Origin: a phage
Assembly (NCBI GenBank): GCA_020381345.1
Contig: GCA_020381345.1_3636.1
DNA length: 64,000 nucleotides
Direction: 5' to 3' (one strand)
A model generated the notes under the pieces. The model worked only from the letters and a program-made list of their open reading frames with translations. It did not search any database and was not told the DNA's origin. Made by a program: the position numbers and the translations under genes. How positions within the stretch are numbered: position 1 is the first letter of the stretch; each line of letters begins with the position of its first letter. Shown here piece by piece: positions 1 through 64,000 of the stretch.

Positions 1-109
1 AAAAAAAAAAATTTCTTCCGTGGTGTTGCAATCCGGTCCGGAATGTGGATAATAACAATCAACGGGGAGCTAATCCCCACCACCACAAAAACCAGAAAGG
101 AGAAACAAA

Positions 110-310
110 ATGAGCAACAATATCCGCGTTATTAACTTCAAAAAAGAAGAAAAAATTGCCGTGCTGATTGACGGTCAAGAAATCTTCAAGGGCGACTATG
201 AAGATCATCAAACGGCGATTAGTATCACTCGCGTGATTGGTTACCATAATTTTTACCCCCAAGGCGCTGAGGCAGCGGTTAAACGAATCAAAGAGATTGT
301 AGGCCTGTAA
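110..310 (+). CDS. hypothetical early protein (66 aa)
   Basis: ORF with RBS AAAGGAGA upstream of ATG; first of a same-strand array of small ORFs. Confidence 0.55.
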   Translation: MSNNIRVINFKKEEKIAVLIDGQEIFKGDYEDHQTAISITRVIGYHNFYPQGAEAAVKRIKEIVGL

Positions 311-403
311 AATTTATTTTTAGATGGCCTTGACTCCAGGGCCATCAATAAAGTAAATTTAAACCCTGTTAAAATACCACGCAGTTAACAAGGAGTGATA
401 GAC

Positions 404-703
404 ATGTTTATCCAGGCTAATAATCTTTATTTCTTTGATGGTCAGATCGTAGATGGTGTGGAAGTGGAGATCACCGGGTGCCCTGGCGGTCAGGCTATGA
501 CTTTTCGGAATAATGCCTTTGATGATTCTCATATCGTTATGAGAATGGAAGTTACGAAGCTGGATGACAAGAAAACACTTATTGACTATTCTGTGAAAGA
601 TCATCCAGACTACCACATGATCCATGGTGATTTGTGCACTGTTGACCGTGACAAGGTGGGCGGCATCGTGATCGCTATTGTGAACGATGTTTTCTCAAAC
701 TAA
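404..703 (+). CDS. hypothetical protein (99 aa)
   Basis: Track ORF 395..703 begins at GTG overlapping the RBS AGGAG (391-395); ATG at 404 is the likelier start. Confidence 0.55.
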   Translation: MFIQANNLYFFDGQIVDGVEVEITGCPGGQAMTFRNNAFDDSHIVMRMEVTKLDDKKTLIDYSVKDHPDYHMIHGDLCTVDRDKVGGIVIAIVNDVFSN

Positions 704-720
704 CTTCAGCAGGTGATTTT

Positions 721-1071
721 ATGAAAGTCAAACTATATTACCTTAATGAGCTTAACCCCCTTGCCCAGGTCCGCGCCCTAGCTAATACCTTGATTTGTGA
801 GAAATCTGTATATTGTGTTGAGCTTAACGCCATGCGTGAACGTCTCAAAGGTGGTTACTTTAACATCCATGCCGCCATCAACGGCCTGAATATGGAATTT
901 ATCCGTTTACGTAACAGCCGCCGGAATCTGGCAAGAATGGAACAAGATCCGGCCCACCTTCGTAAGCTGGTTATTGAAAATCATCTGATGTTTAATGCCG
1001 ATGGTGATTATTACCATTTTCACCGCAGACGCTGGTACCGTGGCGGCAATACAGACAAGAATGCAAAATAA
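721..1071 (+). CDS. hypothetical protein (116 aa)
   Basis: ORF followed by a strong hairpin terminator at 1110-1140. Confidence 0.55.
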   Translation: MKVKLYYLNELNPLAQVRALANTLICEKSVYCVELNAMRERLKGGYFNIHAAINGLNMEFIRLRNSRRNLARMEQDPAHLRKLVIENHLMFNADGDYYHFHRRRWYRGGNTDKNAK

Positions 1072-1109
1072 GGCCCCTAGCAGGGCCTGCAGCAATATAA
1101 TTACATAAA

Positions 1110-1140
1110 GGCCATGCGGTTGCATGGCCTTTATTATTTT
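1110..1140 (+). terminator. rho-independent terminator
   Basis: GGCCATGC-GGTT-GCATGGCC stem-loop followed by TTTATTATTTT. Confidence 0.7.
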
Positions 1141-1188
1141 GGCGTTACAACGGCATACGAGGCGCTTAAAAAATTTTTAAAGAAGTAC

Positions 1189-1216
1189 TTGCATCATTCC
1201 CGACAATATGGATAAT
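1189..1216 (+). promoter_or_regulatory. sigma70-like promoter
   Basis: TTGCAT, 16-nt spacer, GATAAT; upstream of ORF 1274. Confidence 0.45.
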
Positions 1217-1273
1217 AAGAGTTGTCGAGGGGGAGGCCCCCAATCATTGACCAGATAGATAGGAGTTAAAATC

Positions 1274-1558
1274 ATGGCTATTGTTACCGCTGGCGATGTA
1301 GTAGAAATGGAAGCAAAATACTTAAAAGCGGGTATGCATATCCTACGGAATGATCAAGAGTTATTATTAACGATGGTTGACTATAATCCCGGCCAGGATT
1401 ATCCAAGCATCGACTACTTTTTTGAGTATGTTGATGAAGAGTTAAAAGAGGATGAGGCCTATTGCGGTGAGTTCTGCAACTTCTTTTGTCCTGATGAGGT
1501 TGTAAAGGTTATTTATCAACCTGGCGTAGCTTTCCCGCTGCACGCTATCAATAAATAA
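1274..1558 (+). CDS. hypothetical protein (94 aa)
   Basis: ORF with RBS TAGGAG upstream. Confidence 0.55.
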   Translation: MAIVTAGDVVEMEAKYLKAGMHILRNDQELLLTMVDYNPGQDYPSIDYFFEYVDEELKEDEAYCGEFCNFFCPDEVVKVIYQPGVAFPLHAINK

Positions 1559-1613
1559 ACCTGGCGGGGCCGAAAAGGCCCCCAATTATGAAAATAAAGA
1601 GAGGTAAATCATC

Positions 1614-1847
1614 ATGATGGAACAAATTAAACGCGCTGAGGCTATTAATGGCAATGTGATCTATTTTGTCAGTAAAAACGAAAAAGGCGTACCATATGCG
1701 GCGGTAATAGTACAACCTGACGGCGATTATTGGTTTACTGTGTACGGCGCTTATTCTTTTGGGCGTCCAGTGCATGATAAAATTTTGAAAGTAGCGAACC
1801 CTACCGGGAAGAATATCACAGCAGAAAAATTTTTTGAAAATAGTTGA
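1614..1847 (+). CDS. hypothetical protein (77 aa)
   Basis: ORF with RBS AGAGAGGTAAA upstream; preceded by hairpin GGGGCCGAAAAGGCCCC. Confidence 0.55.
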   Translation: MMEQIKRAEAINGNVIYFVSKNEKGVPYAAVIVQPDGDYWFTVYGAYSFGRPVHDKILKVANPTGKNITAEKFFENS

Positions 1848-1871
1848 CATGACCGTATAAAACTGTAATAT
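1844..1871 (+). promoter_or_regulatory. sigma70-like promoter
   Basis: TTGACA, 16-nt spacer, TAATAT. Confidence 0.5.
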
Positions 1872-1922
1872 ATAAATCAAAGGGAGCAACAAGCCCCACC
1901 AACCACAAAGAGGATAAAAATC

Positions 1923-2102
1923 ATGGCTATTATTGCAAAGACCGAGATCGTAGGCTTAGATTCTATTCTCCTCGCATATGAGGAAGCTATAGAAATGTAT
2001 GTGGTTTCCTATGGTGAGTATATCCGTGAATATGAATCTATTGATCTAGCTTTTGAATGTTATATTCGCCAGGTTAATAAAGCGTACGATGATTATCGTT
2101 AA
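1923..2102 (+). CDS. hypothetical small protein (59 aa), not in ORF track
   Basis: Hand-translated ATG..TAA ORF just under the track length cutoff; RBS AAGAGGATAAAAATC-ATG with the same CA-rich leader as its neighbours. Confidence 0.45.
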   Translation: MAIIAKTEIVGLDSILLAYEEAIEMYVVSYGEYIREYESIDLAFECYIRQVNKAYDDYR

Positions 2103-2193
2103 AATAGTTTGACAACAAACAACCATCTAACAAAGCATAATACATAAGGTGGTAGAATGATCCGCCACCCGGAACAAAGAAGAGGTAAACACC

Positions 2194-2439
2194 ATGAAAA
2201 GCAATAAAGGTTATAACGGTTACAAAAACAAAACTCATTGGAATGTAAGCCTTTGGATTAATAACGATGAGTCATTGTACCGGTTGGCCCAAGGATTTAT
2301 TAACGCTAATGCTAATCGTAATGATGCGGCGCGGGATATGATGCTTTTTCTGGAGCTAACCGGACAAGATAAGACCCCGGACGGCTTCAAGTACAGCACT
2401 ACGGCGATCCGTGCCGCGATGGTTGGAATGAAACACTAA
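2194..2439 (+). CDS. hypothetical protein (81 aa)
   Basis: ORF with RBS AAGAGGTAAACACC-ATG. Confidence 0.55.
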   Translation: MKSNKGYNGYKNKTHWNVSLWINNDESLYRLAQGFINANANRNDAARDMMLFLELTGQDKTPDGFKYSTTAIRAAMVGMKH

Positions 2440-2516
2440 AAGCACATAGCCGCCTTACCCTGGGGCTGTGGTATCGGCCCCATGAATAAGGTTACTAACA
2501 GAAGAGAATAAACACT

Positions 2517-2621
2517 ATGAAACAGAAATTAATCGATGCAGTGATCTTGGTTATTGCCCTGGGTATTGGCCTGATTGCAACCATGTCTAATATGATCTTG
2601 TCTTCCAACGGTATCGGGTGA
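2517..2621 (+). CDS. small hydrophobic peptide (34 aa), not in ORF track
   Basis: Hand-translated MKQKLIDAVILVIALGIGLIATMSNMILSSNGIG; RBS AGAAGAGAATAAACACT-ATG; single predicted TM helix. Confidence 0.4.
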   Translation: MKQKLIDAVILVIALGIGLIATMSNMILSSNGIG

Positions 2622-2630
2622 GGTTGGCAA

Positions 2631-2846
2631 ATGATCACTAACAAAACAGGCAAAACAGAATTTTTACGCAACTTACAGATCGGCAAGCCTGAGATCTGGT
2701 ACTGCACTAAAACACCGCGTGACGAAATGAAAGACTTCACCGCCACGCTGCAACGGGTAAAGATATCTATCACGCAGAAAAAGGCCTTACTAGTGGTGGA
2801 AGGGGAGATCCCCCAAACCGTTGTTATAGTTGAGCGTACAGCATAG
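2631..2846 (+). CDS. hypothetical protein (71 aa)
   Basis: ORF with RBS GAGGT upstream. Confidence 0.5.
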   Translation: MITNKTGKTEFLRNLQIGKPEIWYCTKTPRDEMKDFTATLQRVKISITQKKALLVVEGEIPQTVVIVERTA

Positions 2847-2937
2847 TTTAATTTATACCGATACCCGAAAATTAACCAACAAAGCATAAACAGGCGGTTA
2901 CCGCCGCCTTAAACGTAGCAGAAAGAGGATAGACACA

Positions 2938-3228
2938 ATGAAAAAGATGATCGCAGTGGTTGCCCTGGTTGTTGGACTTAGTGCGCCTGCAATGGCTAAT
3001 GAGCTGGCAAAAGAGGTTAATCTAACGGATATTCATGCCGTCAATCGAATCGGGGTTACTTATCGCTTATGCCTTGCCACTAAAACTTTTAATGACGGTA
3101 CAACAGAGTACTACGGATTTGAGGGTATCCGGTGCGGTGAACTTGCTCGCGACCTTAAGGAAGATCCAGACCTGGAAGATTTGCCGATGACGGTAAACGG
3201 TAAAGCTTACGTAAACCGCCAACAATAA
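2938..3228 (+). CDS. hypothetical secreted protein (96 aa)
   Basis: N-terminal signal-peptide-like MKKMIAVVALVVGLSAPAMA; RBS AAAGAGGATAGACACA-ATG. Confidence 0.6.
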   Translation: MKKMIAVVALVVGLSAPAMANELAKEVNLTDIHAVNRIGVTYRLCLATKTFNDGTTEYYGFEGIRCGELARDLKEDPDLEDLPMTVNGKAYVNRQQ

Positions 3229-3244
3229 GTAAGGGAGATGTAAA

Positions 3245-3436
3245 ATGAATACTGAACAAGTTAGAAAGGTATTGGCGGTACTGCGTTATCATAATCATAG
3301 AAAGGTCATAGACGATCCTGATTATGTAGATTCAAGCCTGGAAGAAGACACGCTACAAGCTATCAGCCATATGCAAGAATTGCTTAAGCGCATGACAGAG
3401 AAAAACCGACCGGACTACATAGGGGGTAAAATATGA
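3245..3436 (+). CDS. hypothetical protein (63 aa)
   Basis: ORF with RBS AAGGGAG upstream. Confidence 0.5.
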   Translation: MNTEQVRKVLAVLRYHNHRKVIDDPDYVDSSLEEDTLQAISHMQELLKRMTEKNRPDYIGGKI

Positions 3437-3744
3437 TCGCTATTACGCCAACCGTTTTAGATTGGTATCGGCAACGCATAGCTCCTCCGCTGGCTATCTT
3501 CAAAGATGCGGAAGCAAAACAACGCCGGATCTCAATACATGAGATCATCAACCTTAACGCTGGAGGCACACCATACCGCCCAGGGCCTGGCCGTGAGATG
3601 GACAATACGTTAGCGATCCTGAAGATACGCCGTAAACGGTCCTCCCTTACGCTGGACTCCTTACACACAATGCAGTCTCCGTTCCAGGTGACCGGGAAAC
3701 GGATCGCCAGGTCCTGGACAAAGGCCAATGATCGGACCGTATAA
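3433..3744 (+). CDS. hypothetical protein (103 aa)
   Basis: ATG overlaps upstream stop as ATGA (translational coupling); RBS GGGGGTAAAAT. Confidence 0.5.
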   Translation: MIAITPTVLDWYRQRIAPPLAIFKDAEAKQRRISIHEIINLNAGGTPYRPGPGREMDNTLAILKIRRKRSSLTLDSLHTMQSPFQVTGKRIARSWTKANDRTV

Positions 3745-3775
3745 ATAAAAAGTGTTTTGGTACTGATTTTGGGGG

Positions 3776-3804
3776 TTGACTTGTTCGGCCCCTTTTGCTA
3801 TTCT
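3776..3804 (+). promoter_or_regulatory. sigma70-like promoter
   Basis: TTGACT, 17-nt spacer, TATTCT. Confidence 0.4.
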
Positions 3805-3880
3805 TATTAAACGGGCGGCACTTGGGAACAGGGGGAGACAATCACCGGACCTGCCTGTCATATAGGAACTATAAAAACCG

Positions 3881-3909
3881 TTGACATCTGCCAGGGGGTG
3901 GGGTAACAT
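3881..3909 (+). promoter_or_regulatory. sigma70-like promoter
   Basis: TTGACA, 17-nt spacer, TAACAT; upstream of ORF 3963. Confidence 0.45.
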
Positions 3910-3962
3910 TATCTTGAAGGGGCAAAAGTGCCCACACAACAACCAGAAGAGAGGAAAACATC

Positions 3963-4235
3963 ATGTCAAGCTGGATTAATCAAGAAGTCGAATCACGTTT
4001 TAATGCTATTTGGGATCTCATCGAAAAAGAGGACGGAACATCAAGCCCTTACCTCAATAATCTTGAATTCCATTTTGTGGAAGCGATGAACGCAGAACAT
4101 GATCACGAAGGTGGCGCGGATGAGTTCGCTAAAGGTTATGGCTTTAATAATGCCAACGAAATGATCGAGGCGGTTGTACTCCAGGCTGAGGAAGATTATC
4201 AATTAAAAACGCTTGAATTCTGCCGCCGCAAGTAA
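3963..4235 (+). CDS. hypothetical acidic protein (90 aa)
   Basis: ORF with RBS AGAGAGGAAAACATC-ATG. Confidence 0.55.
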   Translation: MSSWINQEVESRFNAIWDLIEKEDGTSSPYLNNLEFHFVEAMNAEHDHEGGADEFAKGYGFNNANEMIEAVVLQAEEDYQLKTLEFCRRK

Positions 4236-4296
4236 TAAGATAATGACACGGGCCAAAAGGCCCACCAAACCAGAACCACACAAAGAGGTAAACATC

Positions 4297-4560
4297 ATGA
4301 AACGTCTTGATCAGCTTAAACTAGTTCAGTACATGGCCTACAAAGTTCTTGAAGTCCAAAAAGGTAGCAAAAAAGAGGTTTGCGAGAAAGCATATAAGAT
4401 CTTTACCCGTAAAAAAGATGATTGGATGTTACGCCAGACTAAAAAAGCCGATATCTTGGGGTACCTGGAAGAAGAGATCCGACTTGAAGAGCAAGAAGAG
4501 ATCCGTCGCAGTGAGGCAGATTATCAGGCAGCTTGGGAAAACTGGATGAGTAACAAATAA
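4297..4560 (+). CDS. hypothetical protein (87 aa)
   Basis: Track ORF 4213..4560 starts at an upstream alternative codon; ATG at 4297 follows RBS AAAGAGGTAAACATC. Confidence 0.55.
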   Translation: MKRLDQLKLVQYMAYKVLEVQKGSKKEVCEKAYKIFTRKKDDWMLRQTKKADILGYLEEEIRLEEQEEIRRSEADYQAAWENWMSNK

Positions 4561-4627
4561 TACAACAAGTTACATGGTCAGGGGGCAATAAAGCCCCTTG
4601 ATTGCATAAAAATTATGCCATCCTTGG

Positions 4628-4656
4628 TTGACATGGATCGGCAGTTTTGCTATATT
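4628..4656 (+). promoter_or_regulatory. sigma70-like promoter
   Basis: TTGACA, 17-nt spacer, TATATT; upstream of ORF 4706. Confidence 0.5.
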
Positions 4657-4705
4657 CTTTTTTGAAGGGAAGTTGTAAGAAAATTAACTAAGAGGTAAAA
4701 ACACC

Positions 4706-5125
4706 ATGAGCATTAAATCTAATAATCCGGCATATAGCTTTGATAACGCTTTTTGTCACGGTCCGGCGGCGAAAGGATTCGAAATCGATGGTAAACTAAT
4801 TATTGTCAATGTTGACGGGGAAGAGGTTGCAGTATATCCGGTGGCAGACGTAAAAAGCCGTTTACAATGCCGCATTGATGTTACCGCCTATCAGCTTGAT
4901 CCGGTCCGCATAGTTGCCCTGGTCCTGGAAGAAGAAATTAAAGCCATGCACCATAGCAACAGGTTTATTGGTGACGCACAGGATAATATGAAGGTATGCC
5001 GCCATAAAGTTAATGAAGTGCTTAAAGAATATGGCTTTAAAGATCTGATGATCAAACGTGAGGAAAAATTCCGCTACCGTAACGACCTGGCAAATCGAAT
5101 CTATGAAATATACGAATCATTATAA
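4706..5125 (+). CDS. hypothetical protein (139 aa)
   Basis: ORF with RBS AAGAGGTAAAAACACC-ATG; last plus-strand gene before the non-coding region. Confidence 0.55.
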   Translation: MSIKSNNPAYSFDNAFCHGPAAKGFEIDGKLIIVNVDGEEVAVYPVADVKSRLQCRIDVTAYQLDPVRIVALVLEEEIKAMHHSNRFIGDAQDNMKVCRHKVNEVLKEYGFKDLMIKREEKFRYRNDLANRIYEIYESL

Positions 5126-5143
5126 TTTCTTAACTAAACTATC

Positions 5144-5172
5144 AGGGGCTTTAAAAGGTCCCTTTCTTTTTG
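5144..5172 (+). terminator. putative rho-independent terminator
   Basis: Imperfect stem AGGGGC/GTCCCT followed by TTCTTTTTG. Confidence 0.45.
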
Positions 5173-5776
5173 TCTGTATTTCTCCTACCACAAACGGCCC
5201 CACCTGGCAAGTGGAATAATTGACTAGCCATCAATCCCACACACTGTACAAATATACATGTAAAATAGCTATTGCATAATCTTTCATTGTGTGGTAGCAG
5301 GGCCATTTTTACACGTTTTTCCTTCCAAAATTGCACGTAATGCAGCTATTGCACAAAATTTAACCTGATGCATATCTTCAGTGTCTTGTCAACAACTAAA
5401 AATCTTTATAAGTCATACACTTACACAACCACAAAAGCGTGTTCTACGTGAAAAATCGGGTATAACTATAGCCACTAAATTCCAGAATTCACGTAGCGTC
5501 ACCATTCTATAGTCTGCTAAGCATTTATTCCAACCATAGAATAACGGAATAGTCAATACCTGCATAAAATAATTATTCGTTTAAACTGCATAACATAAAT
5601 CAGCCAGGGTGTCAACATTTTTCGTAAACAGTCCGAAATTGTCACGGTAAGTTATCATAAACAGAGAAATCTTTAGTCGTCTAATGTTTACTGTACATTA
5701 CTATACTGACTGGAATCATTAGATGACTAAGAGAAAGATAAGAAACAATTAACAGTCTAATTATATTAACGATAAC

Positions 5777-6051
5777 AATAACAGCGGTTAAAGTCATGGC
5801 GCGACGGAGTCGCGACATAATAACACCGAGTAACCCTCACCCCCGTGAGCGTTGCGAATGTTATTATGCCATGACTAAATCATTTCAACACGTAACTATA
5901 GGCATAACAACATTCCCTCGGTGTTATTATGTCGCTAGTTATTATATAACTGTTAACAATAACGCCTCGGGAATAGTTCTGCCTGCACGATGTTTATAAC
6001 AGCAAGTTATGATCAACATTTCACAGATTATAATAACAGCGGTTAAAGTCA
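5777..6051. repeat. 20-bp direct repeat AATAACAGCGGTTAAAGTCA, two copies
   Basis: Identical 20-mers at 5777-5796 and 6032-6051. Confidence 0.7.
5812..5935. repeat. perfect 19-bp inverted repeat flanking an 86-bp loop
   Basis: GCGACATAATAACACCGAG (5812-5830) is the exact reverse complement of CTCGGTGTTATTATGTCGC (5917-5935). Confidence 0.7.
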
Positions 6052-6709
6052 GGCGTAGAAACAGTGGAAGTGTAAACAGTCAATCATGTAAATGATAAGT
6101 ATGTGAACAGTTATCCATGTAAACTATTAGACATGCAAACAATCAGGTGTGCAAAAGTGTCAAGGGTGTCACCAGTATGTCAGACAAGTTTTCCTCCTCT
6201 TTGTCAAGTGCTGCATGAAAAATTTACAAACTGGTATGGTAGCATTTTTGCGGCCCTGTTTACATTCAGTAATGTATGTATAATCCTTGTTGTGTGGGCG
6301 TTTAGACGTCTAGACGGTTGGAAGTCCACAGGTCAATATCTAATCTATCGGCTGCTAACTATATCCCACACAAATAGTAAGAAATATAATTGTTATGCGT
6401 GTAAACAGTAACTCATGTTATCAATCCCTGTATGGATCGCCAGTGGTGCGCATAATGGGTATTATGTTAAATTGCCAGTAATGATAACTATTCTCACAAT
6501 GATAGGTATTCTCATTCCCCCACACAAGATAGGTTGCAAATGTTGTGCCACTGTGTGAACGGCCTCACCTATTAATTTGCCTCACTGCCTCGATATTTGA
6601 GAATTATTATAAGAATGAGAAGTATTCCCATTTCGTCCGCCTGGCAGCACTCCTGTAGGTCAGGTCAAAATCGGGAGAGAACTGGACCTGTTCAGATATT
6701 TCTGGCTGG

Positions 6710-7894
6710 CTCTTCAGGTCTGTGTGGGAAAAGCCGACCCCTCCGGCGGCGGGGAGGTGGTCAATTAAAAAATTTACGGGGTATATGAAGCGCTCTTCAG
6801 GTAAGGCATGTATTATGGGATGAAACCCTCTTCAGGCAATGATATTTGTGGGTGTGATATTTGCTGGAAAGCCAGATATGACGGGACTCCCGGCGGGGCA
6901 GGGGTAGTACAGACAGGGAAAATATGGGGATGTAGTTGGGTGAATTGATCGGTCAGGTAGGGTATGGAATATGTTACAGGTATGTTAAATATGGAGGGTG
7001 AATATCTGTAGGATTTGTGTGTAAAATCAAAGACTTAAGTGGTGTTGTGGTATTTTCTATAAATAATTCAAGTTTAATAGGTAATATTTGTCCCTATCCA
7101 CTTTGTGTGGTAAACAAATTCAGATGAGATTGGTTTACAAGTGTATACATAATATACAAATTAAAGATACAAGAAACCCCCCTCCCCCTTCGGCTACCAT
7201 TCACCTTTTCCTCTGACTGGTACTTAAACACTTATTCAGACTCTTCAGGTTATCACCCATATATCATATGGCAGTGACTGGTGTCCTCCGGCCCCTCTTT
7301 CGTCACCCGTCCGCTTCGCCATGCTAATGCCATAGCCAAAGGTTCGGTTGTTCACCCTGTTCACTCAGGTGTATCTCCATACCCCTTCAAACCGAAGAGA
7401 ACAGAAAACCCGAATTACTCGGTAAAAGAAAAGAGAAGAACTTAATTTTATCAGGATAGGCAAGAATGTCAAGGCATGACTGCTCACTAAACAAGCAAAC
7501 AGTCATGTGTGGGAGGTAAGTGATTGTGGTTGTAGGAAATTTAGTTGAAAGATGTGTTATAGGTGCTTCCAGCACTTTAGCCGGGCAGCTAATTGTGTGT
7601 CAGTCCAGCGGTTCATCCTCTACTTCACTGAAATCAATGTTCATGGTCTCTTCCCAACCATCGATCTCAGCACAAGAGTGGAGTTCTTTAGGGTTTACTC
7701 CCAAAGCCTCAGCAACAGAGTCTATATTTAACACCTCTGGCAGGTATGATTCATCGAATTCAAGGTAAATCAGGCCACGAGTATTGTCAGCTCCACCAAA
7801 TAGTTCTATCTTCATGAAATCTCCTTCGGAAAATGAGTGTGAACAGGATTATACGTCCCAATGCGCAGGAATTATGCACGTTTGCCTCTTCAGG
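6710..7894 (+). repeat. five same-strand copies of CTCTTCAGG
   Basis: Exact 9-mer at 6710, 6793, 6828, 7241 and 7886; copies at 6710, 6828 and 7886 are followed by TGTGGG and the one at 6793 by TGGG; two are followed by CCGGCGG(C)GGG tracts. Confidence 0.6.
7600..7815 (-). CDS. hypothetical acidic protein (71 aa)
   Basis: ORF track; strongly acidic composition. Confidence 0.45.
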   Translation of the reverse strand: MKIELFGGADNTRGLIYLEFDESYLPEVLNIDSVAEALGVNPKELHSCAEIDGWEETMNIDFSEVEDEPLD

Positions 7895-7933
7895 CCATGC
7901 TTTAGCATGAGGAACCTGTGTGGGCTCGGTGCT

Positions 7934-8146
7934 TCATAGTCTACCACCCCTGAACTCTTCGTGCTCAGGCATAATAGAGAACCAGATATCTACGATGTCT
8001 TCCCACGTTAGGTCATTAGCCTCAGGATCTACCTGGAGCGAAGATGGAGAATCTTCAGAATCGAAGTTTTCCTCTTTCACTGGCTCAGCCAAGGGACATA
8101 TAGTCACTCCTTTTGATGTCTCTTCAGATGCATGTGTGTTGATCAT
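7934..8146 (-). CDS. hypothetical acidic protein (70 aa)
   Basis: C-terminal part of track ORF 7934..8347; ATG at 8144-8146 overlaps the upstream peptide stop as ATGA. Confidence 0.45.
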   Translation of the reverse strand: MINTHASEETSKGVTICPLAEPVKEENFDSEDSPSSLQVDPEANDLTWEDIVDIWFSIMPEHEEFRGGRL

Positions 8147-8244
8147 GTTCCACCCGTGAGTATTCCGGCAACAGCCGCTATGGACGTAATGATCATCAGG
8201 ATCACCACTAAAACTTCGGACAATGTTTTCATTGTGTATTCCAT
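8143..8244 (-). CDS. small hydrophobic peptide (33 aa), not in ORF track
   Basis: Hand-translated MEYTMKTLSEVLVVILMIITSIAAVAGILTGGT; RBS GGAG 4 nt upstream. Confidence 0.4.
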   Translation of the reverse strand: MEYTMKTLSEVLVVILMIITSIAAVAGILTGGT

Positions 8245-8506
8245 ATTCTCCAAATGATGTGTGGATATTATCACTGGAGCGGTAATGTGTCAACAGAAAC
8301 GCCGCGAGGGTTTGGTTAAAATCCGAGCGTATGGTGATTTGGGTCAAAACGGACGTGCGTTCTCGCTACGCTCGAAAGAGAGATTTGTTTGTAGGCCGTC
8401 CTTAAACGCTCTATAATGAGATTATCTGCCCAAGGTATGCAATCGTGCACCAGATAAAGAAAAGGACGCCACAGAGCGTCCTAGGTGTCTTAAATTTGAT
8501 ATTTTG

Positions 8507-8818
8507 CTATACCCACGAGGGCTTATCAAGATTGGAGTAGCTGAAAGGTGTCAAAAGGTGACTGTCAAAATCTCTCAAACTATCCAAATCTTTTTCCTCG
8601 TCCTGACACCATCTGTGCCTACATTTATTGTTGTAGTGCATGGAATGCATAGCGTTCTGCAACTTAACAGGTACAAGTGATTCAGGAGTAGATAGTATTG
8701 TAGGGTATGCCAGAACCACCTCAAACAGTGGAAACACATCGAAACTAAAGTCTACCTCTGCAGAGGTTGATGGCATATAGGAGTATTTAGCCGCCTTTGT
8801 AGACATAATCCACCTCAC
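8507..8818 (-). CDS. hypothetical protein (103 aa)
   Basis: ORF track. Confidence 0.5.
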   Translation of the reverse strand: MRWIMSTKAAKYSYMPSTSAEVDFSFDVFPLFEVVLAYPTILSTPESLVPVKLQNAMHSMHYNNKCRHRWCQDEEKDLDSLRDFDSHLLTPFSYSNLDKPSWV

Positions 8819-9141
8819 ACAGGTTTGATAATACCTTCACCTAATAACTCTTCATATCTAATCTTATCCGGATCCCACTCCTGGATAATTTCGAAGACAA
8901 TATCCAACCCAGGAATAATCACTTCTCCAGTGTCAAGTTTGGCAAGAACAAAACCAGAAGGCTGAATGGTTTCCCAGTTGCGACGATTGGAATAGAAGAC
9001 CTCGAAAATATCACCGACCTTGATCTGTTGATCAAGATGTTCAAGATTCTCTTTCATATAGACGCAGCGGATTTTTCGTGCAGGCCATAGACCACCTGCA
9101 TCACGTTCATTTAGCTCTTTCACAGTGATTGGCATTCTCAT
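8815..9141 (-). CDS. hypothetical protein (about 108 aa)
   Basis: Track ORF 8815..9192 would read through an intergenic hairpin; the internal ATG at 9141 has RBS AAGGA. Confidence 0.45.
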   Translation of the reverse strand: MRMPITVKELNERDAGGLWPARKIRCVYMKENLEHLDQQIKVGDIFEVFYSNRRNWETIQPSGFVLAKLDTGEVIIPGLDIVFEIIQEWDPDKIRYEELLGEGIIKPV

Positions 9142-9193
9142 AGCTGGTTCCTTTTGCAAATAGTGAAAGAGGGGCCGTAGCCCCTCTGCCATA

Positions 9194-9499
9194 TTATTCT
9201 ACAGAGCGTTTGAACAGAATGTCTGCCTCAGACATGTGCTCAACCTCTTCTTCAATCTTAGCGCGACGTTTTTCAGCTTCGTAGCGGATATCAAACTCTG
9301 TAGCCACCAAAGATTTGATGAATTTAGGAGAATACAGATGATCCTGCTTCTCAACAAGAATGATATCCTTGATGGCATCTTTCAAATCTTTAATCTGAAG
9401 CTGGAGTTCCACCAGTTCTTCAATTGTTTTGCGAAGGCGATCACGTTCTGCAGTGTCAGAAGGAAGAGAGGTGAACAGTTCAACTTTAGATTTAGCCAT
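9194..9499 (-). CDS. hypothetical coiled-coil protein (101 aa)
   Basis: ORF track; followed by hairpin GAGGGGCTACGGCCCCTC. Confidence 0.5.
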   Translation of the reverse strand: MAKSKVELFTSLPSDTAERDRLRKTIEELVELQLQIKDLKDAIKDIILVEKQDHLYSPKFIKSLVATEFDIRYEAEKRRAKIEEEVEHMSEADILFKRSVE

Positions 9500-9527
9500 A
9501 GTAAGAGTCTCCTTATGTTGTTTTAAA

Positions 9528-9779
9528 TTAACGTTCTACAAAAATACCGTTCAGTTCAATAACCAGGAATTTCTGGTCTTCACTATCGTCTCGTGCCAGC
9601 ACCTCACAGACGTATCGGTCATCCCCATCATCATCGCAGTCAAATACAAGACTGAGGACTTTATCATGATAAACCTTCGCCACTATCGCCTCGTAAGTAT
9701 TGCCGATTGTGAATCCAAGATAATCTCCAATGCATTTGACAACAACATGATCGCCAGCATTCAAGTCAATCTTCGTCAT
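9528..9779 (-). CDS. hypothetical protein (83 aa)
   Basis: Internal ATG at 9779 with RBS AAGGGG 8 nt upstream. Confidence 0.45.
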   Translation of the reverse strand: MTKIDLNAGDHVVVKCIGDYLGFTIGNTYEAIVAKVYHDKVLSLVFDCDDDGDDRYVCEVLARDDSEDQKFLVIELNGIFVER

Positions 9780-9934
9780 TACTGCGCCCCTTGGGTAATA
9801 ATACTGTATGTAAAACTTTAACCAGAGATGTGAATAACGCCCCAAAACACACCGATAGCGCTAAAACAGACAAGGCCATCATTAAAGCTTCAGTAAAATC
9901 AGTCACCCCTCACCTCTTGTTAGTCACTATACTG

Positions 9935-10198
9935 TCATTTATCCTTGCCGTCAAGAACTTTTTTAAATCTTTCAGGGATATCGCCTGTTCTTAGATAGCT
10001 CATGACCTCACAAGGTTCCCACTTAAATTTCTTACAAAGCAGGGCGGCTGAGATTGTTTCATTGCGAAAAGAAAGGATATTAATATCCCATTCTGAGAAC
10101 CCCAACTTCCGAAGGGTAGCTACAGAAATCCTCACCGCAACCCAGCAGCAAAAACATGCAACAAACGCCACTGCTATAACCCACATCAGGATGTTCAT
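9935..10198 (-). CDS. hypothetical membrane protein (87 aa)
   Basis: N-terminal hydrophobic helix MNILMWVIAVAFVACFCCWVAV. Confidence 0.5.
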   Translation of the reverse strand: MNILMWVIAVAFVACFCCWVAVRISVATLRKLGFSEWDINILSFRNETISAALLCKKFKWEPCEVMSYLRTGDIPERFKKVLDGKDK

Positions 10199-10207
10199 AC
10201 AAGCACC

Positions 10208-10291
10208 TCACTGAAATACAAGACACAGTGCTAAGGTTACAGACCAGCAAATAACTAACAGTGCCGTTGCAACCTTGGCAAGATTTATCAT
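10208..10291 (-). CDS. small hydrophobic peptide (27 aa), not in ORF track
   Basis: Hand-translated MINLAKVATALLVICWSVTLALCLVFQ; ATG overlaps upstream stop as ATGA; GAGG 7 nt upstream. Confidence 0.35.
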   Translation of the reverse strand: MINLAKVATALLVICWSVTLALCLVFQ

Positions 10292-10575
10292 AGTGCCTCT
10301 AAGATTTCATATCCTTCGGGTCGGAATACAAGCCACTCCGTGGCTCCGTTTGGTCGATACGCTTTATACAGAACAACCTGATCTCGGCACATGCACATAG
10401 CTACATAGTTTTCATCCACACCTGCAGCCTGCATTGCAGCTTCTTCTCCGGCAACTGCTTTGCTTACAACCTCCTTAGTAGGCAGGTGTGCGATCAGCTC
10501 GTCACCATCATTAATTCCAAAATGGCTGAGCTCCCCATTGGTATCTTTAATCTTAATTTTAACCAGATCTTTCAT
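10288..10575 (-). CDS. hypothetical protein (95 aa)
   Basis: ORF track; start adjoins upstream stop. Confidence 0.5.
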   Translation of the reverse strand: MKDLVKIKIKDTNGELSHFGINDGDELIAHLPTKEVVSKAVAGEEAAMQAAGVDENYVAMCMCRDQVVLYKAYRPNGATEWLVFRPEGYEILEAL

Positions 10576-10904
10576 TAGTCTTCCTCCAGGTTCAAAGGCC
10601 CTAAGATTTCATATGCCAGATTAGAAGTTACCAGAGGGTCTTCTGCATCTTTAGTATTATACCACCCGTGAATAACCAGAGTCCCACTCTGTTTCATATC
10701 CAACTGGAACTGTTCTGCAGTTTCCTCATCCATCTCTAAGATTTCCATAAGGTATTTGATGTTAGGAAGGTATGCAGCTGTTACAGTTCCCTCCACCAAA
10801 CCTTCGGGCCAACCTACATCTGGATGACAAGTAGGAACCAGGTTGGTCAGCTTAATGGTGTACGCTTTTTCTGCACGAGCCTTCAGTAACTGGTCAATCT
10901 TCAT
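10575..10904 (-). CDS. hypothetical acidic protein (109 aa)
   Basis: ORF track; member of tandem small-gene array. Confidence 0.5.
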   Translation of the reverse strand: MKIDQLLKARAEKAYTIKLTNLVPTCHPDVGWPEGLVEGTVTAAYLPNIKYLMEILEMDEETAEQFQLDMKQSGTLVIHGWYNTKDAEDPLVTSNLAYEILGPLNLEED

Positions 10905-11254
10905 TATTCGTCCTCCTCTTCGGTGCCTGCTTCCAGTAATAAGTTAAGAATATCTTCTGCACAAGGCTCATAGAACTCTTGGCCTTCATTATCGATGATT
11001 TTGTAGTCATCTCCGCGAATAATCAGAGGATCACTCTCAAAATTATCGAGACCTTTAACAACGACAACACGATCGATTGCCATCATTGTAAGAACTTTAT
11101 CGACATCTTCCTCTGCTACACCATACTGCAGCAGAATGTCTTTGGTAGGAGGAACAGCATCCACCACAACGCCGTTACCAAAACCTTCTGGAAGTTTAGC
11201 TAAAATATCTTCCGGAACCACATTCACATCAAAACCGGTAATTTCTACTTTCAT
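10904..11254 (-). CDS. hypothetical acidic protein (116 aa)
   Basis: ORF track; MKVEITG-type N-terminus shared with neighbours. Confidence 0.5.
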   Translation of the reverse strand: MKVEITGFDVNVVPEDILAKLPEGFGNGVVVDAVPPTKDILLQYGVAEEDVDKVLTMMAIDRVVVVKGLDNFESDPLIIRGDDYKIIDNEGQEFYEPCAEDILNLLLEAGTEEEDE

Positions 11255-11515
11255 TTACAGCACCTCTTCGTCAACTACTTCATAAAAATGGCCTGGGATT
11301 GCAATAGCGTTCTCACCTTCACCTACAAACACAGTTCCGTCAAGAATCAACATCATAAGAATGTCTGGAATATCCTCTTCCGGAACGTTGCCAAAACTTT
11401 TAATCAGTTTGTAGGTTGGAAGATTTACCTCTAAGATGTCACCATCTTTAGAACGGAAATCTACACCGTCCTGAATCTCTGCCGTTTCAAGGTTTTTCAA
11501 TTTAATCTTCATCAA
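11255..11515 (-). CDS. hypothetical protein (86 aa)
   Basis: ORF track; MMKIKL N-terminus. Confidence 0.5.
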   Translation of the reverse strand: MMKIKLKNLETAEIQDGVDFRSKDGDILEVNLPTYKLIKSFGNVPEEDIPDILMMLILDGTVFVGEGENAIAIPGHFYEVVDEEVL

Positions 11516-11591
11516 TCAGTCTCCTGTCTTGTTAAGATGAAGGTATTATTTCACACAGGGTTGGTGTTGTCAACACCTGTGTGCAAGAAAA

Positions 11592-11987
11592 TTACTGAAA
11601 CAGTGCGGATAAATTACCTTCTGGTGGGAACTTATCTGCCAAAAACGGTGTTAGCACAGTAGCCTTCTGAAGATCTGGGGTCCACTCGTTGTTCAGAACA
11701 TCCCAGTAGTACGCAATGTTACTGTGTGGGTGCCGCATTACGAACTTTTTCCCTTCGTAGTCATCTGAAACCTCTACAGAAGAAATAACAACAGAATCTT
11801 CAAGGGTTTCTTCATAGAAAGATCCGCCTTCAAATTTCCAACGAGATGCAAGAGCCCCTGCCTTGAACGCTGCAGATAACGGACTGTCGGCAAGAACATA
11901 CATTTCTTGCACTCTGTCGCTGCGATCCTTGCTTCTTACGTTGTACACAGTATCTGAGCTATACTCAACACGGTATAGGCTTACCAT
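11592..11987 (-). CDS. hypothetical protein (131 aa)
   Basis: Paralog of 13794..14192 (shared HP-S--YW---WTP block). Confidence 0.5.
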   Translation of the reverse strand: MVSLYRVEYSSDTVYNVRSKDRSDRVQEMYVLADSPLSAAFKAGALASRWKFEGGSFYEETLEDSVVISSVEVSDDYEGKKFVMRHPHSNIAYYWDVLNNEWTPDLQKATVLTPFLADKFPPEGNLSALFQ

Positions 11988-12346
11988 TACCGCACCTCCT
12001 CAATAACTTCCACATCTGAACCCACCACAAATGCAAAAGGACAGGTTTCATGAAAGACATCCGGATCGCCGCCAAGCTTGCTAACAATTTCTCCACCACT
12101 AATAAACACAAGCTCACCGATATTCATCAGATTGCTGAAATAGTATCCATAATGATTAAAGAATGCAGCAGGGTCAGGTAGACTAGTAGCCTCAAGTTCT
12201 ACATCGGTTGAGATTACTTTCTTATCATAACCTCTCGCCTTCTGAGATGCAAGATCTGCAGAATCTTCAGGCGACCGGAGATGCACAGGAATTGTTTCAC
12301 CAATAAAGCGTACTTTCATATTATCACCCAACAACCATAGCTTCAA
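11987..12346 (-). CDS. hypothetical protein (119 aa or shorter)
   Basis: ORF track; internal MKVRFIGE start possible. Confidence 0.45.
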   Translation of the reverse strand: MKLWLLGDNMKVRFIGETIPVHLRSPEDSADLASQKARGYDKKVISTDVELEATSLPDPAAFFNHYGYYFSNLMNIGELVFISGGEIVSKLGGDPDVFHETCPFAFVVGSDVEVIEEVR

Positions 12347-12587
12347 AAGGGGTCATGAACGAATAAACGGCATCATCATCTGCTTCAGGGAATGCTCCCA
12401 AAGACTTCATGTCTGAGCCTTTGACAAATACAAGGTTTTGATCAAAAGCTTCTTGGGGGTCAATCCGATACATATTTCGTAGAATATCACCTACCTCTTC
12501 ATCAAGAGGTGAGTATGCTGTGCACGTTTTTCCGATCAAGCTTTGAGAATCAGGGTATCCACCTGAAGTTTTAAAATAAACAATCAT
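12324..12587 (-). CDS. hypothetical protein (87 aa)
   Basis: Resembles the 14205/14449/18104 family (GYP and VxVKGxDxxSxGA motifs). Confidence 0.5.
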   Translation of the reverse strand: MIVYFKTSGGYPDSQSLIGKTCTAYSPLDEEVGDILRNMYRIDPQEAFDQNLVFVKGSDMKSLGAFPEADDDAVYSFMTPFEAMVVG

Positions 12588-12678
12588 ATAGTATCACCTC
12601 TGGTAAGAGATTGGGATTCCTTTCCCACAAATAATTACAAACCTTCCTTATAGAGGAAGCATGCTAATCCAAGCAGGA

Positions 12679-12948
12679 TTATTCCTCTACAATCTCATAC
12701 ACATCAGGAGTTACAATCAACTCTTCTCCGTTACCCGGTGCAACAAACACCACCATGCCTTCAGGTGTGTGCTTTTTAGCCATCTCGATAACATCTTCTC
12801 GCAGAGCTGGCTCCATCAGATCAAAACCTTCACCCAGGGCATCACGAACCACCTTCATATAGTCAACTGGTTGTGCTTCGACAATCATGCCTTCAACCAG
12901 TCCACAGTTTTTGTCTGCCAGCTCAGTTTTGAATAATTTAATTTTCAT
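12679..12948 (-). CDS. hypothetical acidic protein (89 aa)
   Basis: ORF track; MKIKLF N-terminus. Confidence 0.5.
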   Translation of the reverse strand: MKIKLFKTELADKNCGLVEGMIVEAQPVDYMKVVRDALGEGFDLMEPALREDVIEMAKKHTPEGMVVFVAPGNGEELIVTPDVYEIVEE

Positions 12949-13085
12949 TTAGAGGTCTCCTCAATTATTTGATATTAATAGCCGTAACCTAACACATTAA
13001 CTACAACTGCGATTGCAAACATAATTTCAAAGCATGCAATCTCTACATTTGGGACTAATTTCTTAATCATACCTATTGTAGCACC

Positions 13086-13403
13086 TCATTCTCCAAAGTC
13101 AATCTTTACTTTGCCTTTCCCCTTACCTTTCTTTCCACCGCATTTAGCCAGCTGACGTGCTGCAACATCTACCATACGGTCAGTTGCCTCGTAAGCATCA
13201 CTACCTTTAGCCTTGGCAATAACTTCTTTTCCAGAATTGTCAAAAATGAGCGCCATAACTTCCTGGTGATCATTTTCAACTTTTACACTTACACGTGCAT
13301 GATTTACAGAAGGATGTAGACGCTCCAGTTTTGACATTTTGTGGGAAATGAAAGACACCATACCTTCGGTGATTTCTACGTTGCCAGTGATCTCAATTTG
13401 CAT
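13086..13403 (-). CDS. ribosome hibernation promoting factor / RaiA-family homolog (105 aa)
   Basis: MQIEITGNVEITE N-terminus, VKVE block and ARQLAK C-terminal motif match the short HPF/YfiA family as recalled from E. coli; Lys/Gly-rich tail. Confidence 0.75.
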   Translation of the reverse strand: MQIEITGNVEITEGMVSFISHKMSKLERLHPSVNHARVSVKVENDHQEVMALIFDNSGKEVIAKAKGSDAYEATDRMVDVAARQLAKCGGKKGKGKGKVKIDFGE

Positions 13404-13485
13404 AACGTGTTCCTTTTAAAGAAGAGGGAATAACTCTCTCTTTGAAAACAATAATACTATAACTGAAGCGTTGTGTCAACAGTTT

Positions 13486-13776
13486 TTACAGCTTGTTGTC
13501 GATAGTTTTTAAAATATCCACAGCGAGATCTGCCATTTTTCGAACATACTCTGCAAACTCAACAGGATCCTTGATCAAAGAATTCACAGGGTCGTACCCT
13601 AGAGCGTTTAAAATGGCTGCAGCATCTACAACCTTCTCATCATTTGCGAAGATCTCTCCGTCAAACTTGTAGGTCCATTTTGAGTCAACCTTAGCAGAGC
13701 AGGGTTTGTCCATGCTTGTTACACCATCGTCTTTAAACTCTCCTGCGTTATCAATATTTAGAATTAAATCCATCAT
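13486..13776 (-). CDS. hypothetical protein (96 aa)
   Basis: ORF track. Confidence 0.5.
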   Translation of the reverse strand: MMDLILNIDNAGEFKDDGVTSMDKPCSAKVDSKWTYKFDGEIFANDEKVVDAAAILNALGYDPVNSLIKDPVEFAEYVRKMADLAVDILKTIDNKL

Positions 13777-13793
13777 GGTGACACCTCACTGTT

Positions 13794-14192
13794 TCAGTTT
13801 AGCTTTTCTTCAACAACCCCATAACTTGGGGCAGAGTCAAGAGCTTTCTGGTTTAAAAGTGGCGTAGCAGAATCTGCAAACGGTGTCCAAGTTTTTGTTC
13901 TGGCATTCCAGTAATGCTTAACTCTGGAATCTGGATGCACTATAACAAAAACTTTTTCACTTGTCAACACATTAATTTCTTCTACACCCTTGCTGATAAT
14001 TTCTCCGTCATAGCCCCCAGTCTGGTATCCTTCGTACCAGGTTCTTGCATAGGCATAGCCAGCCTGCCAGCATGCAGCCTCCTCCGAGGTGGAGACTACG
14101 TAGAAGTCTTTCTCAAATTCTGGAATACGCCCTTGCTTTACGCTCCAAGCCCCGCGAATTTTCATTGTAACTTTAAACAGTTTATTTTTCAC
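13794..14192 (-). CDS. hypothetical protein (132 aa)
   Basis: Paralog of 11592..11987. Confidence 0.5.
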   Translation of the reverse strand: MKNKLFKVTMKIRGAWSVKQGRIPEFEKDFYVVSTSEEAACWQAGYAYARTWYEGYQTGGYDGEIISKGVEEINVLTSEKVFVIVHPDSRVKHYWNARTKTWTPFADSATPLLNQKALDSAPSYGVVEEKLN

Positions 14193-14204
14193 AACGGTTA
14201 CCCA

Positions 14205-14459
14205 TCACAGCTCTACAATATCTGCATCTGACCCTACCCCAAAGGCATAGTAGGACTCTTCCCCGAAATAATATTCAGGTGCACCAGCGGTGATCAGGTC
14301 TGATCCTAAGATAAACACCACGTTGTGGCCTACATAACTGTGATGTTGCCGCACAGGATCATCCCACGGCAACCCTTCAAAGTATACCGCAGGGACGACC
14401 TTTCCTTTCAGGAAGGATTGCCCCAAGTAGACGTTAGAATCAAGAATTTTAACCTTCAT
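14205..14459 (-). CDS. hypothetical protein (84 aa), MKVK-LDS family
   Basis: Paralog of 14449..14676 and 18104..18337 (MKVKxLD, YxGQ, GxDLIxAGA). Confidence 0.5.
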   Translation of the reverse strand: MKVKILDSNVYLGQSFLKGKVVPAVYFEGLPWDDPVRQHHSYVGHNVVFILGSDLITAGAPEYYFGEESYYAFGVGSDADIVEL

Positions 14460-14676
14460 GATCGTCCTCCACTATCTCTACATCCTCACCTAGGGCAAAG
14501 TTGTAGGTCCACTGACTGTCAAAGCATTCCTGAGATGCACCAGCGGCAATAAGATCTGCCCCTTTTATTTTTAAAAGGTCAGGGTAATCTTCGTTAGGGA
14601 CAGCAGTAAACACTTTCCCCACTAAAGGCTCCTGACCAATATAGAAGCTTGAATCTAAAACTTTAACTTTCATCAA
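14449..14676 (-). CDS. hypothetical protein (75 aa), MKVK-LDS family
   Basis: Paralog of 14205..14459. Confidence 0.5.
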   Translation of the reverse strand: MMKVKVLDSSFYIGQEPLVGKVFTAVPNEDYPDLLKIKGADLIAAGASQECFDSQWTYNFALGEDVEIVEDDHEG

Positions 14677-14960
14677 CGGTCTCCATCAGGTGGTTGTGGG
14701 ACGTAAACACTGTTACGAATATCGTCCGCAGTATAGTAATAAGTGTCTCCAACCCTATCTCTGGCTGCAATGTACTCTGCTATACCAATAAGTGCCATTG
14801 ATTTGGTGGCGTATCTTCCCCACTCGTTAGCTCCCCAGTAGAATTTAGACCAATAGGGAATAAGACCGAACAAATATACCTTTTGACGAACTTCCCAGTA
14901 AGTGCCTTTCCCGACAAGTTTAAACTCAACTTCACCACTGTTAATCTTTTTCATTATCAA
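14673..14960 (-). CDS. hypothetical protein (95 aa)
   Basis: ORF track; 4-nt overlaps with neighbours. Confidence 0.5.
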   Translation of the reverse strand: MIMKKINSGEVEFKLVGKGTYWEVRQKVYLFGLIPYWSKFYWGANEWGRYATKSMALIGIAEYIAARDRVGDTYYYTADDIRNSVYVPQPPDGDR

Positions 14961-15253
14961 TCTCCCTCTACCGTGGTCGGATTGTCAGTAAGAAATTGAG
15001 CATTAGCTGGAGGCACACCTGACATTTTCCACACGACCATAAGTTTGTAACCAGGCACTCTATTAAGCGCAGATCGAGTAGAGTTTGTGCACGTATACTT
15101 TCGCTTTCCAAACCCGTTCTCCATCATAATCCAGTACCCAGTATCTTTGTCACCAGGTATTGGTAGACCACCTTCATCAACCCACTGAATGGACCACGGC
15201 ACGATGGCTACAGCTTTATATTTAAACTTTTTAAACCACTCAAAAAGTTTCAT
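14957..15253 (-). CDS. hypothetical protein (98 aa)
   Basis: ORF track. Confidence 0.5.
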   Translation of the reverse strand: MKLFEWFKKFKYKAVAIVPWSIQWVDEGGLPIPGDKDTGYWIMMENGFGKRKYTCTNSTRSALNRVPGYKLMVVWKMSGVPPANAQFLTDNPTTVEGD

Positions 15254-15256
15254 AAT

Positions 15257-15346
15257 TCAGCCTCGCATAGACATAATCACTATAAACAGGCAAACAATGA
15301 ATCCGAATGCCACGCCACCCATAAACGTTAATATTGATGCAATCAT
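15257..15346 (-). CDS. small hydrophobic peptide (29 aa), not in ORF track
   Basis: Hand-translated MIASILTFMGGVAFGFIVCLFIVIMSMRG; lies between two tightly spaced genes. Confidence 0.35.
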   Translation of the reverse strand: MIASILTFMGGVAFGFIVCLFIVIMSMRG

Positions 15347-15348
15347 AG

Positions 15349-15534
15349 TCAATCAGCCTCGCTTGGCAACTCTTCCACCTTAACATGCCGAAAAGTGTTA
15401 CCGTAATGGTTGATCCATGACATCAGCTCACTTTCTTGCTCTTCCTCTGGGATGAACTCTCGAATACTGACAAGTTTTAAGAAAACCCAATCACAATCTG
15501 CACCCATTCTACCAGACAGACAATAGTGCTTCAT
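15349..15534 (-). CDS. hypothetical protein (61 aa)
   Basis: ORF track. Confidence 0.45.
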   Translation of the reverse strand: MKHYCLSGRMGADCDWVFLKLVSIREFIPEEEQESELMSWINHYGNTFRHVKVEELPSEAD

Positions 15535-15553
15535 AAAAACCCTCCATCCTGGT

Positions 15554-15754
15554 TTAGAATACTGCCTCTTTTAATGATCCAAGGAGCAGCAGGTGTGAAA
15601 TCTGATCCACATCCATGGTAGATTCAATCTCCTCTTTTTTGAAAGGTTCTCGGCAAAACAGTACTACATTTGGGTTTTCGCTACGCACTATATAATACAG
15701 ATCGTTCAAATCATTCTCATAGTAGGTATTAAATTTAAGAATTTTGTCACTCAT
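15554..15754 (-). CDS. hypothetical protein (66 aa)
   Basis: ORF track. Confidence 0.45.
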   Translation of the reverse strand: MSDKILKFNTYYENDLNDLYYIVRSENPNVVLFCREPFKKEEIESTMDVDQISHLLLLGSLKEAVF

Positions 15755-16038
15755 TTTCTAATCCTCTTCTTAGATTTTTGTGCAGAAACGCTTTCTGCAA
15801 TACGAGACAGGCGTTCTTCTGAAGCTTTACCTACCCCAGGTTTCTTGAGCGGGTTATCTTTATGACCGCAATCCAATTGGATGCTAGATACCTCCCCAAC
15901 CTTGTAAGTCAATTCTAACAAAAGGTTGTCGTCCTTGTCAAATGTTTTTACGATAAATTTTTTATCGTCCTCCTGAACTTCATACCTAGTACCTGCAGTA
16001 TACAGCATGGTGCCATCAGTGTAGGATATCCAAATCAT
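15751..16038 (-). CDS. hypothetical protein (95 aa)
   Basis: ORF track; basic C-terminus. Confidence 0.5.
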   Translation of the reverse strand: MIWISYTDGTMLYTAGTRYEVQEDDKKFIVKTFDKDDNLLLELTYKVGEVSSIQLDCGHKDNPLKKPGVGKASEERLSRIAESVSAQKSKKRIRK

Positions 16039-16382
16039 TGCACCTCCTTCTGCTGCAACAGCATTAACTCTTTGTTGGAAATCTTTACTGCTGTCTTTAT
16101 TGTTCCATCTTCACGGAACCACGACCAGAATTCTACAGTGTCACCACTATCAAGCAAGGCATGACCATGGTAAAAATCCTTGTCCTTAGACAGTTTCTCA
16201 TCTATATCTGCATCGACACATTCGTGATCCATAGCATTTTGCCTGAATGCATCGGTTATGCCAATGCATGCCTTGCTCTCAAGACTGGTATATCCGATAT
16301 CTTTTAATTCAGTTTCCCAAGTCCAGTATCCTACAAAAGCCACAACAGCTACCCACATTAATATCGATTTAATCTTTGACAT
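16035..16382 (-). CDS. hypothetical membrane/secreted protein (115 aa)
   Basis: N-terminal hydrophobic segment ILMWVAVVAFVGYW. Confidence 0.5.
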   Translation of the reverse strand: MSKIKSILMWVAVVAFVGYWTWETELKDIGYTSLESKACIGITDAFRQNAMDHECVDADIDEKLSKDKDFYHGHALLDSGDTVEFWSWFREDGTIKTAVKISNKELMLLQQKEVQ

Positions 16383-16442
16383 TCTCTCTACCTCTTTCTT
16401 AATTTGTTTAATTATGGCACATCCTTTGTGCCTTGTTGCACA

Positions 16443-16904
16443 CTACTTAAACAACAGTTCAAAATAGTGCAAAATTAACAGAAGTTGAATTACGCCTAGC
16501 ACAACAGCAAGTATGTTAATCTTAGAATCAAAAAACTTCTTAACTTTTACCCTAAAAGGTTCCTTAATGTCCTTTACGATCCTATCTATAGATGACCTCA
16601 TATCCCTGATTACCATCCTGAACATTAAAGACGGATGATCCCTCTCTGTAACGGAATCGAAAACATACTCTCTTTGATCACAAGGGCCGCCAGCTCTGCG
16701 TATTAACCTCTCCACAGAGACCTCGTACGACACACCTGTAACGTAATCATCTATGACAAGGAGTGACGGGTCTTTATCGTCCAAGGGTATCAAAGTTATC
16801 TTTCCAGATTTTGTTAAAATTTCTCCTTTTTCAAGTAAGGTGTACCAATGCTCTCTGCCAAGACTGTTGAGGCACGTTTTTACATATTTAACAAACATCG
16901 TCAC
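16443..16904 (-). CDS. hypothetical protein with C-terminal TM helix (153 aa)
   Basis: ORF track; C-terminal ILAVVLGVIQLLLIL. Confidence 0.5.
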   Translation of the reverse strand: MTMFVKYVKTCLNSLGREHWYTLLEKGEILTKSGKITLIPLDDKDPSLLVIDDYVTGVSYEVSVERLIRRAGGPCDQREYVFDSVTERDHPSLMFRMVIRDMRSSIDRIVKDIKEPFRVKVKKFFDSKINILAVVLGVIQLLLILHYFELLFK

Positions 16905-17104
16905 CCCTCATCGCACGTCTGATATAACCACTCTATAAAATCTTGATACCATTCGCCCTCTGAGCGCTCCGTAGGCCAATAATCTTCACCCTCTCGTGCA
17001 TTAAAATCTGAGTATTCAACTTTCCACTCCTTTACCAGCTCGTGGAGAAGGTTTTCAGCCTGCTCTAAAGATTTATTTTTTGCCATTGCTGTCTCCTTTT
17101 TCAA
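16901..17104 (-). CDS. hypothetical acidic protein (67 aa)
   Basis: ORF track. Confidence 0.45.
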   Translation of the reverse strand: MKKETAMAKNKSLEQAENLLHELVKEWKVEYSDFNAREGEDYWPTERSEGEWYQDFIEWLYQTCDEG

Positions 17105-17305
17105 GATAGTTATACATCAGAACTGCACCACCTAAGATGGCTACCAGTAACAATACCCCAGATAGCATCTCAATAAACATGGCTTGAAACACTGGAAGGT
17201 CTCCCTAAATTAACGCACCATTTTAAATACATGCTCTTTTCCCATAAAGGTGCCTGGCTAAGATCTGCGTAGAACGCAATCTCTTTAAGAACAGTATAAA
17301 CAGTT

Positions 17306-17542
17306 TTAGGTGCGGTCTCCATCCCTACTCTCCTTTTTCTCCTTACGGATATTCTTGTAGTAATCAACTAGGCACATTATTACAATGAAGATAACAATAG
17401 GCCAAAAAGGTGCAGCAGTGATGATGGTGATAAAATCATCAAACTCCACCTTTCGTCTAGCTAAGATGCATACACCTGTCAAGAATACCGCTGTTATAAC
17501 GGCTATTACCAGGTAACCTATTAGCACAGCATTTATACTCAT
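17306..17542 (-). CDS. small two-TM membrane protein (78 aa); holin candidate
   Basis: Two hydrophobic helices and a charged C-terminus (KNIRKEKKESRDGDRT). Confidence 0.45.
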   Translation of the reverse strand: MSINAVLIGYLVIAVITAVFLTGVCILARRKVEFDDFITIITAAPFWPIVIFIVIMCLVDYYKNIRKEKKESRDGDRT

Positions 17543-17573
17543 TAGTCCTCCCTTTTGTAGGTTAAATTATATA

Positions 17574-18107
17574 CTACAGATGGTTGCTTATGGTGTCAAG
17601 AAAATTATCTCGTTCTTTCTCGGAGTTTTCACGGGTGTAGCTGAAAAACATATCTAGAATAACCTTATTGATATATTCCAGCTCCTCTGTGTTCAGGTAC
17701 TTAGCAGGATCTACAATGACATCCCAAATATCATACAGACCACACTCATGATATCCATAACGCCACTCAATTGTCAAGCTGAGCGGCAAATCTTTACCGT
17801 CACAAACAACCTTCCATCTACATATGTTGGTATCTGGGCGTATCTGTGCACGGTATACCTGTACAAAATCCAATTTGAATTTGAGGTATTCGTCATGCAA
17901 TTTAAGCACAAAGTTCTCGATTTGTGGAGACACTTTTGCAGCAAACTGTGCGTATTTGTATTTGCACTGGATGATCTTTCTGCGTTTTGCAGTTAAATTT
18001 TTTGCCGCCAGTTGTTCTTCAGTGTATCTCCACCTACGATCAACAAACGCAACAGGGTCTTTGTCCCCATAGAGGTCTTCCCAGTTAATCAGAAGCATAC
18101 CTGTCAC
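17574..18107 (-). CDS. hypothetical protein (177 aa)
   Basis: ORF track. Confidence 0.55.
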   Translation of the reverse strand: MTGMLLINWEDLYGDKDPVAFVDRRWRYTEEQLAAKNLTAKRRKIIQCKYKYAQFAAKVSPQIENFVLKLHDEYLKFKLDFVQVYRAQIRPDTNICRWKVVCDGKDLPLSLTIEWRYGYHECGLYDIWDVIVDPAKYLNTEELEYINKVILDMFFSYTRENSEKERDNFLDTISNHL

Positions 18108-18337
18108 TCCTCCACAACTTCAAGGCCTTTACCGCCTCGCTCTGGCAGATTACTTAAAGATAGGTAATACATATAATCAGGAGAGATCCTGCCAGACTCT
18201 GCACCTGCAGATAGTAAATCTTTTCCCTTAACCATGACAACATTATCGTTTGCAGATAGTCGTTTTGCTTCCACAATTTTACCAACGCAGTCAACCAAGG
18301 AAGGGTACCCTAAATCTGTAAGAAATTTAACTTTCAT
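18104..18337 (-). CDS. hypothetical protein (77 aa), MKVK-LDS family
   Basis: Paralog of 14205..14459. Confidence 0.5.
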   Translation of the reverse strand: MKVKFLTDLGYPSLVDCVGKIVEAKRLSANDNVVMVKGKDLLSAGAESGRISPDYMYYLSLSNLPERGGKGLEVVEE

Positions 18338-18376
18338 GCTACCTCCTACTTCTACCGTCCCTGGTAAGATAAATTA

Positions 18377-18775
18377 TTACTGAACAAAGCGCGGAGCTGG
18401 GAAGGATAACTCTTCTAAAGAGAAGATTTCATTCCCCACAATCCATGTTGCAGGATCATCTGGGTTGACTGGATAGATAATCATCACCTCGTCAGTGTTA
18501 CATACCCGCTTTTTACCTGTGGAGTCATCAGCAACCAGCATGCGCGGTTCTTCAGAAATGCACAGGTAGCCTCCTCGGCCCACTGTTCCTTCCACAGGGT
18601 CTTGCCCTTTGATCACGATGATTATCTTCTCTCCTGAGGCGATATTACCTTGCACACTCACCGTTTGACCAACCTTGGATGTGCCAATCTTAGTGACTTC
18701 GAACATTACATCCCGAATTACTGTTGCATAATCGCCAGACACTTTCTTACCTTCTTTAGTGATCTCAATCTTCAT
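18377..18775 (-). CDS. hypothetical protein (132 aa)
   Basis: ORF track; MKIEITK N-terminus. Confidence 0.5.
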   Translation of the reverse strand: MKIEITKEGKKVSGDYATVIRDVMFEVTKIGTSKVGQTVSVQGNIASGEKIIIVIKGQDPVEGTVGRGGYLCISEEPRMLVADDSTGKKRVCNTDEVMIIYPVNPDDPATWIVGNEIFSLEELSFPAPRFVQ

Positions 18776-19044
18776 ACACTGGGCTCCTTAAATGAATCTA
18801 TGTAATCAATTAAATCCCAAGCATCCCTATGACCTGTCAGAGGGTATACTTCTCCAAGAGGGATCATAGCAATAAGTCTATCAAAAACCCAATCTGGACG
18901 CAACATTTTATGGTGATACTCCCACTCACCTTCTACAGACTTTTTCTGAGTGATCAGGATCTCTGTGTAGTGTTTCGCCTGTCTTGAGTAGATTGAGAAT
19001 GACTTGTACATAAATGGCCCCCTCTTGTTGAAAACAAAATACAC
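18772..19044 (-). CDS. hypothetical protein (90 aa)
   Basis: ORF track. Confidence 0.45.
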   Translation of the reverse strand: MYFVFNKRGPFMYKSFSIYSRQAKHYTEILITQKKSVEGEWEYHHKMLRPDWVFDRLIAMIPLGEVYPLTGHRDAWDLIDYIDSFKEPSV

Positions 19045-19046
19045 TA

Positions 19047-19361
19047 CTACCAGGTCACTGTCAAGTAGGCAACTGTGTTATTTTTCTCCGGAGAGATGCC
19101 AACAACATCCACCTGCAGACCTCCTGCCCTCAAATCCCCAACAATGTGTGGGAAGTAGTCTGAGAGATGCGAGGGTAGATTTATCGAAAATCCGCATCCC
19201 AGAAAGCCTGCTAACGCTTTATTTTGTATCTCCCCTACAATCGCATCATAAATGGAGTTAAGCTCGTCAGGGAGCGTTACAGGACGTTTTAGCGCTAACT
19301 GGTGTAATTTGTCCTTAGCACTCATTTTCATTTCAGGTCTACCTCTGGTGGTGCCAACCAC
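19047..19361 (-). CDS. hypothetical protein (104 aa)
   Basis: ORF track. Confidence 0.5.
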   Translation of the reverse strand: MVGTTRGRPEMKMSAKDKLHQLALKRPVTLPDELNSIYDAIVGEIQNKALAGFLGCGFSINLPSHLSDYFPHIVGDLRAGGLQVDVVGISPEKNNTVAYLTVTW

Positions 19362-19861
19362 ATAAATGGCGGCAAGCCTAAACGGTTTTTCTTATCCCAC
19401 ACAAAATATGCATATGCTTGCCCGTCAGTTCTGCCATTTGATTGAAATGACGGACGCTTAGATATTGTGATCACAGTGGTAGGTGCATTATCAAGCCACC
19501 ATTCAAATCTGGCTTTGCTTTCCAGAAAATTAAGACGTAAAAGCATAATAACTACGTCAGCATCTTTCAACGCCTTGTCTACAAACTCACGAGCTAAGCT
19601 GTATGGTGGGTTGGTGATAATACAGTCAACATGGTTGTATTCTGTATTCAGATAGTCAACACCTTCTTGGATTTCTCCCCATGCAGATCCTAACGGCATA
19701 CGGGAGTAGAACACACCTGAGGCACTATTCCTGCAAGGCTCTAAGTAGGTCCAGTCTTCTGGGAACGGAATAAGGTCATACAGCCCTTCTGCACACCACT
19801 CCGGTGTCACATACTCATCGTAGGCGTTACGTTGTTCATCAGGTTTTCTAGCACAAGTCAT
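19328..19861 (-). CDS. DNA methyltransferase (N6-adenine or N4-cytosine type, 177 aa)
   Basis: Catalytic motif IV CIITNPPYS in translation; no adjacent restriction gene. Confidence 0.65.
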   Translation of the reverse strand: MTCARKPDEQRNAYDEYVTPEWCAEGLYDLIPFPEDWTYLEPCRNSASGVFYSRMPLGSAWGEIQEGVDYLNTEYNHVDCIITNPPYSLAREFVDKALKDADVVIMLLRLNFLESKARFEWWLDNAPTTVITISKRPSFQSNGRTDGQAYAYFVWDKKNRLGLPPFMWLAPPEVDLK

Positions 19862-19912
19862 GCAAATCTCCAGATCATAAAAGCCCTCCGAAGAGGGCTT
19901 TAGAATTAATGT

Positions 19913-20962
19913 TTAAACTTCTTCGACAATTCCTGCACCCAGGATTTTTTCATTGAGCTCTTTTGCTGTTTTAATAATATTATCTACCAGACGCTTGCGA
20001 GTCTTATCTTTCACCTTAACCTCTTCACCGCCGTTCAGAGTAGTCTTCAATTGAGACAGAATATCCTGAAGTTCAACGACAGAGAATCTCTGCAGATCTT
20101 CTGAAGTAATCTCACCCAGGGCAATTCGGACGGTCTCGCCACTTTCCATCTGCAGATTCAGGAACACAGTGTGAACATCACCTTTCGAACCACCCGCTTT
20201 TGCAGATTCAACAGCATGAACTAACTCATCTAAAGATGTGCACTGGTGAATCTCCGGAAGACCTGCTTCACCTAACACGCCTTCTTCATCACCTTTTGCC
20301 AGAAGCTTTTTCGGTTTTTGTCCGTTCTGGATGCGTTGTATGTTGCCTTCATCCAGAATAATAGCTCCAGTGCGTGCTGCCAGCTCTTCTCCGTCCAACC
20401 ACACTTCGCCGCCAGCTGTGATGGATGCGATCTCATCTTCTGTCAGCACCCCACCGTAGTATTTTTCGATTAAGCGTTCGAAACGTTTTTTCCAGTAGCT
20501 GACCTGAGTATTCATGTTCACACCGTTACCATAAGTGCCACCTTGGTAGTAGTGGAACATAAACTCTGTGTCCGGAGCCACAGTGCGTTCTTTGCAACCC
20601 AGCCATAAGATTGTTCCCGCAGAGCAGCACATCCCTTCAGCATGTGCAACAACGCTTGCCTGAGACTCGCGGAATGCCTGCAGATAAGCCATTGCAATGT
20701 GCACGCAACCCCCAGGACTATTGATGATCACCCGAATGCTTTCTTCCGGCTGAGCCATACGGATCGTCTGCAGACGAGACATATGATCTTGTAAGTCTTC
20801 CAAATCGTCGATATAAAGAACGTGGTCAACAACTGGTGTTGGGTAGCTGTATGTTTCCATAATACCACCCGGCATACCGAACATTTTATTACTCATAGGT
20901 TCGAAACCGTTCTGTTTTTCTTTCATGCCGTGTACCATGGTGCTACGAGGTGTTAAATTCAT
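19913..20962 (-). CDS. ClpP-family serine peptidase with C-terminal extension (349 aa)
   Basis: INSPGG motif and MCCSAG serine region typical of ClpP/S14-S49 peptidases; followed by hairpin AAAGCCCTC-TTCG-GAGGGCTTT. Confidence 0.65.
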   Translation of the reverse strand: MNLTPRSTMVHGMKEKQNGFEPMSNKMFGMPGGIMETYSYPTPVVDHVLYIDDLEDLQDHMSRLQTIRMAQPEESIRVIINSPGGCVHIAMAYLQAFRESQASVVAHAEGMCCSAGTILWLGCKERTVAPDTEFMFHYYQGGTYGNGVNMNTQVSYWKKRFERLIEKYYGGVLTEDEIASITAGGEVWLDGEELAARTGAIILDEGNIQRIQNGQKPKKLLAKGDEEGVLGEAGLPEIHQCTSLDELVHAVESAKAGGSKGDVHTVFLNLQMESGETVRIALGEITSEDLQRFSVVELQDILSQLKTTLNGGEEVKVKDKTRKRLVDNIIKTAKELNEKILGAGIVEEV

Positions 20963-21022
20963 GAGAAATCCTTAATATTGGAAGTTGAAAGCTATTTATT
21001 TAAACCTGATTCACATTTACCT

Positions 21023-21334
21023 TTATTTAGCAATCACTATAGAGTACTTACGATTGTCAGAAGCATCGCAGCTCAATGATTGCCAGTCTACCACATACCA
21101 CGTATCATTGTCAACAATCACTTTATCGCCTGTTCTGTAGCAGGTGCTGCTTTCAATAATCCGAGACTCGATAAAGAATCTGTGTCGGCGCTCACGTAGC
21201 AACGCTAAGTTGATTATATTGCCACCACTGTCCTTGATCCATACATTCTTGGATCCTTTATATGCCAGAATTGTCTCGCCGTTATAGACAAACAGGCAGT
21301 ATATTTTATTTAGTTTCTCTTGTATTGTGGCCAT
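21023..21334 (-). CDS. hypothetical protein (103 aa)
   Basis: ORF track. Confidence 0.5.
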   Translation of the reverse strand: MATIQEKLNKIYCLFVYNGETILAYKGSKNVWIKDSGGNIINLALLRERRHRFFIESRIIESSTCYRTGDKVIVDNDTWYVVDWQSLSCDASDNRKYSIVIAK

Positions 21335-21437
21335 ACTATCTCCTTCTCCTTGTCTTGTCCGATAATAATATCTAAAGCTTACCTGTTTGTCAACAACTGT
21401 TTTAGATATTTAAGGGTGGAATAACCACCCTTCTGTA

Positions 21438-22226
21438 TTACTCGGAAACAGGGGTCCAAATATGATTTGCACGATCCTCTATAAGATTGAGAGCAATCTG
21501 ACGACCCAACCCGGAACGAACGACATCGTCTGGACTATCAAAGCTGATCATTCCAACCTCGGGATCTGGATGACGAGTAAAGAAATCCGTCACCCATGCA
21601 AGGCCAGATTTACCAGGGATGTCACGTTGACTATTATCGCCCATAATTACAAGGGTGGCCTGATCAGAGATCCTTGTAATAATTGACAACATTTCTTCAG
21701 GGTTAGTTTGCTGTGCCTCGTCAATCAGGACAAAGCATCGCTCATCGAAACTACGACCACGAATGCTTTCAACTTCACAAATCTCGATACGGCTGTTCTG
21801 ACCATCTCCCAGCATTGCGGCAAAAGCACCTTTGCCAACACGACGACAAATAGTGTCCATCATGCTTCGAAGATAGGGCCACAGTTTTTGCATTGCATTC
21901 CCTGGTTTAAATCCTGAAGTCTTTCCTGTCTGAACGTAAGGACGTGCAACAATGATCTTATCAATCTCGTTCTTACGCAGAAGATCACCTGCATATGCAG
22001 ATGCCATGAATGTCTTACCGGATCCAAACACACCGTTTACAATAATAATCTTACGTGACCCTAGATAATCAAGATACTTTTGCTGCTTCTTATTCATTGG
22101 TCGGAGAGCTGGAGCAGTGTGCTCTCTTTCGTCAGCAAATTTCTCAGCAGCCTTACGCAGGCGATCAGATTTGCGAGCCTCTCTAGCTTCATCACGCATG
22201 CGTTTTGTTTCTTTAGCTCGACCCAT
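21438..22226 (-). CDS. phoH: PhoH-like ATPase (262 aa)
   Basis: Walker A GVFGSGKTF plus LIDEAQ Walker-B-like box. Confidence 0.8.
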   Translation of the reverse strand: MGRAKETKRMRDEAREARKSDRLRKAAEKFADEREHTAPALRPMNKKQQKYLDYLGSRKIIIVNGVFGSGKTFMASAYAGDLLRKNEIDKIIVARPYVQTGKTSGFKPGNAMQKLWPYLRSMMDTICRRVGKGAFAAMLGDGQNSRIEICEVESIRGRSFDERCFVLIDEAQQTNPEEMLSIITRISDQATLVIMGDNSQRDIPGKSGLAWVTDFFTRHPDPEVGMISFDSPDDVVRSGLGRQIALNLIEDRANHIWTPVSE

Positions 22227-22264
22227 GTTGGGACTCCTTTCAGATTGAGATGTGCCAAGTACTT

Positions 22265-22615
22265 TTACTGCAACAGTTTTTCAATAGCCGCTTCCATGCT
22301 GCTTGCAACAGCCTGAACTCGGATATTCATCTCTTCTTGGTGGATCAGCTCCTTAAGCTCTTTAACGGTAAATTCTTTAGAGAAACCTTCCACCATGATC
22401 TTGTGCAAGGCTTCTTGCGTGTCCACTTGCAAGAACTTTTCCAGTTTGTTGGCAGAGGCTTCTAAATCAGCCCGAATACGAGGGTCATCTGTGCGATTCA
22501 GCATTAGACGTAAGCCATCAAGATTAGTAGAAATAGCATCTGCATGTTGAGTAACTAACCGTGGCAAAATGAGATCTACAAACTTATTAGCCAAATCGAT
22601 ACGTTCTTGTGTCAC
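22265..22615 (-). CDS. hypothetical protein (116 aa)
   Basis: ORF track; GTG start overlapping upstream small ORF stop. Confidence 0.5.
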   Translation of the reverse strand: MTQERIDLANKFVDLILPRLVTQHADAISTNLDGLRLMLNRTDDPRIRADLEASANKLEKFLQVDTQEALHKIMVEGFSKEFTVKELKELIHQEEMNIRVQAVASSMEAAIEKLLQ

Positions 22616-22725
22616 TGTTGCACCCCCTCTTCATCCTCATGATATTTCTTTTCACGCTTGTGTTTTTTCTTAAGCTCAAGCGCAATCTCTTTTTTGTACG
22701 CCTTCTTCAAGGCTTTTTTAGCCAT
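22612..22725 (-). CDS. small lysine-rich protein (37 aa), not in ORF track
   Basis: Hand-translated MAKKALKKAYKKEIALELKKKHKREKKYHEDEEGVQQ; RBS GGAGG 6 nt upstream. Confidence 0.45.
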   Translation of the reverse strand: MAKKALKKAYKKEIALELKKKHKREKKYHEDEEGVQQ

Positions 22726-22787
22726 TTGGCACCTCCTCTGCTTTCATTACGACAATTATAACCAACTTAACAAAGCTTTGTCAACGA

Positions 22788-23261
22788 TTAGTCAACCTGA
22801 ACCCAACCGCCTGCTACTTTTTTAAACATTCTTTGGTTATCGCTACCTCGGAACGGTTTCTTGGTTGGTAAATCTTTTACATACTTACCGTCAATGATGA
22901 TATCAGCCAGTTTAAGAACATCACTAGAGATATGGTCAAATGTGAACCCAGTATATACAAGAATAGTTTTCTTGTCACCAAATTTTTCCTTAATTTTCTC
23001 CATCAGGCTAATAATATCTGGCTCATTATAGTATGCTAAGGGTTCTCCACCCAGCAGAGAGATACCACCCACAGACGGGTTATCTAAATCTGACAAGATT
23101 TTTTGCAAGTCTTCTTCAGTGAACTCTCTTCCCTTATCTTTTGACCAAAATGCCTGATTAAAGCAACCAGGGCAAGCGTGTGGGCACCCAGATACCCACA
23201 AGGCAGTTCTAATACCTGGCCCTTCGGTGTAAGATATTTCTGTGTATCCGGCAATGTTCAT
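22788..23261 (-). CDS. nrdG: anaerobic ribonucleotide reductase activating protein NrdG (157 aa)
   Basis: Radical-SAM cysteine cluster CPHACPGC; lies next to nrdD. Confidence 0.8.
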   Translation of the reverse strand: MNIAGYTEISYTEGPGIRTALWVSGCPHACPGCFNQAFWSKDKGREFTEEDLQKILSDLDNPSVGGISLLGGEPLAYYNEPDIISLMEKIKEKFGDKKTILVYTGFTFDHISSDVLKLADIIIDGKYVKDLPTKKPFRGSDNQRMFKKVAGGWVQVD

Positions 23262-23426
23262 AGATACTCCGCATCACATTTAGGGCAATGCCAAATAAAA
23301 TCGTCCAGTGCCTTGCACCAACGAAGATTGCAACGACAACCACACTTGCAAATTTTATAAATACCTTTAGACATATTGTACCTCCTTAGTTTATAGCATG
23401 TTTAAGATATGTGTATCTTTCTACGA

Positions 23427-24446
23427 TCATTTACCACAGATCTCTTTGTATGCTGCTTCCACTATGCTAAACACTTCAGGTCTGTAGTGAAAGAATTCAG
23501 TGCTTCCACTAAATGCTTTAGAGAAGTTTATTTTATACTTATTGAAGGCTTCATGCACAGATTTTTCTACACTCAGTATGTTTTCAGTCGATCCGCCCCA
23601 TGTTTTTACTATGTGGAGATCATAAATACCTGCACCAGCCTTCTTGGATGCTCTTAATATCCTTCCCTTCCTCGCTTCTACATTGACGCTCACACCGATC
23701 TTCATAAGTGTTGGCGCTTCTAAGTTATCAACCATGAGGTAAAGCTTCCCATAGTTGTGAGATAAGAAACCGTTTTTGGCACATTTAGGGCATCCACGAC
23801 CAGACAGGTGGCAAGAAGGTGTCTGGGTGAAGTGATTTCCACAAGTGTTGCAGATTATCTCTACCTTATCTTCGCAAGTCATATAATCTATAAAAGAGTA
23901 GTCATATTTATCGCCATGGATTTCTTTGGCTCTTTCTATGAATTCAGGGCCTTTATTCCTTTTTGCTGCGCTAATGAGTTTACTACACTCAGGGCACCCT
24001 TGGCCTTTCAAATGGTTAGATGGGGATTGCAAGAACACTCCGTGCTCAGGGCATACAATTTTTACAGGAGTTTTATAGTTAACATATCCAACCTTAGAAT
24101 AATCATAGGTGTCACCGTGGATTTTTACAAATTTTTTGATAATATCACTAGAATCGTTTCTAAGCTTATTGCCTACTGGCACTCTACCACACTTAGGACA
24201 CCCACTACCGTCAAGGGTATGATGTCCAGCGATCTGCGTAAACTCACCATGAACAGGGCATACAATTACAACCTTACTTTTAGCAGTTTTATATACGGTT
24301 TTTGAATAGTCATATTTATCGCCATGTACTTCTCTAGCTCTTTTTGTAAATTCTTCAGTCGTAAGTTGTTTTCCTCTAGGCATCTTTGATCCCTCTTGGT
24401 TCTCATAGATTAGCCAAGTATGCCACATCCTTGTGGCTTCTGTCAA
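23427..24446 (-). CDS. free-standing endonuclease-like protein with three zinc-ribbon repeats and GIY-YIG-like C-terminal domain
   Basis: Three ~50-aa repeats HGDKYDYS..CPxHGxF..GxGCPKC; C-terminal GKLYLMVDN..MKIGVSVNVEARKGR; inserted between nrdD and nrdG; likely start at internal MPRGK. Confidence 0.55.
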   Translation of the reverse strand: MTEATRMWHTWLIYENQEGSKMPRGKQLTTEEFTKRAREVHGDKYDYSKTVYKTAKSKVVIVCPVHGEFTQIAGHHTLDGSGCPKCGRVPVGNKLRNDSSDIIKKFVKIHGDTYDYSKVGYVNYKTPVKIVCPEHGVFLQSPSNHLKGQGCPECSKLISAAKRNKGPEFIERAKEIHGDKYDYSFIDYMTCEDKVEIICNTCGNHFTQTPSCHLSGRGCPKCAKNGFLSHNYGKLYLMVDNLEAPTLMKIGVSVNVEARKGRILRASKKAGAGIYDLHIVKTWGGSTENILSVEKSVHEAFNKYKINFSKAFSGSTEFFHYRPEVFSIVEAAYKEICGK

Positions 24447-24449
24447 GTA

Positions 24450-25412
24450 TCAGCAACTACAACTTCCATAGTGCTTAACCCGTTCTATAACTTCCGCTTG
24501 CTTACCTTTATTGTAAGGACGGGAGTTAGGACTGGAAAGGTATCCAGACACACGTCGAATTACACTGATCGTTCCCTCTTCATGGTTTCCACACTCTGGA
24601 CATACAAAGCCTCTAGCTGTTGCACTGAACTCACCAGAGAAACCACACTTGAGACATTTATCCACAGGCTGGTTGATACCAAAATACATAATGTGTTTAT
24701 ATCCGAAATCAACAAGAGCTTCCAAAGCATCTAAGTTGTTTTTCAGATTTGGTGTCTCTACGTATCCGATGTTGCCACCAGAGGAGATCATAGCAAAACC
24801 TTCCTCATACTCCCACTTATCAAAAGGAGAGCTATTGATCCATACTGGCTGATGGAAACTGTTGGTGAGATATTCATGCTCGTGCTTCAACACTTCAGGA
24901 TATTCACGATCCAGACAGGTTGCAGCTTTATAGCATAGACTCTCAGAAGGGGTGCCGTACAAGCTAAACGCTAGTCTACTTTCCTTCTTGTATCTCTCAC
25001 AAGCATCTCTCATGTGCTGAAGTATTCCAAGAGCTAAAGCCTTGTCACCCTCCCTGCCCAAAATCTGACAGGTTTCATACACACCAATATACCCAATACT
25101 GATGGAAGCGTACCCGTCATAGAAGAGTTTATCAATACTCTCTTCAGGGTCCAGGCGAGCAAGAGCGCCTTCACACCACATGATAGGGTTCTGCCCTGCC
25201 TTTGTCCCTTTTAGACGATTAACCCTTACAAGGTGAGCCTCGTATGCAAGATCCAGGTATTCGTCAAGAACTGCAAAGAAATCAACACCTTCCGTCTTAG
25301 CTTTTGCCGCAATCATTGGCAAGTTAAGGCTAACAACACCCAAGTTGAATCTGCCAAGGTATTTCTCCTCGCCTGTTACAGGGTCGCTATATTTCGATAA
25401 GAAACTTCTACA
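24450..25412 (-). CDS. nrdD: anaerobic ribonucleoside-triphosphate reductase NrdD, exon 3 of 3
   Basis: Starts CRSFLSKY and ends with glycyl-radical motif RRVSGYL; the track prefix MDLRTTLNIM is intron read-through. Confidence 0.8.
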   Translation of the reverse strand, partial: CRSFLSKYSDPVTGEEKYLGRFNLGVVSLNLPMIAAKAKTEGVDFFAVLDEYLDLAYEAHLVRVNRLKGTKAGQNPIMWCEGALARLDPEESIDKLFYDGYASISIGYIGVYETCQILGREGDKALALGILQHMRDACERYKKESRLAFSLYGTPSESLCYKAATCLDREYPEVLKHEHEYLTNSFHQPVWINSSPFDKWEYEEGFAMISSGGNIGYVETPNLKNNLDALEALVDFGYKHIMYFGINQPVDKCLKCGFSGEFSATARGFVCPECGNHEEGTISVIRRVSGYLSSPNSRPYNKGKQAEVIERVKHYGSCSC

Positions 25413-26174
25413 CATTATGTTCAGGGTGGTTCGCAAGTCCACCCCCGCACCTTTACGTGCTGCTGCATGTTCCCATGCAGATCAGACTATATCTTCACAC
25501 TTAGTGTGTCTACCATTTCGAGTGTCATCGGCTTACACCCTACACCGCTACATTCATCACGGTTAGTCGTTAGGCATTTCGTAACAGAACTCGTAATCAT
25601 AGTTATTAGGCGCACCACGTTTCAGGATAGCAGATATTCTTTTTCTATCCACTCCTAAAACATCAGCACAACATCTCAGACTTTTAAAGTGGAAAACCTC
25701 ACCAGTTAATTTGTTGGTGGCTTTCACACCGTGGCATCTTGTGTAAAAAGCATAACAGTTGTTGTTGTATCCTTCTTGCGTATTGTCTGGGCAAGCTCCC
25801 CACTCAAGGTTGTATACACTGTTATCTTTCCTGTTGTCCCCTTTGTGCTTAACATAGGGTAAATTGTCTGGATTTGGTAAGAACGCTTCAGCAACAAGTC
25901 TGTGAACCCTTAGGCAAACAGTCTTTTTGTTCTTGCGTATCCTAACAAGACGGTAACCTGTGTTTATCTCTTCCCACGAATGAATAATTCTTTCATTTTC
26001 GTAGCGGGTGCAATAAACATTGCCCATCTCGTCAATTTCATAACCTTCAAAATCACGAATTTGTTTTCTCATTTCAGGACTCCTCTTGGTCAGGAGTTCT
26101 GTTACGTTTAGCACGGGATTGTCCGTTCTGGAGTTTCCCCGTTTAGATAGATTTTACATGAGCAGTTATAGTTT
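25413..26174 (-). mobile_element. group I intron (nrdD intron 2) carrying an HNH homing endonuclease ORF
   Basis: 762-bp insertion between in-frame exons; exon ends in U and intron ends in G; contains CTAAACGGGG and ACAATCCCGTGCTAAA elements and a 3' block GATATAGTCTGATCTGCATGGGAACATGCAGC. Confidence 0.7.
25563..26072 (-). CDS. HNH homing endonuclease (intron-encoded, about 169 aa)
   Basis: HNH region RVHRLVAEAF..KHKGDNRKDNSVYNLEWG; RBS AGGAG before internal ATG; frame differs from nrdD. Confidence 0.7.
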   Translation of the reverse strand: MRKQIRDFEGYEIDEMGNVYCTRYENERIIHSWEEINTGYRLVRIRKNKKTVCLRVHRLVAEAFLPNPDNLPYVKHKGDNRKDNSVYNLEWGACPDNTQEGYNNNCYAFYTRCHGVKATNKLTGEVFHFKSLRCCADVLGVDRKRISAILKRGAPNNYDYEFCYEMPND

Positions 26175-26474
26175 ACCCATGCTCGTTACTTTACCATCTG
26201 TCGAGCCTGTCACTTTACGATTTAGTGGAACAGAGACAAAGTCAGGATAAATCCGCTCTGCAGAGCATTCCAGAGCTAATAGTTTCAAATCATAGTTAGG
26301 ATCTCCAGGGTTCATGTTGACACCCTCTTCTAGGAAGAACAGCACTTTAGGGAACACAGGTGTGATACGTTCTTCACCAAGACCCATTTTGTGGACTTTC
26401 AAGTAGTTTTTGGTAATCATTCTACCAAATACTGAGGTGTCCAGACCTAAACTTAATGTGATAAAAGGGGTTTG
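26175..26474 (-). CDS. nrdD: anaerobic ribonucleoside-triphosphate reductase NrdD, exon 2 of 3
   Basis: In-frame translation QTPFITLSLGLDTS..VFPKV..GDPNYDLKLLALECS..KVTGS..SMG matches the middle of E. coli NrdD. Confidence 0.75.
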
Positions 26475-26731
26475 CGGTCCCCACCCTTATGTTTCCACAA
26501 GGCCAGACTATCTCTTGCCTGAAATCACACCGTGTGATTCTTAATCAGACCTCTGCGTTTCGGAATCTTCCATAATCCCTACACCAAAAGGTTAGTCGTT
26601 ACAACCGCCTCACTCCTTGTGAAGCTAGTCACGGGATTGGCATAGCTTTCGCCTTAGCGTTCCCCGTTAGCCAGCGATCAGCTGACCCCTCATACTGAGG
26701 TTAGCAGAGTTTTAAAACGGCCAGTTTGTTA
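26475..26731 (-). ncRNA. group I intron (nrdD intron 1), ORF-less, about 257 nt
   Basis: Separates exon 1 (..NTLTSVNG) from exon 2 (QTPF..); the apparent exon 1 stop TAA is the intron start; GCCGTT near the intron 5' end can pair with exon end AACGGU; 3' end AGATAGTCTGG resembles the other introns. Confidence 0.6.
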
Positions 26732-27592
26732 ACCGTTGACAGAAGTTAACGTATTGATTTGATAGAGCAAAGTCTGCATGCTGTCAAACACGTCTTTATC
26801 TGTCATTTGCATTGCAACAGTCTCAGCATCTGGCAACCAATGTTCCTGGCAAAATTTAAGGTTCTTCTCATAGGTTGCTTCAGCATACTGTGCCAGATAA
26901 TGATCAATATGGCTCATAGTCTGACCACCATATTGAGCACTAGCTACCGCACTAGAGATTTGACTAAGGATTGTTGTTGCAACCCCTATTGACTTCGGCT
27001 TACTGACATGGGCGTTACCAATGTTGAATCCGTTTTCCAACATATCTGGATAATTTACCAAACAACAGTTTGTTAACGGACTGATCAAGTAGTCAAGATC
27101 ATGCACATGGATGAAGCCTCTATTGTGCTCTTCTGAGACACGGTCTGGCAGGATCTGTGTTGATGCAAGGTGTTTGCTAAGGATGCCTGCAAGCAGGTCA
27201 CGATGAGTGTGTACATGATTGGTAGGCTTATTTGCGTTTTCTTTTGTAAATTCATCACAAGTGCGATCCAAGAAGCCACTAATATCTGCAAGCAGTTTTC
27301 CACCTGCCTCTCTGTTATTATCTCTTGTCTGCCTATACTGGATGTATTCTCTGGCTGCACATTTTAAACCCATATCCATAAGAGCGTCTTCAACAAGGAT
27401 ATGGATATTTTTTACAGAGATCGTGCACTGGTCGGTTGGTAGATTGTTAGCAACAACTTCATTAACCGCGCAGGCGATCCGGTAAGCTTCTTCTTCAGTA
27501 TGTCCAGACTCAAGTAAGGCGGACTCTGCCGCCTTGATCACCTTAATTCCGTTATAGAACTCTTCTCTACCGTCCCGTTTTACAACTTTCAC
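26732..27592 (-). CDS. nrdD: anaerobic ribonucleoside-triphosphate reductase NrdD, exon 1 of 3
   Basis: N-terminal ATP-cone-like region MKVVKRDGREE and HRDLLAGI..HDLDY match class III RNR. Confidence 0.8.
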
Positions 27593-27867
27593 TTTTTCTC
27601 TCCAAAACCATTCTTAACAAAAGAGATGAAATCATCGGCACCGCCTATATGGGCACTTTCAAGATTACTTTCTAAGAAGATCTGCGGCAACGTTCTGGGT
27701 ACGATTGGACTGCACTTCTCAATAAGCTCTTCTTTTGTGTAACCCTCGCCAAGTGTCTTATATACAAAAGGCAGACCTTTACTGACTGCAAATTCTTTTG
27801 CTCTTACACAATGTGGGCAGTTATCTTTACCGTAAATAATAAAGAAAAAAGATTTTTCACAGCTCAT
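27589..27867 (-). CDS. glutaredoxin-like protein (92 aa)
   Basis: CPHC active-site motif after a beta-strand (IIYGKDNCPHC). Confidence 0.65.
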   Translation of the reverse strand: MSCEKSFFFIIYGKDNCPHCVRAKEFAVSKGLPFVYKTLGEGYTKEELIEKCSPIVPRTLPQIFLESNLESAHIGGADDFISFVKNGFGEKK

Positions 27868-27870
27868 GTA

Positions 27871-28959
27871 TTAAAACTCCCAAATTTCTTCTTCAGCGTC
27901 ATTAACAGTTGTGTTGACGCGGTAGTCAGTGTTCGACATTTCTTGGTTCGCCGTCTGTTGCAATGAAGGTTTCATCCACACCTGCATAAACGGTAGAGGG
28001 TCCTTTGTTGGCGGCACAAAGTCTTTGTCGATGCCGTAGTAATCATAAATCGGTGAGCAGTTATAGTCAACCCATTCTTTAAGCAACGGTGAGTTAAGAC
28101 CTATAATCGCTCTTCCTTCGCTGAAAATATAGTCACTCCAACCGTACTCTTTGGTTCGTACTTCATCAAGAATCTCTTTTAACTCCCCTTTTATCTCAAG
28201 GAAGCTTTTCTCCCATGCTGGATCATTAAGCAGGATATCAATGATGGCAAAATCACCTTTCGAGTGTAGCATTTCGTCAAGCATGATTTTTTGAACAAGC
28301 TGCGCCACCTGAACAAAAATACCCTGTTCAGCTACTGCGAAAGTGCATGCAAAACTTGCAATAAACTCAATACTTTCCAGAGCTAAAAGTGCAAAAAGCG
28401 CTCTAAGAATGCATTTCCGCACAATATCTTCTTCAACACTAGAAGGATCCAGTCGGTATTTTGCACCAATAACCTCAAGCTCTTGCATGTACTTGACAAT
28501 AACGCCAGATCTGCTCAGAACGTTTTGGTTTTCCTGAATCTCTTCTATAATCTCACGGGCATTGGGGAGGCATTGTCTAACAATCTCTGAGTAAGTTAGT
28601 GCGTGAAGAACTTCAATCTCTGACTGTTTCATCAATAGAGTGAAAAGCTCACTATTAGTGATGAATGGTGAAAAGAGGCAGATGATCGATCTTGCCGCAA
28701 CGCTATCAGCCTCCCATTGCCACATCAAGGTCTGCACCATTACATCATAAGTTGACTTGGAGCATGTTACAAAATCTGAAATAGATTGCGACAAATCCAC
28801 TTCATCCTCTGCCCAGTCTTGTTCTTTTTGTTTTTTGTACAGTTCGAACAGTTGTGGATATTTTTTGTTGATAGAGTCGTACATACCCATTTGCTGTCCC
28901 AGAAACAGCGGATAGTCACCAGTTTTATGAGCGGTGTTCTCAGCATTAAATACAGCCAT
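27871..28959 (-). CDS. nrdB: ribonucleotide reductase small subunit NrdB (about 362 aa)
   Basis: Position after nrdA and size; start placed at ATG 28959 (RBS GAGGTAG) rather than the track start, which overlaps nrdA. Confidence 0.75.
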   Translation of the reverse strand: MAVFNAENTAHKTGDYPLFLGQQMGMYDSINKKYPQLFELYKKQKEQDWAEDEVDLSQSISDFVTCSKSTYDVMVQTLMWQWEADSVAARSIICLFSPFITNSELFTLLMKQSEIEVLHALTYSEIVRQCLPNAREIIEEIQENQNVLSRSGVIVKYMQELEVIGAKYRLDPSSVEEDIVRKCILRALFALLALESIEFIASFACTFAVAEQGIFVQVAQLVQKIMLDEMLHSKGDFAIIDILLNDPAWEKSFLEIKGELKEILDEVRTKEYGWSDYIFSEGRAIIGLNSPLLKEWVDYNCSPIYDYYGIDKDFVPPTKDPLPFMQVWMKPSLQQTANQEMSNTDYRVNTTVNDAEEEIWEF

Positions 28960-28997
28960 TATTCTACCTCTAAAATGGGGCCGAAGCCCCTTTAAAA

Positions 28998-31313
28998 TTA
29001 TAGTGCACAGCTTTCGCAATACGGATCTTCAACTGAACTATCTGCAATCAAAGGATAGTTCTTTCTGGTTTCATCTTCAGCCTGTTTCTTGGCATGAAGT
29101 TCCTCTGCCAAGGAGTCACCCGCACCAACCCTGGAGTTTAAATAATACCATGTCTTCATTCCGAATTTAGTGGCACGGATAAGGTACCCTAGCTGCTCCT
29201 TCATTGAAATTTTACCATCTTTCAACTTGGTGTAGTCTATGTATAAATCCGCGCTGATTGCCTGACCTGTAAATTTTTGAATCACAGCATACATATCGAT
29301 CATGTCGTTAGTATCAACGTCCCAAGCCGAGGTGTAATACTCTTTCAACTCATCATAGTCAGGAACGATAAACAGCACCTGCCCTTGTGGCGACTTTTTA
29401 AAGATAATGTGCTCACGGACAGGATAAACCCCGTTAGTGGTGTTTGTTGCCAGCGAAGAGCTTTCATTAGGCATATATGCTTCAAGAACGCTATTACGTA
29501 GCCCACCATTTTCAATGATTTCTTTACGTAACCCTTCCCAATCCTGTTTAAGAGAAGGATCTTTCACCACGCTATCGACCTCTTTGTTATAGGTGTCGAT
29601 TGGTAACCAACCCTCCGGGTATTTTGTTTTATGCATCCACTCACAGACACCACGCTCTTTTGCCAATCGTAAACTTGCCTTATGCAAACTGTAGCTGTGA
29701 AGTTCTGCAAGATCGTGAACAAGCTGTTTACTTTCAGGAGATCCGTAAGTAACCTTGTGGCTGGCAATAAAATGTGCAACATTGGTAAGGCCAACTCCGA
29801 TGGATCTGCGTTTTTTAACAGTGCTCTCCATATTTTCATACGGATATGTCATGATTTCCATAACATTGTCAATCATAAGCACCGTGTAATATGCAACATC
29901 CTCATACTCCTCTGGGGTAACCCTTCCAGCTACAAGGGATGACAGGAAGCACAATGCAACTTCGCCATCATCAACATCGTGCTTGAAGATATTACGCATA
30001 TCTGAATAGCCTTTTGTCGGGAGGGCTATTTCTGCACACAGGTTACTTGAATAGATCACATCTTTAAAAGGTGTATGTCTATTCATCTCGTCTGTCCAGT
30101 ATACGAACAGCCTTCCAACCTCAGTACGCTGCGTGAGCAGTTCAACAGCAAGATCTCTAGCTCGGATCCATGTTTTAGGAATACTGTCATCTTTAGCGAT
30201 ACGATCAACCTCTGCATCAAACTCCTCCATAGACATGGTGAAGATACCCTCATGCAGTTGAGGCGCGTGCTTATAAGAAACAAGCATCCAATCTAAATTC
30301 TTAGCCACACGGTTGATAAACGACCTGTTAATACCTATAGAGTAGTCCATGGTGTTGATTCTTTTTGAAGCAACAGTCATAGGGTTTCTCAAACGGATTA
30401 GTTCATCAATCTGCGGATCCAGTGCAAGGAATGATACTGTTGCAGAACCGCCACGTGATTGTTGTCTGTTCTCCTTAACCCCAGCATCAATACCTCGATA
30501 ATATGGAATCTTACCCATATGTTTAATAGTGTTACCACGAACACCATCGCCTGCAGATCTTGAGGATAAGTAGTAGCCGATACCTGCCTGGTTAACCGTC
30601 ATTGTGTACGCAACTTCACGTGCCACACCAATAGATTTTGCTGTATCGTCAGCTTTTATTACACAACAAGATGCATACCCTGTCTTACCTGTGCGCAGCC
30701 CGTTTAAGTACGGTGTCGGGGCATTGATCTTTAAGTCGGACAGATAAGTGTATAATTTTACAACATCGTTGATACGACGTTCTTTCGGCATATTCTTCAT
30801 GACAGCCATTGCTATCCCCATAAACATCATCTGGGGAGATTCAAACAGGGTGTCTTTAAGAGTATCTTTGATCCCGTATTTGTCGCGAAACTGTTTAAGG
30901 ACTGCATAGCCGTAACCGAGATCTTTACTGTGGTCAATAACAGCGCCTAAAGTGTTTAGCTCGGTAAAGCTATAACCCATATCCTCCCAATACCCTTTCT
31001 CAACCATGTCGTTGTAAAATGATGGTAAGGAAGGGATCTTTGTAAACCCTCCAAAAGCCTCTTTATAAATCTGACCAATAAGAACACGACCAGCCATACG
31101 GGAATGTGCTTCGTCTTTACGGCTAACACAGGAGTCTATGATAGCTTGGTTAACTTCTTTGGTCGTACATCCATCATACAGTCGTTTGTATGCATCCAGT
31201 GCAATATGTGACCAATTTCCGTTACCGTCGTCACCGAAAATAGCTGCCTTATTTAAACGTTCTGGATCGAATGCCACTTCACATCCGTTGCTTTTAATTA
31301 CCTTGGTGATCAA
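28998..31313 (-). CDS. nrdA: ribonucleotide reductase large subunit NrdA (771 aa)
   Basis: Size, C-terminal CESCAL-type tail and adjacency to nrdB. Confidence 0.85.
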   Translation of the reverse strand: MITKVIKSNGCEVAFDPERLNKAAIFGDDGNGNWSHIALDAYKRLYDGCTTKEVNQAIIDSCVSRKDEAHSRMAGRVLIGQIYKEAFGGFTKIPSLPSFYNDMVEKGYWEDMGYSFTELNTLGAVIDHSKDLGYGYAVLKQFRDKYGIKDTLKDTLFESPQMMFMGIAMAVMKNMPKERRINDVVKLYTYLSDLKINAPTPYLNGLRTGKTGYASCCVIKADDTAKSIGVAREVAYTMTVNQAGIGYYLSSRSAGDGVRGNTIKHMGKIPYYRGIDAGVKENRQQSRGGSATVSFLALDPQIDELIRLRNPMTVASKRINTMDYSIGINRSFINRVAKNLDWMLVSYKHAPQLHEGIFTMSMEEFDAEVDRIAKDDSIPKTWIRARDLAVELLTQRTEVGRLFVYWTDEMNRHTPFKDVIYSSNLCAEIALPTKGYSDMRNIFKHDVDDGEVALCFLSSLVAGRVTPEEYEDVAYYTVLMIDNVMEIMTYPYENMESTVKKRRSIGVGLTNVAHFIASHKVTYGSPESKQLVHDLAELHSYSLHKASLRLAKERGVCEWMHKTKYPEGWLPIDTYNKEVDSVVKDPSLKQDWEGLRKEIIENGGLRNSVLEAYMPNESSSLATNTTNGVYPVREHIIFKKSPQGQVLFIVPDYDELKEYYTSAWDVDTNDMIDMYAVIQKFTGQAISADLYIDYTKLKDGKISMKEQLGYLIRATKFGMKTWYYLNSRVGAGDSLAEELHAKKQAEDETRKNYPLIADSSVEDPYCESCAL

Positions 31314-31618
31314 TTTGCTTCCTCCACTTCATTAACGTATTTATCAAGGCAGGTATCAGTATCTTGCTGGATAAAGGTATCCTCTTCTACAGAGATATTT
31401 ATAATTTTACCTGTATACTCGTCATAATAAACATCATCATACATTTTAATATCGTTTGTCAGGCCGTTGAACCAAAGCCAACCAACATATTCTGCCCGAC
31501 TTGCAAAACCAAGATCCTTCCACTTGGAGTTATGGCTCATCTTCACCACCTTAGCTTTCAATACCGAATAATTTTTCCAGGCGATGCAGATCTTCAAAAT
31601 TGAAAGGTTCATCAACAA
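31310..31618 (-). CDS. hypothetical protein (102 aa)
   Basis: ORF track; start overlaps next gene. Confidence 0.45.
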   Translation of the reverse strand: MLMNLSILKICIAWKNYSVLKAKVVKMSHNSKWKDLGFASRAEYVGWLWFNGLTNDIKMYDDVYYDEYTGKIINISVEEDTFIQQDTDTCLDKYVNEVEEAN

Positions 31619-32051
31619 TATGAATATCTTCAGCCTTTTCAGATTGTTTTGTATACTTTCTTACATTAACACGATCCTCTACTGGGATATCATACGGGAG
31701 ATCTTGAACAAGCATTGCCTCACCAGGTGCTTTATCCACATCTAAAATATCTACACCGTTATACATTTGCGGGTATCTAAAGTCTGCACGCATGACACCA
31801 GCAAATACATCTGCCTTTCGATAATGTGTTGGCTTATTTTTGCATCGAACGTTTTTTCCACGAAGAACATCAATACTTTTTAAATCAAACCCTACGGCAA
31901 AGAGTGCAGCTCGGAGACCGTTTCGTGTGCGAACGTTAAACCCGGGAACGGTAGATAGGAAATCCAAAGTAACTGAAATAAATGTCTTTTTAGGAATCAT
32001 AACATTACTCATATCTGTCTCCATTTCTGGCTCACTAACAAAGTGAGCCAT
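31551..32051 (-). CDS. hypothetical protein (166 aa or shorter)
   Basis: ORF track. Confidence 0.45.
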   Translation of the reverse strand: MAHFVSEPEMETDMSNVMIPKKTFISVTLDFLSTVPGFNVRTRNGLRAALFAVGFDLKSIDVLRGKNVRCKNKPTHYRKADVFAGVMRADFRYPQMYNGVDILDVDKAPGEAMLVQDLPYDIPVEDRVNVRKYTKQSEKAEDIHIVDEPFNFEDLHRLEKLFGIES

Positions 32052-32110
32052 TATTATAGATTATCTGATACTATTAGTCAACACAAAAGTTACCTATCGC
32101 TGTGATAGGA

Positions 32111-33094
32111 TTAACCTTTCACGAAGTGGTTATTAAGCAGTTGTCTGTGCTGAACCCACCCACAAAAGTTGGCAGACCAGAATTTACCATCACGGTCTTG
32201 ATGGGTTACACCTTCCTGCCAAGTACTGATGTCTTGTGTGATTTCACATGAAGACAGGTAGTAGTTTAAACGTTCCATTGCGTTATCGTGATCCATAGGT
32301 GTTGCCTGGTGCTCGTAAGGGCTTGCATGAATACGATCCCCACCAATCAATTTTTTAGCCACACTGTCTGCCTTTTCAAACGTGCTGTCAATATTTCGAT
32401 AAGATACTTGTGCACAGCAACTAGCACTGATAGACAGAGCTTCTTTAGTATCGAGAATGCAGAGCTTTCCTTCTGTGTCACGCACAGCGTAGTTAAACTC
32501 TCCGTCCAAATAAACGTGCTCTACATATGGGGTGTGCCATTGACCCGGTTTAAGGATTTCAGGAGTGCTATTCCCAAGAGCCTCCCACATACAATTAGCC
32601 AACATCTGAATCGTAGGATCCGCATCGTGCCAGCAACGGAGGTGGAAAAAATTATTCCATTCGGTGCTTGTTACAACTGTTTTCATTCGCTGAAAAGGCT
32701 CCACTAGGCGGTTACATACTTGCTTATGATAACCAGCAAGGGCGAACTTCTCTGCATGCCAAGCGGCGTTTTTTGCAGCTTCTTTCCAAAACTCTTCAGG
32801 AGTTAGCTCTATGTCAGTGTACTCTACACGGATCTTTTGATCGTGTTCCCCACCATCTTCCATTCCTCGCTTATTTACACCGAAGCGAACTGGCATTGCC
32901 GGATTCTCCAAAATCTGCTGCAGCATCTTGCCGAAAGGAACTGCACGGGAAGACATGGCGTTTCGGCTGAACACTCGGTGCGTCATAAGCTCTGAGTGAA
33001 TAATTCGAGGATACTCTAGCTCAAAAGTGGTGATACGCTTACCTTTCTCGGAAATGCTGTCAGCAATGATCTTTGCAGTGCACAGTTTTAGCAT
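32111..33094 (-). CDS. thyX: FAD-dependent thymidylate synthase ThyX-like (327 aa)
   Basis: ThyX-type motif HRVFSRNAMSSR; sits in the nucleotide metabolism cluster. Confidence 0.7.
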   Translation of the reverse strand: MLKLCTAKIIADSISEKGKRITTFELEYPRIIHSELMTHRVFSRNAMSSRAVPFGKMLQQILENPAMPVRFGVNKRGMEDGGEHDQKIRVEYTDIELTPEEFWKEAAKNAAWHAEKFALAGYHKQVCNRLVEPFQRMKTVVTSTEWNNFFHLRCWHDADPTIQMLANCMWEALGNSTPEILKPGQWHTPYVEHVYLDGEFNYAVRDTEGKLCILDTKEALSISASCCAQVSYRNIDSTFEKADSVAKKLIGGDRIHASPYEHQATPMDHDNAMERLNYYLSSCEITQDISTWQEGVTHQDRDGKFWSANFCGWVQHRQLLNNHFVKG

Positions 33095-33294
33095 TATTTA
33101 GCTCTCCTTGTTTTAATTTTGGAAATTTCGTCTGGGTTTATATTGGCCTTAAATGCAAGGTATCTGTTAAACATATCAGAGCACATATCTTGGGTGATCC
33201 TGGAGGCATACACTAGCTTACCCCCCAGATCATATACCTCCAGCCAGTCACCGTATCTGACTACAGGATCGCCACCTTTAGAACATCTGCCCAT
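33094..33294 (-). CDS. hypothetical protein (66 aa)
   Basis: ORF track. Confidence 0.45.
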   Translation of the reverse strand: MGRCSKGGDPVVRYGDWLEVYDLGGKLVYASRITQDMCSDMFNRYLAFKANINPDEISKIKTRRAK

Positions 33295-33295
33295 T

Positions 33296-33889
33296 TCAAA
33301 TACCTTCTAAAAACTTTCCTATTTTATACCAACTATTAGCGGTATAGTCAACACTGACCTTTAACTCCTCGAATTGCTCATAAGGCGTATCTTTTAGGAT
33401 TTTAATAACTTCAGGTCGTGAAGCGAATTGGTTAAGGTATTCATGCCTGTCGTCAATTATAACATCTACAGCCACATTTCCTTTGAAATGTGTGGCGTAG
33501 AAGCCGTGACCCTGGGTGTGATCGTCCAGATCCATAAAATCACTGGTCCAACGCTTTAAGAACCTTGATTTAGATGCAAGGTGACCTTTCTTGCATACCG
33601 AGATAAATGCAAGCTTGTGACCACGAGCCACCAAATCTTTCATAACCTCAATAGCCCCCTCTTCAGGCTTAAGAAAGTCGTAGAGGAATGGGTCACTCCA
33701 GAAATCAAAAGGCCCTATGATGTTTTCTTTGGGGCGATCAGGCCAATACTTTGACAGATCGTAATACATCAGTCCATTAGAAGGTTTAGCGACTGTCTTA
33801 CTGGCTGGACCATACAAACGCTCCAACCACTCCCACCATGCTGTTCCTGAATCTACCAGTGTCAAATCTACATCAATTCCGATTAACAT
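33296..33889 (-). CDS. HAD-superfamily phosphatase, possible 5'(3')-deoxyribonucleotidase (197 aa)
   Basis: HAD motif I GIDVDLTLVDS. Confidence 0.55.
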   Translation of the reverse strand: MLIGIDVDLTLVDSGTAWWEWLERLYGPASKTVAKPSNGLMYYDLSKYWPDRPKENIIGPFDFWSDPFLYDFLKPEEGAIEVMKDLVARGHKLAFISVCKKGHLASKSRFLKRWTSDFMDLDDHTQGHGFYATHFKGNVAVDVIIDDRHEYLNQFASRPEVIKILKDTPYEQFEELKVSVDYTANSWYKIGKFLEGI

Positions 33890-34500
33890 TCTTCTTGGGC
33901 CTCTTTAGCATCAATATACTTGCACACAATCTCCGATGCACACTCCCAAGGTGCACCTTCAGGGTTTACAACATCGAACTCAATCCCTTTTATTCCGTTC
34001 TTTTCCAGACTTAGATAGGTTCTGGAATCATTTCCCCAGTCATATCCGACACGGTGAATACGGAACAACAACAGATCTCCACCTGTGCTGTATGCGTACT
34101 CGCTAAGGCATGCCAGCTCCTCTTTGAAGCCACCATCGGAGTAAACAACAACCCCTTTACCTTTAGGGAAATCTTTCTTCAAAGATTCGACTGCGGATTT
34201 ACCGAAAGCATCTTCACCAAAAATAGGTTTAATCAGATTTTCACTACAATGGATCATCCATTCTCGCGGAGAAACATGCTTGCCGTCTATCATTAAGAAA
34301 GGGCAAGGCTCTTCTTTGTAGTGGCGGTCATAAAGTGCATTCCAGAGCTGAGGAGTTACACCAGCTGCCTTAATTACCACACTGAATAGCAGCTCCTTAA
34401 CCTCACGGTGGTGTGAGTTAGGAATAGCTTCCAACAAGAGATCTGCAATGTGATCCTTACCACTACTAGGTGGGGCGTTAAGAACAATAATATCCATCAA
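33883..34500 (-). CDS. P-loop nucleotide kinase-like protein, possible dNMP kinase (205 aa)
   Basis: Walker A-like NAPPSSGKD near the N-terminus. Confidence 0.4.
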   Translation of the reverse strand: MMDIIVLNAPPSSGKDHIADLLLEAIPNSHHREVKELLFSVVIKAAGVTPQLWNALYDRHYKEEPCPFLMIDGKHVSPREWMIHCSENLIKPIFGEDAFGKSAVESLKKDFPKGKGVVVYSDGGFKEELACLSEYAYSTGGDLLLFRIHRVGYDWGNDSRTYLSLEKNGIKGIEFDVVNPEGAPWECASEIVCKYIDAKEAQEEC

Positions 34501-34700
34501 AAACCTCCGTGGTATTCTTCAACTGCATCAATAATACTTTTACACTTATCTACCAGCTCGTTAGCCACTACAGCATCGTCTTCCCAAACAGCTTCCTCAA
34601 TCTGATCAAGCAATGATCGCATCTTGCCCATCATTTCTGGGATAAAGTTTTCTGAAAAGCTGTCTGGAATTGTTAACTTTAGTGTCATTGCGGTCTCCAA
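34497..34700 (-). CDS. hypothetical acidic protein (67 aa)
   Basis: ORF track. Confidence 0.45.
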   Translation of the reverse strand: METAMTLKLTIPDSFSENFIPEMMGKMRSLLDQIEEAVWEDDAVVANELVDKCKSIIDAVEEYHGGF

Positions 34701-34715
34701 CCATTCTATGCGTTA

Positions 34716-35174
34716 TTAGAAGTTTGTTTTTACACGTCCCTTTTCATCAACCTCGTTGTTAGCTAAAAGCGTTACAAAGTCTGTGAAACGGACATGAAGA
34801 ACTCTTTTCTTATCAAGGTATCCTAAAGCCACCCCTGAGAAATTTAGCATCAAAGGGGCTAAAGAAGCTCTGGCACTGAAATGCTGTTGTTCTACCCTTC
34901 CAACACCCTTAGTGTAGGATGGGTTAAGATTGTAAGTTCTGAATCCTAGTTTTGTTGGAGCTTTAGAATTAAAAACAACTTTATAGCGTTTCTTACTCAA
35001 CTTATGCTCCAAGATAAGCATTCCCTTATCACCCTTGATAAGTTGAAAATCTGTAAAGTGCTCTTTTAAGACGAAAGGTAGTGCCAGCCCCATCGCCTGC
35101 CCCCTTTGTACCGCTGTCTCACCAAAAGCTTTTGCATCAGTAAGTTCTTTGGTCAAGTCTATGCTTTTGATCAT
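34716..35174 (-). CDS. hypothetical protein (152 aa)
   Basis: ORF track. Confidence 0.5.
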   Translation of the reverse strand: MIKSIDLTKELTDAKAFGETAVQRGQAMGLALPFVLKEHFTDFQLIKGDKGMLILEHKLSKKRYKVVFNSKAPTKLGFRTYNLNPSYTKGVGRVEQQHFSARASLAPLMLNFSGVALGYLDKKRVLHVRFTDFVTLLANNEVDEKGRVKTNF

Positions 35175-35955
35175 ATCTGGTCTCCAAAATGTATTGTAGT
35201 TCTTTCTTGCCTATACTCTTCATTCCAGCAGTCTTACCTGCTTCTTCTTGAAAAGAAGAATAGCATTCAGCAAACACTCTGTCAACACCGTCAACTAAAG
35301 ATTTTATGAAATATGTAGATTCTTCAGATTTTGGATCATCATCGCCCAATACTTTTCCAGCGTTATACCCAACACGTCTTACACAGAAGTCGTAGTCATC
35401 CGGTGTGCTAAAAGAAAATAACTTATTCTCTCCAATCTCTACAGGATCCCTATTGCACGCCTTTTTCTCCCAAATTTGGAAAACACATGGCACGTCATAA
35501 GGTTTGCCATTAAGTAAAAACGAGTTCTTAGGGCACCTTTCGCTGTAGACAAGGTGCATAGACATGTCCAGTTTGTTTGCAAAAAATATTTTTTCAAATG
35601 TCCGTGGCAAGATGAAGGCTATAGCCCCGCCAAGCTCTAGCAATGATGCACAATGGTTAAAGAATTTGCAAGCTAAAGATGAATTCTTGCCAAATGGTGG
35701 GTTACCTATGAAGACATCTGCCTTGGGATGCACCTCCAAGAAGTTTGCCTGAATGCACTGTGTTGGCCCTTCAAATTCAGGATCTGGTACTAAATCGTAC
35801 GACAGTATCTCTGAAAATAGTTTTGAAAAAGAACCCCTTCCAGCAGAAGGCTCAACGTATGCACAATTCCCATACTTATCTTTTACTCTACCAACAAGAT
35901 ATTCTGCATACTCAGGGTTTGTGTAGTATTTGTCGTTAGACTCTTTCTTGCTCAA
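35137..35955 (-). CDS. N6-adenine DNA methyltransferase
   Basis: Motifs EPSAGRGSF and VFIGNPPFG; the track N-terminus reads through a terminator hairpin, so a TTG start at 35955 with RBS GGAGG is proposed. Confidence 0.65.
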   Translation of the reverse strand: MSKKESNDKYYTNPEYAEYLVGRVKDKYGNCAYVEPSAGRGSFSKLFSEILSYDLVPDPEFEGPTQCIQANFLEVHPKADVFIGNPPFGKNSSLACKFFNHCASLLELGGAIAFILPRTFEKIFFANKLDMSMHLVYSERCPKNSFLLNGKPYDVPCVFQIWEKKACNRDPVEIGENKLFSFSTPDDYDFCVRRVGYNAGKVLGDDDPKSEESTYFIKSLVDGVDRVFAECYSSFQEEAGKTAGMKSIGKKELQYILETRYDQKHRLDQRTY

Positions 35956-35961
35956 AGTGCC

Positions 35962-35992
35962 TCCAAAAGGAAAAGGGAGGCGCAAGCCTCCC
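35962..35992 (-). terminator. rho-independent terminator
   Basis: Minus-strand stem GGGAGGC/GCCTCCC followed by TTTTCCTTTT, just after the exonuclease gene. Confidence 0.6.
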
Positions 35993-36000
35993 TCTACTTG

Positions 36001-36984
36001 TTAGATTATCTGAATCAGGGTGTTTTTCATCTCTTCTCGGGTACGGATGTTGTTACGATCACGAACAACAGATCCACAACCTTCACAGCGGTATGTTTTA
36101 AATGCACTCAGCTGAGTATATGCCAAAGCTTCTTCCTCGTGAAGGTGTTCTCCACCACAGCGTGGGCAACGAACCTTTGGCTCCTCGTCCTGGTAGTACA
36201 ATGACATGTTTGGGTGCTGCTTAGCAAACGGGCGAGCCAGCAAATACAAGCCTTCCAGAGACAGGATATCACCAACATTATACTCCCGCATCTGTTTAAA
36301 TGCCTCAAGATCGCCATGGACACACTTGATCCACATTTCAAATGTGTGGTCAATCAGTTTCTGTCGGGCCAGTTGGAAGTATTTGCATGCATACTCTAAA
36401 GTGTTTGCATTCAAACGGAATGCCTTCTTGATCATTTTAAGGGTGTCAACCTCTTTGTAGGAGCTTGTTGGAGGCAACCCGTGAAATGCAAATCGTTGGT
36501 TGGCCCACCCACAGTCAAAACCTGAATTGTGGGCTACTGCGACATCGCATTTATCAAGATAATACCACAAGTCCTGAATCAATTCAAGATCATTGTGAAT
36601 ATCTTCGCCCCACATTTTATAATCAGGAAGAGCGCAGTCAACCACACTAGGACTGTCTAACCACTTACCTGCGAAAGTTAGCATATATGGCATAATTTCA
36701 ATACCGCAGGTTTGAATGTTGGTCTTATAGTGCCCAAAGAACCAGCCGTTTGTTGGAGATGTCTCTGTATCATACACCCAAACTTTAGCACCTTTGTGCT
36801 CTTCAAGGAAGCGCTCCGTTGCTTCTCCTACAATCTCTGACATATTCTCTTGTGCACGTTTAAGCTGCAGTCGGATCCAGCTCTCACGTGACTCACGGCC
36901 TAAAAATTCACGAGCAATTTGTCTATTAGTGTATCCCTGTTGCTTTAGTGTTAAAATTTGCTCAAGAGTTAACTTTGTCATCAT
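36001..36984 (-). CDS. DnaQ-like 3'-5' exonuclease with N-terminal HTH (327 aa)
   Basis: Exo motifs VWVYDTETS and AHNSGFD; N-terminal GYTNRQIAREF; C-terminal CPRCG..CEGCG zinc ribbon. Confidence 0.6.
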   Translation of the reverse strand: MMTKLTLEQILTLKQQGYTNRQIAREFLGRESRESWIRLQLKRAQENMSEIVGEATERFLEEHKGAKVWVYDTETSPTNGWFFGHYKTNIQTCGIEIMPYMLTFAGKWLDSPSVVDCALPDYKMWGEDIHNDLELIQDLWYYLDKCDVAVAHNSGFDCGWANQRFAFHGLPPTSSYKEVDTLKMIKKAFRLNANTLEYACKYFQLARQKLIDHTFEMWIKCVHGDLEAFKQMREYNVGDILSLEGLYLLARPFAKQHPNMSLYYQDEEPKVRCPRCGGEHLHEEEALAYTQLSAFKTYRCEGCGSVVRDRNNIRTREEMKNTLIQII

Positions 36985-36996
36985 CGTTAAGATTCC

Positions 36997-37218
36997 TTAG
37001 TAAAACTGAAGAATGTCTTTTAAAGCGAAGTCACGATATTCGCCCTTGTCTACATCGAAGGCACGCATCAACCACTGCTCTTCTTTATGATACTCTGTAG
37101 AGCCAAACCATAAATTAGGCTCAGTAACGCAGCGATCTGCAACAACACCTTTCCAGTTACGGTATTTCATCCTGATCAGGACTGAGTCGCAAGGATTGAA
37201 TACCTTTTTCATCCCCAT
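36997..37218 (-). CDS. hypothetical protein (73 aa)
   Basis: ORF track. Confidence 0.45.
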   Translation of the reverse strand: MGMKKVFNPCDSVLIRMKYRNWKGVVADRCVTEPNLWFGSTEYHKEEQWLMRAFDVDKGEYRDFALKDILQFY

Positions 37219-37762
37219 AGAAATCTCTCTCCTCAGTTTTCTTTATAAACTCTTGCATGTAGAACTCAATAGCCTCATGCTTGGTGCACTCCGGATCAAT
37301 GACAAGATTGAGATCTGATTCTGCTCGTGCAATAATCGTAGCTTTAGAGCATCTCCTCAAGAACTTTGTCATATCATCTCTGTAGTTTTTGTGGAGCGGG
37401 AAGTCGCTGTAGTCTTTCTCCAAATAGTCAGCCATCCGGCGCAACGCCTCTGATAAACTGCAATCTGTATACTCGTTACAGTATTTCATCCAGTATTTAA
37501 GCACATACCCCTCAAAGGTATTAGTGCATTGAGACAAAACACCCCTGCAACGACCAGTCAGATGATCATGATCTAAACAAGGCTTACGAAGTGGCTCGCA
37601 CAAGATCGGATCAAGACCATCCTGCTCCTCTGACAATTCTTTTCGAAAGTTGGCTATGTCCTTAGAATCTTTTAACCACCCGTTATGAACTGGGGCTTTG
37701 ACAGCTTTCTTTCTTATTTTACGCTTTGCGATAATCCCTCCAGATGAGCCCTGCCTATCCAA
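37157..37762 (-). CDS. endonuclease VII-like resolvase (HNH-type)
   Basis: Motif CEPLRKPCLDHDHLTGRCRGVLSQCTN resembles the T4 endonuclease VII signature; true start probably internal. Confidence 0.55.
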   Translation of the reverse strand: MDRQGSSGGIIAKRKIRKKAVKAPVHNGWLKDSKDIANFRKELSEEQDGLDPILCEPLRKPCLDHDHLTGRCRGVLSQCTNTFEGYVLKYWMKYCNEYTDCSLSEALRRMADYLEKDYSDFPLHKNYRDDMTKFLRRCSKATIIARAESDLNLVIDPECTKHEAIEFYMQEFIKKTEERDFYGDEKGIQSLRLSPDQDEIP

Positions 37763-38343
37763 TAAGCATCTGCGAGATCGGCCTTACCTTGTACCAAATT
37801 GATCCCGTCTAGGAACCCAGGTTCAGATACTTCGCAGGCCTTAACCATCAACTTTTTATCCATTGTAACAGGTTTCTTCACAGTATGCTCTTTACCTGTC
37901 TTTTTGTCAAGCTTTTTCTTCTCCTCAAAAGCAAGTTCTTCAGGAAGATGACTACGAGCAAACTTTTTGGCAGTTGTTGGTGTCACTGTGTGGACCTTAA
38001 ACAGGCCGTCATTTTCACAATCAGCTAAGGCATCCCAAAGCATAATTTCAAGACCGTAAAACAACCCAGCCAGTTCACGTGTGGCATCCCCGCGTGATCC
38101 AAAGGAAAGCCCTTCCATAACCACGGTGTCAACGTGATGCGTGTGGATATAATATCTGACCTGTTTGCAGATCCAGTCAATACGCTCAGCAGCTGTTGCA
38201 AAAGAAACCGTCCCTGGTTTCTTCTCTTTTGCAGATGAGCTTTGAGTTCGTAACACAACCTTATGAACAGGCTTTCCATCGTCCCATACAACGCAAGCTG
38301 TGTGTGTCAACGACTGGTCTATGGATAATAGACGCTCTCTCAT
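37714..38343 (-). CDS. RuvC-like Holliday junction resolvase (209 aa)
   Basis: N-terminal LSIDQSLTHTACVVWDDG and VVMEGLSFGSRG resemble RuvC-fold motifs. Confidence 0.55.
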   Translation of the reverse strand: MRERLLSIDQSLTHTACVVWDDGKPVHKVVLRTQSSSAKEKKPGTVSFATAAERIDWICKQVRYYIHTHHVDTVVMEGLSFGSRGDATRELAGLFYGLEIMLWDALADCENDGLFKVHTVTPTTAKKFARSHLPEELAFEEKKKLDKKTGKEHTVKKPVTMDKKLMVKACEVSEPGFLDGINLVQGKADLADAYWIGRAHLEGLSQSVK

Positions 38344-38675
38344 GCTTCCTCATCCTCCTCTCCTTCATCAGGAGCATAAGCCTTATCTTTGAACAAGACG
38401 AGAGAGCAAAGCTTAACATCTGTTTCCACACTGGTGAACATGCATAACCGCTCGCCCTCAATCAACTCACAATCCTCTTTTAAAACAGCAGACCATACAC
38501 GGTCATCTGCGTAATCATCTGTGTACAGGATGTATGAAATAGTGTCATCTTCATACAACCGCCACATACCTGTGGCAACAATAAATGTATTTTTTGTTTT
38601 AATGGTCCCTGTTGTATGATCATCCTCAAAAACAGCTTCCATAATTGCATTATCTACAGAATTTTTAGTCATCAA
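38340..38675 (-). CDS. hypothetical protein (111 aa)
   Basis: ORF track. Confidence 0.5.
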   Translation of the reverse strand: MMTKNSVDNAIMEAVFEDDHTTGTIKTKNTFIVATGMWRLYEDDTISYILYTDDYADDRVWSAVLKEDCELIEGERLCMFTSVETDVKLCSLVLFKDKAYAPDEGEEDEEA

Positions 38676-39811
38676 ATTGCTCCAACATTTCTAAGAACGT
38701 TAACAAGTTTTGTTTGATCATTGAATGTTCGCTTCATATACAAACAGTCAAAAATTATACTCATCCACTGACCTACGGAAATTCTACGATCAATACCATT
38801 GAAGTCAGTATACTTAACAACACCTTTCGGGAACCACTTCTTGTACTGATCAATAATAGCCGCCCACATCTCCTTTGGAGTGCTGCACTGAGACAGTAGG
38901 TAGAATGCTGAGGCATCCCCGAACTTACCTTTACCGATAAGTCCTTGATACGGCTTAATGTTGTCAGCAGAGTCACCACACAGCATTTGGTATCCGAAGA
39001 ACAGCATTCCGTAACCACCAACCTCTCCATTAGGCTTCATGAAGATGTTACCCATACCGTTATCGATCAGCATAGGGGTTTCCCTTACAAAATCTCCCTT
39101 ATCATTTCGCATGGGATCGAACACAAGCCCCGGTAGTGTTCTTTGGTCCTTATCAATAGAGATAATAAACTTGTTGAACTTACCTGTTTTTTGGTAGTGG
39201 TTCCAACCTTCAAATTGCTGGATAGCTAACCAGTCGTCAGCCTCGATACCGTTGATCACTTGAGCATTATACTGCTTTTGGAGATACTGTCTTGCATCTC
39301 CAAGCAGCAGTGGTCGAAGAGTATTGTTACGGTTGGCTTTATATCTTTCCGGCATTGGGAGATCTAGTCTGAAGTTACCTGTGCCTCCCAGCACCCCAAC
39401 GCACCGATCTTCCGGAATACCGAGATAATTAAGGACTGCATTAGCTTTACACTTAATTGTGTGCAAGCAGTTCTCTACAGGATCTGGGGTTTGGATATCC
39501 AAGACATCGAAATCTTCTCGTGTCCACGGAATAAACTCCTTGCCAGCCTTTTTACATGCAGCTTCACGGTTGGTATTCTCAGCTTTTAACCAACCACCAA
39601 CGGTGTTCTTCTGCCGCCCCCAGAACTCTGTTCGTGTTTTAAACATCTTCTTACGTCCGGAGGCTTTGTGTGTTACCTCAATTGTCCTTTTTTCACAACT
39701 TGCTGCAGCTTGATATGCAACCTGATCGAAGTCATAATAAACTATAGCGTCAGGTTCAAGAAGATCAGCCAGACAATCTATGGACTCAATAAGTGGATAT
39801 TCTCTACTCAA
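38672..39811 (-). CDS. 5'-3' exonuclease / flap endonuclease (379 aa)
   Basis: Motifs INGIEADDWLA and GDSADNI resemble FEN-family metal-binding and H3TH signatures. Confidence 0.6.
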   Translation of the reverse strand: MSREYPLIESIDCLADLLEPDAIVYYDFDQVAYQAAASCEKRTIEVTHKASGRKKMFKTRTEFWGRQKNTVGGWLKAENTNREAACKKAGKEFIPWTREDFDVLDIQTPDPVENCLHTIKCKANAVLNYLGIPEDRCVGVLGGTGNFRLDLPMPERYKANRNNTLRPLLLGDARQYLQKQYNAQVINGIEADDWLAIQQFEGWNHYQKTGKFNKFIISIDKDQRTLPGLVFDPMRNDKGDFVRETPMLIDNGMGNIFMKPNGEVGGYGMLFFGYQMLCGDSADNIKPYQGLIGKGKFGDASAFYLLSQCSTPKEMWAAIIDQYKKWFPKGVVKYTDFNGIDRRISVGQWMSIIFDCLYMKRTFNDQTKLVNVLRNVGAI

Positions 39812-40112
39812 AGACCCTCCTGTTAGTTATTCTGCAAGATGGTTGGATGCTGTAATGGAATGCATCATCACTCTCTGCAATAAGTGACTCAACATCCCAA
39901 TACTTTTCAAAAAGGAACGGATTAGACCCCCAGTGGTGGGTTATTTTCATCAAGGAGTCTGGTATCATATAACCACAGATCTTAATTACATCGCCAGGTT
40001 GAATTGTGTTTTCATGAAGGTTGCTTGCCTTCTTCAGAATCATACCTTTATGATTCTCGTTTGCATACAACTGGACAATATCTTTATCTTCAACAATAAA
40101 AATTTTAAGCAT
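39804..40112 (-). CDS. hypothetical protein (102 aa)
   Basis: ORF track. Confidence 0.5.
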   Translation of the reverse strand: MLKIFIVEDKDIVQLYANENHKGMILKKASNLHENTIQPGDVIKICGYMIPDSLMKITHHWGSNPFLFEKYWDVESLIAESDDAFHYSIQPSCRITNRRVFE

Positions 40113-40171
40113 GTCTAGTTCTCCTAGTTTATAAATATCTGACTGATAATATCAGATTAATAGCACTTTTG

Positions 40172-40465
40172 TCAAGACTTTTTAGTCTTTCTTGGAGAGC
40201 TTTTTGTTGATCTTTTCCTTTTGTGGTAGATTCCAAGTGCAGCGTTTTCTTGGGCGCACGTTTTAACAGTTCTCAGACAAGAACTTTCAGCTTTAGGCAG
40301 GTTTAACTCCCACCAACCAAGCCAGTAAAGTTCTGATTCAGACAACTGCTCAGATTCAGCCTTCCGATACAAGGCTTGCATACCTCTGATGATATCGTCC
40401 AGAGGTGTATCGAATACAAAAGCTGTCTTATCGAATTTCTCTTTTACAGGTCTCTTAGCCATCAA
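40172..40465 (-). CDS. hypothetical protein (97 aa)
   Basis: ORF track; basic C-terminus. Confidence 0.5.
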   Translation of the reverse strand: MMAKRPVKEKFDKTAFVFDTPLDDIIRGMQALYRKAESEQLSESELYWLGWWELNLPKAESSCLRTVKTCAQENAALGIYHKRKRSTKSSPRKTKKS

Positions 40466-40970
40466 GGTAACCCTCTATCCACGAAAAGTCAGTCTTCCAT
40501 TCTGGAACTTTACTAAGCTCACGCCACTCTGCAAAGCAGTCTCGGTAATACGCCTCTGCCATACCTTTGGTGATCTTATTCACCTTAGCCAACTGATTAA
40601 CTGCCTGAGCATACTTTCCACGGATATTTGCTAACCCAGGATGCACCGATGTGTGACAATCTGGGCACAACGCTATCAGTCCGACAAGCCGGATCACTCC
40701 CTCTTCGAAAGTGTAAAGTTCATGACACTCCACTGGGTGTTTGCTGCCTTTACCGCCGCACACCTCACAGGTGTAGTTGGCTTCTCTATAGCACTTCTTG
40801 CGGATCTTATCCCACTCACTCTTCTTCACAGCGTTTCGGAGGTTATTATACCAAGCTGTTTCTGGGATCAGTTGCACAATAAGCCTTCGTTCAGACTTCA
40901 TTAAACGTCCGTCTTCCACGTGTTCTCCCTCATTCAAAGAAATGGGTGCGAGGGCAGGAACCTGCCTCAC
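40455..40970 (-). CDS. zinc-binding HNH-like nuclease domain protein
   Basis: Cys/His arrangement CEVCGG..HPVECHELY..CPDCH; start may be the internal MKSERRL. Confidence 0.4.
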   Translation of the reverse strand: MRQVPALAPISLNEGEHVEDGRLMKSERRLIVQLIPETAWYNNLRNAVKKSEWDKIRKKCYREANYTCEVCGGKGSKHPVECHELYTFEEGVIRLVGLIALCPDCHTSVHPGLANIRGKYAQAVNQLAKVNKITKGMAEAYYRDCFAEWRELSKVPEWKTDFSWIEGYLDG

Positions 40971-41136
40971 CTTGTCTCACAAGCTCGTAGAGCTCACCTT
41001 GGCTTGTCTCATAAAGGCAAATACGTTTACCATTGTCCCGATATACATCGACAAGATACGCTGTTTCACCTGCAAACACGACACCACAGGCCAGACATGC
41101 CGCCATGAACAAAATTGCCAACAGAAAATCTTTCAT
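40930..41136 (-). CDS. putative secreted protein or lipoprotein (about 68 aa)
   Basis: Signal-peptide-like MKDFLLAILFMAACLACG; RBS GAGGGGGG; directly downstream of endolysin. Confidence 0.45.
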   Translation of the reverse strand: MKDFLLAILFMAACLACGVVFAGETAYLVDVYRDNGKRICLYETSQGELYELVRQGEAGSCPRTHFFE

Positions 41137-41201
41137 GGTTAAACCCCCCCTCAAACATTTTATGAGGTGACAATACCACTTCCGTGTGGTTATGTCAATG
41201 A

Positions 41202-41672
41202 TTAATCCAGGACAACACCGCCTGCCTTTTTAAACACCTCGATCAACTTCTCGATCTTCTGTTCATGCTGACCATATCCAGCACCAGGTAACGAAGCCCA
41301 GCGGGAACGGCATTTGCGGATAGCCTCGTGGATACGCCCTTCGTCAATGTCGGCGAGAGCCTTGCACTCACGGATCAGTTGCAACGCAATCTTGTCCTGA
41401 CTGGCAGGGCCAAAATCTGGTAATCCTAACTGTTTCATATAGTGTTTAGCGAACTTCTCCAAAACCTGGTAACGCCCAGCAGCGGAGGAGGTAAGTTTAG
41501 CATTTAGCTTAACGTAAACACCGGGATGCTTGCTGTAATCGCTGAACAGCTTGCCACCGACTATGACATCGTATCCCCGATCCTTGGTAGGTTGTCTACC
41601 GTTATCTGTGCCTTCCGAATATGCGATCATATCCAAGAAAGCTTTTCGTTGAATATTTTTATCAAGTTTCAT
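41202..41672 (-). CDS. endolysin, lambda R-like lytic transglycosylase (156 aa)
   Basis: Near colinear match to recalled lambda R (QRKAFLDM..SEGTDNGRQ..GYDVIVGG..GRYQ..WASLPGAGYGQ). Confidence 0.85.
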   Translation of the reverse strand: MKLDKNIQRKAFLDMIAYSEGTDNGRQPTKDRGYDVIVGGKLFSDYSKHPGVYVKLNAKLTSSAAGRYQVLEKFAKHYMKQLGLPDFGPASQDKIALQLIRECKALADIDEGRIHEAIRKCRSRWASLPGAGYGQHEQKIEKLIEVFKKAGGVVLD

Positions 41673-41800
41673 TTTTCATACTCTCCAGTTTACTCATAAC
41701 TAACCCGATCAACAACACTGCATAGTGTGGTTATGTAGGTGCCAATTGAAAAAAAAACCCTCATTCAATTGGCTACCGTTACCTACTAAACCTTCCTACA

Positions 41801-43084
41801 TCATTCCAGAACCTCCCAAGTGTATGGGTTAACATTTCGGACGCAGATACCGACAGGGAATTGGTAGTTGTTGTCTTCTGTCCTTGCTTGATATTTGAAG
41901 GTGACAAACTTGCCGATCATTTCCTGCATCCTGTCATAGCTACGCTCCTCGTGCGTGCCTTTCATCTTCATTTTAACAACAACACCTTCCTTGTCAACAC
42001 AGATAAGAACACCTTCATCATTCTTATCTTTCTCAACGTCAATAACTTTCACCTCTGCGTCGTTGAACTTTTTCCATTTCAATGCTTCAGATGTTCGCTG
42101 ACCATACTCATATTTACCACAGAAGTTACGCATAATGGTACCTTCATATCCCTCAGACATAAATATACCAACAGACTCTTCGCACCGATCAACTGTGTAT
42201 GCAAGCTCTGCATCAACAACCTTAATATGATCAAGCATCAAAGAAGCAATAGCACCATTTGCCTCCATAAGATCCTTACAGCGTCCAGACTCTGTTTCAG
42301 GATCCCACCACACCTTGTCGCTAGGAATATCAAAAATGTGATACTCCAGATCGTAGCTACAGTACCCACCGTAACGCAAATCATCACGAACAGGCTCAAC
42401 ATCGACAGGAATATCTACCTTGTTGAAGTTTTTGTATGTTGATAAGCCTGCCTTAATTGCGGCATGACGGCGTTTTTTATCTGCCTCATAGTCTTTATCG
42501 ATCTCGGCCTGAATCTCTTCCTGTGTGCGCCACCGTTTAGCAAGAGACACTATTTTCTGCAAAGGAAGACCATGAATGTAGAGTTCCCCATCAAGTTGTT
42601 TAATCCCAGTGGTAGAATGGAAAGAACGAAGTTGCTCTAAAAGATTTCCTTGAATAGGGTAGGACTTATTACCACGGGAAATAAATTTAGGCTCACCATT
42701 TTGGAAAACAACAAGCAGACGAAGGCCATCTAACTTACGCAAGATCCAGCAAGGTAGTTTAAGTGCCTTGCCACGCTTCAGGTAGTCATGCACCAGCATG
42801 GGTAAAAGGTCAACACCCTGCTCGCAATCTTCCATGTTTTCAACATACCCCAGACGGACTTGTTTTTCCCACTTGCTGATAGCCTCAAGCTCGGCCTGTT
42901 GCTCAGCTGTAGTCTCGTTGGCACGACCTACGTTCTTAGGTGTGCATACCGTCTCTTTGTACTGCAATTTACCGTCAAGCTTGCCAAACTCTACGATAAC
43001 CTTTTCGCCATCTGTAAATACTTTCCATTGCTGGTAACTTCCATCCTTATTCAGTGCATAAAGTGTTGTTTTGATTTGATGCAT
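41801..43084 (-). CDS. ATP-dependent DNA ligase (427 aa)
   Basis: Adenylation motif I KLDGLR. Confidence 0.7.
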   Translation of the reverse strand: MHQIKTTLYALNKDGSYQQWKVFTDGEKVIVEFGKLDGKLQYKETVCTPKNVGRANETTAEQQAELEAISKWEKQVRLGYVENMEDCEQGVDLLPMLVHDYLKRGKALKLPCWILRKLDGLRLLVVFQNGEPKFISRGNKSYPIQGNLLEQLRSFHSTTGIKQLDGELYIHGLPLQKIVSLAKRWRTQEEIQAEIDKDYEADKKRRHAAIKAGLSTYKNFNKVDIPVDVEPVRDDLRYGGYCSYDLEYHIFDIPSDKVWWDPETESGRCKDLMEANGAIASLMLDHIKVVDAELAYTVDRCEESVGIFMSEGYEGTIMRNFCGKYEYGQRTSEALKWKKFNDAEVKVIDVEKDKNDEGVLICVDKEGVVVKMKMKGTHEERSYDRMQEMIGKFVTFKYQARTEDNNYQFPVGICVRNVNPYTWEVLE

Positions 43085-43353
43085 TACTCTGCCTCTTCCT
43101 TAAAAATTTTAAACATCTCTTCTTTACTCATTACCAACCAGTCTCCCATAAAGTCAACTAACCAATCCCCCTGGTATAAGACCAGGTTACCAAACGGCTC
43201 AACAAGCTCACACATGCGACGAATATCTCTGGTCCGAACAGGTGACCATGTAAACACGCCTGTATCAATCCACCGTTGCAGATCAGATACTGATGAAGAG
43301 CTTCCGTCAAACTGGTGGGCTTCTACAGGTTTAGCAAGATTAAATAACGGCAT
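43084..43353 (-). CDS. hypothetical protein (89 aa)
   Basis: ORF track. Confidence 0.5.
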   Translation of the reverse strand: MPLFNLAKPVEAHQFDGSSSSVSDLQRWIDTGVFTWSPVRTRDIRRMCELVEPFGNLVLYQGDWLVDFMGDWLVMSKEEMFKIFKEEAE

Positions 43354-43678
43354 TGCAGTCCTCCTTCTGTAGTAGGTCTTTTATAGGATAAACAAGTAAG
43401 TGTGGATCGGAATAACGTATAGTCCTATTCTGCCACACTATGAACTTTATTACAACCAAATTTACAATATCTTTATCACCATGTAGCCCAACACACACAT
43501 TTGTCCATATTTTGTGGTTGAAGATCTTGCTATCGATGTAGATTTTAGTGTCAAACTTATCTTCCATTCTACCTATAAGTTTGATCAGCTCCTTCATCTG
43601 ATCCCCAAACACAGCATCGTTTTCAAGATCTCTAGAGTGCTTGTACATAACTATCTGCCTCACTTGCATACTTTCCAC
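43340..43678 (-). CDS. hypothetical protein (112 aa)
   Basis: ORF track. Confidence 0.5.
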   Translation of the reverse strand: MESMQVRQIVMYKHSRDLENDAVFGDQMKELIKLIGRMEDKFDTKIYIDSKIFNHKIWTNVCVGLHGDKDIVNLVVIKFIVWQNRTIRYSDPHLLVYPIKDLLQKEDCNAVI

Positions 43679-43711
43679 AACAAGTAAAGCCGGGTGATCC
43701 CGGCTATGTTG

Positions 43712-44425
43712 TTAAATATACTCTGTTACATCCTTGAAGCTTGAAGGCTTCATGATCTTACCTTTACTGTCAAGGAATATGATAACTTTATTACCGTTGT
43801 AGAATTCTTCCTTGGCAACAAAACCTTCATATCGACCATCAAAGCGTCGTTCAAGATCTTTAATCTCCAACTCGATTAGTTGTTCAGCAGGCATATCTGC
43901 ACTGGCACCGTGTGAATACCGTAGATGGTTGACCCGTGCAAACTTGCTGTCATTCGATTTGAGAACCTTACGCATCATCCCGCACACATCGCCGCGAAGC
44001 TGGAACAGCAAAGCTGTTGACAACTCTGCTAAGCGGTAAGCAGACGCTCTTTGCTTAGAGGTGTTTTTCGCAGCGATCAGTGTATCATAGAACTCGCCGA
44101 TCTTGAACTTAAGACCTCGCGGATTATCAAACAGGTTTGACCACTTTTCGTGATTGTCATTAACAAGATAAGCGGCATAACTTGTGACAACATGAAGATC
44201 GCAGGCCTCTTTTAGCAGGTGATCTCCACCATCACCTTTCTCCAGCTCTTCCAAAACCTCATTGAACTCTTCCTCAATGAAGCTAAGCTGTAATTCGAAT
44301 GGTGTGTATGATTTTTTCACTTTAGCTGCCACACGGTTCCAGTTTTCCACCCAATTGGCAGACCAAAGGTAGTTTTCAGGCTGAGACAGTTTTTCCAGGT
44401 TGTCGATCAGTTTAGTATTCAGCAT
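43712..44425 (-). CDS. hypothetical protein, possible MazG-like NTP pyrophosphohydrolase (237 aa)
   Basis: Acidic stretch FIEEEFNEVLEELEKGD..EACDLH resembles the MazG EExxE..D pattern; weak. Confidence 0.35.
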   Translation of the reverse strand: MLNTKLIDNLEKLSQPENYLWSANWVENWNRVAAKVKKSYTPFELQLSFIEEEFNEVLEELEKGDGGDHLLKEACDLHVVTSYAAYLVNDNHEKWSNLFDNPRGLKFKIGEFYDTLIAAKNTSKQRASAYRLAELSTALLFQLRGDVCGMMRKVLKSNDSKFARVNHLRYSHGASADMPAEQLIELEIKDLERRFDGRYEGFVAKEEFYNGNKVIIFLDSKGKIMKPSSFKDVTEYI

Positions 44426-44438
44426 TAAAGGTCTCCTT

Positions 44439-45200
44439 TTAAAGTTCCATAAAGTTTTCTACAGTTTCAATAAATGCTTTATCAGAGAAAGCGTCAACAG
44501 CACCGTTAAACCATACAGGGATCCCGCGATCCTCATATTGATAAAGGTCGCTACGTGAAATGCCACTTCCATCTGCACTCTGCGAATCATACTTGTTTAC
44601 AATCAGCAGTTTTGTTCCTTTACAAGTAGCAGGAAACAATTCCCAGTTAAAATTAATAACTGTGTTAGAACAACCCACTAGGATCACCATATCATTGCTG
44701 GTGAGAGATGTCAACAGGTCATACATGTCTGTATACTTAGGAGCAACCTCGCCGAAGAACACTACATTGGGCTTAACCCAGGTATACTTGCCTGTATCTA
44801 CCTCCGTGTATCCGATATTTTTAATTACATCATTACCTTCAGCATCTTCGTAGGTGATTTCAGGCAAATACCCGTGGACATGTAAAATATCTTCATGTTT
44901 TACACCAGCACGCTCCAGCAAATCATCTACATTGGTGGTAAGGTTGATCACACGACCAGACCAGCGGGAATACCACTCAGCGATCCGAAGATGTGCAAGG
45001 TTAGGATCAACACTGCCCAGAGCTACACGACGTGCATTGTAAAAGTCATGCACCTTATAGTAGTTCTTGGCAAAGGTGTGGATGTTGCACACCTCATCGA
45101 TGCTGAAATTCTCCCACATTGCAGTGCTACCAGATCGGAAGGTGGGAATACCAGATTCTGCGCTCAAACCAGCACCAGAAATAACAATAAGTCGTCGCAT
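44439..45200 (-). CDS. Sir2-family NAD-dependent deacylase / ADP-ribosyltransferase (253 aa)
   Basis: Sirtuin NAD-binding motif GAGLSAESGIPTFR at the N-terminus. Confidence 0.75.
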   Translation of the reverse strand: MRRLIVISGAGLSAESGIPTFRSGSTAMWENFSIDEVCNIHTFAKNYYKVHDFYNARRVALGSVDPNLAHLRIAEWYSRWSGRVINLTTNVDDLLERAGVKHEDILHVHGYLPEITYEDAEGNDVIKNIGYTEVDTGKYTWVKPNVVFFGEVAPKYTDMYDLLTSLTSNDMVILVGCSNTVINFNWELFPATCKGTKLLIVNKYDSQSADGSGISRSDLYQYEDRGIPVWFNGAVDAFSDKAFIETVENFMEL

Positions 45201-45208
45201 AAATGTCC

Positions 45209-45559
45209 TTAGTAGATGTTTTGTTTGATCTCTATTCCAAACTTCTTGAATGAGTCAGCAGCAAGCATAAATTTACGAGCTGCCGATGGATTAGAAGTAT
45301 GCACGAAAATAATCACGTTGTCAATAAGTGGTGGCTTTCCGAATACAAGTTTCTCCTCTAGCGCAGAGAAGCAGTCGTACCCTTCAAGAACTTCACCTAG
45401 ATCATTGTCAAAATACCATTCAGATACGCGTCTGTAGAGCTTTCTCTTATCATTAAGAAAATCCATAAATTCAGAAGAATTCTTTAGCCACAGAGCGTCT
45501 GGGAGTCCATAATCTGACGGATCTCTAAAATCATCAAGCCACACAATCCACTTCTTCAT
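45209..45559 (-). CDS. hypothetical protein (116 aa)
   Basis: Internal ATG overlaps the RNA ligase stop as ATGA. Confidence 0.45.
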   Translation of the reverse strand: MKKWIVWLDDFRDPSDYGLPDALWLKNSSEFMDFLNDKRKLYRRVSEWYFDNDLGEVLEGYDCFSALEEKLVFGKPPLIDNVIIFVHTSNPSAARKFMLAADSFKKFGIEIKQNIY

Positions 45560-46473
45560 TGCATATAGTCCTCGTTGTGGAAATAGCAGTCCAGTATCTC
45601 GCGACGCTCCTGCTCTAATAAGCAATTCCACACATCTTCTGTATAGTTGCTACGAATAAATTTTACCATACCGTAAAACTCCTCGTCAACACGTTTAAAA
45701 ATATCGTCATCCCAAATCTTCCATGCTTTACCTCTCATTACGGCCTTCCGTGCCAAATAGTATGGAGACTTGATCTTCAGCTGCAGGTCATAAGGGTAGT
45801 AAGGCTTACGGATCATATACCCTTCGCCCCTTGTTTCTGCAGCTAATTCTTTTGCATAGCTGAACGGGATTTCACGCACAGTGTGAGGACGTTTTGCACC
45901 AAGGTATTTGGCAATCCCATCTAAAGCTGCTTCTGGTAGCATTATTCCAGAATCATTATATCTGCAACCTATCAAATATGCGCCATGGTCTTCTTGAACA
46001 ATATGCGGATCTGAAGGGTGACAAATTTCAAACATGAATGTCATGTTTTCATTGCCCATAACCTTCTTGATAAGATCTAAATTACCACATTGCTCTTGGA
46101 TGGTTTCCTTTGCAAGGTTACAATATGGAGAATCAAGAGACCCGGTTGTTGAGAACAATAGTTCACCTTTATGAGATGATACCACACCGAGGAATCCGTT
46201 CTTTTTCTCTACCGCAGTAACAAGTTTACTGTCCGGTAGGTTGGTGGAGTTTTCTCCTAAGTTGAATACTTTTGTGAAAGGCCATGCCACAACATTCCCC
46301 TCATTGCCAACAACAATACCTCGGCACTCCAGTAAACGCGGAGACAAATGCCACAGATTGTTGTAGAATACTTTTCTGGCATATTTATAGATCTTTAATC
46401 CAAGATCTGGATAATACCGACTGGTTACAAGACCTTTGTCTACTAGGTCATCTGCATTAAAATACTTCATCAT
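45556..46473 (-). CDS. Rnl1-like RNA ligase
   Basis: Matches recalled T4 Rnl1 in LECRGI, KVFNLGEN and the nucleotidyl-transfer lysine region EKKNGFL; start placed at ATG with RBS GAGGA. Confidence 0.75.
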   Translation of the reverse strand: MMKYFNADDLVDKGLVTSRYYPDLGLKIYKYARKVFYNNLWHLSPRLLECRGIVVGNEGNVVAWPFTKVFNLGENSTNLPDSKLVTAVEKKNGFLGVVSSHKGELLFSTTGSLDSPYCNLAKETIQEQCGNLDLIKKVMGNENMTFMFEICHPSDPHIVQEDHGAYLIGCRYNDSGIMLPEAALDGIAKYLGAKRPHTVREIPFSYAKELAAETRGEGYMIRKPYYPYDLQLKIKSPYYLARKAVMRGKAWKIWDDDIFKRVDEEFYGMVKFIRSNYTEDVWNCLLEQERREILDCYFHNEDYMQ

Positions 46474-46534
46474 ACGTTCCTCATTTGTCATTTTGTCAGT
46501 CTATCCTGCCACACAAATAACCTAGTGTCAACAC

Positions 46535-46563
46535 TTGAAATTAACAAAACAGTTAGGTATACT
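46535..46563 (+). promoter_or_regulatory. sigma70-like promoter
   Basis: TTGAAA, 17-nt spacer, TATACT in the divergent region between RNA ligase and kinase. Confidence 0.5.
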
Positions 46564-46591
46564 ATCATTAAAATTAAAACGGAGGATTGCT

Positions 46592-47002
46592 ATGTCTAAA
46601 ATGCTATATATCGTGCGTGGTCTGCCAGGGTCTGGCAAATCAACACTGGCAAATGCGCTATCTTTAGAAGGTCTGTATCCACATTTTGAGAACGACATGT
46701 TCTGGTATGACGATGACGGCAATTACAACTGGGATGCAAGTAAAGTAACACTCGCAGCAAAATGGTGCAAAGATAACGTAGAAGATATGATGCGTATGGG
46801 ATACGACCGTATCGTGGTAAGTAATACGTTTACAAAAGAAAAACATGTGCAGGAATATGTTGACATGGCAATCAGTCATGGGTATAGTTATACCGTGATC
46901 GTGGTTGAAAACCGCCACGGTAATAAAAGCATTCATGATGTTCCAGACAAGGTTGTGGATCGTATGGAACGCCAGCTTAAAAACTGCATTAAACTTAAAT
47001 GA
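46592..47002 (+). CDS. P-loop kinase, polynucleotide 5'-kinase-like (136 aa)
   Basis: Walker A GLPGSGKST; RBS GGAGG 6 nt before ATG 46592. Confidence 0.6.
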   Translation: MSKMLYIVRGLPGSGKSTLANALSLEGLYPHFENDMFWYDDDGNYNWDASKVTLAAKWCKDNVEDMMRMGYDRIVVSNTFTKEKHVQEYVDMAISHGYSYTVIVVENRHGNKSIHDVPDKVVDRMERQLKNCIKLK

Positions 47003-47009
47003 GGAATGT

Positions 47010-47564
47010 ATGAAATACTTTGTAACAAGCGACACACACTTTCTCCACCAGCGGGTCATGGAGTTTGATTCATGTCAAAAACACAGATCTCAGTATGATC
47101 ACAATCTTGACAGTATGAATGCGGGAATCATCGCCGAGTGGAACTCTGTTGTGTCACCTGCAGACACTGTGTTCCACTTGGGAGATATTGCGTGCACTAA
47201 TGATAAGAATATCAACAAATTACTTCCAGATATTCTAAATATGTTGAACGGACATATTATTCTTGTTCGTGGCAACCATGACACAAGGACGACTGTCAGA
47301 ATTATGAAAGAGTTCGGTCATGAGGTTGTAGATTATTACGAGCTTCGCCACAACAAGAATTTGATCTGTATGAGCCATTACCAGTTTGCAAAGTGGAACA
47401 GAAAGCCTCACGGATCAGTCCAACTGTTCGGTCATGCTCACGGAACCACACAACAGTTGTTTGGCAGGCAGCTTGATGTCGGTTGGGATGTGTGGGGGAG
47501 ACTCTTACCATTAGAAGAGGCATACCGTACTGCAATGAGTTTTGATATTGACAGCAGGGAGTAA
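47010..47564 (+). CDS. calcineurin-like metallophosphoesterase (184 aa)
   Basis: Motifs SDTHF, GDIA and GNHD; track ORF 46905..47564 is an upstream-extended version of the same frame. Confidence 0.6.
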   Translation: MKYFVTSDTHFLHQRVMEFDSCQKHRSQYDHNLDSMNAGIIAEWNSVVSPADTVFHLGDIACTNDKNINKLLPDILNMLNGHIILVRGNHDTRTTVRIMKEFGHEVVDYYELRHNKNLICMSHYQFAKWNRKPHGSVQLFGHAHGTTQQLFGRQLDVGWDVWGRLLPLEEAYRTAMSFDIDSRE

Positions 47565-47611
47565 TCCCTGCTATTTTAAAGAAAATTGCCACACAAGGAG
47601 AATCAGGAGAT

Positions 47612-47962
47612 ATGAAAGATGGGGATAAGCTGCTATATCTTAAAGTCCCCCTTGAAATACTATCTATGTCAAAAGTTTTGAATGACACAACTGGGGAGGT
47701 TGTTGTTCTTGACTTGTATGACAAGATCGTATACTGCTACCTGCACAACTGGTATAAGCTTGGAGGAAATTCACGCTTCACACCAAGCACAAGGAAAATT
47801 GCAGCAGATGTTGGGATAAAGAAAACAAAAGCAGCAGCGTGCGTTAAAACTTTAGAATGTGCAGGAGTGGTTGAAACATCCACACAAGGGAGAGGTAAAA
47901 GATGCACATTTTCCAAAGTTTTGCCACCAGAAAAAGTTATTCGAATGTCAACAACTGGTTAG
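47612..47962 (+). CDS. putative DNA-binding protein (116 aa)
   Basis: HTH-like segment TRKIAADVGIKKTKAAACVKTLECAGVV; sits just upstream of the iteron array. Confidence 0.5.
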   Translation: MKDGDKLLYLKVPLEILSMSKVLNDTTGEVVVLDLYDKIVYCYLHNWYKLGGNSRFTPSTRKIAADVGIKKTKAAACVKTLECAGVVETSTQGRGKRCTFSKVLPPEKVIRMSTTG

Positions 47963-48035
47963 ACCAGTAAAAACTTAAATATCTGTACTATAAGGATTCG
48001 TATGTTTTATGTTCGCTCTGGAACAGAGGTTAGTA

Positions 48036-48121
48036 ACTGTCCGTGATACGGACACTACTGTCCGTCACGCGGACACATCTGCCCGTAATACGGACACTAA
48101 CTGTCCGTGATACGGACACAT
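48036..48121. repeat. four tandem ~21-22-bp iterons, each a GTCCGT-N4-ACGGAC palindrome
   Basis: Units start at 48036, 48057, 48079 and 48101; the third is degenerate (GCCCGT). Confidence 0.75.
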
Positions 48122-48250
48122 AAAGAATATAACTAAAATAACTAAATAATAAAAAATAAAAGATCTAGTACTTATGGTACTAAAGTACATATACTTAACT
48201 TATGTAGAATATACTAGATCCTAAGTACCATGTTTTAAATTTATTACTTA
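48122..48250. other. AT-rich tract with GTAC-containing palindromes (possible DNA unwinding element)
   Basis: About 130 bp of strongly AT-rich sequence right after the iterons, including AGTACTTATGGTACT. Confidence 0.4.
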
Positions 48251-48623
48251 CTATAGGTAGTGTCGGCCCTTCATTGGCACTCGCCTACGAGGGGCGAGAT
48301 GCCGGGCCTCCGTAGTGCACACAATAACAGAAGTGCATACATGCAGGTATGTTAACATGTGTGGTAGCGAAGCGATAGCGCAGGCCAAAGGCCGAGCACT
48401 AATGTGGGCCACCGACGAAAGCTTGCCAGCGCCGTAAGGAGTCGGTTAAGAGTCTCCCGCGCGAGTTTGGATAAAGTTTATGTGTGGAAACGGACAAGGA
48501 GGCCCCTAAATAGCCCCACAGCTATATAAACTATACCAGGTAAGGCAATCGCACCAGTTTGATAGAAAAGCTCGTTACAAAGCGATACAGTGAGTTTTTC
48601 TATAACTTGAAGAGGAGGCAGCT

Positions 48624-49202
48624 ATGAGTCAACGCAAAGATGACCGTGAAAAGATTGCAAAACGTTATCAGAATGAAGAACAGATGGAGAAAACTTTCAA
48701 GTGGAAGCCAGGTTTCCAGCGTAATCATTCTAACGCTCGTGATCGTAAGCATCCGGATAAGTGGTTAACACCGCCAAATGATGGCATTCAGGTTGGTGAT
48801 GAGAAGGAGCTGTCACCTGGAAAAGATGGCAACTACATTCGCACTAAGGAAGCAGGTCCAAAGGATGACAGCTATCTTGTAGATAAGGTTCTTGACGGTG
48901 TTGAGGTAGGTGTTGACACTGCACGAAACCTTTTTCTTGGTTGGTATCGCACAGGGTTTTTCGACATCAAGGCTATTCGTCGTGTTTGTGATATTAAAAA
49001 GTCTGCCTATGATGATGACTCCCTACATCGCACTCTGAGACAATACTCAGAGAGATACGGTCATCCAGTTATCACTCTTGACGATATTAACGAAGTGATG
49101 TATCATGCAGAGGTTGTTGCAGGTAGGTTCGGTGATGCATATCTCGGTATCCTTTCTGCAAAGGATGAGGTAATGTTAAATAAGATTTACTATGAACGCT
49201 GA
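48624..49202 (+). CDS. hypothetical protein (192 aa)
   Basis: ORF with RBS GAAGAGGAGG upstream. Confidence 0.55.
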   Translation: MSQRKDDREKIAKRYQNEEQMEKTFKWKPGFQRNHSNARDRKHPDKWLTPPNDGIQVGDEKELSPGKDGNYIRTKEAGPKDDSYLVDKVLDGVEVGVDTARNLFLGWYRTGFFDIKAIRRVCDIKKSAYDDDSLHRTLRQYSERYGHPVITLDDINEVMYHAEVVAGRFGDAYLGILSAKDEVMLNKIYYER

Positions 49203-49212
49203 GGGGCGATTA

Positions 49213-49401
49213 ATGAACAATCCGGTAGCAAAGAACTGTAATAAGTTCAACAAGTCTGCGATTCACACTGACAGGAAAAAGGGTTGGTTTCCTGACATTG
49301 ACGAGGAGCTTGAGAGTTACTTTGAAGATTTAGTCACCAATGCAGATGAGGTTGCGATTAAAGAATATGCAGACAGGAGGGATAAGGCCGGAATCTGTTG
49401 A
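49213..49401 (+). CDS. hypothetical protein (about 62 aa)
   Basis: Internal ATG at 49213 with RBS GAGGGG. Confidence 0.45.
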   Translation: MNNPVAKNCNKFNKSAIHTDRKKGWFPDIDEELESYFEDLVTNADEVAIKEYADRRDKAGIC

Positions 49402-49426
49402 CAAAAATAATGTTACCTGATAAGAT
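49398..49426 (+). promoter_or_regulatory. sigma70-like promoter
   Basis: TTGACA, 17-nt spacer, TAAGAT. Confidence 0.45.
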
Positions 49427-49477
49427 CTGCAATATGATGTGATACAATTTTAACTTACGAGGTCTACAGGTAATGCT

Positions 49478-49720
49478 ATGTTTAAGGTTAAGCTCGTTTT
49501 TCGTTCCATGAATGAGGATTATTTAGAAGATGAAGGTGAATTTCGTGCACTGGATGATGCAATAGATTTTGCCAACGACTTAGCTTGTATGAATACGGGT
49601 TATGGGTTATGTTGTTGGGATGGTGGTGTTCAGATCGGTGATAGCAAGATCTTCTACTTCTACCCTGAGCCCGATAACAAACAAATTAAGTATGTTTTAT
49701 TTATTTGTGCTTTACAATGA
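49478..49720 (+). CDS. hypothetical protein (80 aa)
   Basis: ORF track. Confidence 0.5.
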   Translation: MFKVKLVFRSMNEDYLEDEGEFRALDDAIDFANDLACMNTGYGLCCWDGGVQIGDSKIFYFYPEPDNKQIKYVLFICALQ

Positions 49721-50007
49721 GGTTGTTTTCGTGTATCATGATGAATATCCAATTTAAAGATGAATTTGATGGCTTTATCTCCGGATGCTTTGAAACAGGG
49801 TTCGGAGAAGACTGAGTTCCCCTTAGAGGGCTTGATAGTGCACCACACTTAAAATGGTAGGGGCAGCCAGCACATGACGATGTGACCCCAGCCAACCTGT
49901 AATAAGGTCGAGCCAAAGCGCGGTAATAGGCTCTGGTAACCCACTTGTTGGGTCTTGTTGGTCCAGGACGCTGGACAAGTCGCAGGGAATACCACCCTGC
50001 GGCGAGC

Positions 50008-50036
50008 TTGACAATCAGTGTTTGCTATGATAAAAT
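50008..50036 (+). promoter_or_regulatory. sigma70 promoter
   Basis: TTGACA, 17-nt spacer, TAAAAT; preceded by hairpin CGCAGGG..CCCTGCG. Confidence 0.55.
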
Positions 50037-50064
50037 CCACTTATCACGTGATAATGGAGGAAAC

Positions 50065-50403
50065 ATGGCGGATACAACTAAAAAGCGTCGCCGTAGAGGC
50101 AGACCTCTGAAAGAGGAGTCCAACGCCATTCAGCTAGAGAAGAACATCCTTGATATGAAGGAATCTTTTATAGCGATGGTTCCAGAAGCTCACAAAGTTT
50201 TAAGAGAGCTGATGTTGGACCCGAAAACCAAACAAAATATTCGTCAAAGCATTGCAGAGTATGTTCTTGACAAGGCAGACCGAATGCAGGAAGAATATGA
50301 TGAGATGTTTGGTGAAGAGGAAGAGGTGGTAGTAGAAGAGGCTGAAAAACCAGCACCTTTTATGCCGTTTACCACAGAAATACAGCCTGTTAGCAATAGC
50401 TAA
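50065..50403 (+). CDS. hypothetical protein with Arg-rich N-terminus and acidic C-terminus (112 aa)
   Basis: ATG 50065 with RBS GGAGG; N-terminal KKRRRRGRP. Confidence 0.55.
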   Translation: MADTTKKRRRRGRPLKEESNAIQLEKNILDMKESFIAMVPEAHKVLRELMLDPKTKQNIRQSIAEYVLDKADRMQEEYDEMFGEEEEVVVEEAEKPAPFMPFTTEIQPVSNS

Positions 50404-50412
50404 AATATTTTC

Positions 50413-50441
50413 TTGACAAACTTTGCTTAACAGTGTAATAT
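50413..50441 (+). promoter_or_regulatory. sigma70 promoter upstream of the tRNA cluster
   Basis: TTGACA, 17-nt spacer, TAATAT, about 60 nt before the first tRNA. Confidence 0.55.
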
Positions 50442-50499
50442 TGTAAACATGGTCTCCCACCTTTTCTGGCGGCTAAGGTGTAAAAGAAAGCCACCCAGT

Positions 50500-50574
50500 G
50501 CCCTGTTAGCTTAGTGGATAAAGCAGCGGCCTTCTAAGCCGTTGACACTGGTTCGAGTCCAGTACGGGGTGCCA
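50500..50574 (+). tRNA. tRNA-Arg (anticodon TCT)
   Basis: Hand-folded cloverleaf: acceptor GCCCTGT/ACGGGGT, anticodon loop CTTCTAA, T-loop TTCGAGT, encoded CCA. Confidence 0.7.
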
Positions 50575-50704
50575 AGTTCTTTTTAATGTAGCTTACTTTA
50601 GCAGAGTAAATCTTCGGCAAGTGGCGGTAACCACTTTACCGATACCTCATAGTTAGTGGTGAGAACACTAGCTATTTTAAAAAGAATTTAAATATTAGTA
50701 TTTA

Positions 50705-50792
50705 GGTGAGTTAATTCCGTAGGGGTAGCGGGGCAGACTGTAAATCTGTTATCATTGCGATTCGGGTGGTTCGACTCCATCACTCACCACCA
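50705..50792 (+). tRNA. tRNA-Tyr (anticodon GTA), long variable arm
   Basis: Acceptor GGTGAGT/ACTCACC, anticodon loop CTGTAAA, T-loop TTCGACT, CCA; 88 nt. Confidence 0.6.
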
Positions 50793-50906
50793 AATTTATA
50801 TTTTTAAATGCATAAATCATACAGATAATGGCATTGATATTTATCGTCGTTTATACTAGTCACTAACTGCTCGAAAATCAGTGTCATTATCAGTATTGTT
50901 TATAAA

Positions 50907-50997
50907 AGAGGGTAGGGAGCAATGGTGCTCAAGCGGTCTTGAAAACCGTCCCGTTGAGGATTACTCGATGATGGTTCGATTCCATTATCCTCTGCCA
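50907..50997 (+). tRNA. tRNA-Ser (anticodon TGA), type II
   Basis: Acceptor AGAGGGT/ATCCTCT, anticodon loop CTTGAAA, T-loop TTCGATT, CCA; 91 nt. Confidence 0.6.
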
Positions 50998-51095
50998 TAT
51001 TGTTGACCTTGTAATTAAGCGAAAGCCGGAAGCAGAACCGGATTATCAAATGTTACAGTCGTCATCGCCGACTAGCAACATGGTCAACATACTGA

Positions 51096-51192
51096 GCTAG
51101 GTAAGCCCTTTGGCAAGGGCGAGGATTTTTAATCCTGAAAATAGACGAGGTAGTCGTTGAATACATAGGTGGTTCGATTCCATCACCTAGCA
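51096..51192 (+). tRNA. atypical tRNA-like element (97 nt), anticodon uncertain
   Basis: Acceptor GCTAGGT/ACCTAGC, D-arm GCCC/GGGC, T-arm GGTGG-TTCGATT-CCATC, but non-canonical anticodon arm, 29-nt extra arm, A at position 8, no CCA. Confidence 0.35.
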
Positions 51193-51199
51193 CCTTTTT

Positions 51200-51275
51200 G
51201 CTGATGTAGCACAATTGGTAGTGCAATTGATTTGTAATCAATAGGTTGCAGGTTCAAGTCCTGCCATCAGCACCA
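51200..51275 (+). tRNA. tRNA-Thr (anticodon TGT)
   Basis: Acceptor GCTGATG/CATCAGC, anticodon loop TTTGTAA, T-loop TTCAAGT, CCA. Confidence 0.7.
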
Positions 51276-51276
51276 T

Positions 51277-51351
51277 GGCCCTGTAGCTGGAAGGTTCAAG
51301 CAAGCGACTCATAATCGCCAGACGGTGGTTCAATTCCACCCAGGGCCACCA
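51277..51351 (+). tRNA. tRNA-Met or Ile2 (anticodon CAT)
   Basis: Acceptor GGCCCTG/CAGGGCC, anticodon loop CTCATAA, T-arm GGTGG-TTCAATT-CCACC, CCA; D-stem weak. Confidence 0.55.
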
Positions 51352-51362
51352 AATAATGAATA

Positions 51363-51439
51363 CTCCGCGTAGCTCAGCTTGGTAGAGCGCCTGATTTGGG
51401 ATCAGGAGGTCGAGTGTTCGAATCACTCCGTGGAGACCA
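51363..51439 (+). tRNA. tRNA-Pro (anticodon TGG)
   Basis: Acceptor CTCCGCG/CGTGGAG, D-arm GCTC-AGCTTGGTA-GAGC, anticodon loop TTTGGGA, T-loop TTCGAAT, CCA. Confidence 0.7.
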
Positions 51440-51485
51440 CTTTCAGTTATACTTTAAACATATACAAACAAAAGGAACCTTTAAA

Positions 51486-51755
51486 ATGTATACACTTAAA
51501 ATTGTAGAGCGTGTAAATCCAACCCATACCGTAGATTTTCGTGACGATTTCAATCCTCTGGCTGTAAATCTTCGAGAGTCATATCATGAACTCAGCTGCG
51601 ATGCAGTGGTGGTCTTTTTTGAAGACAACTCTGAAGGGGCGGTAGCTTGTGTTGTTGATAGTGAGCAGAAGTTTTATATTTACAGAGATGTAGATGCATA
51701 CTTGATGAATGAAAATGCAGTTACTGTTAGAATCATCCACCGAGTGCCTCGATAA
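51486..51755 (+). CDS. hypothetical protein (89 aa)
   Basis: Track ORF 51396..51755 overlaps tRNA-Pro; internal ATG 51486 used. Confidence 0.45.
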   Translation: MYTLKIVERVNPTHTVDFRDDFNPLAVNLRESYHELSCDAVVVFFEDNSEGAVACVVDSEQKFYIYRDVDAYLMNENAVTVRIIHRVPR

Positions 51756-51810
51756 GTATTAGTCTCCTTTTAGTTAGTTTCGATCTATTTAGGTTACTCA
51801 ATTTTAACCC

Positions 51811-51846
51811 GCCCCGTTAGCTGTATAGCTGCGGGGTTTTTTCGTT
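51811..51846 (+). terminator. rho-independent terminator
   Basis: GC stem CCCCG..CGGGG followed by TTTTTTCGTTTC. Confidence 0.6.
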
Positions 51847-51860
51847 TCTGGAGCCTTAAA

Positions 51861-52259
51861 ATGATTTCAGTTTTAACATGGCTGAGCAGGTATAGAGGGA
51901 TCATAAAAGGTTTAGTTTTTGCAGCTGCGATAGGTACAGCTTATCTTGGGGCCGTGTATTGGTTTAACTCTAAGCTTAATGATGCCTACCAAGAAGGTGT
52001 GTCAGCAACAGAGTTAAAGTGGGAACGGATCCTTGATCAGCAACAAAAGCAGGCCGACAAAATTAAAATGGGCCACGCAGAGGAGGTTAAAAACCTTGAA
52101 AAATCCCTTTCTGATCTACAGGATAAATTAAATATGGCTGAGAAGGCAGGTAAAGAAAAGCAGATTATTTACCTCCAGTCACCTGAGGGTAAGAAGTCAA
52201 CACTCCCTGATCAGCTTATAGATATTTATAATGAGAGTATTAATCAGGAGGGTAGATGA
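51861..52259 (+). CDS. i-spanin (Rz-like, 132 aa)
   Basis: N-terminal TM helix then coiled-coil periplasmic domain; overlaps the next lipoprotein gene by 4 nt. Confidence 0.6.
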   Translation: MISVLTWLSRYRGIIKGLVFAAAIGTAYLGAVYWFNSKLNDAYQEGVSATELKWERILDQQQKQADKIKMGHAEEVKNLEKSLSDLQDKLNMAEKAGKEKQIIYLQSPEGKKSTLPDQLIDIYNESINQEGR

Positions 52260-52543
52260 GAGTTGCTACACTGTTTATTGTGTGCTTGTTATTATGTGGG
52301 TGTGCAACCAGCGTTGAGAGAGAATACAAGATTGACCCTCCGGATGTAGGAAGGTTGATTGTTAAACCCCCAGAAGGTGCCATGAAACCACCTGCTAAAG
52401 CTATGCCTTTGAAGAAAGGTGCGCCAGATGCAGTGAATTCTGGCATTATGAGGGATAATAATCTGTCTTGTAGCAATGATAGAGCTAAATTGATCATTTT
52501 GCAAGACTATATTAGAACACTGTTTCCAAAGGAGAGAGGTTAA
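52256..52543 (+). CDS. o-spanin (Rz1-like outer-membrane lipoprotein, 95 aa)
   Basis: Signal peptide with lipobox LLLCGC and proline-rich mature region. Confidence 0.6.
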   Translation: MRVATLFIVCLLLCGCATSVEREYKIDPPDVGRLIVKPPEGAMKPPAKAMPLKKGAPDAVNSGIMRDNNLSCSNDRAKLIILQDYIRTLFPKERG

Positions 52544-53285
52544 TGTCTAAGATTTACGGACCGTGTTCTGAAAAGCAGAAGATGATCCTAGAAAACGATG
52601 CAGATATTTTGGTAATCGGCGGTGCCGCAGGGTCTGGCAAGTCGTTCCTCTTGCAGTTGATGCCACTTAAAATTATTGATGACCCCCACAGCTCTGTGGT
52701 TATGTTCCGAAGAACAACCCCGCAGTTGGAAGGTGAGGGTGGACTATGGCCTAAAGCAGTAGCTATTTATAGTGATCTGCCTGAAAACATTAAGCCAAAG
52801 TTCAGAGAGAAGGATCATAAGTTCATTTTTCCACGGTTTGATCCGAACACTGGTAAGTGGGATAGAAGCAAAAAGGGAGCTGTTGTAAAATACTGCCACA
52901 TGGAGTATGTACAAGATAAGCTTAACCATCAGGGGCTTGAGTACACCATGGTTTGCTTCGATGAGGGCACGCAGTTCGAATGGGAGCAGATAGACTATCT
53001 GATGTCTCGTCTGCGATCTCAGTCAAAGTATCCATCAAGAATGGTTATCAGCTGTAACCCCGATTCAGAACACATGCTTGCCAAACTGGTTAGATGGTGG
53101 TTGGACGATGAAGGGTATCCAGATCCGGAGAAATGCGGTAAGAAAAGATATTTTATCCGACGCGACGGTGAATTTATATGGGGAGACTCTAAAGAAGAGT
53201 TGATAGAGAAATACACCACGGTTAACGGACTGGGTGTGGAGATCAAGCCAAGACCGTTGTCATTCTCGTTTATAGGCGCAACCAT
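52543..53285 (+). CDS. terL: terminase large subunit, exon 1 (ATPase domain); 3' boundary approximate
   Basis: Walker A ILVIGGAAGSGKSF and Walker-B-like MVCFDEGTQ; apparent stop at 53290 lies inside the intron. Confidence 0.7.
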
Positions 53286-54264
53286 TAAATGATAGTGGCT
53301 TCGTGCAGAAATGCACGTCGAATAACTTCGTTAATTGCTGGAAAATCCGATTGCTAAACGGACAATCAGCAGCTATAATTACCCTTCCGAACCTGTAGTA
53401 GGGAGATGTTTGAAATGAAAAATTTAGGCTTTTTAGGCTACAATCATTATTGTGCTACATACGATGGCAGAATTTACAGTCTGTATTCTAATAAATTCCT
53501 CCATCCTAATGTGCAGAAAAAGACTGGCTATGCTATGGTAACTTTGTGCGAGGACGGTAAAAAGTTCCAAGTGCTCGTTCACAGAGTGATTGCTATGACT
53601 TTTGTTGATAATGATAATCCCAGCGTGAAAACTCAAGTAAATCACCTTGATGGCAATAAGTTGAATAACGCCGCATGGAACCTTGAGTGGACAACACCTG
53701 AGGAAAACACACATCATGCTCATGAAATGGGACTTAAAAAGGACTATGTCAATAAATACAGGTCCCTAGATGATGCCACTGCTCTTGAAATATGTAGACT
53801 GTTAGAGCAAGGTGCAAGGGTAAAAGACATTTGTGAAATGTTTGGTGTCAATCAACCACTTGTAAGTGGTATAAAGAATGGCTCAGTATACCCAGATATT
53901 TCTAAAGAGTTTAACTTTAGAAAAGTGCCAACCTCTAATAGGATAAGTGAGCACAAGATAATAGGTATCTGCGAGGATCTTAGTGATAGGGTTTTGTGTG
54001 TAAATAAAATAGCTAAGAAGTGGGGCGTAAGTTTTAGTGTTGTTAAAGGAATAAAAGACCGTAAGACTTACACCTATATTTCAAACAATTACGATTGGTA
54101 ATGTAGTTCAACGACTATCCCGAGAGGGAGTAGGGCGCAAGCTTATGGCGCTCGAAAAGCGAAGCACCCTGAGATGGGTGGTGATATAGTCTACTCTGCA
54201 TGGTAACATGCAGCGGCACGTAATGGTGCGGAGGGTGGTGTTGCGACCACCTTTGAATATAAGG
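53286..54264 (+). mobile_element. group I intron in terL carrying an HNH homing endonuclease ORF; boundaries approximate
   Basis: About 980 bp between the ATPase and nuclease halves; contains CTAAACGGACAATC and a 3' block nearly identical to nrdD intron 2. Confidence 0.65.
53406..54101 (+). CDS. HNH homing endonuclease (intron-encoded, 231 aa)
   Basis: HNH motif VLVHRVIAMTF..VNHLDGNKLNNAAWNLEW; own RBS GGGAG. Confidence 0.7.
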   Translation: MFEMKNLGFLGYNHYCATYDGRIYSLYSNKFLHPNVQKKTGYAMVTLCEDGKKFQVLVHRVIAMTFVDNDNPSVKTQVNHLDGNKLNNAAWNLEWTTPEENTHHAHEMGLKKDYVNKYRSLDDATALEICRLLEQGARVKDICEMFGVNQPLVSGIKNGSVYPDISKEFNFRKVPTSNRISEHKIIGICEDLSDRVLCVNKIAKKWGVSFSVVKGIKDRKTYTYISNNYDW

Positions 54265-55069
54265 ATTCGATAATCCTGTCTGCTTGAGAGACAACCCAGA
54301 ATACCTTGCTTTTCTTGAAGGTCTGCCCGAGCTTGAAAAAGCCCAGCTTCTTCATGGCAACTGGTTTGCAAAGCCTGAGGGTGCAAACTATTTTCAAAGA
54401 TCTTTCCTTCGTGATGCCGATAGAGTACCCCTTGGATCAGTATCTTGCAGGGCATGGGATAAGGCAGGAACCGAGAGAACTTCCGGTAATAAATTTCCTG
54501 ACTTTACCGCCAGTGTTAAGGTAAGTAAAGATAGCGACGGCTTTTATTACCTGTCCGGTGATTATTGTCCTGAGAACGTGGATGACGGGAGGTATTCCAC
54601 AGGTCTGGAAGGCAAGTTCTGTAAAAAGGCTGGTGAACGAGATGTGATCATCAGGAAACAGGCGCAGTTTGATGGTGATGATTGTATAATCGTATTCTCT
54701 GTGGACCCCGGTCAGGCAGGTAAGAGTGAGTTCTTAACATCCTCCAGATCCTTGCTCGCCGAAGGGTTTAGGGTTGAAGAAGACCCAATGCCTTCCAACA
54801 AATCTAAACTGACAAGGTTCTCACCTTTTGCCAATCTTGCCCAACAAGGAATGGTTAGGATTGTAAAATCCAGTTTCCATCCTGATACTCTGGAAGCATT
54901 TCTGACTGAACTTGAAAAATTCAACGGGGAAAGATCAACATTTAACAGGAAAGACGACTGGGCCGACTGTGTAGCTTCTGCGATTAATTTCCTGGAGAAA
55001 GAGGAGGTAGCACTTCCTTGTGTGATTCCATCAATCTCATCACCTTCTATGTTCAAGCGTTTTATCTAA
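54265..55069 (+). CDS. terL: terminase large subunit, exon 2 (nuclease domain); 5' boundary approximate
   Basis: Open frame continuous from 54263 with no ATG; acidic residues consistent with a terminase nuclease domain (IIVFSVDPGQAG, DDWADC); track start is TTG. Confidence 0.65.
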
Positions 55070-55118
55070 GTGTTGCCAATCTTAATTAGATGTGGTAGAA
55101 TAGAGTAATCGGAGATAC

Positions 55119-55148
55119 TAGCCCTCTAACACGAGGGCTATTTTGTTA
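55119..55148 (+). terminator. rho-independent terminator
   Basis: TAGCCCTC-TAACAC-GAGGGCTA followed by TTTTGTT. Confidence 0.6.
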
Positions 55149-55171
55149 TACTGTTTTGAGGGGTAAAGCTT

Positions 55172-56728
55172 GTGTCCAAAAAGAACCGCAGGAAACACAA
55201 CGCCACAGCCAAAACTGTGAATAAATCTGGGAACGCAGGCGCACCAACTCATAATGTTCGTATGAGTGAGATCGGTTCTGGCGCACTTTCCCAAATTATG
55301 GCAGAGTCGCAATCTATGATGGTTGAGGAATTGCGTTGGCCTCAGCTGATTGCTACAGTGGAGACTATGAAATGTGATTCCACAGTTGCTACTGCCTTAG
55401 ATACAAAATATGTTTTCATCACGAAAGCATTTAATGATTTTAAGATCCTTTATAATGTTAAAAGTGAAGACTCTAAGAAAGCTGCCGAGCTTATAGAGTA
55501 TTCTTTGCGTAATTTGGCAAACCAACAAACTCTTCGAGATATTGCAAGAAGCGCAGCTACCTTTAACGAGTATGGTTTTTCACTGTTTGAGAAAGTATAC
55601 CGCAGAGAGAGAGAAGGTAAATATGCCGGGATGCTTCTTATTGATAAAATTGCATTCCGACCTCAGGCCAGCCTGTCCAGATCAGAGCCGTTTGTTTTTG
55701 ATAAGAATAGCAGAACACTGACAGGTATTTATCAGTCACCTAATGCATTTCTAAACACTCAGAATGCACGCTGGGCTGGACCTCTTGCTGCAATGCCTTC
55801 AAAAGGCTTTAATGAGCCTGAAATTTTCATCCCTGCTAAAAAGCTTATGCTCATGACCCTGTCAGGAACAGAATCTAACCCTGCAGGTGTGTCACCTATG
55901 ATAGGTTGCTACAGATCTTTCCGTGAGAAAGTTCTGATTGAAAACCTTGAGGTTGTTGGCTGTTCCAAAGACCTTGGTGGCGTGCTTGAGCTGAAAATTC
56001 CTTCCAATATTTTGAACAAGGCCAGCATTGACCCGAATTCAATGGAAGGGAGAATGGTTGCAGACCTTATGCTTGACGCAGCAAACGCCCATAGTGGTGA
56101 GCAAAGTTTCTTTATACTTCCGTCTGATAGAGATAAGTCTGGTAAAGAGCTTTACTCCATGACCCTGAAGGGGGTTGACGGTATGGGTAAGCAGTATTCC
56201 ACTAAAGATTTGATTGATGCCCGTAAGAAGGCGATTCTTGACCGTTTCGGTGCTGGCTTTATTAACCTCGGTAACGATAACGTTGGATCCTTCTCTCTGT
56301 CTGAGTCAAAACAGTCTATCCATGGTCATTTTGTTCAGCGTGATATAGATATTATCACTGAGGCCTTCAATAAAGATCTTATTCCACAGCTTCTGGCATT
56401 GAATGGTATCATCCTTGAAGATGATGATATGCCTAAACTGAAACCTGGTCTGATTGAAGAAGTGGACATGGAGAGCTTCTCCAAGTTTGTCCAGAGGATC
56501 GGTGCTGTAGGTTACTTGCCAAAAACTCCTGCAGTAATTAATAAGATTCTTGAAGTAGGCGGGTTTGATGAAAGATTTGACGAGGACATGGATCAGGAAG
56601 AGCTGATGAAGCTCTTGGGCCAGGACATCAGTAGAGCTGGTGATGGAATGGCTGCAGGATCCACTGGTAACGGCACTTCTAAGATGTCATCAACCAGAGA
56701 TAATTCCATATCCAACATGGAAAATTAA
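55172..56728 (+). CDS. putative portal protein (518 aa)
   Basis: Large ORF directly after terL, GTG start with RBS GAGGGG; call by position and size only. Confidence 0.55.
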   Translation: MSKKNRRKHNATAKTVNKSGNAGAPTHNVRMSEIGSGALSQIMAESQSMMVEELRWPQLIATVETMKCDSTVATALDTKYVFITKAFNDFKILYNVKSEDSKKAAELIEYSLRNLANQQTLRDIARSAATFNEYGFSLFEKVYRREREGKYAGMLLIDKIAFRPQASLSRSEPFVFDKNSRTLTGIYQSPNAFLNTQNARWAGPLAAMPSKGFNEPEIFIPAKKLMLMTLSGTESNPAGVSPMIGCYRSFREKVLIENLEVVGCSKDLGGVLELKIPSNILNKASIDPNSMEGRMVADLMLDAANAHSGEQSFFILPSDRDKSGKELYSMTLKGVDGMGKQYSTKDLIDARKKAILDRFGAGFINLGNDNVGSFSLSESKQSIHGHFVQRDIDIITEAFNKDLIPQLLALNGIILEDDDMPKLKPGLIEEVDMESFSKFVQRIGAVGYLPKTPAVINKILEVGGFDERFDEDMDQEELMKLLGQDISRAGDGMAAGSTGNGTSKMSSTRDNSISNMEN

Positions 56729-56783
56729 AAATTATCAACACAGGGGGTTGCAAAACCTCCTTTGGCGTGATAAAATAATCCAC

Positions 56784-57215
56784 ATGGGGAATAAGATGCC
56801 ACAGGAAGAAATGATTTCCTACGAAATCATCTACGAACCTGACACTAAAGATGCTCACGGTGAGTGGATGAGTAAAGACACCATCAAAAAGGCTAAAGAT
56901 AACTGGGACGCAGCATACGCCGCAGGCCTAGTTTCTGAGAACCTTTTCCACTTGACCTCTACAGATGCTTTCACCATTGAAAAGACGTGGATTCAAGAAG
57001 AGTTTGATGTTGTAGTGATTGGCACTGAGCAGGTCATCAAGGCTGGCTCTTGGGTTGCTAAAGTTAAATACAATAATCCTGAATTATGGGAAGCTAAGAA
57101 GGCTGGCATTGTTGGTGGCCTAAGCATTCAGGCAACAGGTAATGTTGATGAAGAAACTGGTGAAATTACCAACGTAAACTTCGGGATCAGTGTTGTAGAA
57201 GAGGGCAATGAATAA
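56784..57215 (+). CDS. hypothetical head morphogenesis protein (about 143 aa)
   Basis: Between portal and scaffold-like gene; track start overlaps portal, so internal ATG used. Confidence 0.4.
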   Translation: MGNKMPQEEMISYEIIYEPDTKDAHGEWMSKDTIKKAKDNWDAAYAAGLVSENLFHLTSTDAFTIEKTWIQEEFDVVVIGTEQVIKAGSWVAKVKYNNPELWEAKKAGIVGGLSIQATGNVDEETGEITNVNFGISVVEEGNE

Positions 57216-58192
57216 TGTCTGAAAAAACGATTACTATTAAAGAGAAGGGGATTGCCCTGTGCCATAAGGCGCAAGGCTATAGCGCTAACAACAGACCTGT
57301 ATCTCTTTTGATGAAGAGTGATCTTAAGCCTGAGCAGTTAACAGACGATATTGTTAAGGCACTTCGCCAAGTTACTGTGGAGCTTAGTTTTGAAGAATAC
57401 CTGCGTCGTTTCTTCGATATGTGGTATGATGATGCTAAAGCACTTGCACACATGCTTGGTTTTGAGATTGAAGAAGAGGCTTGGGCTAAAGAGCACCCCG
57501 ATTGGGAATGGGCGCAAGCTGACGCAGAGTCTTGTATTGCATGGCTGGAAGAGCGTTGTGATAACGTGACCATTCATAAGGCTGCAAAAGAAGGCAAGCA
57601 GCTTAGTGTGGTAGATCAGTACAGCCTGTTAAAAACACAACAGATTTTTGAACAAGTAACCGCTGATCTCTTCGATAAAGAAGGGAACCTGATCAAGGCG
57701 GTACAGGAACCTGCTGAGGTGGATAAAACTACCGAGGTGGATGATGTTGCAAAATCCGCAAATACCGAGGAGAATCCGGTGGACGTAACCAAAACTAAAG
57801 AGTATCTGGATCTGCTGAAGCAAGTAGAAGAGCTGAAAGCAACCCAGAGTAAAGCTGAAGAAATCATCAAGGCCCAGGTTGAAGTTGAAAAAGCTAAAAT
57901 GCTGACTAAGGCTCAAGCTTTAAGCTTTGTTGGTGAAGAAGATCACGCAACCCTGGTTGACTTCATGCTGGAAAAAGCTAACGAACCTATCGTAGCTATG
58001 CTGGAGAAAGCTCAAGCAAAAATTGAAGAGCTGGAAGCAGAGGTGCATAAAACTAAAGAAGAGTTTGCCACCACTGAACATGGTAATGATGGCGAACCTG
58101 TTGTGGATGATATTGCAAAATCCGCAGAAGAAATTCTTGCTGAAAACGTTGCAAAAGCACTTGCTCGTGCACGTGCAGAATCTAACAAATAA
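57215..58192 (+). CDS. putative scaffolding protein (325 aa)
   Basis: Acidic, coiled-coil-rich C-terminal half; sits before decoration and capsid genes. Confidence 0.5.
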   Translation: MSEKTITIKEKGIALCHKAQGYSANNRPVSLLMKSDLKPEQLTDDIVKALRQVTVELSFEEYLRRFFDMWYDDAKALAHMLGFEIEEEAWAKEHPDWEWAQADAESCIAWLEERCDNVTIHKAAKEGKQLSVVDQYSLLKTQQIFEQVTADLFDKEGNLIKAVQEPAEVDKTTEVDDVAKSANTEENPVDVTKTKEYLDLLKQVEELKATQSKAEEIIKAQVEVEKAKMLTKAQALSFVGEEDHATLVDFMLEKANEPIVAMLEKAQAKIEELEAEVHKTKEEFATTEHGNDGEPVVDDIAKSAEEILAENVAKALARARAESNK

Positions 58193-58212
58193 TACATTAA
58201 CGGGGGAAATAA

Positions 58213-58602
58213 ATGATTACCGCTCAATATTCTGATATCGTGCTCGGCAAAGTTGATTCTAGCGATGCTGGCTACAATTTTAAAGAGATGGAAATTACAC
58301 TGACAGAGCACCACCATGCTGGTACTGTTGTAACAAAAACTGGCACTATCGCTAACGATGATGGCTCAGACGTTTATGGTGTTCTTGTAGACCGAGCTTT
58401 GGTAAAAGATGCAGGAAAAGTTCATCTTGCTGAGCCTCTGCAAACAGGTCAGAAATATAAACTGGTTGTTGCAGTTCACGGTGTTACCTTTGCAAAAGAT
58501 AAGCTGCTGGGGTCTAACGGTGAAGCAGCTAAGCAGGCTGTTCTTGAAAAGCTGGAAGCTCTGGGTAACAAAGTTCACGTCCAGACTCTTGGTGAAGAGT
58601 AA
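58213..58602 (+). CDS. putative head decoration protein (129 aa)
   Basis: Small ORF directly before the capsid gene; call by position. Confidence 0.45.
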   Translation: MITAQYSDIVLGKVDSSDAGYNFKEMEITLTEHHHAGTVVTKTGTIANDDGSDVYGVLVDRALVKDAGKVHLAEPLQTGQKYKLVVAVHGVTFAKDKLLGSNGEAAKQAVLEKLEALGNKVHVQTLGEE

Positions 58603-58650
58603 GTCCTAAATTGTTCGGGAAAATATTTAAGTTTTACTTTGGAGAAATAA

Positions 58651-59661
58651 ATGATTACTCGTAAAGATGAATTTGGCATTGTTGATTTAGGTGCTACTCT
58701 GGACCTTGTTCCACGTCAATTCCGCCTGATTACTGGTATGGATCTGTTCGAAACCCGTCTCGGCACCTCAACAATTGCTCAGATTGAGCGTGTTGATGAA
58801 GTTGTAACCGACATTCCGGCACGCCGTCGTGGTGGTGAGCGTAACTACGTTGGTAGTGAACGTGCTCAGGTTAAAAACCTGAACATCCCGTTCTTCCCTC
58901 TGGACAAAGGCATCACCGCAGCAGATGTTCAGAACTTCCGTCGTTACTTCACCCCTGATGCTCCGAAAACTGTTCAGGACGTAGTAACCCGCGTTGTTCG
59001 CCGTATCCGTGTTTCTCATGAAGCACTGCGTGAGAAAGCGCTGTTCCAGGCTATTCTGGGCAAATCCTATGCACCTGGTGACACCACCTGTCAGTATGAC
59101 TACTACACTCTGTGGGGTGTGTCTCAGAAATCTGTTGAAATTGACCCTGCAAAAGCAGATCAGGATCCTATGGAGGTTCTGGAAGAAGCTCGTCTGCACA
59201 TCGCGCTGCAAGCTGGCGATAACGCAGCTGGCTACCGTATCGTGGCTCTGTGCTCTCCTGAGTTCTTCAGTGCAATCACTCACCACCCGCTGGTAGAACT
59301 GGCATACACCTACTACGGCTCTGCTCAGGAACCTCTGCGTCGCCGTCTGGGTGCTGGCGGTCAAGACAGCGTATACCGTGTGTTTGAGCATAAAGGTATC
59401 ACCTTTATCGAAGATATCTCTGGCAATATTCCTAAGAAAGAAGCTCGCATTCTGCCGATGGGTATTGATCAGATGTTCCAGCTGCACTTTGCTCCGGCAG
59501 ACGATGTTAACGAAGCAAACACTCCAGCACAGGAACTGTATATGTGGTATAAACACTCTGCATACCTGCGTGAAGAGAAGATTGAATCTGAAACTTCCAT
59601 GCTGGCAGTTAACACCCGTCCAGAGCTGGTTGTTAAAGCAACTCTGAAAGGTGGTGAATAA
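58651..59661 (+). CDS. putative major capsid protein (336 aa)
   Basis: Position in head module, RBS GGAG, and a very strong terminator immediately downstream. Confidence 0.6.
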   Translation: MITRKDEFGIVDLGATLDLVPRQFRLITGMDLFETRLGTSTIAQIERVDEVVTDIPARRRGGERNYVGSERAQVKNLNIPFFPLDKGITAADVQNFRRYFTPDAPKTVQDVVTRVVRRIRVSHEALREKALFQAILGKSYAPGDTTCQYDYYTLWGVSQKSVEIDPAKADQDPMEVLEEARLHIALQAGDNAAGYRIVALCSPEFFSAITHHPLVELAYTYYGSAQEPLRRRLGAGGQDSVYRVFEHKGITFIEDISGNIPKKEARILPMGIDQMFQLHFAPADDVNEANTPAQELYMWYKHSAYLREEKIESETSMLAVNTRPELVVKATLKGGE

Positions 59662-59685
59662 TCACTGAGGTGATTCATCCCATAT

Positions 59686-59720
59686 GGGGAGGGGGTTCTC
59701 CCCCTCCCCTTTTTATTTAT
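59686..59720 (+). terminator. strong rho-independent terminator
   Basis: GGGGAGGGGG-TTCT-CCCCCTCCCC followed by TTTTTATTTAT. Confidence 0.8.
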
Positions 59721-59742
59721 TAGGGTTTAACAGGAGTGTCCC

Positions 59743-60570
59743 GTGAAGCGAACCGTCTACCCAGTCGAGTATGATCCTCTATTAAGAGTTTTCAACAATC
59801 AGTTAAGTTTTTATCAATTTTTAGCACAATATAACCCAGAAATCAATGTTGGTTTATCAGCCCTGCTGCCACCAACAGAATTCGTTATTGGCAGTGTTCA
59901 CTATCCGTGCAGAACGATTGTAGACTTCTTCGAGAAGATTGCAAAACATACAGGCCTGCCAATTGATACTGGTATTTCAACTATCCGTATGGGTGTTATT
60001 CTTCTGTTCTTCACAGAGAACCTTGATGAAAGTACTTTAACACTGCAAAGCGGGGATGTCAATATCACACTCACTCCGTCAGTGTTTAAAGAGGTAGATG
60101 CTGCTTTCCAAGTTTCCGTGGCAGAGGGCCATTTATGGGACCCTGTAGGGATGCCTAAAAAAGTGACCATAAACGATGAGCAATGCAACATTGTTTATGA
60201 AGAAGATACCCAAACTTTCACCATTGAGTGGCCTAAGAAACGTTCTCAGGTTGTAAATCTTGGACTGGTCTCTACGATAGCTCCACCGCCTGAACCAGAG
60301 CCGGAGCCGCCTGTAGGTCCTACTGAACCTGGTGGTGACGGTGAAGTTACTGTAGCAGATCCGCAAGATGTGACTGTATCCTCTTCCTCATTTGTAGCCA
60401 TTGAGAATAAGGATGAAATCCTTAAACAGGCCGCAGCTCTTAACAACGAAGATGACAAAAGTGGTTCAAAAGATGCACTCCAAACCTTCGCTAAAGAGTA
60501 CGGTGTTACCTTAAGTAAGGCAAAAACTTTCCAAAATATGATGAAAGATTTTGAGGCTGCACTGGCATAA
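59743..60570 (+). CDS. hypothetical structural protein with Pro/Glu-rich linker (275 aa)
   Basis: GTG start with RBS AGGAG; internal PPPEPEPEPP linker. Confidence 0.5.
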   Translation: MKRTVYPVEYDPLLRVFNNQLSFYQFLAQYNPEINVGLSALLPPTEFVIGSVHYPCRTIVDFFEKIAKHTGLPIDTGISTIRMGVILLFFTENLDESTLTLQSGDVNITLTPSVFKEVDAAFQVSVAEGHLWDPVGMPKKVTINDEQCNIVYEEDTQTFTIEWPKKRSQVVNLGLVSTIAPPPEPEPEPPVGPTEPGGDGEVTVADPQDVTVSSSSFVAIENKDEILKQAAALNNEDDKSGSKDALQTFAKEYGVTLSKAKTFQNMMKDFEAALA

Positions 60571-60580
60571 TTTTGTTAAG

Positions 60581-60616
60581 GCCCCTTCCAAATCAGGAAT
60601 GGGGCTTTATTTTTAC
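60581..60616 (+). terminator. rho-independent terminator
   Basis: GCCCCTTCC..GGAATGGGGC stem followed by TTTATTTTT. Confidence 0.55.
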
Positions 60617-60629
60617 GAGGTATTTTCAA

Positions 60630-61250
60630 ATGGCATGGTATGAAGATGAAGAGATTATCCCGTCACCACCTAACCATGATGGTGTAGTCGATACCCCAGA
60701 AGAACCACCAAAAGAAGATCCTGTTCCTCCGGAACCTGATCCAGACCAACCTCTTATTGATATTATGAGGTTATTGCTTGGCAATGTTGATGAGGAAACA
60801 CTCCCTGATGAGGTAATTAAAACATTCCTTGACATGGAGAAGCTGAAACTAAATTATCCGGCAGATCCTGATAAGCTGCCCCTGCTTAAGTACAATGTGC
60901 TTGTGCAGCTTGTGCGGTGGCTGATGATGCAGGAAGTGTCCAGTGGTAATGCAAGTATAACTTCCCGTCTGGAAAAAATAGGTGATGAGACCATAGAGAT
61001 TCGTGGTGGATCTGCCTACGCCCAATGGAAGGATTTCCTTGATTGGCTGCTGGCACACCCAGACTATGTAGATTCTGAGCTAGATGCTTACAGCAGAATG
61101 ATTATCATTGGTGGTGTTCGTGTAGACGAAGGAATTCGGGTTAAATTTAATGAAAACAGCAACGGACCGTTCGATGTCCAGGGGATTACACCTATCAGTG
61201 GTCTAAATAACCAACCTCCTCGACACCCAAGACGCAAACGCAGTTTTTAA
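60630..61250 (+). CDS. hypothetical structural protein (206 aa)
   Basis: ATG 60630 chosen over the upstream alternative start, which overlaps the terminator. Confidence 0.45.
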   Translation: MAWYEDEEIIPSPPNHDGVVDTPEEPPKEDPVPPEPDPDQPLIDIMRLLLGNVDEETLPDEVIKTFLDMEKLKLNYPADPDKLPLLKYNVLVQLVRWLMMQEVSSGNASITSRLEKIGDETIEIRGGSAYAQWKDFLDWLLAHPDYVDSELDAYSRMIIIGGVRVDEGIRVKFNENSNGPFDVQGITPISGLNNQPPRHPRRKRSF

Positions 61251-61303
61251 AAATTGTTGCTTTTGATGTATCTTTGTGGTAAAATACATTAGTGAGGGAT
61301 ATA

Positions 61304-61762
61304 ATGCTAAAGGTTAAATGTCAAACAAGGTTCAACCTAAAGCGTTTAGATCGCTTCTACAAAGAACTTGTGAGACTTGAAAGTAAAACAATAACCTACG
61401 GCTTTTATGACGAACCTCACCCGTCAGGCTTAAATATGGCAACATTGGCAGCCATTCACAACTTCGGTTGGAACGGGCTGCCTGTTCGCAATTTCATGGA
61501 GACAGCCTTTGCATTTCATAGTACTCAACTACAGACCTTGACAGAAAAATTGTTGAGAGCTATGGCTAGAGGATCAAGTGCAGAGGCTATTCTTAAGCAG
61601 ATGGGGGACACAGGGGCCAAAGCTATCCAGTTTGTTATTGAGGCTGGGCAGTTTAGTAATCCTACTGTTAGTGAGCAGTGGGCACAAGAAAAAGGCTTCA
61701 ACGAGGCTATGCGGCATTACGATGTGCTGCTTGAATCTGCAACCTTTAAAATCGGACAGTAA
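61304..61762 (+). CDS. hypothetical structural protein (152 aa)
   Basis: ATG 61304 with RBS GAGGG; upstream TGTGGTAAAAT extended -10-like element. Confidence 0.45.
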   Translation: MLKVKCQTRFNLKRLDRFYKELVRLESKTITYGFYDEPHPSGLNMATLAAIHNFGWNGLPVRNFMETAFAFHSTQLQTLTEKLLRAMARGSSAEAILKQMGDTGAKAIQFVIEAGQFSNPTVSEQWAQEKGFNEAMRHYDVLLESATFKIGQ

Positions 61763-61776
61763 AATAAGGGGGTTGA

Positions 61777-62202
61777 GTGGCAGCAGGTTATAAGCTGATA
61801 GGAAAGAACAGACTAATACCTCGTAAAACATTCAAAGGTCGCCACAGAGTGTATAACAAAACAGTTGGTGGCCCTTTTGCCAACGAGGGGTTAGAACTTG
61901 AGTATGAAGAGTTTGATGTCTTAGAGTGTGTTGTGCAGCCGTTGACAGGAAGAGCAGCCAAAGATTACTCCTCTCAAATAAACCCTGAAGGTGACAGACA
62001 GTACGAGGCTTTTACAGTTTACTCCTCAACCAAGTTGTATAGTCCGGATGAAGGAACATATGCAATGGCTGATCAAATTCAACTTCCTGACATCCGTGGT
62101 GACTTGAAATGGTTTACCGTTTTAAAATGCGATGCATATGTTACCTCTGGTGGTGGGAGATATAGATTTTTTGTGGTAGAAGAGCCTGAAGGAGAAAACT
62201 GA
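61777..62202 (+). CDS. hypothetical structural protein (141 aa)
   Basis: ORF track. Confidence 0.45.
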   Translation: MAAGYKLIGKNRLIPRKTFKGRHRVYNKTVGGPFANEGLELEYEEFDVLECVVQPLTGRAAKDYSSQINPEGDRQYEAFTVYSSTKLYSPDEGTYAMADQIQLPDIRGDLKWFTVLKCDAYVTSGGGRYRFFVVEEPEGEN

Positions 62203-62753
62203 TGGAAGCTTTCGAAAAAGTTTTTTCTGATCTTGAAACAACCATTGCTAAGCTTGTCAAGGTTGCCACAGGAAGAACTGTAGTTCTGGCAGAAAGCTCT
62301 ACCATACCGAAGCCGGAAGGTGAGTTTGTACTCTTACAAACCTTGGCGATCAATCCCACCACTTGGGAAGATAATGAGTTTCAAGATGCGGAGGGTAATG
62401 CTTACGTCACCCACAGCTACACTGTTACCTATCTGCTAACAGCTTATCGTGGCAGAGCATATGCTGCACTTAGCAGAGTATTGCAAGCAATAAACCTTCC
62501 AATGTTTTATGACAAGTATTTCCCTCTGGGATCGTGCTTTGCCTACTCTAACAATTCAACAATCTCACCTCAAAGAGTGCCGTTGAATAAGCAGACGTAT
62601 GAAAATAGAGCCACTGTGATGCTGACATTTAACGTAAGGTTTGTTGAAACAGACATTGGGGCTTTTGAGGATCTTGAGGGAATTAAGGCTGAAATAACCA
62701 CACACTTCCCTTCGCCCAATTCTGGTAAAGCGGTTACAGACAGTGGTCAGTAA
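62202..62753 (+). CDS. hypothetical structural protein (183 aa)
   Basis: ATG overlaps upstream stop as ATGA. Confidence 0.45.
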   Translation: MEAFEKVFSDLETTIAKLVKVATGRTVVLAESSTIPKPEGEFVLLQTLAINPTTWEDNEFQDAEGNAYVTHSYTVTYLLTAYRGRAYAALSRVLQAINLPMFYDKYFPLGSCFAYSNNSTISPQRVPLNKQTYENRATVMLTFNVRFVETDIGAFEDLEGIKAEITTHFPSPNSGKAVTDSGQ

Positions 62754-62825
62754 TCGTTATAATTGTGTAGTGTAATGATTACACTGCGTGTTTGATATCC
62801 GTGCACAGATATTAAGAGGAAACAA

Positions 62826-64000
62826 ATGCCATATTTAGATAAAGTGGTAGATGTCACAGTTAACCTCGGAACCCAGCCTATTGACACTGTAGGTTTCGAA
62901 ACTCCCCTGTTCATCGCTATCCACAACAACTTTACTGAGCGAGCTCGCGTATATGCAGAGCTGGATCAGATGGTGGAAGATGGTTTCGCACAAGGCTCTG
63001 CAGCGTATGAGTTTGCAGCAAAAGCTTTTGGTGGTGTATTCCCTCCACAATACGTTATGATCGGCAGACAGGCCAAAGAAAATACAACTGTAGATTTTAA
63101 AGGTATTGCTGCCGCAGCTGATACCGATGTCGTAATGACTATTGCAAAAGGTAGCTACAATACTTCTTTGATAGTGCCTATCTCTGGTGGAACAGGTGCA
63201 ACTCAGATTGCAGAGTCAATGAAGACTAAAATTGAAGCAGATGATAGCTTGAACGATATCACTGTAGAGGCTTCTGAAGGTGTTCTCACCATCACTGGTG
63301 ACTGTACTGTTGGTTACCATACTGGTAACTATACAATCAAAAATATCGCCAATGCTGAAAAACCTTCTACAGTAGTTGATAAGATCAATGCTGAGCGTGA
63401 CAATTGGTACTTCCTGTGCCATGAAGACCACACCGACATTGAAGCATGTGCTAAGTGGGCTCAGGCTAACTACAAGCTGCATGTCTACTCTACTGCAGAA
63501 GATGTGACGGGTAAAGATAATAACATCGCCACCAAACTGAAAGCTGCACAATATGACAGTGTCGGCATGTACGATCCTCGTGCAGATAAGGACTTCCCGG
63601 AGGGTGGTATCATAGGTGCTATGGCATCCAACGATCCGTCTTACGGCGACAGCTTGCACTTAAAACAGATGCCAGGTGTGATTGCACCGTCTCTGACTTT
63701 AACTCAGCGTATGGCTATTTGGGAAAACCACGTTAACTTCTACAGAATGATTAACGGTGTTGGCGCTTTCTGGGAAGGTAAGTGTGCTTCAGGTCAGTAT
63801 GCAGACGCTATTCGTTTTGCACACTGGATCAAGTTCAGATCTGAAGAATCTATGTTTGGGTACATGCATCGTCGCTCCAACATGGGTTTAAGCATGAAGA
63901 TGTCTGATGATGATCTTCCGGTTATCAAGTCTGTCCTGATGAACAACCCAATCAACACTGGCATTAAGAATGGTGCGATCCTGACAGGTTTTGACGAAGA
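62826..64000 (+). CDS. putative tail sheath or major tail protein, 5' partial (runs past window end)
   Basis: Hand-translated frame from ATG 62826 (RBS AAGAGGA) is open for more than 390 codons to the window edge; absent from track because incomplete. Confidence 0.4.
   Translation, partial: MPYLDKVVDVTVNLGTQPIDTVGFETPLFIAIHNNFTERARVYAELDQMVEDGFAQGSAAYEFAAKAFGGVFPPQYVMIGRQAKENTTVDFKGIAAAADTDVVMTIAKGSYNTSLIVPISGGTGATQIAESMKTKIEADDSLNDITVEASEGVLTITGDCTVGYHTGNYTIKNIANAEKPSTVVDKINAERDNWYFLCHEDHTDIEACAKWAQANYKLHVYSTAEDVTGKDNNIATKLKAAQYDSVGMYDPRADKDFPEGGIIGAMASNDPSYGDSLHLKQMPGVIAPSLTLTQRMAIWENHVNFYRMINGVGAFWEGKCASGQYADAIRFAHWIKFRSEESMFGYMHRRSNMGLSMKMSDDDLPVIKSVLMNNPINTGIKNGAILTGFDE

Follow-up and report, generated by a model that had tools for sequence, protein, structure and literature searches.

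Judged from its protein, the closest described system to the locus reported here is the replication origin of PLE, a satellite of a Vibrio phage. Structure 4RO3 is the N-terminal domain of the V. cholerae PLE RepA protein, which binds semi-palindromic iterons; replication from the PLE origin depends on the protein as well as on these iterons (PMC7145576). Among PLEs, the N-terminal domains of RepA and the origins change together (PMC8263062). In staphylococci, RepA dimers bind iterons with inverted sub-repeats, and the C-terminal domain of RepA_N proteins is thought to serve replisome recruitment (PMC7145576). The DNA analysed here, a stretch of 64,000 nucleotides (the window), is from an rV5-like coliphage of the genus Vequintavirus, a virulent phage of E. 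coli.

In phage lambda, dimers of the N-terminal domain of O bind four iterons with dyad symmetry at the origin, an AT-rich region on one side of them is opened, and nearby transcription activates the origin. This origin lies inside the O gene, and the C-terminal domain of O recruits P-DnaB. The lambda operators OR and OL consist of three to four 17-bp pseudo-palindromes at a spacing of about two turns, beside the gene for a small dimeric DNA-binding protein (Cro/CI). Iteron plasmid origins (RK2 oriV, pSC101, P1 and F) are said to follow a scheme set out by Rajewska et al. in 2012. Origins of the pSK41/pTZ2162 type reportedly (Schumacher et al., PNAS, 2014) lie inside the rep gene, with a C-terminal domain that binds host primase.

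In the rV5-like phage, the following features were found in order:

47548..47577, plus strand: sigma-70-type promoter, TTGACA-18-TATTTT with a TG motif (P76 in rV5 record DQ832317)
47612..47962, plus strand: homologue of rV5 ORF79, 116 aa, predicted stand-alone winged-helix protein of the DUF6945 / PLE-RepA-NTD (RepA_N-like) type
47963..48033, no strand: spacer between the ORF79 stop codon and the array
48034-48119, no strand: array of four iterons, detected by Tandem Repeats Finder (TRF) and by a second repeat search
48038-48054: dyad unit 1, TGTCCGTGATACGGACA, 17 bp
48059-48075: dyad unit 2, TGTCCGTCACGCGGACA, 17 bp
48080-48096: dyad unit 3, TGCCCGTAATACGGACA, 17 bp
48102-48118: dyad unit 4, TGTCCGTGATACGGACA, 17 bp
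48120..48250, no strand: AT-rich tract, candidate DNA-unwinding element, GC 15-33% in 60-bp windows

An earlier note on this DNA had described four tandem units of 21-22 bp repeating at about two helical turns, and this was borne out, with a start-to-start and centre-to-centre spacing of 21, 21 and 22 bp. The note had also placed the pattern GTCCGT-N4-ACGGAC in each unit. The dyad itself held, but its centre had to be corrected: a search with N4 finds nothing, while N3 finds all four units, and the exact arms GTCCGT and ACGGAC are present in units 1 and 4 only, units 2 and 3 each having one mismatch. The 17-bp consensus is TGTCCGT-N3-ACGGACA, which is perfect in only two units. No other tandem repeat in the window came near the array (TRF score 110-126): TRF listed just two more, both with 2 copies and with scores of 56 and 64. 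With up to three mismatches allowed, the dyad pattern had seven matches in the window, compared to 1.65 expected, and none of 100 shuffles reached seven. With at most one mismatch, only the four array sites were matched, both in the window and in the complete rV5 genome (137,947 bp; record DQ832317), which was the reference for all genome-wide uniqueness counts. No copies of the array, as a satellite or prophage, were found in E. coli chromosomes, and in IMG/VR the dyad pattern was matched about 100 times, by isolated chance hits and never by an rV5-like array. One unrelated IMG/VR contig contained five dispersed copies of the dyad without an ORF79 homologue. In some GenBank records the array is annotated as a repeat_region only.

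In iteron origins, at least three direct repeats, each about 17-22 bp long, follow one another in helical phase, and the four units found here are of this kind. The PLE origin differs: its iterons number three, are about 30 bp long and have an A-tract at the centre, as compared with four 17-bp dyads with a 3-nt centre in the rV5-like phages. Four 17-bp dyads at a spacing of about 21 bp are equally typical of phage operator banks, which counts against an origin. The array geometry thus also fits the main rival explanation, in which ORF79 regulates transcription by binding the four dyads as operators and the element has no role in replication. Such operators could block read-through into ORF77, ORF74 and the tRNA cluster, which are the genes reachable by read-through from the ORF79 promoter, or could control an unrecognised phage-specific promoter in the AT-rich tract. 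We regard this explanation as plausible but less likely than an origin.

Conservation was assessed by counting variable alignment columns among seven Vequintavirus genomes. Only 7% of the columns in the array were variable, and within it the core half-sites TGTCCG/CGGACA varied at 1 of 48 positions, compared to 5 of 38 in the remainder. The six outer positions of each dyad arm were invariant. The AT-rich tract was similarly constrained (8 of 131 columns variable, 6%). In the spacer, 22 of 71 columns vary (31%), a level resembling that of third codon positions (25-32%), and the spacer is probably outside the functional element. The array and the tract are both under purifying selection.

These patterns also bear on the suggestion that the array acts at the level of RNA, as four short REP-like hairpins in the 3' UTR of the ORF79 mRNA that stabilise this mRNA or attenuate read-through, the neighbouring protein being unrelated. 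Each dyad could fold into a 7-bp stem closed by a loop of 3 nt, and the array is probably transcribed, because no terminator was predicted between ORF79 and the array. In phage Aya, a change in unit 2 turns the innermost G-U pair into G-C. However, C-A mismatches at the innermost position of units 3 and 4 indicate that there is no consistent pairing constraint, and the invariance of the six outer arm positions fits base-specific recognition, not mere pairing. Furthermore, the analogous repeats of other genera, described below, are in a 5' leader and, with respect to the T-rich tract, are transcribed in the other direction, and the joint variation of repeats and protein subtype points to protein binding. 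An RNA-level role for the array is very improbable.

Three further features were identified in and directly after the AT-rich tract:

48153..48165, minus strand: perfect match (GATCTTTTATTTT) to the E. coli oriC 13-mer consensus GATCTnTTnTTTT, from a motif search
48161..48221, no strand: imperfect inverted repeat, AGATCTAGTA / TACTAGATC, whose arms carry both GATC sites of the tract
48262..48311, no strand: GC-rich hairpin, nearly invariant, directly after the AT-rich tract, GC 50-60%

The earlier note was right that about 130 bp of AT-rich DNA follow the array. Positions 48121-48250 are 80.8% AT, which makes them the most AT-rich 130-bp window of the rV5 genome, the second best having 74.6%. 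Operators of the lambda OR/OL type have no counterpart to such a neighbouring AT maximum, and an operator function for the dyads would leave both this maximum and the near-invariance of the adjoining 130 bp unexplained. By sequence, the tract has the form found at iteron origins, an adjacent AT-rich region with an oriC-like 13-mer, and its unwinding is predicted. Neither the window nor the 138-kb rV5 genome has a second perfect match to GATCTnTTnTTTT, and 0.23 are expected per genome, though the match is a post hoc observation and a T-rich tract favours T-rich patterns. It lies 34 bp from the last iteron, with its T-rich strand reading toward the iterons, and is invariant in the seven genomes. 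In Mydovirus, Seunavirus, Henunavirus and metagenomic relatives, 13-mers with one or two mismatches were found at the same relative position.

The GTAC palindromes that had been noticed in the tract were also confirmed: there are four within 60 bp (48168, 48177, 48185 and 48225), compared to a window average of 1.5 per kb, and relatives differ at two of these four. Three of them lie between the arms of the inverted repeat, and the GATC sites are at 48162 and 48217. Folded as single-stranded DNA, the inverted repeat was no better than shuffled sequences (z about -1), and hairpins or a cruciform in the AT-rich tract were rejected on this basis.

The order of elements is shared with RK2-like origins, in that the iterons (48034-48119) are followed by an AT-rich tract with a GATCT-type 13-mer (48153-48165) and then by GC-rich DNA from 48251. 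In iteron plasmids the adjacent gene encodes the iteron-binding protein, and ORF79 is its putative counterpart. The rV5-like locus differs from iteron plasmids in lacking DnaA boxes, in having only one good 13-mer, and in an initiator of another family without a second domain. No strict DnaA box (TTWTNCACA) was found within 46000-50000 and no IHF consensus within 47500-48700, and the nearest DnaA box with one mismatch, at 48466, reflects the background density. The lack of a strict DnaA box or IHF consensus nearby counts against an origin, as does the post hoc nature of the 13-mer. DnaA and IHF sites are common beside origins but not universal, and one expects them less in a phage that has a replisome of its own. 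This phage encodes a T7-gp4-like primase-helicase (rV5 ORF230) and a T7-like DNA polymerase (rV5 ORF228).

The hairpin at 48262..48311 is invariant in the seven genomes except for one loop position, and it may bound the element. It opens a 290-bp GC-rich non-coding stretch (48251-48540), in the rest of which 24% of the columns vary with no 3-nt periodicity. This stretch was considered as a structured RNA (fold z-score -3.0) and rejected: there was no Rfam match, 0 of 90 predicted pairs had compensatory changes, and the variable columns and an 18-nt deletion in rV5 itself further weakened this reading. A search of the region 47900-48700 against Rfam 15 gave no match at the gathering score, the best being rli43 with 26 bits against a gathering score of 100; the only matches at gathering score in the window were tRNAs located elsewhere. 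A T7-promoter-like sequence, TTACTTACTATAGGTAG, at 48243-48259 was rejected as chance, because it falls in the junction that is most variable among relatives and because no phage RNA polymerase is annotated.

The small HTH-like gene that the note had placed before the array is a real, conserved open reading frame of 116 aa with winged-helix matches. Its variable columns at codon positions 1, 2 and 3 (8.5, 8.5 and 31.6%) show a coding-type pattern. GenBank annotators label the protein a transcriptional regulator, which agrees with a function as an operator-binding protein, as do its small size and the lack of any domain besides the DNA-binding one. Against Pfam, ORF79 scored 27.2 bits with DUF6945 (cut-off 28) and 24.5 bits with HTH_36 (cut-off 25), and it had no match to RepA_N (PF06970) at E ≤ 1. 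All 23 of the family members matched DUF6945 at E ≤ 0.01, and three Mydovirus-type homologues exceeded the cut-off. ORF79 also matched PHROG families annotated as replication initiation proteins, among them PHROG 12838 ('replication initiation protein'). The best sequence match in the PDB was 4RO3, with an E value of 3.1e-6 by phmmer and 5.2e-12 with the 23-sequence family profile. The N-terminal domains of staphylococcal RepA proteins had no significant sequence match to ORF79 (E about 0.8).

A model of ORF79 built with AF2 from the 23-sequence alignment was of moderate confidence (pLDDT 72.5, compared to 37 in a single-sequence run), and in it the N-terminal winged helix appears to have the RepA_N / DnaD-NTD fold. 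When this model was compared to the PDB with Foldseek, chains of 4RO3 (E 6.5e-5, TM 0.63), 4PQL and 4PT7 occupied ranks 1-5, the latter two entries taking ranks 3-5. The RepA-iteron DNA complex 5KBJ was at ranks 8, 11 and 25, behind the ArsR-type repressor 6J05, and 4PTA was at rank 36; generic MarR/ArsR regulators also followed, and only the two 4RO3 chains passed an E value of 0.001. The staphylococcal pSK41 and pTZ2162 RepA proteins (4PQL, 4PT7, 5KBJ, 4PTA) thus share the N-terminal fold of the model. Neither an origin inside the rep gene nor a primase-binding C-terminal domain, as in those plasmids, applies to the rV5-like locus. Similarity in both sequence and modelled structure suggests that ORF79 is no generic HTH protein but is related to the part of RepA_N-type initiators that binds DNA, their N-terminal domain, and by sequence its closest relative is Vibrio PLE RepA. 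That the closest relatives are initiator domains, not repressors, argues against the dyads being operators.

The DNA-binding domains of PLE RepA and ORF79 appear to be homologous, 4RO3 being the best match in both sequence and structure, but RepA continues into a C-terminal domain while ORF79 stops after the N-terminal one. According to the alignment and the model, ORF79 has no C-terminal recruitment domain and ends at residue 116, about 16 residues past the wing. It is therefore not a complete RepA_N initiator but a DNA-binding module only. Lambda O differs likewise in its recruiting domain, as well as in the position of the origin, and homology between O and ORF79 was not found. That ORF79 consists of an N-terminal domain only, with DUF6945 0.8 bit below the cut-off and Pfam RepA_N unmatched, counts against an origin. 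ORF77 was considered as the missing 'C-terminal half' of an initiator and dismissed, as it is similar to nothing informative. By tblastn, ORF79 and ORF77 are confined to Vequintavirus; an exhaustive phmmer search for the ORF79 family returned only seven proteins, and a peptide-pattern scan of IMG/VR found no ORF79 relative. ORF79 is predicted, and likely, to bind the array, to judge indirectly from their adjacency, the dyad symmetry, the invariance of the half-sites and the joint change of repeat sequence and protein subtype across genera.

Early expression of ORF79 presumably depends on promoter P76, from which transcripts would also read through the array. A scan of both strands of 48000-48700, limited to sigma-70-like promoters, found none in or beside the array or the AT-rich tract, P76 being the nearest on the plus strand. 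The array is located downstream of the ORF79 stop codon, about 460 bp from the ORF79 promoter. Both observations argue against an operator bank, in which a promoter would be expected to overlap or adjoin the sites, as the lambda OR/OL operators overlap theirs.

Comparison with other genera of the Vequintavirinae showed that the architecture is conserved. Mydovirus, Seunavirus, Henunavirus and two metagenomic relatives encode a 105-114-aa homologue of the same domain family as ORF79. In these genera the order is the winged-helix (wHTH) gene, two 20-bp repeats with a palindromic core (GCTCAAWTTGAGC), a T-rich tract and GATCT, and the element is located exactly in a divergent intergenic region. 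The T-rich tract can be aligned with that of rV5, in part of the AT-rich tract. The repeats and the protein subtype differ jointly between the rV5-like phages and the other genera, in the same way that the N-terminal domain subtype and repeat sequence of PLEs change together as a module. The orientation of the wHTH gene relative to the element is opposite in the two groups, so that an RNA-level or promoter-polarity function would be inverted, whereas an element acting as DNA would be indifferent to it. An architecture that is shared while repeats, protein subtype and gene orientation differ argues for a DNA-level element, and a single promoter/operator polarity cannot serve both lineages.

In Mydovirus, Seunavirus and Henunavirus, a sigma-70 promoter is followed after about 150 nt by the two repeats and, 6-13 bp further on, by the ribosome-binding site of the wHTH gene, which heads an operon with Prs-like and NAMPT-like genes. 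This position at the head of an operon, between promoter and ribosome-binding site, is what operators would lead one to expect; having only two repeats in such an autoregulation-like place counts against an origin. The Mydovirus-type homologues also have weak, sub-threshold Pfam matches to 'wHTH-PRTase associated', which again fit a regulator, while PHROG 'O-like' families are matched by the Mydovirus and Seunavirus homologues only (E 5e-6 to 3e-4). The Prs-like and NAMPT-like genes are absent from rV5, so the module persists independently of that operon, which argues against an operator bank. No homologue was detectable at the syntenic site of phi92-like relatives. A third clade of homologues is longer (182-217 aa), with some members ending in acidic ...DAPF/...EEPF tails, and no adjacent array was found for it. 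The phi92-like relatives and the third clade likewise count against an origin.

In the window, the main divergent strand switch, where the cumulative GC skew also has its minimum (near 46.5 kb), is 1.5 kb away from the locus, a position that would fit an origin; window position 48.1 kb corresponds to about 65.1 kb in rV5. In the 2013 rV5 genome paper, a skew turn was placed at 66675-66725, and an origin could not be defined by the skew analysis that was attempted (PMC3606486). The GC-skew minimum is not independent evidence for an origin, because it coincides with the transcription strand switch.

Between the locus and the gene for the large terminase, about 4.4 kb downstream, there are tRNA genes and several ORFs. 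At pac sites such as those of SPP1 and P1, small HTH proteins act on repeated sites, and GATC methylation matters there. The locus could accordingly be imagined as a pac-type array bound by a small terminase-like wHTH protein, or as a site of recombination or a defence decoy, and the two GATC sites in the tract and the downstream terminase gene are in line with packaging. However, the genes that separate the locus from the terminase gene do not fit this explanation, and in other genera the homologous module is beside NAD-metabolism genes, not terminase. The fold of ORF79 matches initiator domains, and the model lacks the oligomerisation helices typical of small terminases. A packaging or other DNA-handling site is the least probable of the explanations considered, and very improbable.

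Taken together, the evidence favours an origin over an operator bank. The earlier note had offered these two alternatives, and they are still the leading ones, with an origin preferred on account of the RepA_N-type relative of the N-terminal domain, the AT maximum and the lack of a predicted sigma-70-like promoter at the array. We give about an even chance to the locus being the replication origin of the phage, of the type with iterons and an unwinding element. The function itself, in which binding melts the tract and replication starts there, is inferred. In such an origin, host RNA polymerase would transcribe ORF79 early from the sigma-70 promoter at 47548-47577, and ORF79 dimers would occupy the four 17-bp dyads, which are spaced by two turns and face the same side of the helix. 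The nucleoprotein complex would then destabilise the adjoining conserved AT-rich tract (48120-48250) with its oriC-type 13-mer, and the ORF230 primase-helicase and ORF228 polymerase would have to assemble on the melted DNA with no adaptor dedicated to them, where read-through transcription might assist. Loading without an adaptor is proposed because ORF79 has no C-terminal recruitment domain. By analogy, the proposed layout is like that of the lambda origin. PLE replication relies on the replisome of a virulent phage, not on an initiator with helicase or primase activity (PMC7145576, PMC8263062), and the same would apply here. The difference is that PLE is a satellite of a Vibrio phage, while the candidate element is in the 138-kb genome of a virulent coliphage itself.

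A more specific and doubtful extension is that of a minimal initiator, in which a 116-aa RepA_N-type DNA-binding domain alone would mark and open the origin of a 138-kb phage and a T7-gp4-like primase-helicase would load itself. If this were true, the locus would be the first defined origin in the Vequintavirinae, a recruitment domain would be dispensable when the replisome loads itself, and the module of the sister genera would double as the control region of an NAD-reconstitution operon. If the operator explanation were true instead, the locus would be an ordinary regulatory site. Phages like rV5 are widely isolated and are used in E. coli typing, biocontrol and therapy. The candidate is compact, about 220 bp and a 116-aa protein, which makes the question of the origin directly testable, and it may be of use in phage engineering for helper-dependent replicons or copy-number reporters. 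It would also link a large virulent coliphage to the RepA_N/PLE-RepA lineage of initiators, whose other known members come mainly from plasmids of Firmicutes and from a Vibrio satellite (PMC7145576).

The top-ranking tandem repeat in the window was an array of four units spaced 21, 21, and 22 bp apart, in agreement with the four tandem 21-22-bp units of the earlier note. The following features were found at this locus:

47612-47962, plus strand: homologue of rV5 ORF79, a 116-aa winged helix-turn-helix (wHTH) protein
48034-48119: array of four iteron-like units
48120-48250: AT tract, a candidate unwinding element
48153-48165, minus strand: 13-mer GATCTTTTATTTT
48251-48540: GC-rich, non-coding stretch
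48262-48311: hairpin in the first 50 bp of the GC-rich stretch
48541-48623: leader of the downstream gene ORF77

The core of each unit was a 17-bp dyad, TGTCCGT-N3-ACGGACA, perfect in units 1 and 4 and with one mismatch each in units 2 and 3. The GTCCGT-N4-ACGGAC palindrome that had been read in every unit therefore held as a dyad, but with a spacer of three nucleotides rather than four, and exactly in units 1 and 4 only. Both in the window and in the whole 137,947-bp rV5 genome, the four units were the only sites with one or no mismatch to the dyad. The predicted stretch of about 130 bp of AT-rich DNA after the units was also present: 48121-48250 was 80.8% AT, more than any other 130-bp window of the genome (second-best, 74.6%), and it contained the expected GTAC palindromes, four inside 60 bp compared with 1.5 per kb overall. 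An imperfect 10-bp inverted repeat in this tract carries its two GATC sites.

Over window positions 46500-49500, identity was 97-98% with over 100 rV5-like coliphages, which belong to the genus Vequintavirus in the subfamily Vequintavirinae. ORF79 is a 'putative transcriptional regulator' in the rV5 record and a 'replication initiation protein' in RefSeq copies, while the array is labelled 'repeat_region' and nothing more in a few database records. The rV5 genome paper sought an origin by AT/GC-skew analysis, and the turns found all coincide with changes in transcription direction (PMC3606486). No description of an origin or iterons in rV5-like phages was found in a literature search. Eighteen 'Campylobacter phage' records (stated host C. 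jejuni) were about 98% identical to rV5-like coliphages over the same 3 kb; host mis-assignment or contamination seems likely. One complete circular Vequintavirus genome with an ORF79 homologue (CP057073.1, 137,565 bp), from an E. coli isolate cultured from cattle faeces, was deposited as 'plasmid pRHB39-C03_2' in a record without replicon typing, which could reflect a carrier state, pseudolysogeny, or contamination. Elsewhere in the window, the large terminase gene (about 52400-55240; rV5 58027-60872) is annotated as three joined pieces and encloses an ORF for an HNH homing endonuclease, which suggests interruption by introns or inteins. Calls in the tRNA cluster (50500-51440) were inconsistent: ARAGORN reported a 99-nt 'tRNA-???' whose anticodon has 4 nt (51096-51194) and missed an Rfam tRNA at 50705-50789, and the rV5 record annotates a tRNA-Arg of 175 nt.

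Variation was counted in an alignment of seven Vequintavirus genomes, among them Aya, which at 89% protein identity was the most divergent one available.

Variable columns in the seven-genome alignment
Third codon positions, three flanking genes: 25-32%
Spacer from ORF79 stop codon to array: 31%
Array: 7%
Core half-sites TGTCCG/CGGACA: 1 of 48 positions
Array outside the core half-sites: 5 of 38 positions
AT tract: 6%

Because the array and AT tract varied so much less than the third codon positions and the spacer, purifying selection acts on both as non-coding DNA, and on their sequence, not merely their composition. Variation within units was located at the innermost arm position and the central triplet.

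The hairpin that follows, GGCCC...GGCACTCGCC-TACGA-GGGGCGAG...GGGCC, was almost invariant; it was rejected as an intrinsic terminator, there being a U-tract on neither strand. The remainder of the GC-rich stretch varied at about the neutral rate, had an 18-nt deletion in rV5 itself, and showed no coding periodicity, Rfam match, or compensatory changes. In RK2 oriV the order is iterons, AT-rich, GC-rich, which the order at this locus resembles. Further on, the ORF77 leader contains AGGTAAGG...CTCGTTACAAAGCGATACAG, unique in the window. This sequence recurs in a Justusliebigvirus, from a different subfamily, ahead of the first rightward gene (locus L010, 1890-1957), with three differences, two of them at wildcard positions of the search pattern. 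It could be a leader or regulatory motif that has been conserved.

The 13-mer in the AT tract is a perfect match to GATCTnTTnTTTT, the E. coli oriC 13-mer consensus. Neither the window nor the rV5 genome had a second perfect match (about 0.23 expected per genome). The 13-mer was invariant among Vequintavirus relatives and had counterparts with one or two mismatches at the equivalent relative position in other genera. As evidence for an origin it carries moderate weight, because it was noticed after looking and a T-rich tract favours T-rich patterns.

By tblastn, ORF79 and ORF77 were found in Vequintavirus alone. A weak tblastn match (E 0.02-0.04) pointed to further proteins, 105-114 aa long, in Mydovirus, Seunavirus, Henunavirus, and metagenomic contigs. 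These belong with ORF79 in one domain family, with DUF6945 scores that reach its threshold or come close to it. Their match to PHROG 8102 ('replication initiation protein', E 1e-35) spans just positions 9-113 of the 337-position profile. Five examples, read along the strand of the wHTH gene, all had the same order of elements:

Order of elements in other genera
1: sigma-70 promoter
2: (A)GATCT (GGTCT in locus L119)
3: T-rich tract, 55-85 bp
4: two 20-bp repeats, 23-bp spacing, palindromic core GCTCAAWTTGAGCATAGGCT
5: ribosome-binding site and ATG of the wHTH gene

The T-rich tract can be aligned with the rV5-type AT tract read on its minus strand (TTTAKTTATTTTA...), where the 13-mer, T-rich sequence, and four dyads follow in matching order and polarity, while the wHTH gene lies on the opposite strand relative to the element. 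It follows that the module of repeats, T-rich tract, and wHTH gene is ancestral in the Vequintavirinae and that repeat sequence and protein subtype change together across genera. Conservation of the element whichever way it is transcribed speaks for a DNA-level function. In the V. cholerae satellites known as PLEs, RepA N-terminal domains (NTDs) and origins likewise change together (PMC8263062). In phi92-like phages (Stephanstirmvirinae) the divergent region was AT-rich, but the homologue and repeats were not detected there. An unrelated viral contig (IMGVR_UViG_3300042691_021677; L075/L076) had TGTCCGTG(C/T)CACGGACA at five dispersed places, each a short way upstream of an apparent gene start, and no ORF79 homologue; the sequence is probably an operator for some other regulator.

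In four loci (L007, 1-2420; L008, 1-2353; L118, 2501-5324; L119, 2353-5197) the wHTH gene is first in an operon with ribose-phosphate pyrophosphokinase-like (Prs-like) and nicotinamide/nicotinate phosphoribosyltransferase-like (NAMPT-like) genes; in the Henunavirus locus (L121, 701-1703) a Prs-like gene alone was seen before the locus ends. The operon resembles the phage NAD-reconstitution pathway NARP1. Two repeats only, in the 5' leader of such an operon, look like autoregulation, and the sister-genus proteins weakly match a Pfam family named for phosphoribosyltransferase association, both of which favour an operator bank over an origin. However, rV5 keeps the module with neither of these NAD-related genes, Prs-like or NAMPT-like.

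ORF79 itself is close to being an orphan: phmmer, run exhaustively over 1.8 billion representatives, returned seven proteins. DUF6945 (27.2 bits, cut-off 28) and HTH_36 were sub-threshold in Pfam, and it falls in PHROG 12838 and touches further PHROGs, every one of them bearing the label 'replication initiation protein'. Of the solved structures, 4RO3, the PLE RepA NTD, matched it best (E 3.1e-6); a profile of 23 family members reached E 5.2e-12, with the next match nine orders of magnitude weaker. PLE RepA owes its place in the RepA_N family to a structure similar to those of staphylococcal plasmid initiators (PMC7145576). With the family alignment as input, AF2 gave a model (pLDDT 72.5) that had a beta-hairpin and winged helix. 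The best five Foldseek matches in the PDB were 4RO3 and 4PQL (both chains of each) and 4PT7, with E < 0.001 reached by the 4RO3 chains alone; the RepA-iteron complex 5KBJ ranked 8, behind the ArsR-type repressor 6J05, and 4PTA ranked 36. The alignment showed that ORF79 is an NTD-type domain and nothing else, without a C-terminal domain. Longer metagenomic relatives (P0011, P0013, P0017, and P0019; 194-217 aa) have acidic tails ending ...DAPF or ...EEPF, similar to the tip with which the C-terminus of SSB and T7 gp2.5 contacts replication proteins. This is a hint that the long relatives recruit replisome parts.

We consider it highly probable that ORF79 binds the four dyads. That the locus is an iteron and unwinding-element replication origin, with an NTD-only RepA_N-like protein as its origin-binding factor, we judge an even prospect. 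Counted against an origin are the missing recruitment domain, the absence of DnaA and IHF sites from the locus, and the position of the skew turn 1.5 kb away on a strand switch. A strand switch, convergent, and a GC-skew turn also occur at about 6650-9260 (rV5 104013-106618), 2.6 kb without an annotated gene in the rV5 record, which held short overlapping ORFs only and lies near the 130-bp windows that rank second and third in AT content (5652 and 7043) and a tandem repeat (18-bp x1.9, 6480-6514). Dyad arrays of such geometry are typical of operators as well, and an operator bank is the main rival reading, though a less likely one. Against it are the array's place behind the gene in this phage, the absence of a sigma-70-like promoter at the array, and the conserved AT maximum, which it leaves unexplained. 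The remaining probability is shared among RNA hairpins, a packaging site, and other kinds of site. As a replication origin, the locus would be of a kind already known, and its unusual trait would be an initiator cut down to its DNA-binding domain.

Follow-up and report, generated by a model that had tools for sequence, protein, structure and literature searches.

A conserved structured non-coding element next to the iterons of rV5-like coliphages and of 13-kb Escherichia coli plasmids

Gene order and conservation at the phage locus

The window, a stretch of 64,000 nt of phage DNA, is assigned by its sequence matches to an rV5-like coliphage (Vequintavirus), a member of a widely used therapeutic and typing group. 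A megablast search with 47900-48700 gave matches of 90-98% identity in 119 phage records, virtually all of them Vequintavirus (rV5-like E. coli myoviruses), and the element described below is conserved in these records. Records named "Campylobacter phage" are among these matches and have the same sequence there. The gene order in annotated relatives starts with an RNA ligase gene on the minus strand, followed on the plus strand by genes for a polynucleotide kinase, a phosphoesterase and a protein of 116 aa annotated as "transcriptional regulator / replication initiation protein". After a gap of ~660 bp come the gene for a hypothetical protein of 192 aa, small genes and a cluster of tRNAs. The features of the window in and around this gap are as follows.

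47548..47577, + strand: sigma-70-type promoter-like site, TTGACA-18-TATTTT (10/12 match), 5′ of the winged-helix gene
47612..47962, + strand: gene for the 116-aa winged-helix (wHTH) protein, PHROG 12838 "replication initiation protein" (E = 1e-79)
48034..48119, + strand: four iterons, TAACTGTCCGTGATACGGACAC, at a spacing of 21-22 bp, read from the sequence
48120..48255, no strand assigned: AT-rich tract with GATC sites and inverted repeats, GC 0.325
48256..48610, + strand: the whole conserved structured element, with borders refined by comparison with relatives
48624..49202, + strand: gene for the 192-aa protein with its Shine-Dalgarno (SD) sequence at 48612-48618, PHROG 12226, a family to which no function is assigned

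The site equivalent to the promoter-like sequence is annotated in the rV5 record as "Sigma70-type promoter; P76", and no terminator-like site was found in 47500-49500. A candidate phage promoter motif directly 5′ of the element was rejected; its sole other match sits within a coding region. The 116-aa wHTH protein, whose matches to Pfam HTH_36 and DUF6945 fall slightly under the cut-offs, is a putative origin-binding or replication-initiation protein, and the AT-rich tract 48120..48255 is a putative DNA-unwinding region. Matches to DnaA boxes were at chance level only. To our knowledge, the replication origin of rV5-like phages is still unmapped.

A preliminary description had drawn attention to 48251-48620 as a GC-rich segment between the iteron region and the next gene that lacks ORFs of 60 aa or more and might be a structured RNA. 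The position and composition hold: the longest ORF, on the minus strand at 48251-48412, encodes 53 aa, the next two encode 41 aa and 40 aa, and the GC content is 0.47-0.535 over 48200-48599, as against 0.325 in the AT-rich tract (48100-48299) and ~0.40-0.44 in the flanking genes. Some records annotate small ORFs here (bas56_0214 and bas56_0215 of AlexBoehm; ORF 78 of rV5). The element shows neither a conserved reading frame nor a third-position bias: its 85 variable columns are distributed 26/28/31 over the codon phases, with no codon periodicity, and its small ORFs match no protein family.

The most informative relative is L003, a metagenomic sequence encoding a 192-aa protein 84% identical to that of the window. 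There, the wHTH gene, the iterons and the AT-rich tract are swapped for unrelated sequence, and identity over the upstream 650 bp is 41-57%. In their place, L003 has its own set: a weakly HTH_36-like protein, five different iterons and then an A-rich tract. Similarity returns abruptly at GTCGGCCC (~48262) and reaches the start codon. The element is 84% identical between the two phages (88% in its 5′ half and 95% in its 3′ hairpin), on par with the flanking coding genes at 85-88%. Conservation equal to that of the coding flanks, together with the sharp boundary, argues against a chance spacer. The L003 element also carries frame-breaking -1 and +1 indels. These data support the view that 48256-48610 is a conserved structured non-coding element, and neither spacer DNA nor small genes.

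Copies of the element in 13-kb E. coli plasmids

A sensitive blastn search of E. coli genomes and plasmids returned partial matches of ~85% identity, located in unannotated gaps of ~13-kb circular plasmids (for example CP020521 and CP035869). One plasmid record of 39.6 kb is a trimer of the ~13-kb unit. The plasmids encode an HK97-type major capsid protein, a Dit-like tail protein, a tail-completion protein, a 706-aa tape measure and small proteins, as well as a ~300-aa (303-aa) HTH_36/MarR-like protein that may, from its sequence, be the Rep protein. None of their ORFs has the length needed for a portal or a terminase large subunit; after the tape measure, the longest is 348 aa. The tail-completion protein is 45% identical to the window product near 61310-61732, and the longest phage matches of the tape measure are Vequintavirus tape measures, at 25% identity. 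No close phage relative of the capsid protein was found, the best match being 22% identical. The plasmid family is limited to E. coli and common: the capsid-protein clusters are 82-99% identical, one of them comprises 441 member sequences, and almost all are on 13-14 kb contigs. Because the plasmids have capsid and tail genes and no terminase or portal, we infer that they are satellites of rV5-like phages. Homology between the phage wHTH protein and the 303-aa Rep-like protein was considered and rejected; the phage protein matches a 128-aa wHTH protein of some plasmids only weakly, over 54 aa. Our literature searches on satellites, origins and non-coding RNAs of rV5 and Vequintavirus returned nothing about the element or the plasmids.

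In each plasmid, ~2.3 kb are non-coding. This gap holds iterons, then a short AT-rich stretch and a G/C-rich hairpin, and then the element, oriented as in the phage; strong sigma-70-like promoters and an operon with the Rep-like gene come next. No convincing promoter was found directly 5′ of the element in the plasmids, and the only antisense promoter-like site, a 9/12 match, is in plasmid L011. The plasmid iterons, read in L011, L019, L020 and L022, number five or six at 23-bp spacing and are of several sequence types. Thus, at least five different iteron sets lie beside the element, two in phages (the window and L003) and at least three in plasmids. In every replicon examined, the element lies immediately to the right of the iterons in a constant orientation, and the genes downstream differ. 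Those of the phage and the plasmids are unrelated, and the 192-aa gene is present only in Vequintavirus and L003 and is missing from the plasmids. As the iterons differ but always precede the element, the iteron array is its constant neighbor.

The plasmid elements are longer than that of the phage (400-650 nt) because they contain between two and five additional hairpin cassettes with YTGTGTGGG at the borders of each. The commonest cassette consists of three abutting hairpins of ~41-45 nt; it can lie either way round, and is also found elsewhere between plasmid genes. Five Vequintavirus genomes have one copy, bordered by an 8-nt duplication, CCTACAGG, at a site that is empty in the window. 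From these other sites, the two orientations and the flanking duplication, the cassettes look like tiny mobile insertions that are tolerated by the element outside its conserved core.

The distribution of the element appears narrow in the collections searched. Pattern scans of IMG/VR for homologues returned one contig only, two scans of GTDB species genomes returned none, and a metagenome scan yielded six contigs of the same two kinds, phage and plasmid.

Predicted fold and its conservation

The whole segment folds on the + strand with a predicted energy of -123.5 kcal/mol (z = -2.98), and none of 100 shuffled sequences was as stable. The - strand (-116 kcal/mol, z = -2.58) was also more stable than all 100 shuffles, though its fold is somewhat less favorable than that of the + strand. 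The parts of the predicted fold are the following.

48258..48268, + strand: 5′ strand TAGTGTCGGCC of the closing helix P1, predicted by RNAalifold to pair with GGCCGAGCACTA at 48390-48401
48275..48304, + strand: hairpin H1, TGGCACTCGCC / TACGAGG / GGCGAG-A-TGCCG, from folding
48318..48363, + strand: hairpin H2, CACACA...TGTGTG with the apical part UGCA-UACA-UGCA, from folding and alignment
48412..48445, + strand: hairpin H5, 34 nt, with arms CCGAC/GTCGG around GAAAGCTTGCCAGCGCCGTAAGGA, from the alignment
48450..48463, + strand: conserved motif GAGTCTCCCGCGCG, whose CUCC (48455-48458) is predicted to be able to pair with the SD sequence at 48612-48618
48459..48546, + strand: long AU-rich helix around a hairpin whose loop, CCCTAAATA (48504-48512), is conserved, from the alignment fold
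48556..48607, + strand: 3′ hairpin of ~19 pairs, three of them G-U, from the alignment fold

The hairpin CTCGCC-TACGAGG-GGCGAG quoted in the preliminary description is present at 48280-48298 and forms the tip of the longer H1. This 30-nt hairpin (48275-48304) has a predicted energy of -19.3 kcal/mol (z = -5.7), reached by none of 200 shuffles. Between the phage (TGGCACTCGCC...GGCGAGATGCCG) and plasmid L011 (TGTCACTCTCC...GGAGAGATGACG), two of its G-C pairs are replaced by U-A through double changes, and the bulged A and the predicted fold are unchanged. In H2, an 18-nt deletion in two phages restores a perfect CACACATG/CATGTGTG stem, and an A-U pair is replaced by G-C in L003. In the predicted helix P1, 96% of the cells are paired, and a U-A pair is changed to U-G in three of the 10 phages.

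In H5, the 24-nt interior, GAAAGCTTGCCAGCGCCGKAAGGA, is invariant between the phage and type-1 plasmids except for one U/G position. The arms read CCGAC/GTCGG in the phage; type-1 plasmids have CTGCC/GGCAG and type-2 plasmids GTCCGGAT/ATCCGGAC. The three versions pair fully and are exactly 34 nt long. In the alignment of phage and type-1 sequences, two pairs are changed on both sides, and neither the covariation score nor the percentage of paired cells was reached in any of 500 shuffles; the decisive comparisons involve three lineages (phage, plasmid type 1 and type 2) and hence few independent events. Within the phage clade alone, the single double change is not significant, as shuffled alignments score equally. 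Covariation, one of the checks proposed for the segment, thus exceeds that of all shuffles for H5 across phage and type-1 plasmids (0/500) and is not significant in the phages by themselves. An invariant interior within co-varying arms points to a stem-loop and not to a palindromic operator for a protein, which would show the reverse. As both the type-1 and type-2 H5 occur with the same iterons (L022 versus L024 and L025), the loop type is uncoupled from the iteron type, and it follows that the cognate initiator does not read the loop. Only chance-level 8- to 10-mers complementary to the H5 loop, as candidates for kissing or antisense pairing, were found in the phage window and the plasmids.

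A covariance model of the H5 region detects a single copy in the 64-kb window and retrieves type-1 plasmids with E below 1e-17; type-2 plasmids are marginal (E ~0.1), their elements being recognized by the flanks alone. A blastn search with a type-2 plasmid query returned no phage counterpart of the core. In other genera that resemble Vequintavirinae, the syntenic regions (Mydovirus KpS11 and Salmonella phage R7) have no comparable gap and no match to the covariance model.

The motif GAGTCTCCCGCGCG is shared by the phages, the type-1 plasmids and three plasmids of type 2 (L021, L033 and L034); in L024 and L025, also of type 2, its version is divergent (GGGATTCCGCGCG). Both the single-sequence and the alignment folds predict pairing of GUCUCC (48453-48458) with GGAGGC (48613-48618). 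One position of this anti-SD helix is occupied by U-G, C-G and A-U pairs and is unpaired in three of 10 sequences. The AU-rich helix has 19 pairs, with 94.7% of the cells paired; nine pairs vary on one side in a wobble-compatible manner, and the loop motif CC(C)TAAAT is kept in the plasmids. In the 3′ hairpin, 98.9% of the cells are paired, with changes from C-G to U-G and from G-U to G-C, and its predicted 12-nt loop lies inside a 41-nt stretch that is invariant among the first three sequences compared. Variation in these two helices is thus almost solely between wobble and Watson-Crick pairs (95-99% paired).

The variation also distinguishes the strands. About 10 invariant G-U pairs and the wobble-to-Watson-Crick polymorphisms are on the + strand, and most one-sided changes preserve pairing on this strand only. 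Among minority variants at mostly Watson-Crick pairs, 14 pairs become G-U versus eight A-C, a modest asymmetry, and one measured on a structure predicted from the + strand. The + strand is the sense strand for all flanking genes, and the RNA-like strand is G-rich (GC skew +0.18). With a sigma-70 promoter-like site upstream and no terminator, the element should be included in early transcripts. The wobble pairs, the gene orientation, the promoter and the lack of a terminator together suggest RNA as the most economical reading of the folded molecule. The same covariation would be satisfied by single-stranded DNA exposed at the origin, if it were folded. The proposal made from the sequence alone is thus supported in part: the element is conserved, structured and non-coding, with compensatory changes in two hairpins, and may be RNA. 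Its links to an origin module and to plasmids went beyond that proposal.

A covariance-model scan, which had also been suggested, placed the element in no known family. At the gathering threshold, Rfam 15 reports only tRNAs in the whole window. When 4227 models were run on 47900-48800 with E up to 10, only rli43 (26 bits versus a threshold of 100, mostly in the AT-rich tract) and mir-154 were returned. A visual likeness to RNase P RNA and to the type I-E CRISPR repeat of E. coli was dropped because Infernal reports neither family.

Interpretation and comparison with known systems

The feature is real, and we infer its mechanism. We propose, with about even confidence, that, in rV5-like phages, the segment is a structured RNA module of ~350 nt within the replication-control region. 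Rightward transcripts would probably run from the sigma-70 promoter 5′ of the wHTH gene through the iterons and the AT-rich tract. The 5′ part of the RNA may form a domain closed by the long-range helix and holding H1, H2 and small hairpins. The two-tier 34-nt H5 with its invariant purine-rich interior would follow, and then GAGUCUCCCGCGCG as a single-stranded motif. The 3′ part would consist of the AU-rich long helix, which presents the CCCUAAAU loop, and of the 3′ hairpin ahead of the ribosome-binding site of the next gene. As a guess at the mechanism, we prefer an origin-proximal transcript that would activate or prime replication in cis. Alternatively, the RNA might couple replication control to downstream expression, for example through pairing of the CUCC motif with the SD sequence. 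Such a link to translation would not be the whole story, as the plasmids keep the motif without the 192-aa gene. The plasmids may carry the element because they are satellites needing the same phage or host factor. We know of no structured RNA needed by iteron-type origins, and of no direct precedent for such a mechanism.

A different folded molecule is conceivable, though unlikely in our estimation: single-stranded DNA. Once the AT-rich tract has opened, the displaced + strand, the lagging-strand template of a rightward fork, would fold into a signal for priming or primosome assembly (ssi) by a phage or host primase, as do the G4-type and phiX-type signals and ssiA/ssiB of RSF1010. The fixed place and orientation to the right of the iterons and the AT-rich tract in every replicon examined fit such a signal, the folded strand is the one that it would use, and co-varying stems with conserved loops suit DNA hairpins equally. 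The element also contains GCGAAGC at 48368-48374, which we take to be the unusually stable DNA mini-hairpin of ssDNA-phage origins. However, the ~10 G-U pairs, of which the 3′ hairpin has three and the AU-rich helix has many, would be G-T in DNA and weaken the hairpins. Moreover, known ssi signals span ~40-140 nt, well below the 350-650 nt of the element, and a region co-oriented with the flanking genes without an upstream terminator would be transcribed anyway.

Somewhat less probable is a previously unknown RNA, acting in trans or in cis, that rV5-like phages and their plasmid satellites would need for handling by the same machinery, be it a replisome-loading or packaging cofactor (pRNA-like) or an anti-defence decoy. 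The H5 interior might then serve as the recognition surface, and type-1 and type-2 plasmids might each correspond to a helper lineage of their own.

The element ends 10 nt ahead of the SD sequence of the 192-aa gene, and its 3′ hairpin is the best conserved part. These facts, and the predicted GUCUCC/GGAGGC pairing with three pair types at one position, would agree with an ordinary long 5′ leader that regulates how well the mRNA is translated or how stable it is, for instance with CUCC masking the SD sequence, and has no role at an origin. A leader alone is nevertheless improbable. The plasmids retain the element without the 192-aa gene, and strong promoter-like sites lie between it and their downstream operon. 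The element is thus not constantly 5′ of one gene family in one transcript, as a riboswitch or cis-acting leader would be. In addition, the variable anti-SD pair is broken in three of 10 phages, and CUCC/GGAG complementarity is common by chance.

We consider it slightly more improbable still that the segment is a duplex DNA site for a protein of the helper phage, such as a packaging (pac) site with the TGTGTGG/ATGTGG direct repeats as binding units, copied by terminase-less plasmids that need an rV5-like helper for packaging or activation. The plasmids do lack an ORF the size of a terminase or portal and encode distant homologues of Vequintavirus tail proteins, and this non-coding block is by far the closest likeness between phage and plasmids (~85% identity, with 24 nt identical). 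TGTGTGG/ATGTGG is repeated with a constant orientation in the phage (48358, 48403 and 48481) and in all plasmid versions. On the other hand, compensatory changes in the stems with invariant loops are not expected of a duplex site, which would be conserved independently of intramolecular pairing; this is not the pattern in H1 or in H5, whose arms compensate around an invariant loop. The bulged A is kept in H1, and type-2 plasmids swap H5 for an unrelated sequence of the same shape. TGTGTGG is not strand-enriched in the window (15 versus 14 occurrences), and the extra motif copies of the plasmids flank hairpin cassettes and may therefore be target duplications. The start positions of the phage records are arbitrary.

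Small protein genes (31 aa and 56 aa in some relatives) or a chance GC-rich spacer are very improbable: some records annotate ORFs here and stop-free stretches of 50-80 codons exist in several frames, but these are not kept in L003 or Aya, the codon phases and indels are those of non-coding DNA, no family matches, and the plasmid homologues are broken by insertions of many lengths.

If the structured RNA module is the right reading, the element founds a new structured RNA family in rV5-like coliphages, points to their origin, and indicates that RNA, or a folded strand, can be part of an iteron-type origin. A common family of 13-kb E. coli plasmids, undescribed as far as literature searches show, also comes to light. 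The element is the strongest link of these plasmids to the phage, and offers a handle on the helper-satellite relationship and on what a satellite must copy.

Among known systems, GOLLD, ROOL and similar RNAs are also large, conserved, multi-hairpin and borne by phages or mobile elements; the element differs from them in its lack of an Rfam match, its narrow range (E. coli phages and plasmids) and its linkage to iterons. A non-coding RNA locus of a phage of the same subfamily is pseudo-ToxI of the rV5-related phage PhiTE, in which a tandem 36-nt repeat mimics a type III antitoxin (PMC3475682). It is likewise modular or repeat-like and gives a precedent for an anti-defence RNA, but differs from the element as described there (PMC3475682): the element has no tandem repeat, no similarity to ToxI and no Rfam ToxI match. 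The cos site and late promoters of P2 and P4 offer a parallel of another kind, in that a small replicon lacking packaging enzymes has a non-coding block nearly identical to one in a large phage of the same host. For P4, these sites are duplex DNA, whereas the element has co-varying stems, which argue against a simple site of this type, and invariant loops; the putative tie between helper and satellite comes here from gene content alone.

The two closest parallels are found at origins. Like ssi signals, the element has one-strand hairpins beside iterons and an AT-rich region: they adjoin the putative unwinding region on its right, and the + strand is favored. The order of iterons, AT-rich region and ssi hairpins in RSF1010 oriV is the same as here. 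The ssi signals are distinguished by their size (~40-140 nt) and few wobble pairs, in contrast to the 350-650 nt, the many G-U pairs and the co-oriented transcribed region of the element. ColE1 has no initiator or iterons and its origin is at the 3′ end of RNA II, whereas iterons, an AT-rich tract and, in the phage, a gene for a wHTH initiator-like protein lie 5′ of the element, which has no sequence or Rfam similarity to RNA II. What the element would share with ColE1 RNA II and with the T7 and T4 oriF/oriG transcripts is a stem-loop transcript of several hundred nt at an origin, whose folding would matter in cis for initiation. By analogy, then, the element seems to resemble the origin-associated RNAs (ColE1 RNA II and the T7/T4 origin transcripts) or the ssi signals, as a member of neither group.

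Plasmids of ~13 kb with their own copies of the element

Circular E. coli plasmids of ~13 kb, which carry their own copies of the element, a conserved hairpin-rich non-coding segment, form a common family (L011, L012, L019-L022, L024-L027 and L032-L038; for example, NZ_CP020521.1, NZ_CP035869.1, CP148565.1 and CP134895.1). One plasmid capsid-protein cluster comprises 441 member sequences. The plasmids have an iteron-type replicon and code for HK97-like capsid, Dit-like, tail-completion and tape-measure proteins, while neither a terminase nor a portal is encoded. Published descriptions of this family were not found in literature searches. The plasmids probably represent phage satellites, with rV5-like phages as their helpers.

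Among the plasmids, the phage-type 5′ hairpin of the element, H1, is present only in NZ_CP020521.1 (L011, 12700-13150, minus strand), in which an additional insert of ~480 bp separates the iterons from the element. This insert contains the palindromic repeat TATCAACATATCAAT-N-TGATATA three times, and the 5′ end of the element region of this plasmid looks like a recombinant. Some plasmids encode an additional winged-helix (wHTH) protein:

L033, 485-871: additional wHTH protein, 128 aa
L034, 935-1321: additional wHTH protein, 128 aa

The similarity of this protein to the 116-aa origin-binding-like protein of the phage is weak (26% identity over 54 aa), with an E value of 1e-6 that applies to that one comparison alone.

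A three-hairpin cassette

A cassette of 41-45 nt consists of three abutting hairpins, namely a GC-rich hairpin followed by TTTAGCT-NNNN-AGCTAAA and a third hairpin. Examples of its locations are as follows:

L028 (phage nomine), 1501-1549: phage copy; the corresponding position in the window, ~6650 (minus strand), is an empty site
L021, 6206, 9933 and 12235: plasmid copies
L025, 9062: plasmid copy

The cassette occurs in 5 of the 119 Vequintavirus genomes, accompanied by an 8-nt duplication, CCTACAGG, at a location that is empty in the window. In the plasmids, it is dispersed in intergenic regions in both orientations and, within their copies of the element, is placed between YTGTGTGGG repeats. 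The cassette behaves like a tiny mobile insertion.

Related records and other regions of the window

Eighteen "Campylobacter phage" records from a phage collection (MG0656xx) are 92-97% identical to the rV5-like E. coli phage of the window over the compared region, and are presumably mislabelled or contaminant assemblies.

Three further regions were noted in the window:

5131-8124: second large stretch (~3 kb) with almost no genes annotated in relatives
44439-47564: RNA-repair-type gene set
50500-51439: tRNA cluster

The gene-poor stretch contains numerous short direct repeats, such as GACACAAT and TTGACACAA, together with promoter-like sites. Early promoters could be clustered here, or the stretch could act in cis in some other way.

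In the tRNA cluster, one tRNA-like gene (51096-51194) is unusually long at 97-99 nt. ARAGORN assigns it a 4-base anticodon (atcc), its Rfam score is weak (35.5 bits) and a relative has it annotated as tRNA-Lys; it may be an intron-containing or pseudo-tRNA. One further tRNA was placed at 50907-50997 by ARAGORN but at 50705-50789 by Rfam. The RNA-repair-type set immediately precedes the origin-like module, lies close to the tRNA genes and comprises a Sir2-like protein, a T4 RnlA-like RNA ligase, a polynucleotide kinase and a metallophosphoesterase.

Follow-up and report, generated by a model that had tools for sequence, protein, structure and literature searches.

ROOL and GOLLD are structured phage RNAs of unknown function that contain pseudoknots and often lie near tRNA islands, and members of GOLLD often exceed 800 nt (PMC12286853). 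Theta ribozymes, which are HDV-like, are known from sites next to viral tRNAs; the hallmark of HDV-like and theta ribozymes is a catalytic cytosine at the first position of J4/2 (PMC10879173). The locus compared here with these systems lies in an rV5-like (Vequintavirus) coliphage that is 95–98% identical to Phage 203, nomine, FFH2 and rV5, of which a stretch of 64,000 nt (the window) was analysed. Comparison with homologous sites suggests that the block at 49816–50007 encodes, on the + strand, a discrete non-coding RNA.

This element resembles ROOL and GOLLD in being phage-borne, highly structured, pseudoknotted and close to tRNA islands. ROOL, too, is a large RNA, whereas the core of the present element measures about 80–110 nt, or about 190 nt with the appendages of the rV5-likes, and no Rfam match to either family was obtained. 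Moreover, ROOL and GOLLD occur in both phages and prophages, whereas this core is carried by virulent phages of Gammaproteobacteria, T4 included, and none was found in prophages or Escherichia coli genomes. With the HDV-like theta ribozymes of gut phages, the element shares its small size, its phage origin, an association with tRNA genes and a nested double-pseudoknot strand order, which matches in rV5-likes and T4-likes. However, the catalytic cytosine and a tRNA end within about 5 nt are missing, and there is no Rfam HDV match. The species 1 and 2 RNAs of T4 (rnaC and rnaD), for which we know of no function, are likewise small stable phage RNAs beside tRNA genes, but they map to 70.9–71.2 kb of T4, whereas the T4 copy of our element maps to 64.9 kb. 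Finally, riboswitch aptamers built from a three-way junction and a pseudoknot are similar in size, in their covarying stems, in their invariant junction nucleotides and in the pseudoknot that closes the fold. The element differs from them in that it has neither a consistent regulated gene nor a conserved expression platform, sits between tRNAs or at operon ends and matches no Rfam riboswitch.

The block and its surroundings

Reading along the locus, a putative replication initiator comes first, then an iteron array with a first GC-rich block behind it, and after these, three small genes, a 32-codon ORF and the block itself; on the 3' side of the block follow a promoter, a gene for a 112-aa protein and a tRNA cluster at 50500–51440. 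At the homologous locus of rV5_ev156, the tRNA cluster is followed by three small genes and the terminase large-subunit gene. The iterons (48034–48119) mark a probable origin 1.8 kb from the element. Kinship between the first GC-rich block (48250–48550) and the RNA block was considered and rejected, as the two share no repeat and the former is confined to 119 rV5-like records.

A sequence-only reading of the window had described 49760–50007 as a GC-rich block free of credible ORFs. The GC content is as it stated: 150-nt windows over 49800–49999 reach 0.52–0.55, against 0.33–0.42 in most of the flanking sequence. The lack of ORFs holds for 49816–50007 but not for 49760–49815, which is the tail of a 32-codon ORF (49717–49815, + strand; MRLFSCIMMNIQFKDEFDGFISGCFETGFGED) annotated as a CDS in rV5_ev156 and HdK5. 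The ATG of this ORF overlaps the stop codon of the ORF at 49478–49720 (ATGA), and its C-terminal KDEFDGF is kept in the sister lineage, where a shorter version (L044) ends in KDEFDGF*. Within 49816–50007, phages that are about 95–98% identical to the window here differ by indels of 1, 3 and 5 nt, so the ORFs listed across the block, on either strand, cannot be conserved genes.

Two promoter-like sequences flank the block on the + strand. Upstream, TTTACA-17-TATCAT (49711–49739) is a candidate sigma-70 promoter recognised purely by its consensus match (10 of 12 positions), which could drive the 32-codon ORF together with the RNA in the rV5 lineage. Downstream, the TTGACA-17-TAAAAT promoter to which the sequence-only reading had drawn attention was confirmed at 50008–50036. 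It is a strong sigma-70-type promoter (11/12, with an extended −10 TG) that is conserved in the L042-type phages, the sister lineage of rV5, and it serves the downstream gene at 50065–50403 (+ strand; PHROG 3330), a neighbour that lies outside the RNA. The 112-aa product of this gene has a basic N-terminus (KKRRRRGRP) and an acidic C-terminus, and no Pfam match was found for it.

The + strand of the block folds at −89.8 kcal/mol (z = −2.6), a value attained by 2 of 200 shuffled sequences, and the − strand does not fold better than its shuffles (z = −1.5). The strong evidence for an RNA is comparative, rather than derived from folding energy.

Structure of the core and its appendages

At the centre of the element is a three-way junction at 49892–49930 (+ strand), defined by covariation in an alignment of 31 distinct sequences over a conserved 50 nt. 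It is closed by helix P3 (C49892–G49930, C49893–G49929 and A49894–U49927, with A49928 bulged), within which follow, in order, the P2 hairpin (ACCU 49895–98 and AGGU 49905–08, loop GUAAUA), the junction strand CGA (49909–11), the two-pair helix P4 (G49912–C49921 and C49913–G49920) and the junction strand GGUAA (49922–26). In alignment columns, P3 corresponds to 8–41, 7–43 and 6–44, with column 42 bulged, and P4 to 26–35 and 27–34. A mutual-information scan of 42 sequences returned the same pairs unprompted; three of the column pairs were always paired, and the fourth in 41 of the 42 sequences. In the 31 distinct sequences, all 279 base-pair cells of the junction helices hold standard pairs, and the covariation score is 0.326, compared with 0.077 ± 0.015 in shuffled alignments, none of 500 reaching the observed value. 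When the 3' partners were slid by 1–3 columns as a control, pairing dropped to only 24–44%. The outcome is illustrated by pair 8–41 of P3, which is A-U in 17 sequences, U-G in six, C-G in four, U-A in three and G-C in one. Full pairing, covariation and the slid controls together indicate that the core is a three-way junction with CGA and GGUAA as its strands.

P2 never varies, and its loop reads GUAAYA across lineages, so covariation cannot prove this helix, which we infer from complementarity alone. Two earlier assignments of P3 were replaced by the bulged helix obtained from mutual information: the first register tried, and a local CCC...GGG hairpin around a GYGCGGUAA loop, which showed no covariation and whose score was reached by 77 of 500 shuffles. 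The family was accordingly defined by P3 (3 bp with its bulge), P2 of the form ACCU-GUARNA-RGGU, CGA, P4 (2 bp) and GGUAA, in that order, and the window copy carries every one of these elements at 49892–49930. About 30 nucleotides of the fold are invariant, most of them unpaired or within P2. Since the many G-U pairs would be A-C mismatches on the opposite strand, the + strand, which is also that of the neighbouring genes and tRNAs, is the functional one.

All lineages have a hairpin (P1) on the 5' side of the junction, with a sequence that is quite different from one lineage to another. In the window, P1 pairs GGGG (49860–63) with CCCC (49886–89) on the + strand and encloses an internal loop, CAGCCAG, and an inner hairpin, CACAU-GACG-AUGUG (49871–49884). 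Both stems are maintained by compensatory changes: GGAAC/GUUCC in the L042-type phages, which also have an inner CUACG-GACG-CGUAG; GGGAA/UUCCC in T4; and AAAGG/CCUUU, AAAGC/GCUUU and AAAGA/UCUUU in other T4-likes, with further variants elsewhere. In the alignment of the larger T4-like subgroup (T4-B), P1 pair 8–55 is G-C in 11 sequences, C-G in three and A-U in one, and is never unpaired.

A pseudoknot joins CCAG in the internal loop of P1 (49867–70) to CUGG in the tail 3' of P3 (49933–36), on the + strand; in the window itself, this helix is only 4–5 bp long. The window's sister sequences keep it as CCAGC/GCUGG and GAGG/CCUC, and equivalent pairings in other lineages are GCCG/CGGU, ACAC/GUGU, GAAG/CUUC, CGGAA/UUCCG, ACCAA/UUGGU and GGGUA/UACCC. 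In T4-B, pseudoknot pair 14–109 is C-G in ten sequences, A-U in four and G-C in one, pair 15–108 is G-C in ten and C-G in five, neither is ever unpaired, and none of 500 shuffles attains the covariation score observed for the whole structure. Across lineages, pseudoknot strands pair better with their own partner than with those of other lineages, at a level that is only moderately significant (81 of 5000 permutations). The automatic finder of P1 and pseudoknot strands was noisy; assignments were curated by eye and tested afterwards. The structure prediction with homologues that the sequence-only reading had proposed thus yielded a three-way junction and a pseudoknot supported by covariation. 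Phapecoctavirus phages and Klebsiella phage Pylas have a distal AGGUUAG that is a potential competitor of the 5' strand of P2, as in a switch.

Around this core lie modules that are specific to fewer lineages. The 5' peripheral module (49816–49859, + strand) is nearly invariant between rV5-likes and L042-type phages and consists of a hairpin CCC-UUAGA-GGG (49820–49830), CUUGAUAG, a second hairpin AGUG-CACCA-CACU (49837–49849) and a linker, UAAAAUGGUA. The L042-type phages have a second copy of this module after the core (CCC-AUAGA-GGG, CUUGAAAG and a hairpin). They also have a TTGACA-17-TATACT promoter immediately upstream of the RNA, with its −10 box about 7 nt before the equivalent of 49816, a spacing that places the likely 5' end of the RNA near that position. 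On the 3' side of the core, also on the + strand, the hairpin ACCCA-CUUGU-UGGGU (49939–53) was weakly terminator-like in a terminator scan, but it is deleted in an rV5-like contig (L224) and is therefore dispensable. The next hairpin, GUCCAG-GACG-CUGGAC (49961–76), recognised from the sequence, is altered in two contigs (L015 and L204) by an A-to-G change that turns a U-A pair into U-G. T4-likes have an extra conserved 3' hairpin, GCCA-WGGAA-YGGC. A conserved small ORF in the T4-like 3' extension (AUGYGCC...) was rejected, since some members have ACG in place of its AUG and the end of its frame varies.

The last hairpin, CGCAGGG-AAUACCA-CCCUGCG, is present as the sequence-only reading had claimed (49981–50001, + strand) and forms a 3'-terminal appendage found in the rV5 lineage only. 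It occurs in all rV5-likes examined, with AACACCA as a loop variant, and is absent from the L042-type phages. This stable, GC-rich 7-bp hairpin directly precedes a promoter, and in two lineages the element lies at operon ends, features that would suit mere punctuation, with the hairpin ending or stabilising the upstream transcript and the remainder of the block serving as spacer. We regard this as hardly credible. The stem is followed by GCGAGCTTGACA with no U-run, so it is not an intrinsic terminator, and it was not listed by the terminator scan; the hairpin is missing in the sister lineage; and a spacer would be neither 90% identical between T4, rV5 and Vibrio phages nor fully paired with covariation. 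The hairpin noted earlier is a lineage-specific decoration, and the conserved element is the fold at 49860–49936.

Distribution and specificity

The sequence-only reading had named a lack of conservation in relatives as grounds for dismissing its proposal. We found the core in at least 11 unrelated phage lineages, with compensatory changes preserving the helices. A blastn search with the block retrieved 119 rV5-like and about 470 T4-like records, the T4-like match covering 43 nt (49888–49930) at 90–93% identity. A more permissive search returned 1,050 records, and the core is present in about 1,000 of 50,697 phage records. In T4, it is located just after denV, between denV and vs.8 and inside the annotated start of vs.8. 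Close relatives of T4 have an in-frame stop codon before the conserved Met-Arg-Thr-Phe-Leu start of vs.8, which indicates that the T4 annotation of vs.8 is over-extended and that the element is intergenic. Pattern scans and BLAST added Phapecoctavirus, the N4-like Klebsiella phages Pylas and KpCHEMY26, Kagunavirus, Vibrio phages of 128–140 kb and the L042-type sister lineage of rV5. Uncultured viral or metagenome contigs with the core were also retrieved (L037/L211, L039, L046/L208 and L229), and in 'Pseudomonas phage PsgM04F' the element is 95% identical to that of E. coli Phapecoctavirus phages. A scan of viral contigs in which the P2 loop was left open returned only two families of coding sequences. 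The carriers are virulent phages of Gammaproteobacteria that belong to at least 11 unrelated lineages, and the core is about 90% identical between T4, rV5 and Vibrio phages. Nearly all the phage records inspected leave the element unannotated.

A covariance model of the junction (R1) gave members 48–70 bits, and bacterial contigs chosen for containing the exact 17-mer no more than 30 bits. In the 64 kb of the window there was a single match, at 49887–49936 (62.8 bits, E = 1.4e-15), the window copy being part of the seed alignment; copies outside the seed (L229, L207, L211 and L034) likewise scored 47.5–70 bits. With filters off, R1 produced two chance-level matches in the tRNA region of T4 (about 10 bits, E ~0.4), neither of them over rnaC or rnaD, and homology to these RNAs was rejected.

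Of 5,426 complete E. coli genomes, prophages and plasmids included, none gave a match to the core. The exact 17-mer had 111 matches in 185,579 representative genomes, approximately the number expected by chance, and none of these has the rest of the motif. The fold at 49860–49936 is new to Rfam 15, in which no family matches it: none of the 4,227 models matched 49740–50020 at E values of up to 10, and none matched the homologous sites in the T4 locus, three other T4-like loci, Pylas, phiWec188 or the Vibrio phages. In the rest of the window, Rfam 15 retrieved only tRNAs and chance matches; rli43, which scored 26 bits over the AT-rich origin region, was rejected against its gathering score of 100. 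ARAGORN and the Rfam tRNA and tmRNA models detected no tRNA or tmRNA at the element. We found no description of the element in the literature; part of it may be among the 8,495 unnamed candidate phage RNAs of a catalogue from 2023 (PMC10690425).

The presence of near-identical 17–40-mers in unrelated phages points to horizontal transfer and might be taken as a sign that the element acts as DNA, as a homing-endonuclease target, a recombination hotspot or a single-strand initiation or replication signal. HNH or T5orf172-type genes adjoin it in L046, Vibrio F96 and 1.063.O, and in the window the probable origin is 1.8 kb away. Such a role is very improbable, however, given that the helices are maintained through G-U intermediates, which are workable only as RNA and on one strand, that the pseudoknot and the three-way junction covary, which is not required of a protein-binding DNA site, and that the orientation of the element always matches that of transcription.

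Gene context and possible function

The element is always present once per genome and co-oriented with its neighbours, which differ by lineage. In Phapecoctavirus, it is located between the genes for tRNA-Thr and tRNA-Gly. L039 carries it within a tRNA array; in L229, 17 nt separate it from the last tRNA of the array that precedes it, and in Pylas, too, it follows the tRNA array. In rV5-likes and L042-type phages, the tRNA cluster starts about 500 nt downstream of it, and the L042-type copy lies behind its own TTGACA-17-TATACT promoter. In Kagunavirus, it follows the lysin gene and precedes an early promoter. In L037, it forms the 3' end of a helicase-nuclease operon that runs towards convergent genes, with nothing downstream on that strand. 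T4-likes carry it upstream of vs.8, sometimes with one gene between, and in L046, Vibrio F96 and 1.063.O it adjoins the HNH or T5orf172-type genes. No vs.8 homologue was found in the window, so the gene association seen in T4 is not transferable to it.

Conservation and covariation support the earlier proposal of a small RNA or a regulatory leader. The latter reading, with the RNA leading into the next gene, is the weaker of the two. A self-contained RNA better fits the varied context, the copies between tRNAs or at operon ends and the separate promoter of the next gene. With about even confidence, we propose an autonomous, stable and trans-acting structured RNA that would bind a conserved partner rather than serve as the leader of the next gene. 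The RNA would be transcribed together with its neighbours, from its own promoter in the sister lineage and as part of tRNA transcripts in others, and would then be released as a stable molecule, working as a self-contained module and not as a switch of the downstream gene. Its unpaired nucleotides are near-identical in phages that are otherwise little alike, which suggests contact with a host component shared by Enterobacterales and Vibrio, or else a catalytic or ligand-binding core. The approximately 30 invariant, mostly unpaired nucleotides would bind a partner conserved among enterobacteria and vibrios, which could be a protein or an RNA of the host, or a small molecule. The rV5-specific hairpins, that at 49981–50001 included, would be peripheral, probably contributing to stability or to the definition of the 3' end.

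Alternatively, the element could be a cis-acting leader or riboswitch-like aptamer in which sensing of a ligand or a protein controls read-through into, or translation of, what lies downstream: vs.8 in T4-likes, and the PHROG 3330 gene and the tRNAs in the window. Its build is indeed aptamer-like, with a three-way junction, a pseudoknot, stems that covary and junction nucleotides that are invariant; its orientation is always that of the downstream genes; T4-likes always keep it upstream of vs.8, together with a conserved 3' hairpin; and transcription from the promoter of the L042-type phages would turn it into the 5' leader of a long mRNA isoform. The alternative pairing of UAACCU with AGGUUA that is possible in Phapecoctavirus and Pylas would also suit such a device. 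Nevertheless, we consider this reading unlikely. The downstream gene is inconsistent across lineages and, in L037, there is none on that strand; the next gene has a separate promoter in Kagunavirus and in the window; and the Phapecoctavirus copy sits between two tRNAs. Nor is there a conserved terminator or a platform for sequestering the Shine-Dalgarno sequence, the terminator-like hairpin at 49939–53 being deleted in L224.

The intergenic, co-oriented position, the variable gene context and the frequent proximity to tRNA genes would also be expected if the element belonged to a new class of ribozyme, self-cleaving or processing, and cut polycistronic transcripts and those of tRNA arrays, as the theta (HDV-like) ribozymes do next to phage tRNAs. 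In our own reading, the order of strands (5' strand of P1, 5' strand of the pseudoknot, hairpin, 3' strand of P1, junction domain and 3' strand of the pseudoknot) is the nested double-pseudoknot order of HDV-like ribozymes, and rV5 has a gene for a polynucleotide kinase/phosphatase some 3 kb upstream. We nonetheless consider a ribozyme improbable. No Rfam ribozyme family matches, and the equivalent of the first base of J4/2 is not a conserved cytosine, the linker starting with U, C or A or being absent. Where HDV-like ribozymes have the P3/L3 hairpin, there is a plain loop in Phapecoctavirus, Pylas and L229, and the most conserved part of our element is the equivalent of P4, which is dispensable in those ribozymes. 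The number of invariant positions, about 30, is higher than is usual for small ribozymes. Furthermore, the gap to the tRNA is 17 nt in L229, about 100 nt or more in Phapecoctavirus and phiWec188 and about 500 nt in the window, rather than within 5 nt.

Returning to the trans-acting RNA, a more specific and speculative version, to which we give little weight, is that of a counter-defence RNA common to T4, rV5-like, phi92-like, N4-like and Vibrio phages. If true, the RNA would sequester a conserved component of host immunity, e.g. a tRNA-targeting nuclease or a signalling nucleotide, acting as an aptamer or as a decoy. This would explain why the element travels with phage tRNA islands, why no copy was present in the host genomes searched and why the unpaired nucleotides have stayed constant across unrelated phages.

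An identity of about 90% in a small RNA of phage families that are otherwise little alike points to a common interaction with the host. Few viruses have been studied as much as T4, and phage therapy makes use of rV5-like and Phapecoctavirus phages. With a compact fold of about 80–110 nt, helices defined by covariation and genetically tractable phages as carriers, the function of the element is directly testable. Beside ROOL and GOLLD, it would be a third RNA tied to phage tRNA islands, much smaller than either, and it may help to explain roles of these islands beyond codon supply.

Gene context of the RNA in T4-like phages and in a sister lineage of rV5

In T4 (AF158101, 64,253-64,912; positions 1491-2150 of locus L001), the annotated start of vs.8 passes through the conserved RNA. 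Because an in-frame stop precedes the conserved MRTFLTGPYLSLMNAF start of this gene in close T4 relatives, the annotation probably overextends vs.8 by about 40 codons. The shortened protein weakly matches the terminase large subunit family of PHROG (phrog_2, E = 1.3e-5), and, in our reading, it contains a Walker-A-like GGRQSGKS motif. The T4-like loci L003-L041 have an extra hairpin, GCCA-WGGAA-YGGC, located approximately 40-70 nt 3' of the conserved core, in the interval from the pseudoknot to the start of vs.8. This hairpin is strictly conserved, with GGA in its loop, and no covariation was detected in it across these loci. In L010 and L019, an insertion of approximately 33 nt lies immediately 5' of the hairpin.

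The sister lineage of rV5 is represented by uncultured contigs of 120-141 kb (loci L042, L044, L045, L207, L209, L215 and L227). No record in the phage collection belongs to this lineage; the best match there reached about 80% identity over one third of the query. In this lineage, the RNA is preceded by its own promoter (TTGACA-17-TATACT), and the core is flanked on both sides by a hairpin-CUUGAWAG-hairpin module.

A possible tmRNA-like gene in Klebsiella phage Pylas

The N4-like phage Pylas (MH899585) contains the conserved core within a 1-kb unannotated gap, 3' of a tRNA array (positions 2327-3344 of locus L199). Two T-arm-like hairpins were found in this gap, GCGGUUCGAUUCCGC and UUAGGUUCAACUCCUAA, the latter followed by ACCA, together with a tmRNA-like tag frame, CAUAAAU-GCAAACGAUGAUGUUGUUCUGAUGGCUGCUUAA, encoding ANDDVVLMAA and a stop. 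A GC-rich hairpin with a U-run on its 3' side (L199, about 3230-3255) was identified by eye as a putative intrinsic terminator. For the tag frame, the Rfam tmRNA_permuted model gave 33.7 bits, under the gathering score of 47, and ARAGORN called no tmRNA in the gap. The gap may thus contain a phage gene of an atypical, tmRNA-like kind.

Other non-coding features of the window

Within 48034-48250, four tandem iterons of 21-22 nt (TAACTGTCCGTGATACGGACAC), each of them an inverted repeat, precede a low-GC stretch in which GC falls to 0.24. Directly upstream, the ORF at 47612-47962 matches PHROG 12838, 'replication initiation protein', with an HTH_36 domain. By its appearance, this region looks like a phage replication origin.

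The first ORF-free GC-rich block (48250-48550; GC 0.54-0.55) was rejected as a copy of the studied element. Its conservation is limited to 119 rV5-like records, and Rfam returned no credible match for it (rli43 scored 26 bits, where its gathering score is 100). We consider it a separate candidate non-coding RNA.

Rfam detected a tRNA at 50705-50789 (39 bits) that ARAGORN missed and that corresponds to the annotated tRNA-Tyr of rV5. A tRNA-Ser at 50907-50997 was called by ARAGORN only. At 51096-51194, ARAGORN called a tRNA with a four-base anticodon (atcc), which scored only 35.5 bits with Rfam.

Host labels of phage records and homing-endonuclease-like neighbours of the element

Across the region of the element, 18 'Campylobacter phage' records (including MG065658 and MG065672) match rV5-like coliphages at about 95% identity. 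In a 130-nt segment that includes the element, 'Pseudomonas phage PsgM04F' (OR584014) shares 95% identity with Phapecoctavirus phages of Escherichia coli. The host names given in all these records look doubtful.

Homing-endonuclease-like genes of the HNH or T5orf172 type lie at most a few hundred bases from the element in three unrelated lineages (L046, 2195-2731; L025, 932-1489; L201, 1761-2300). The element may have spread horizontally by means of such genes.
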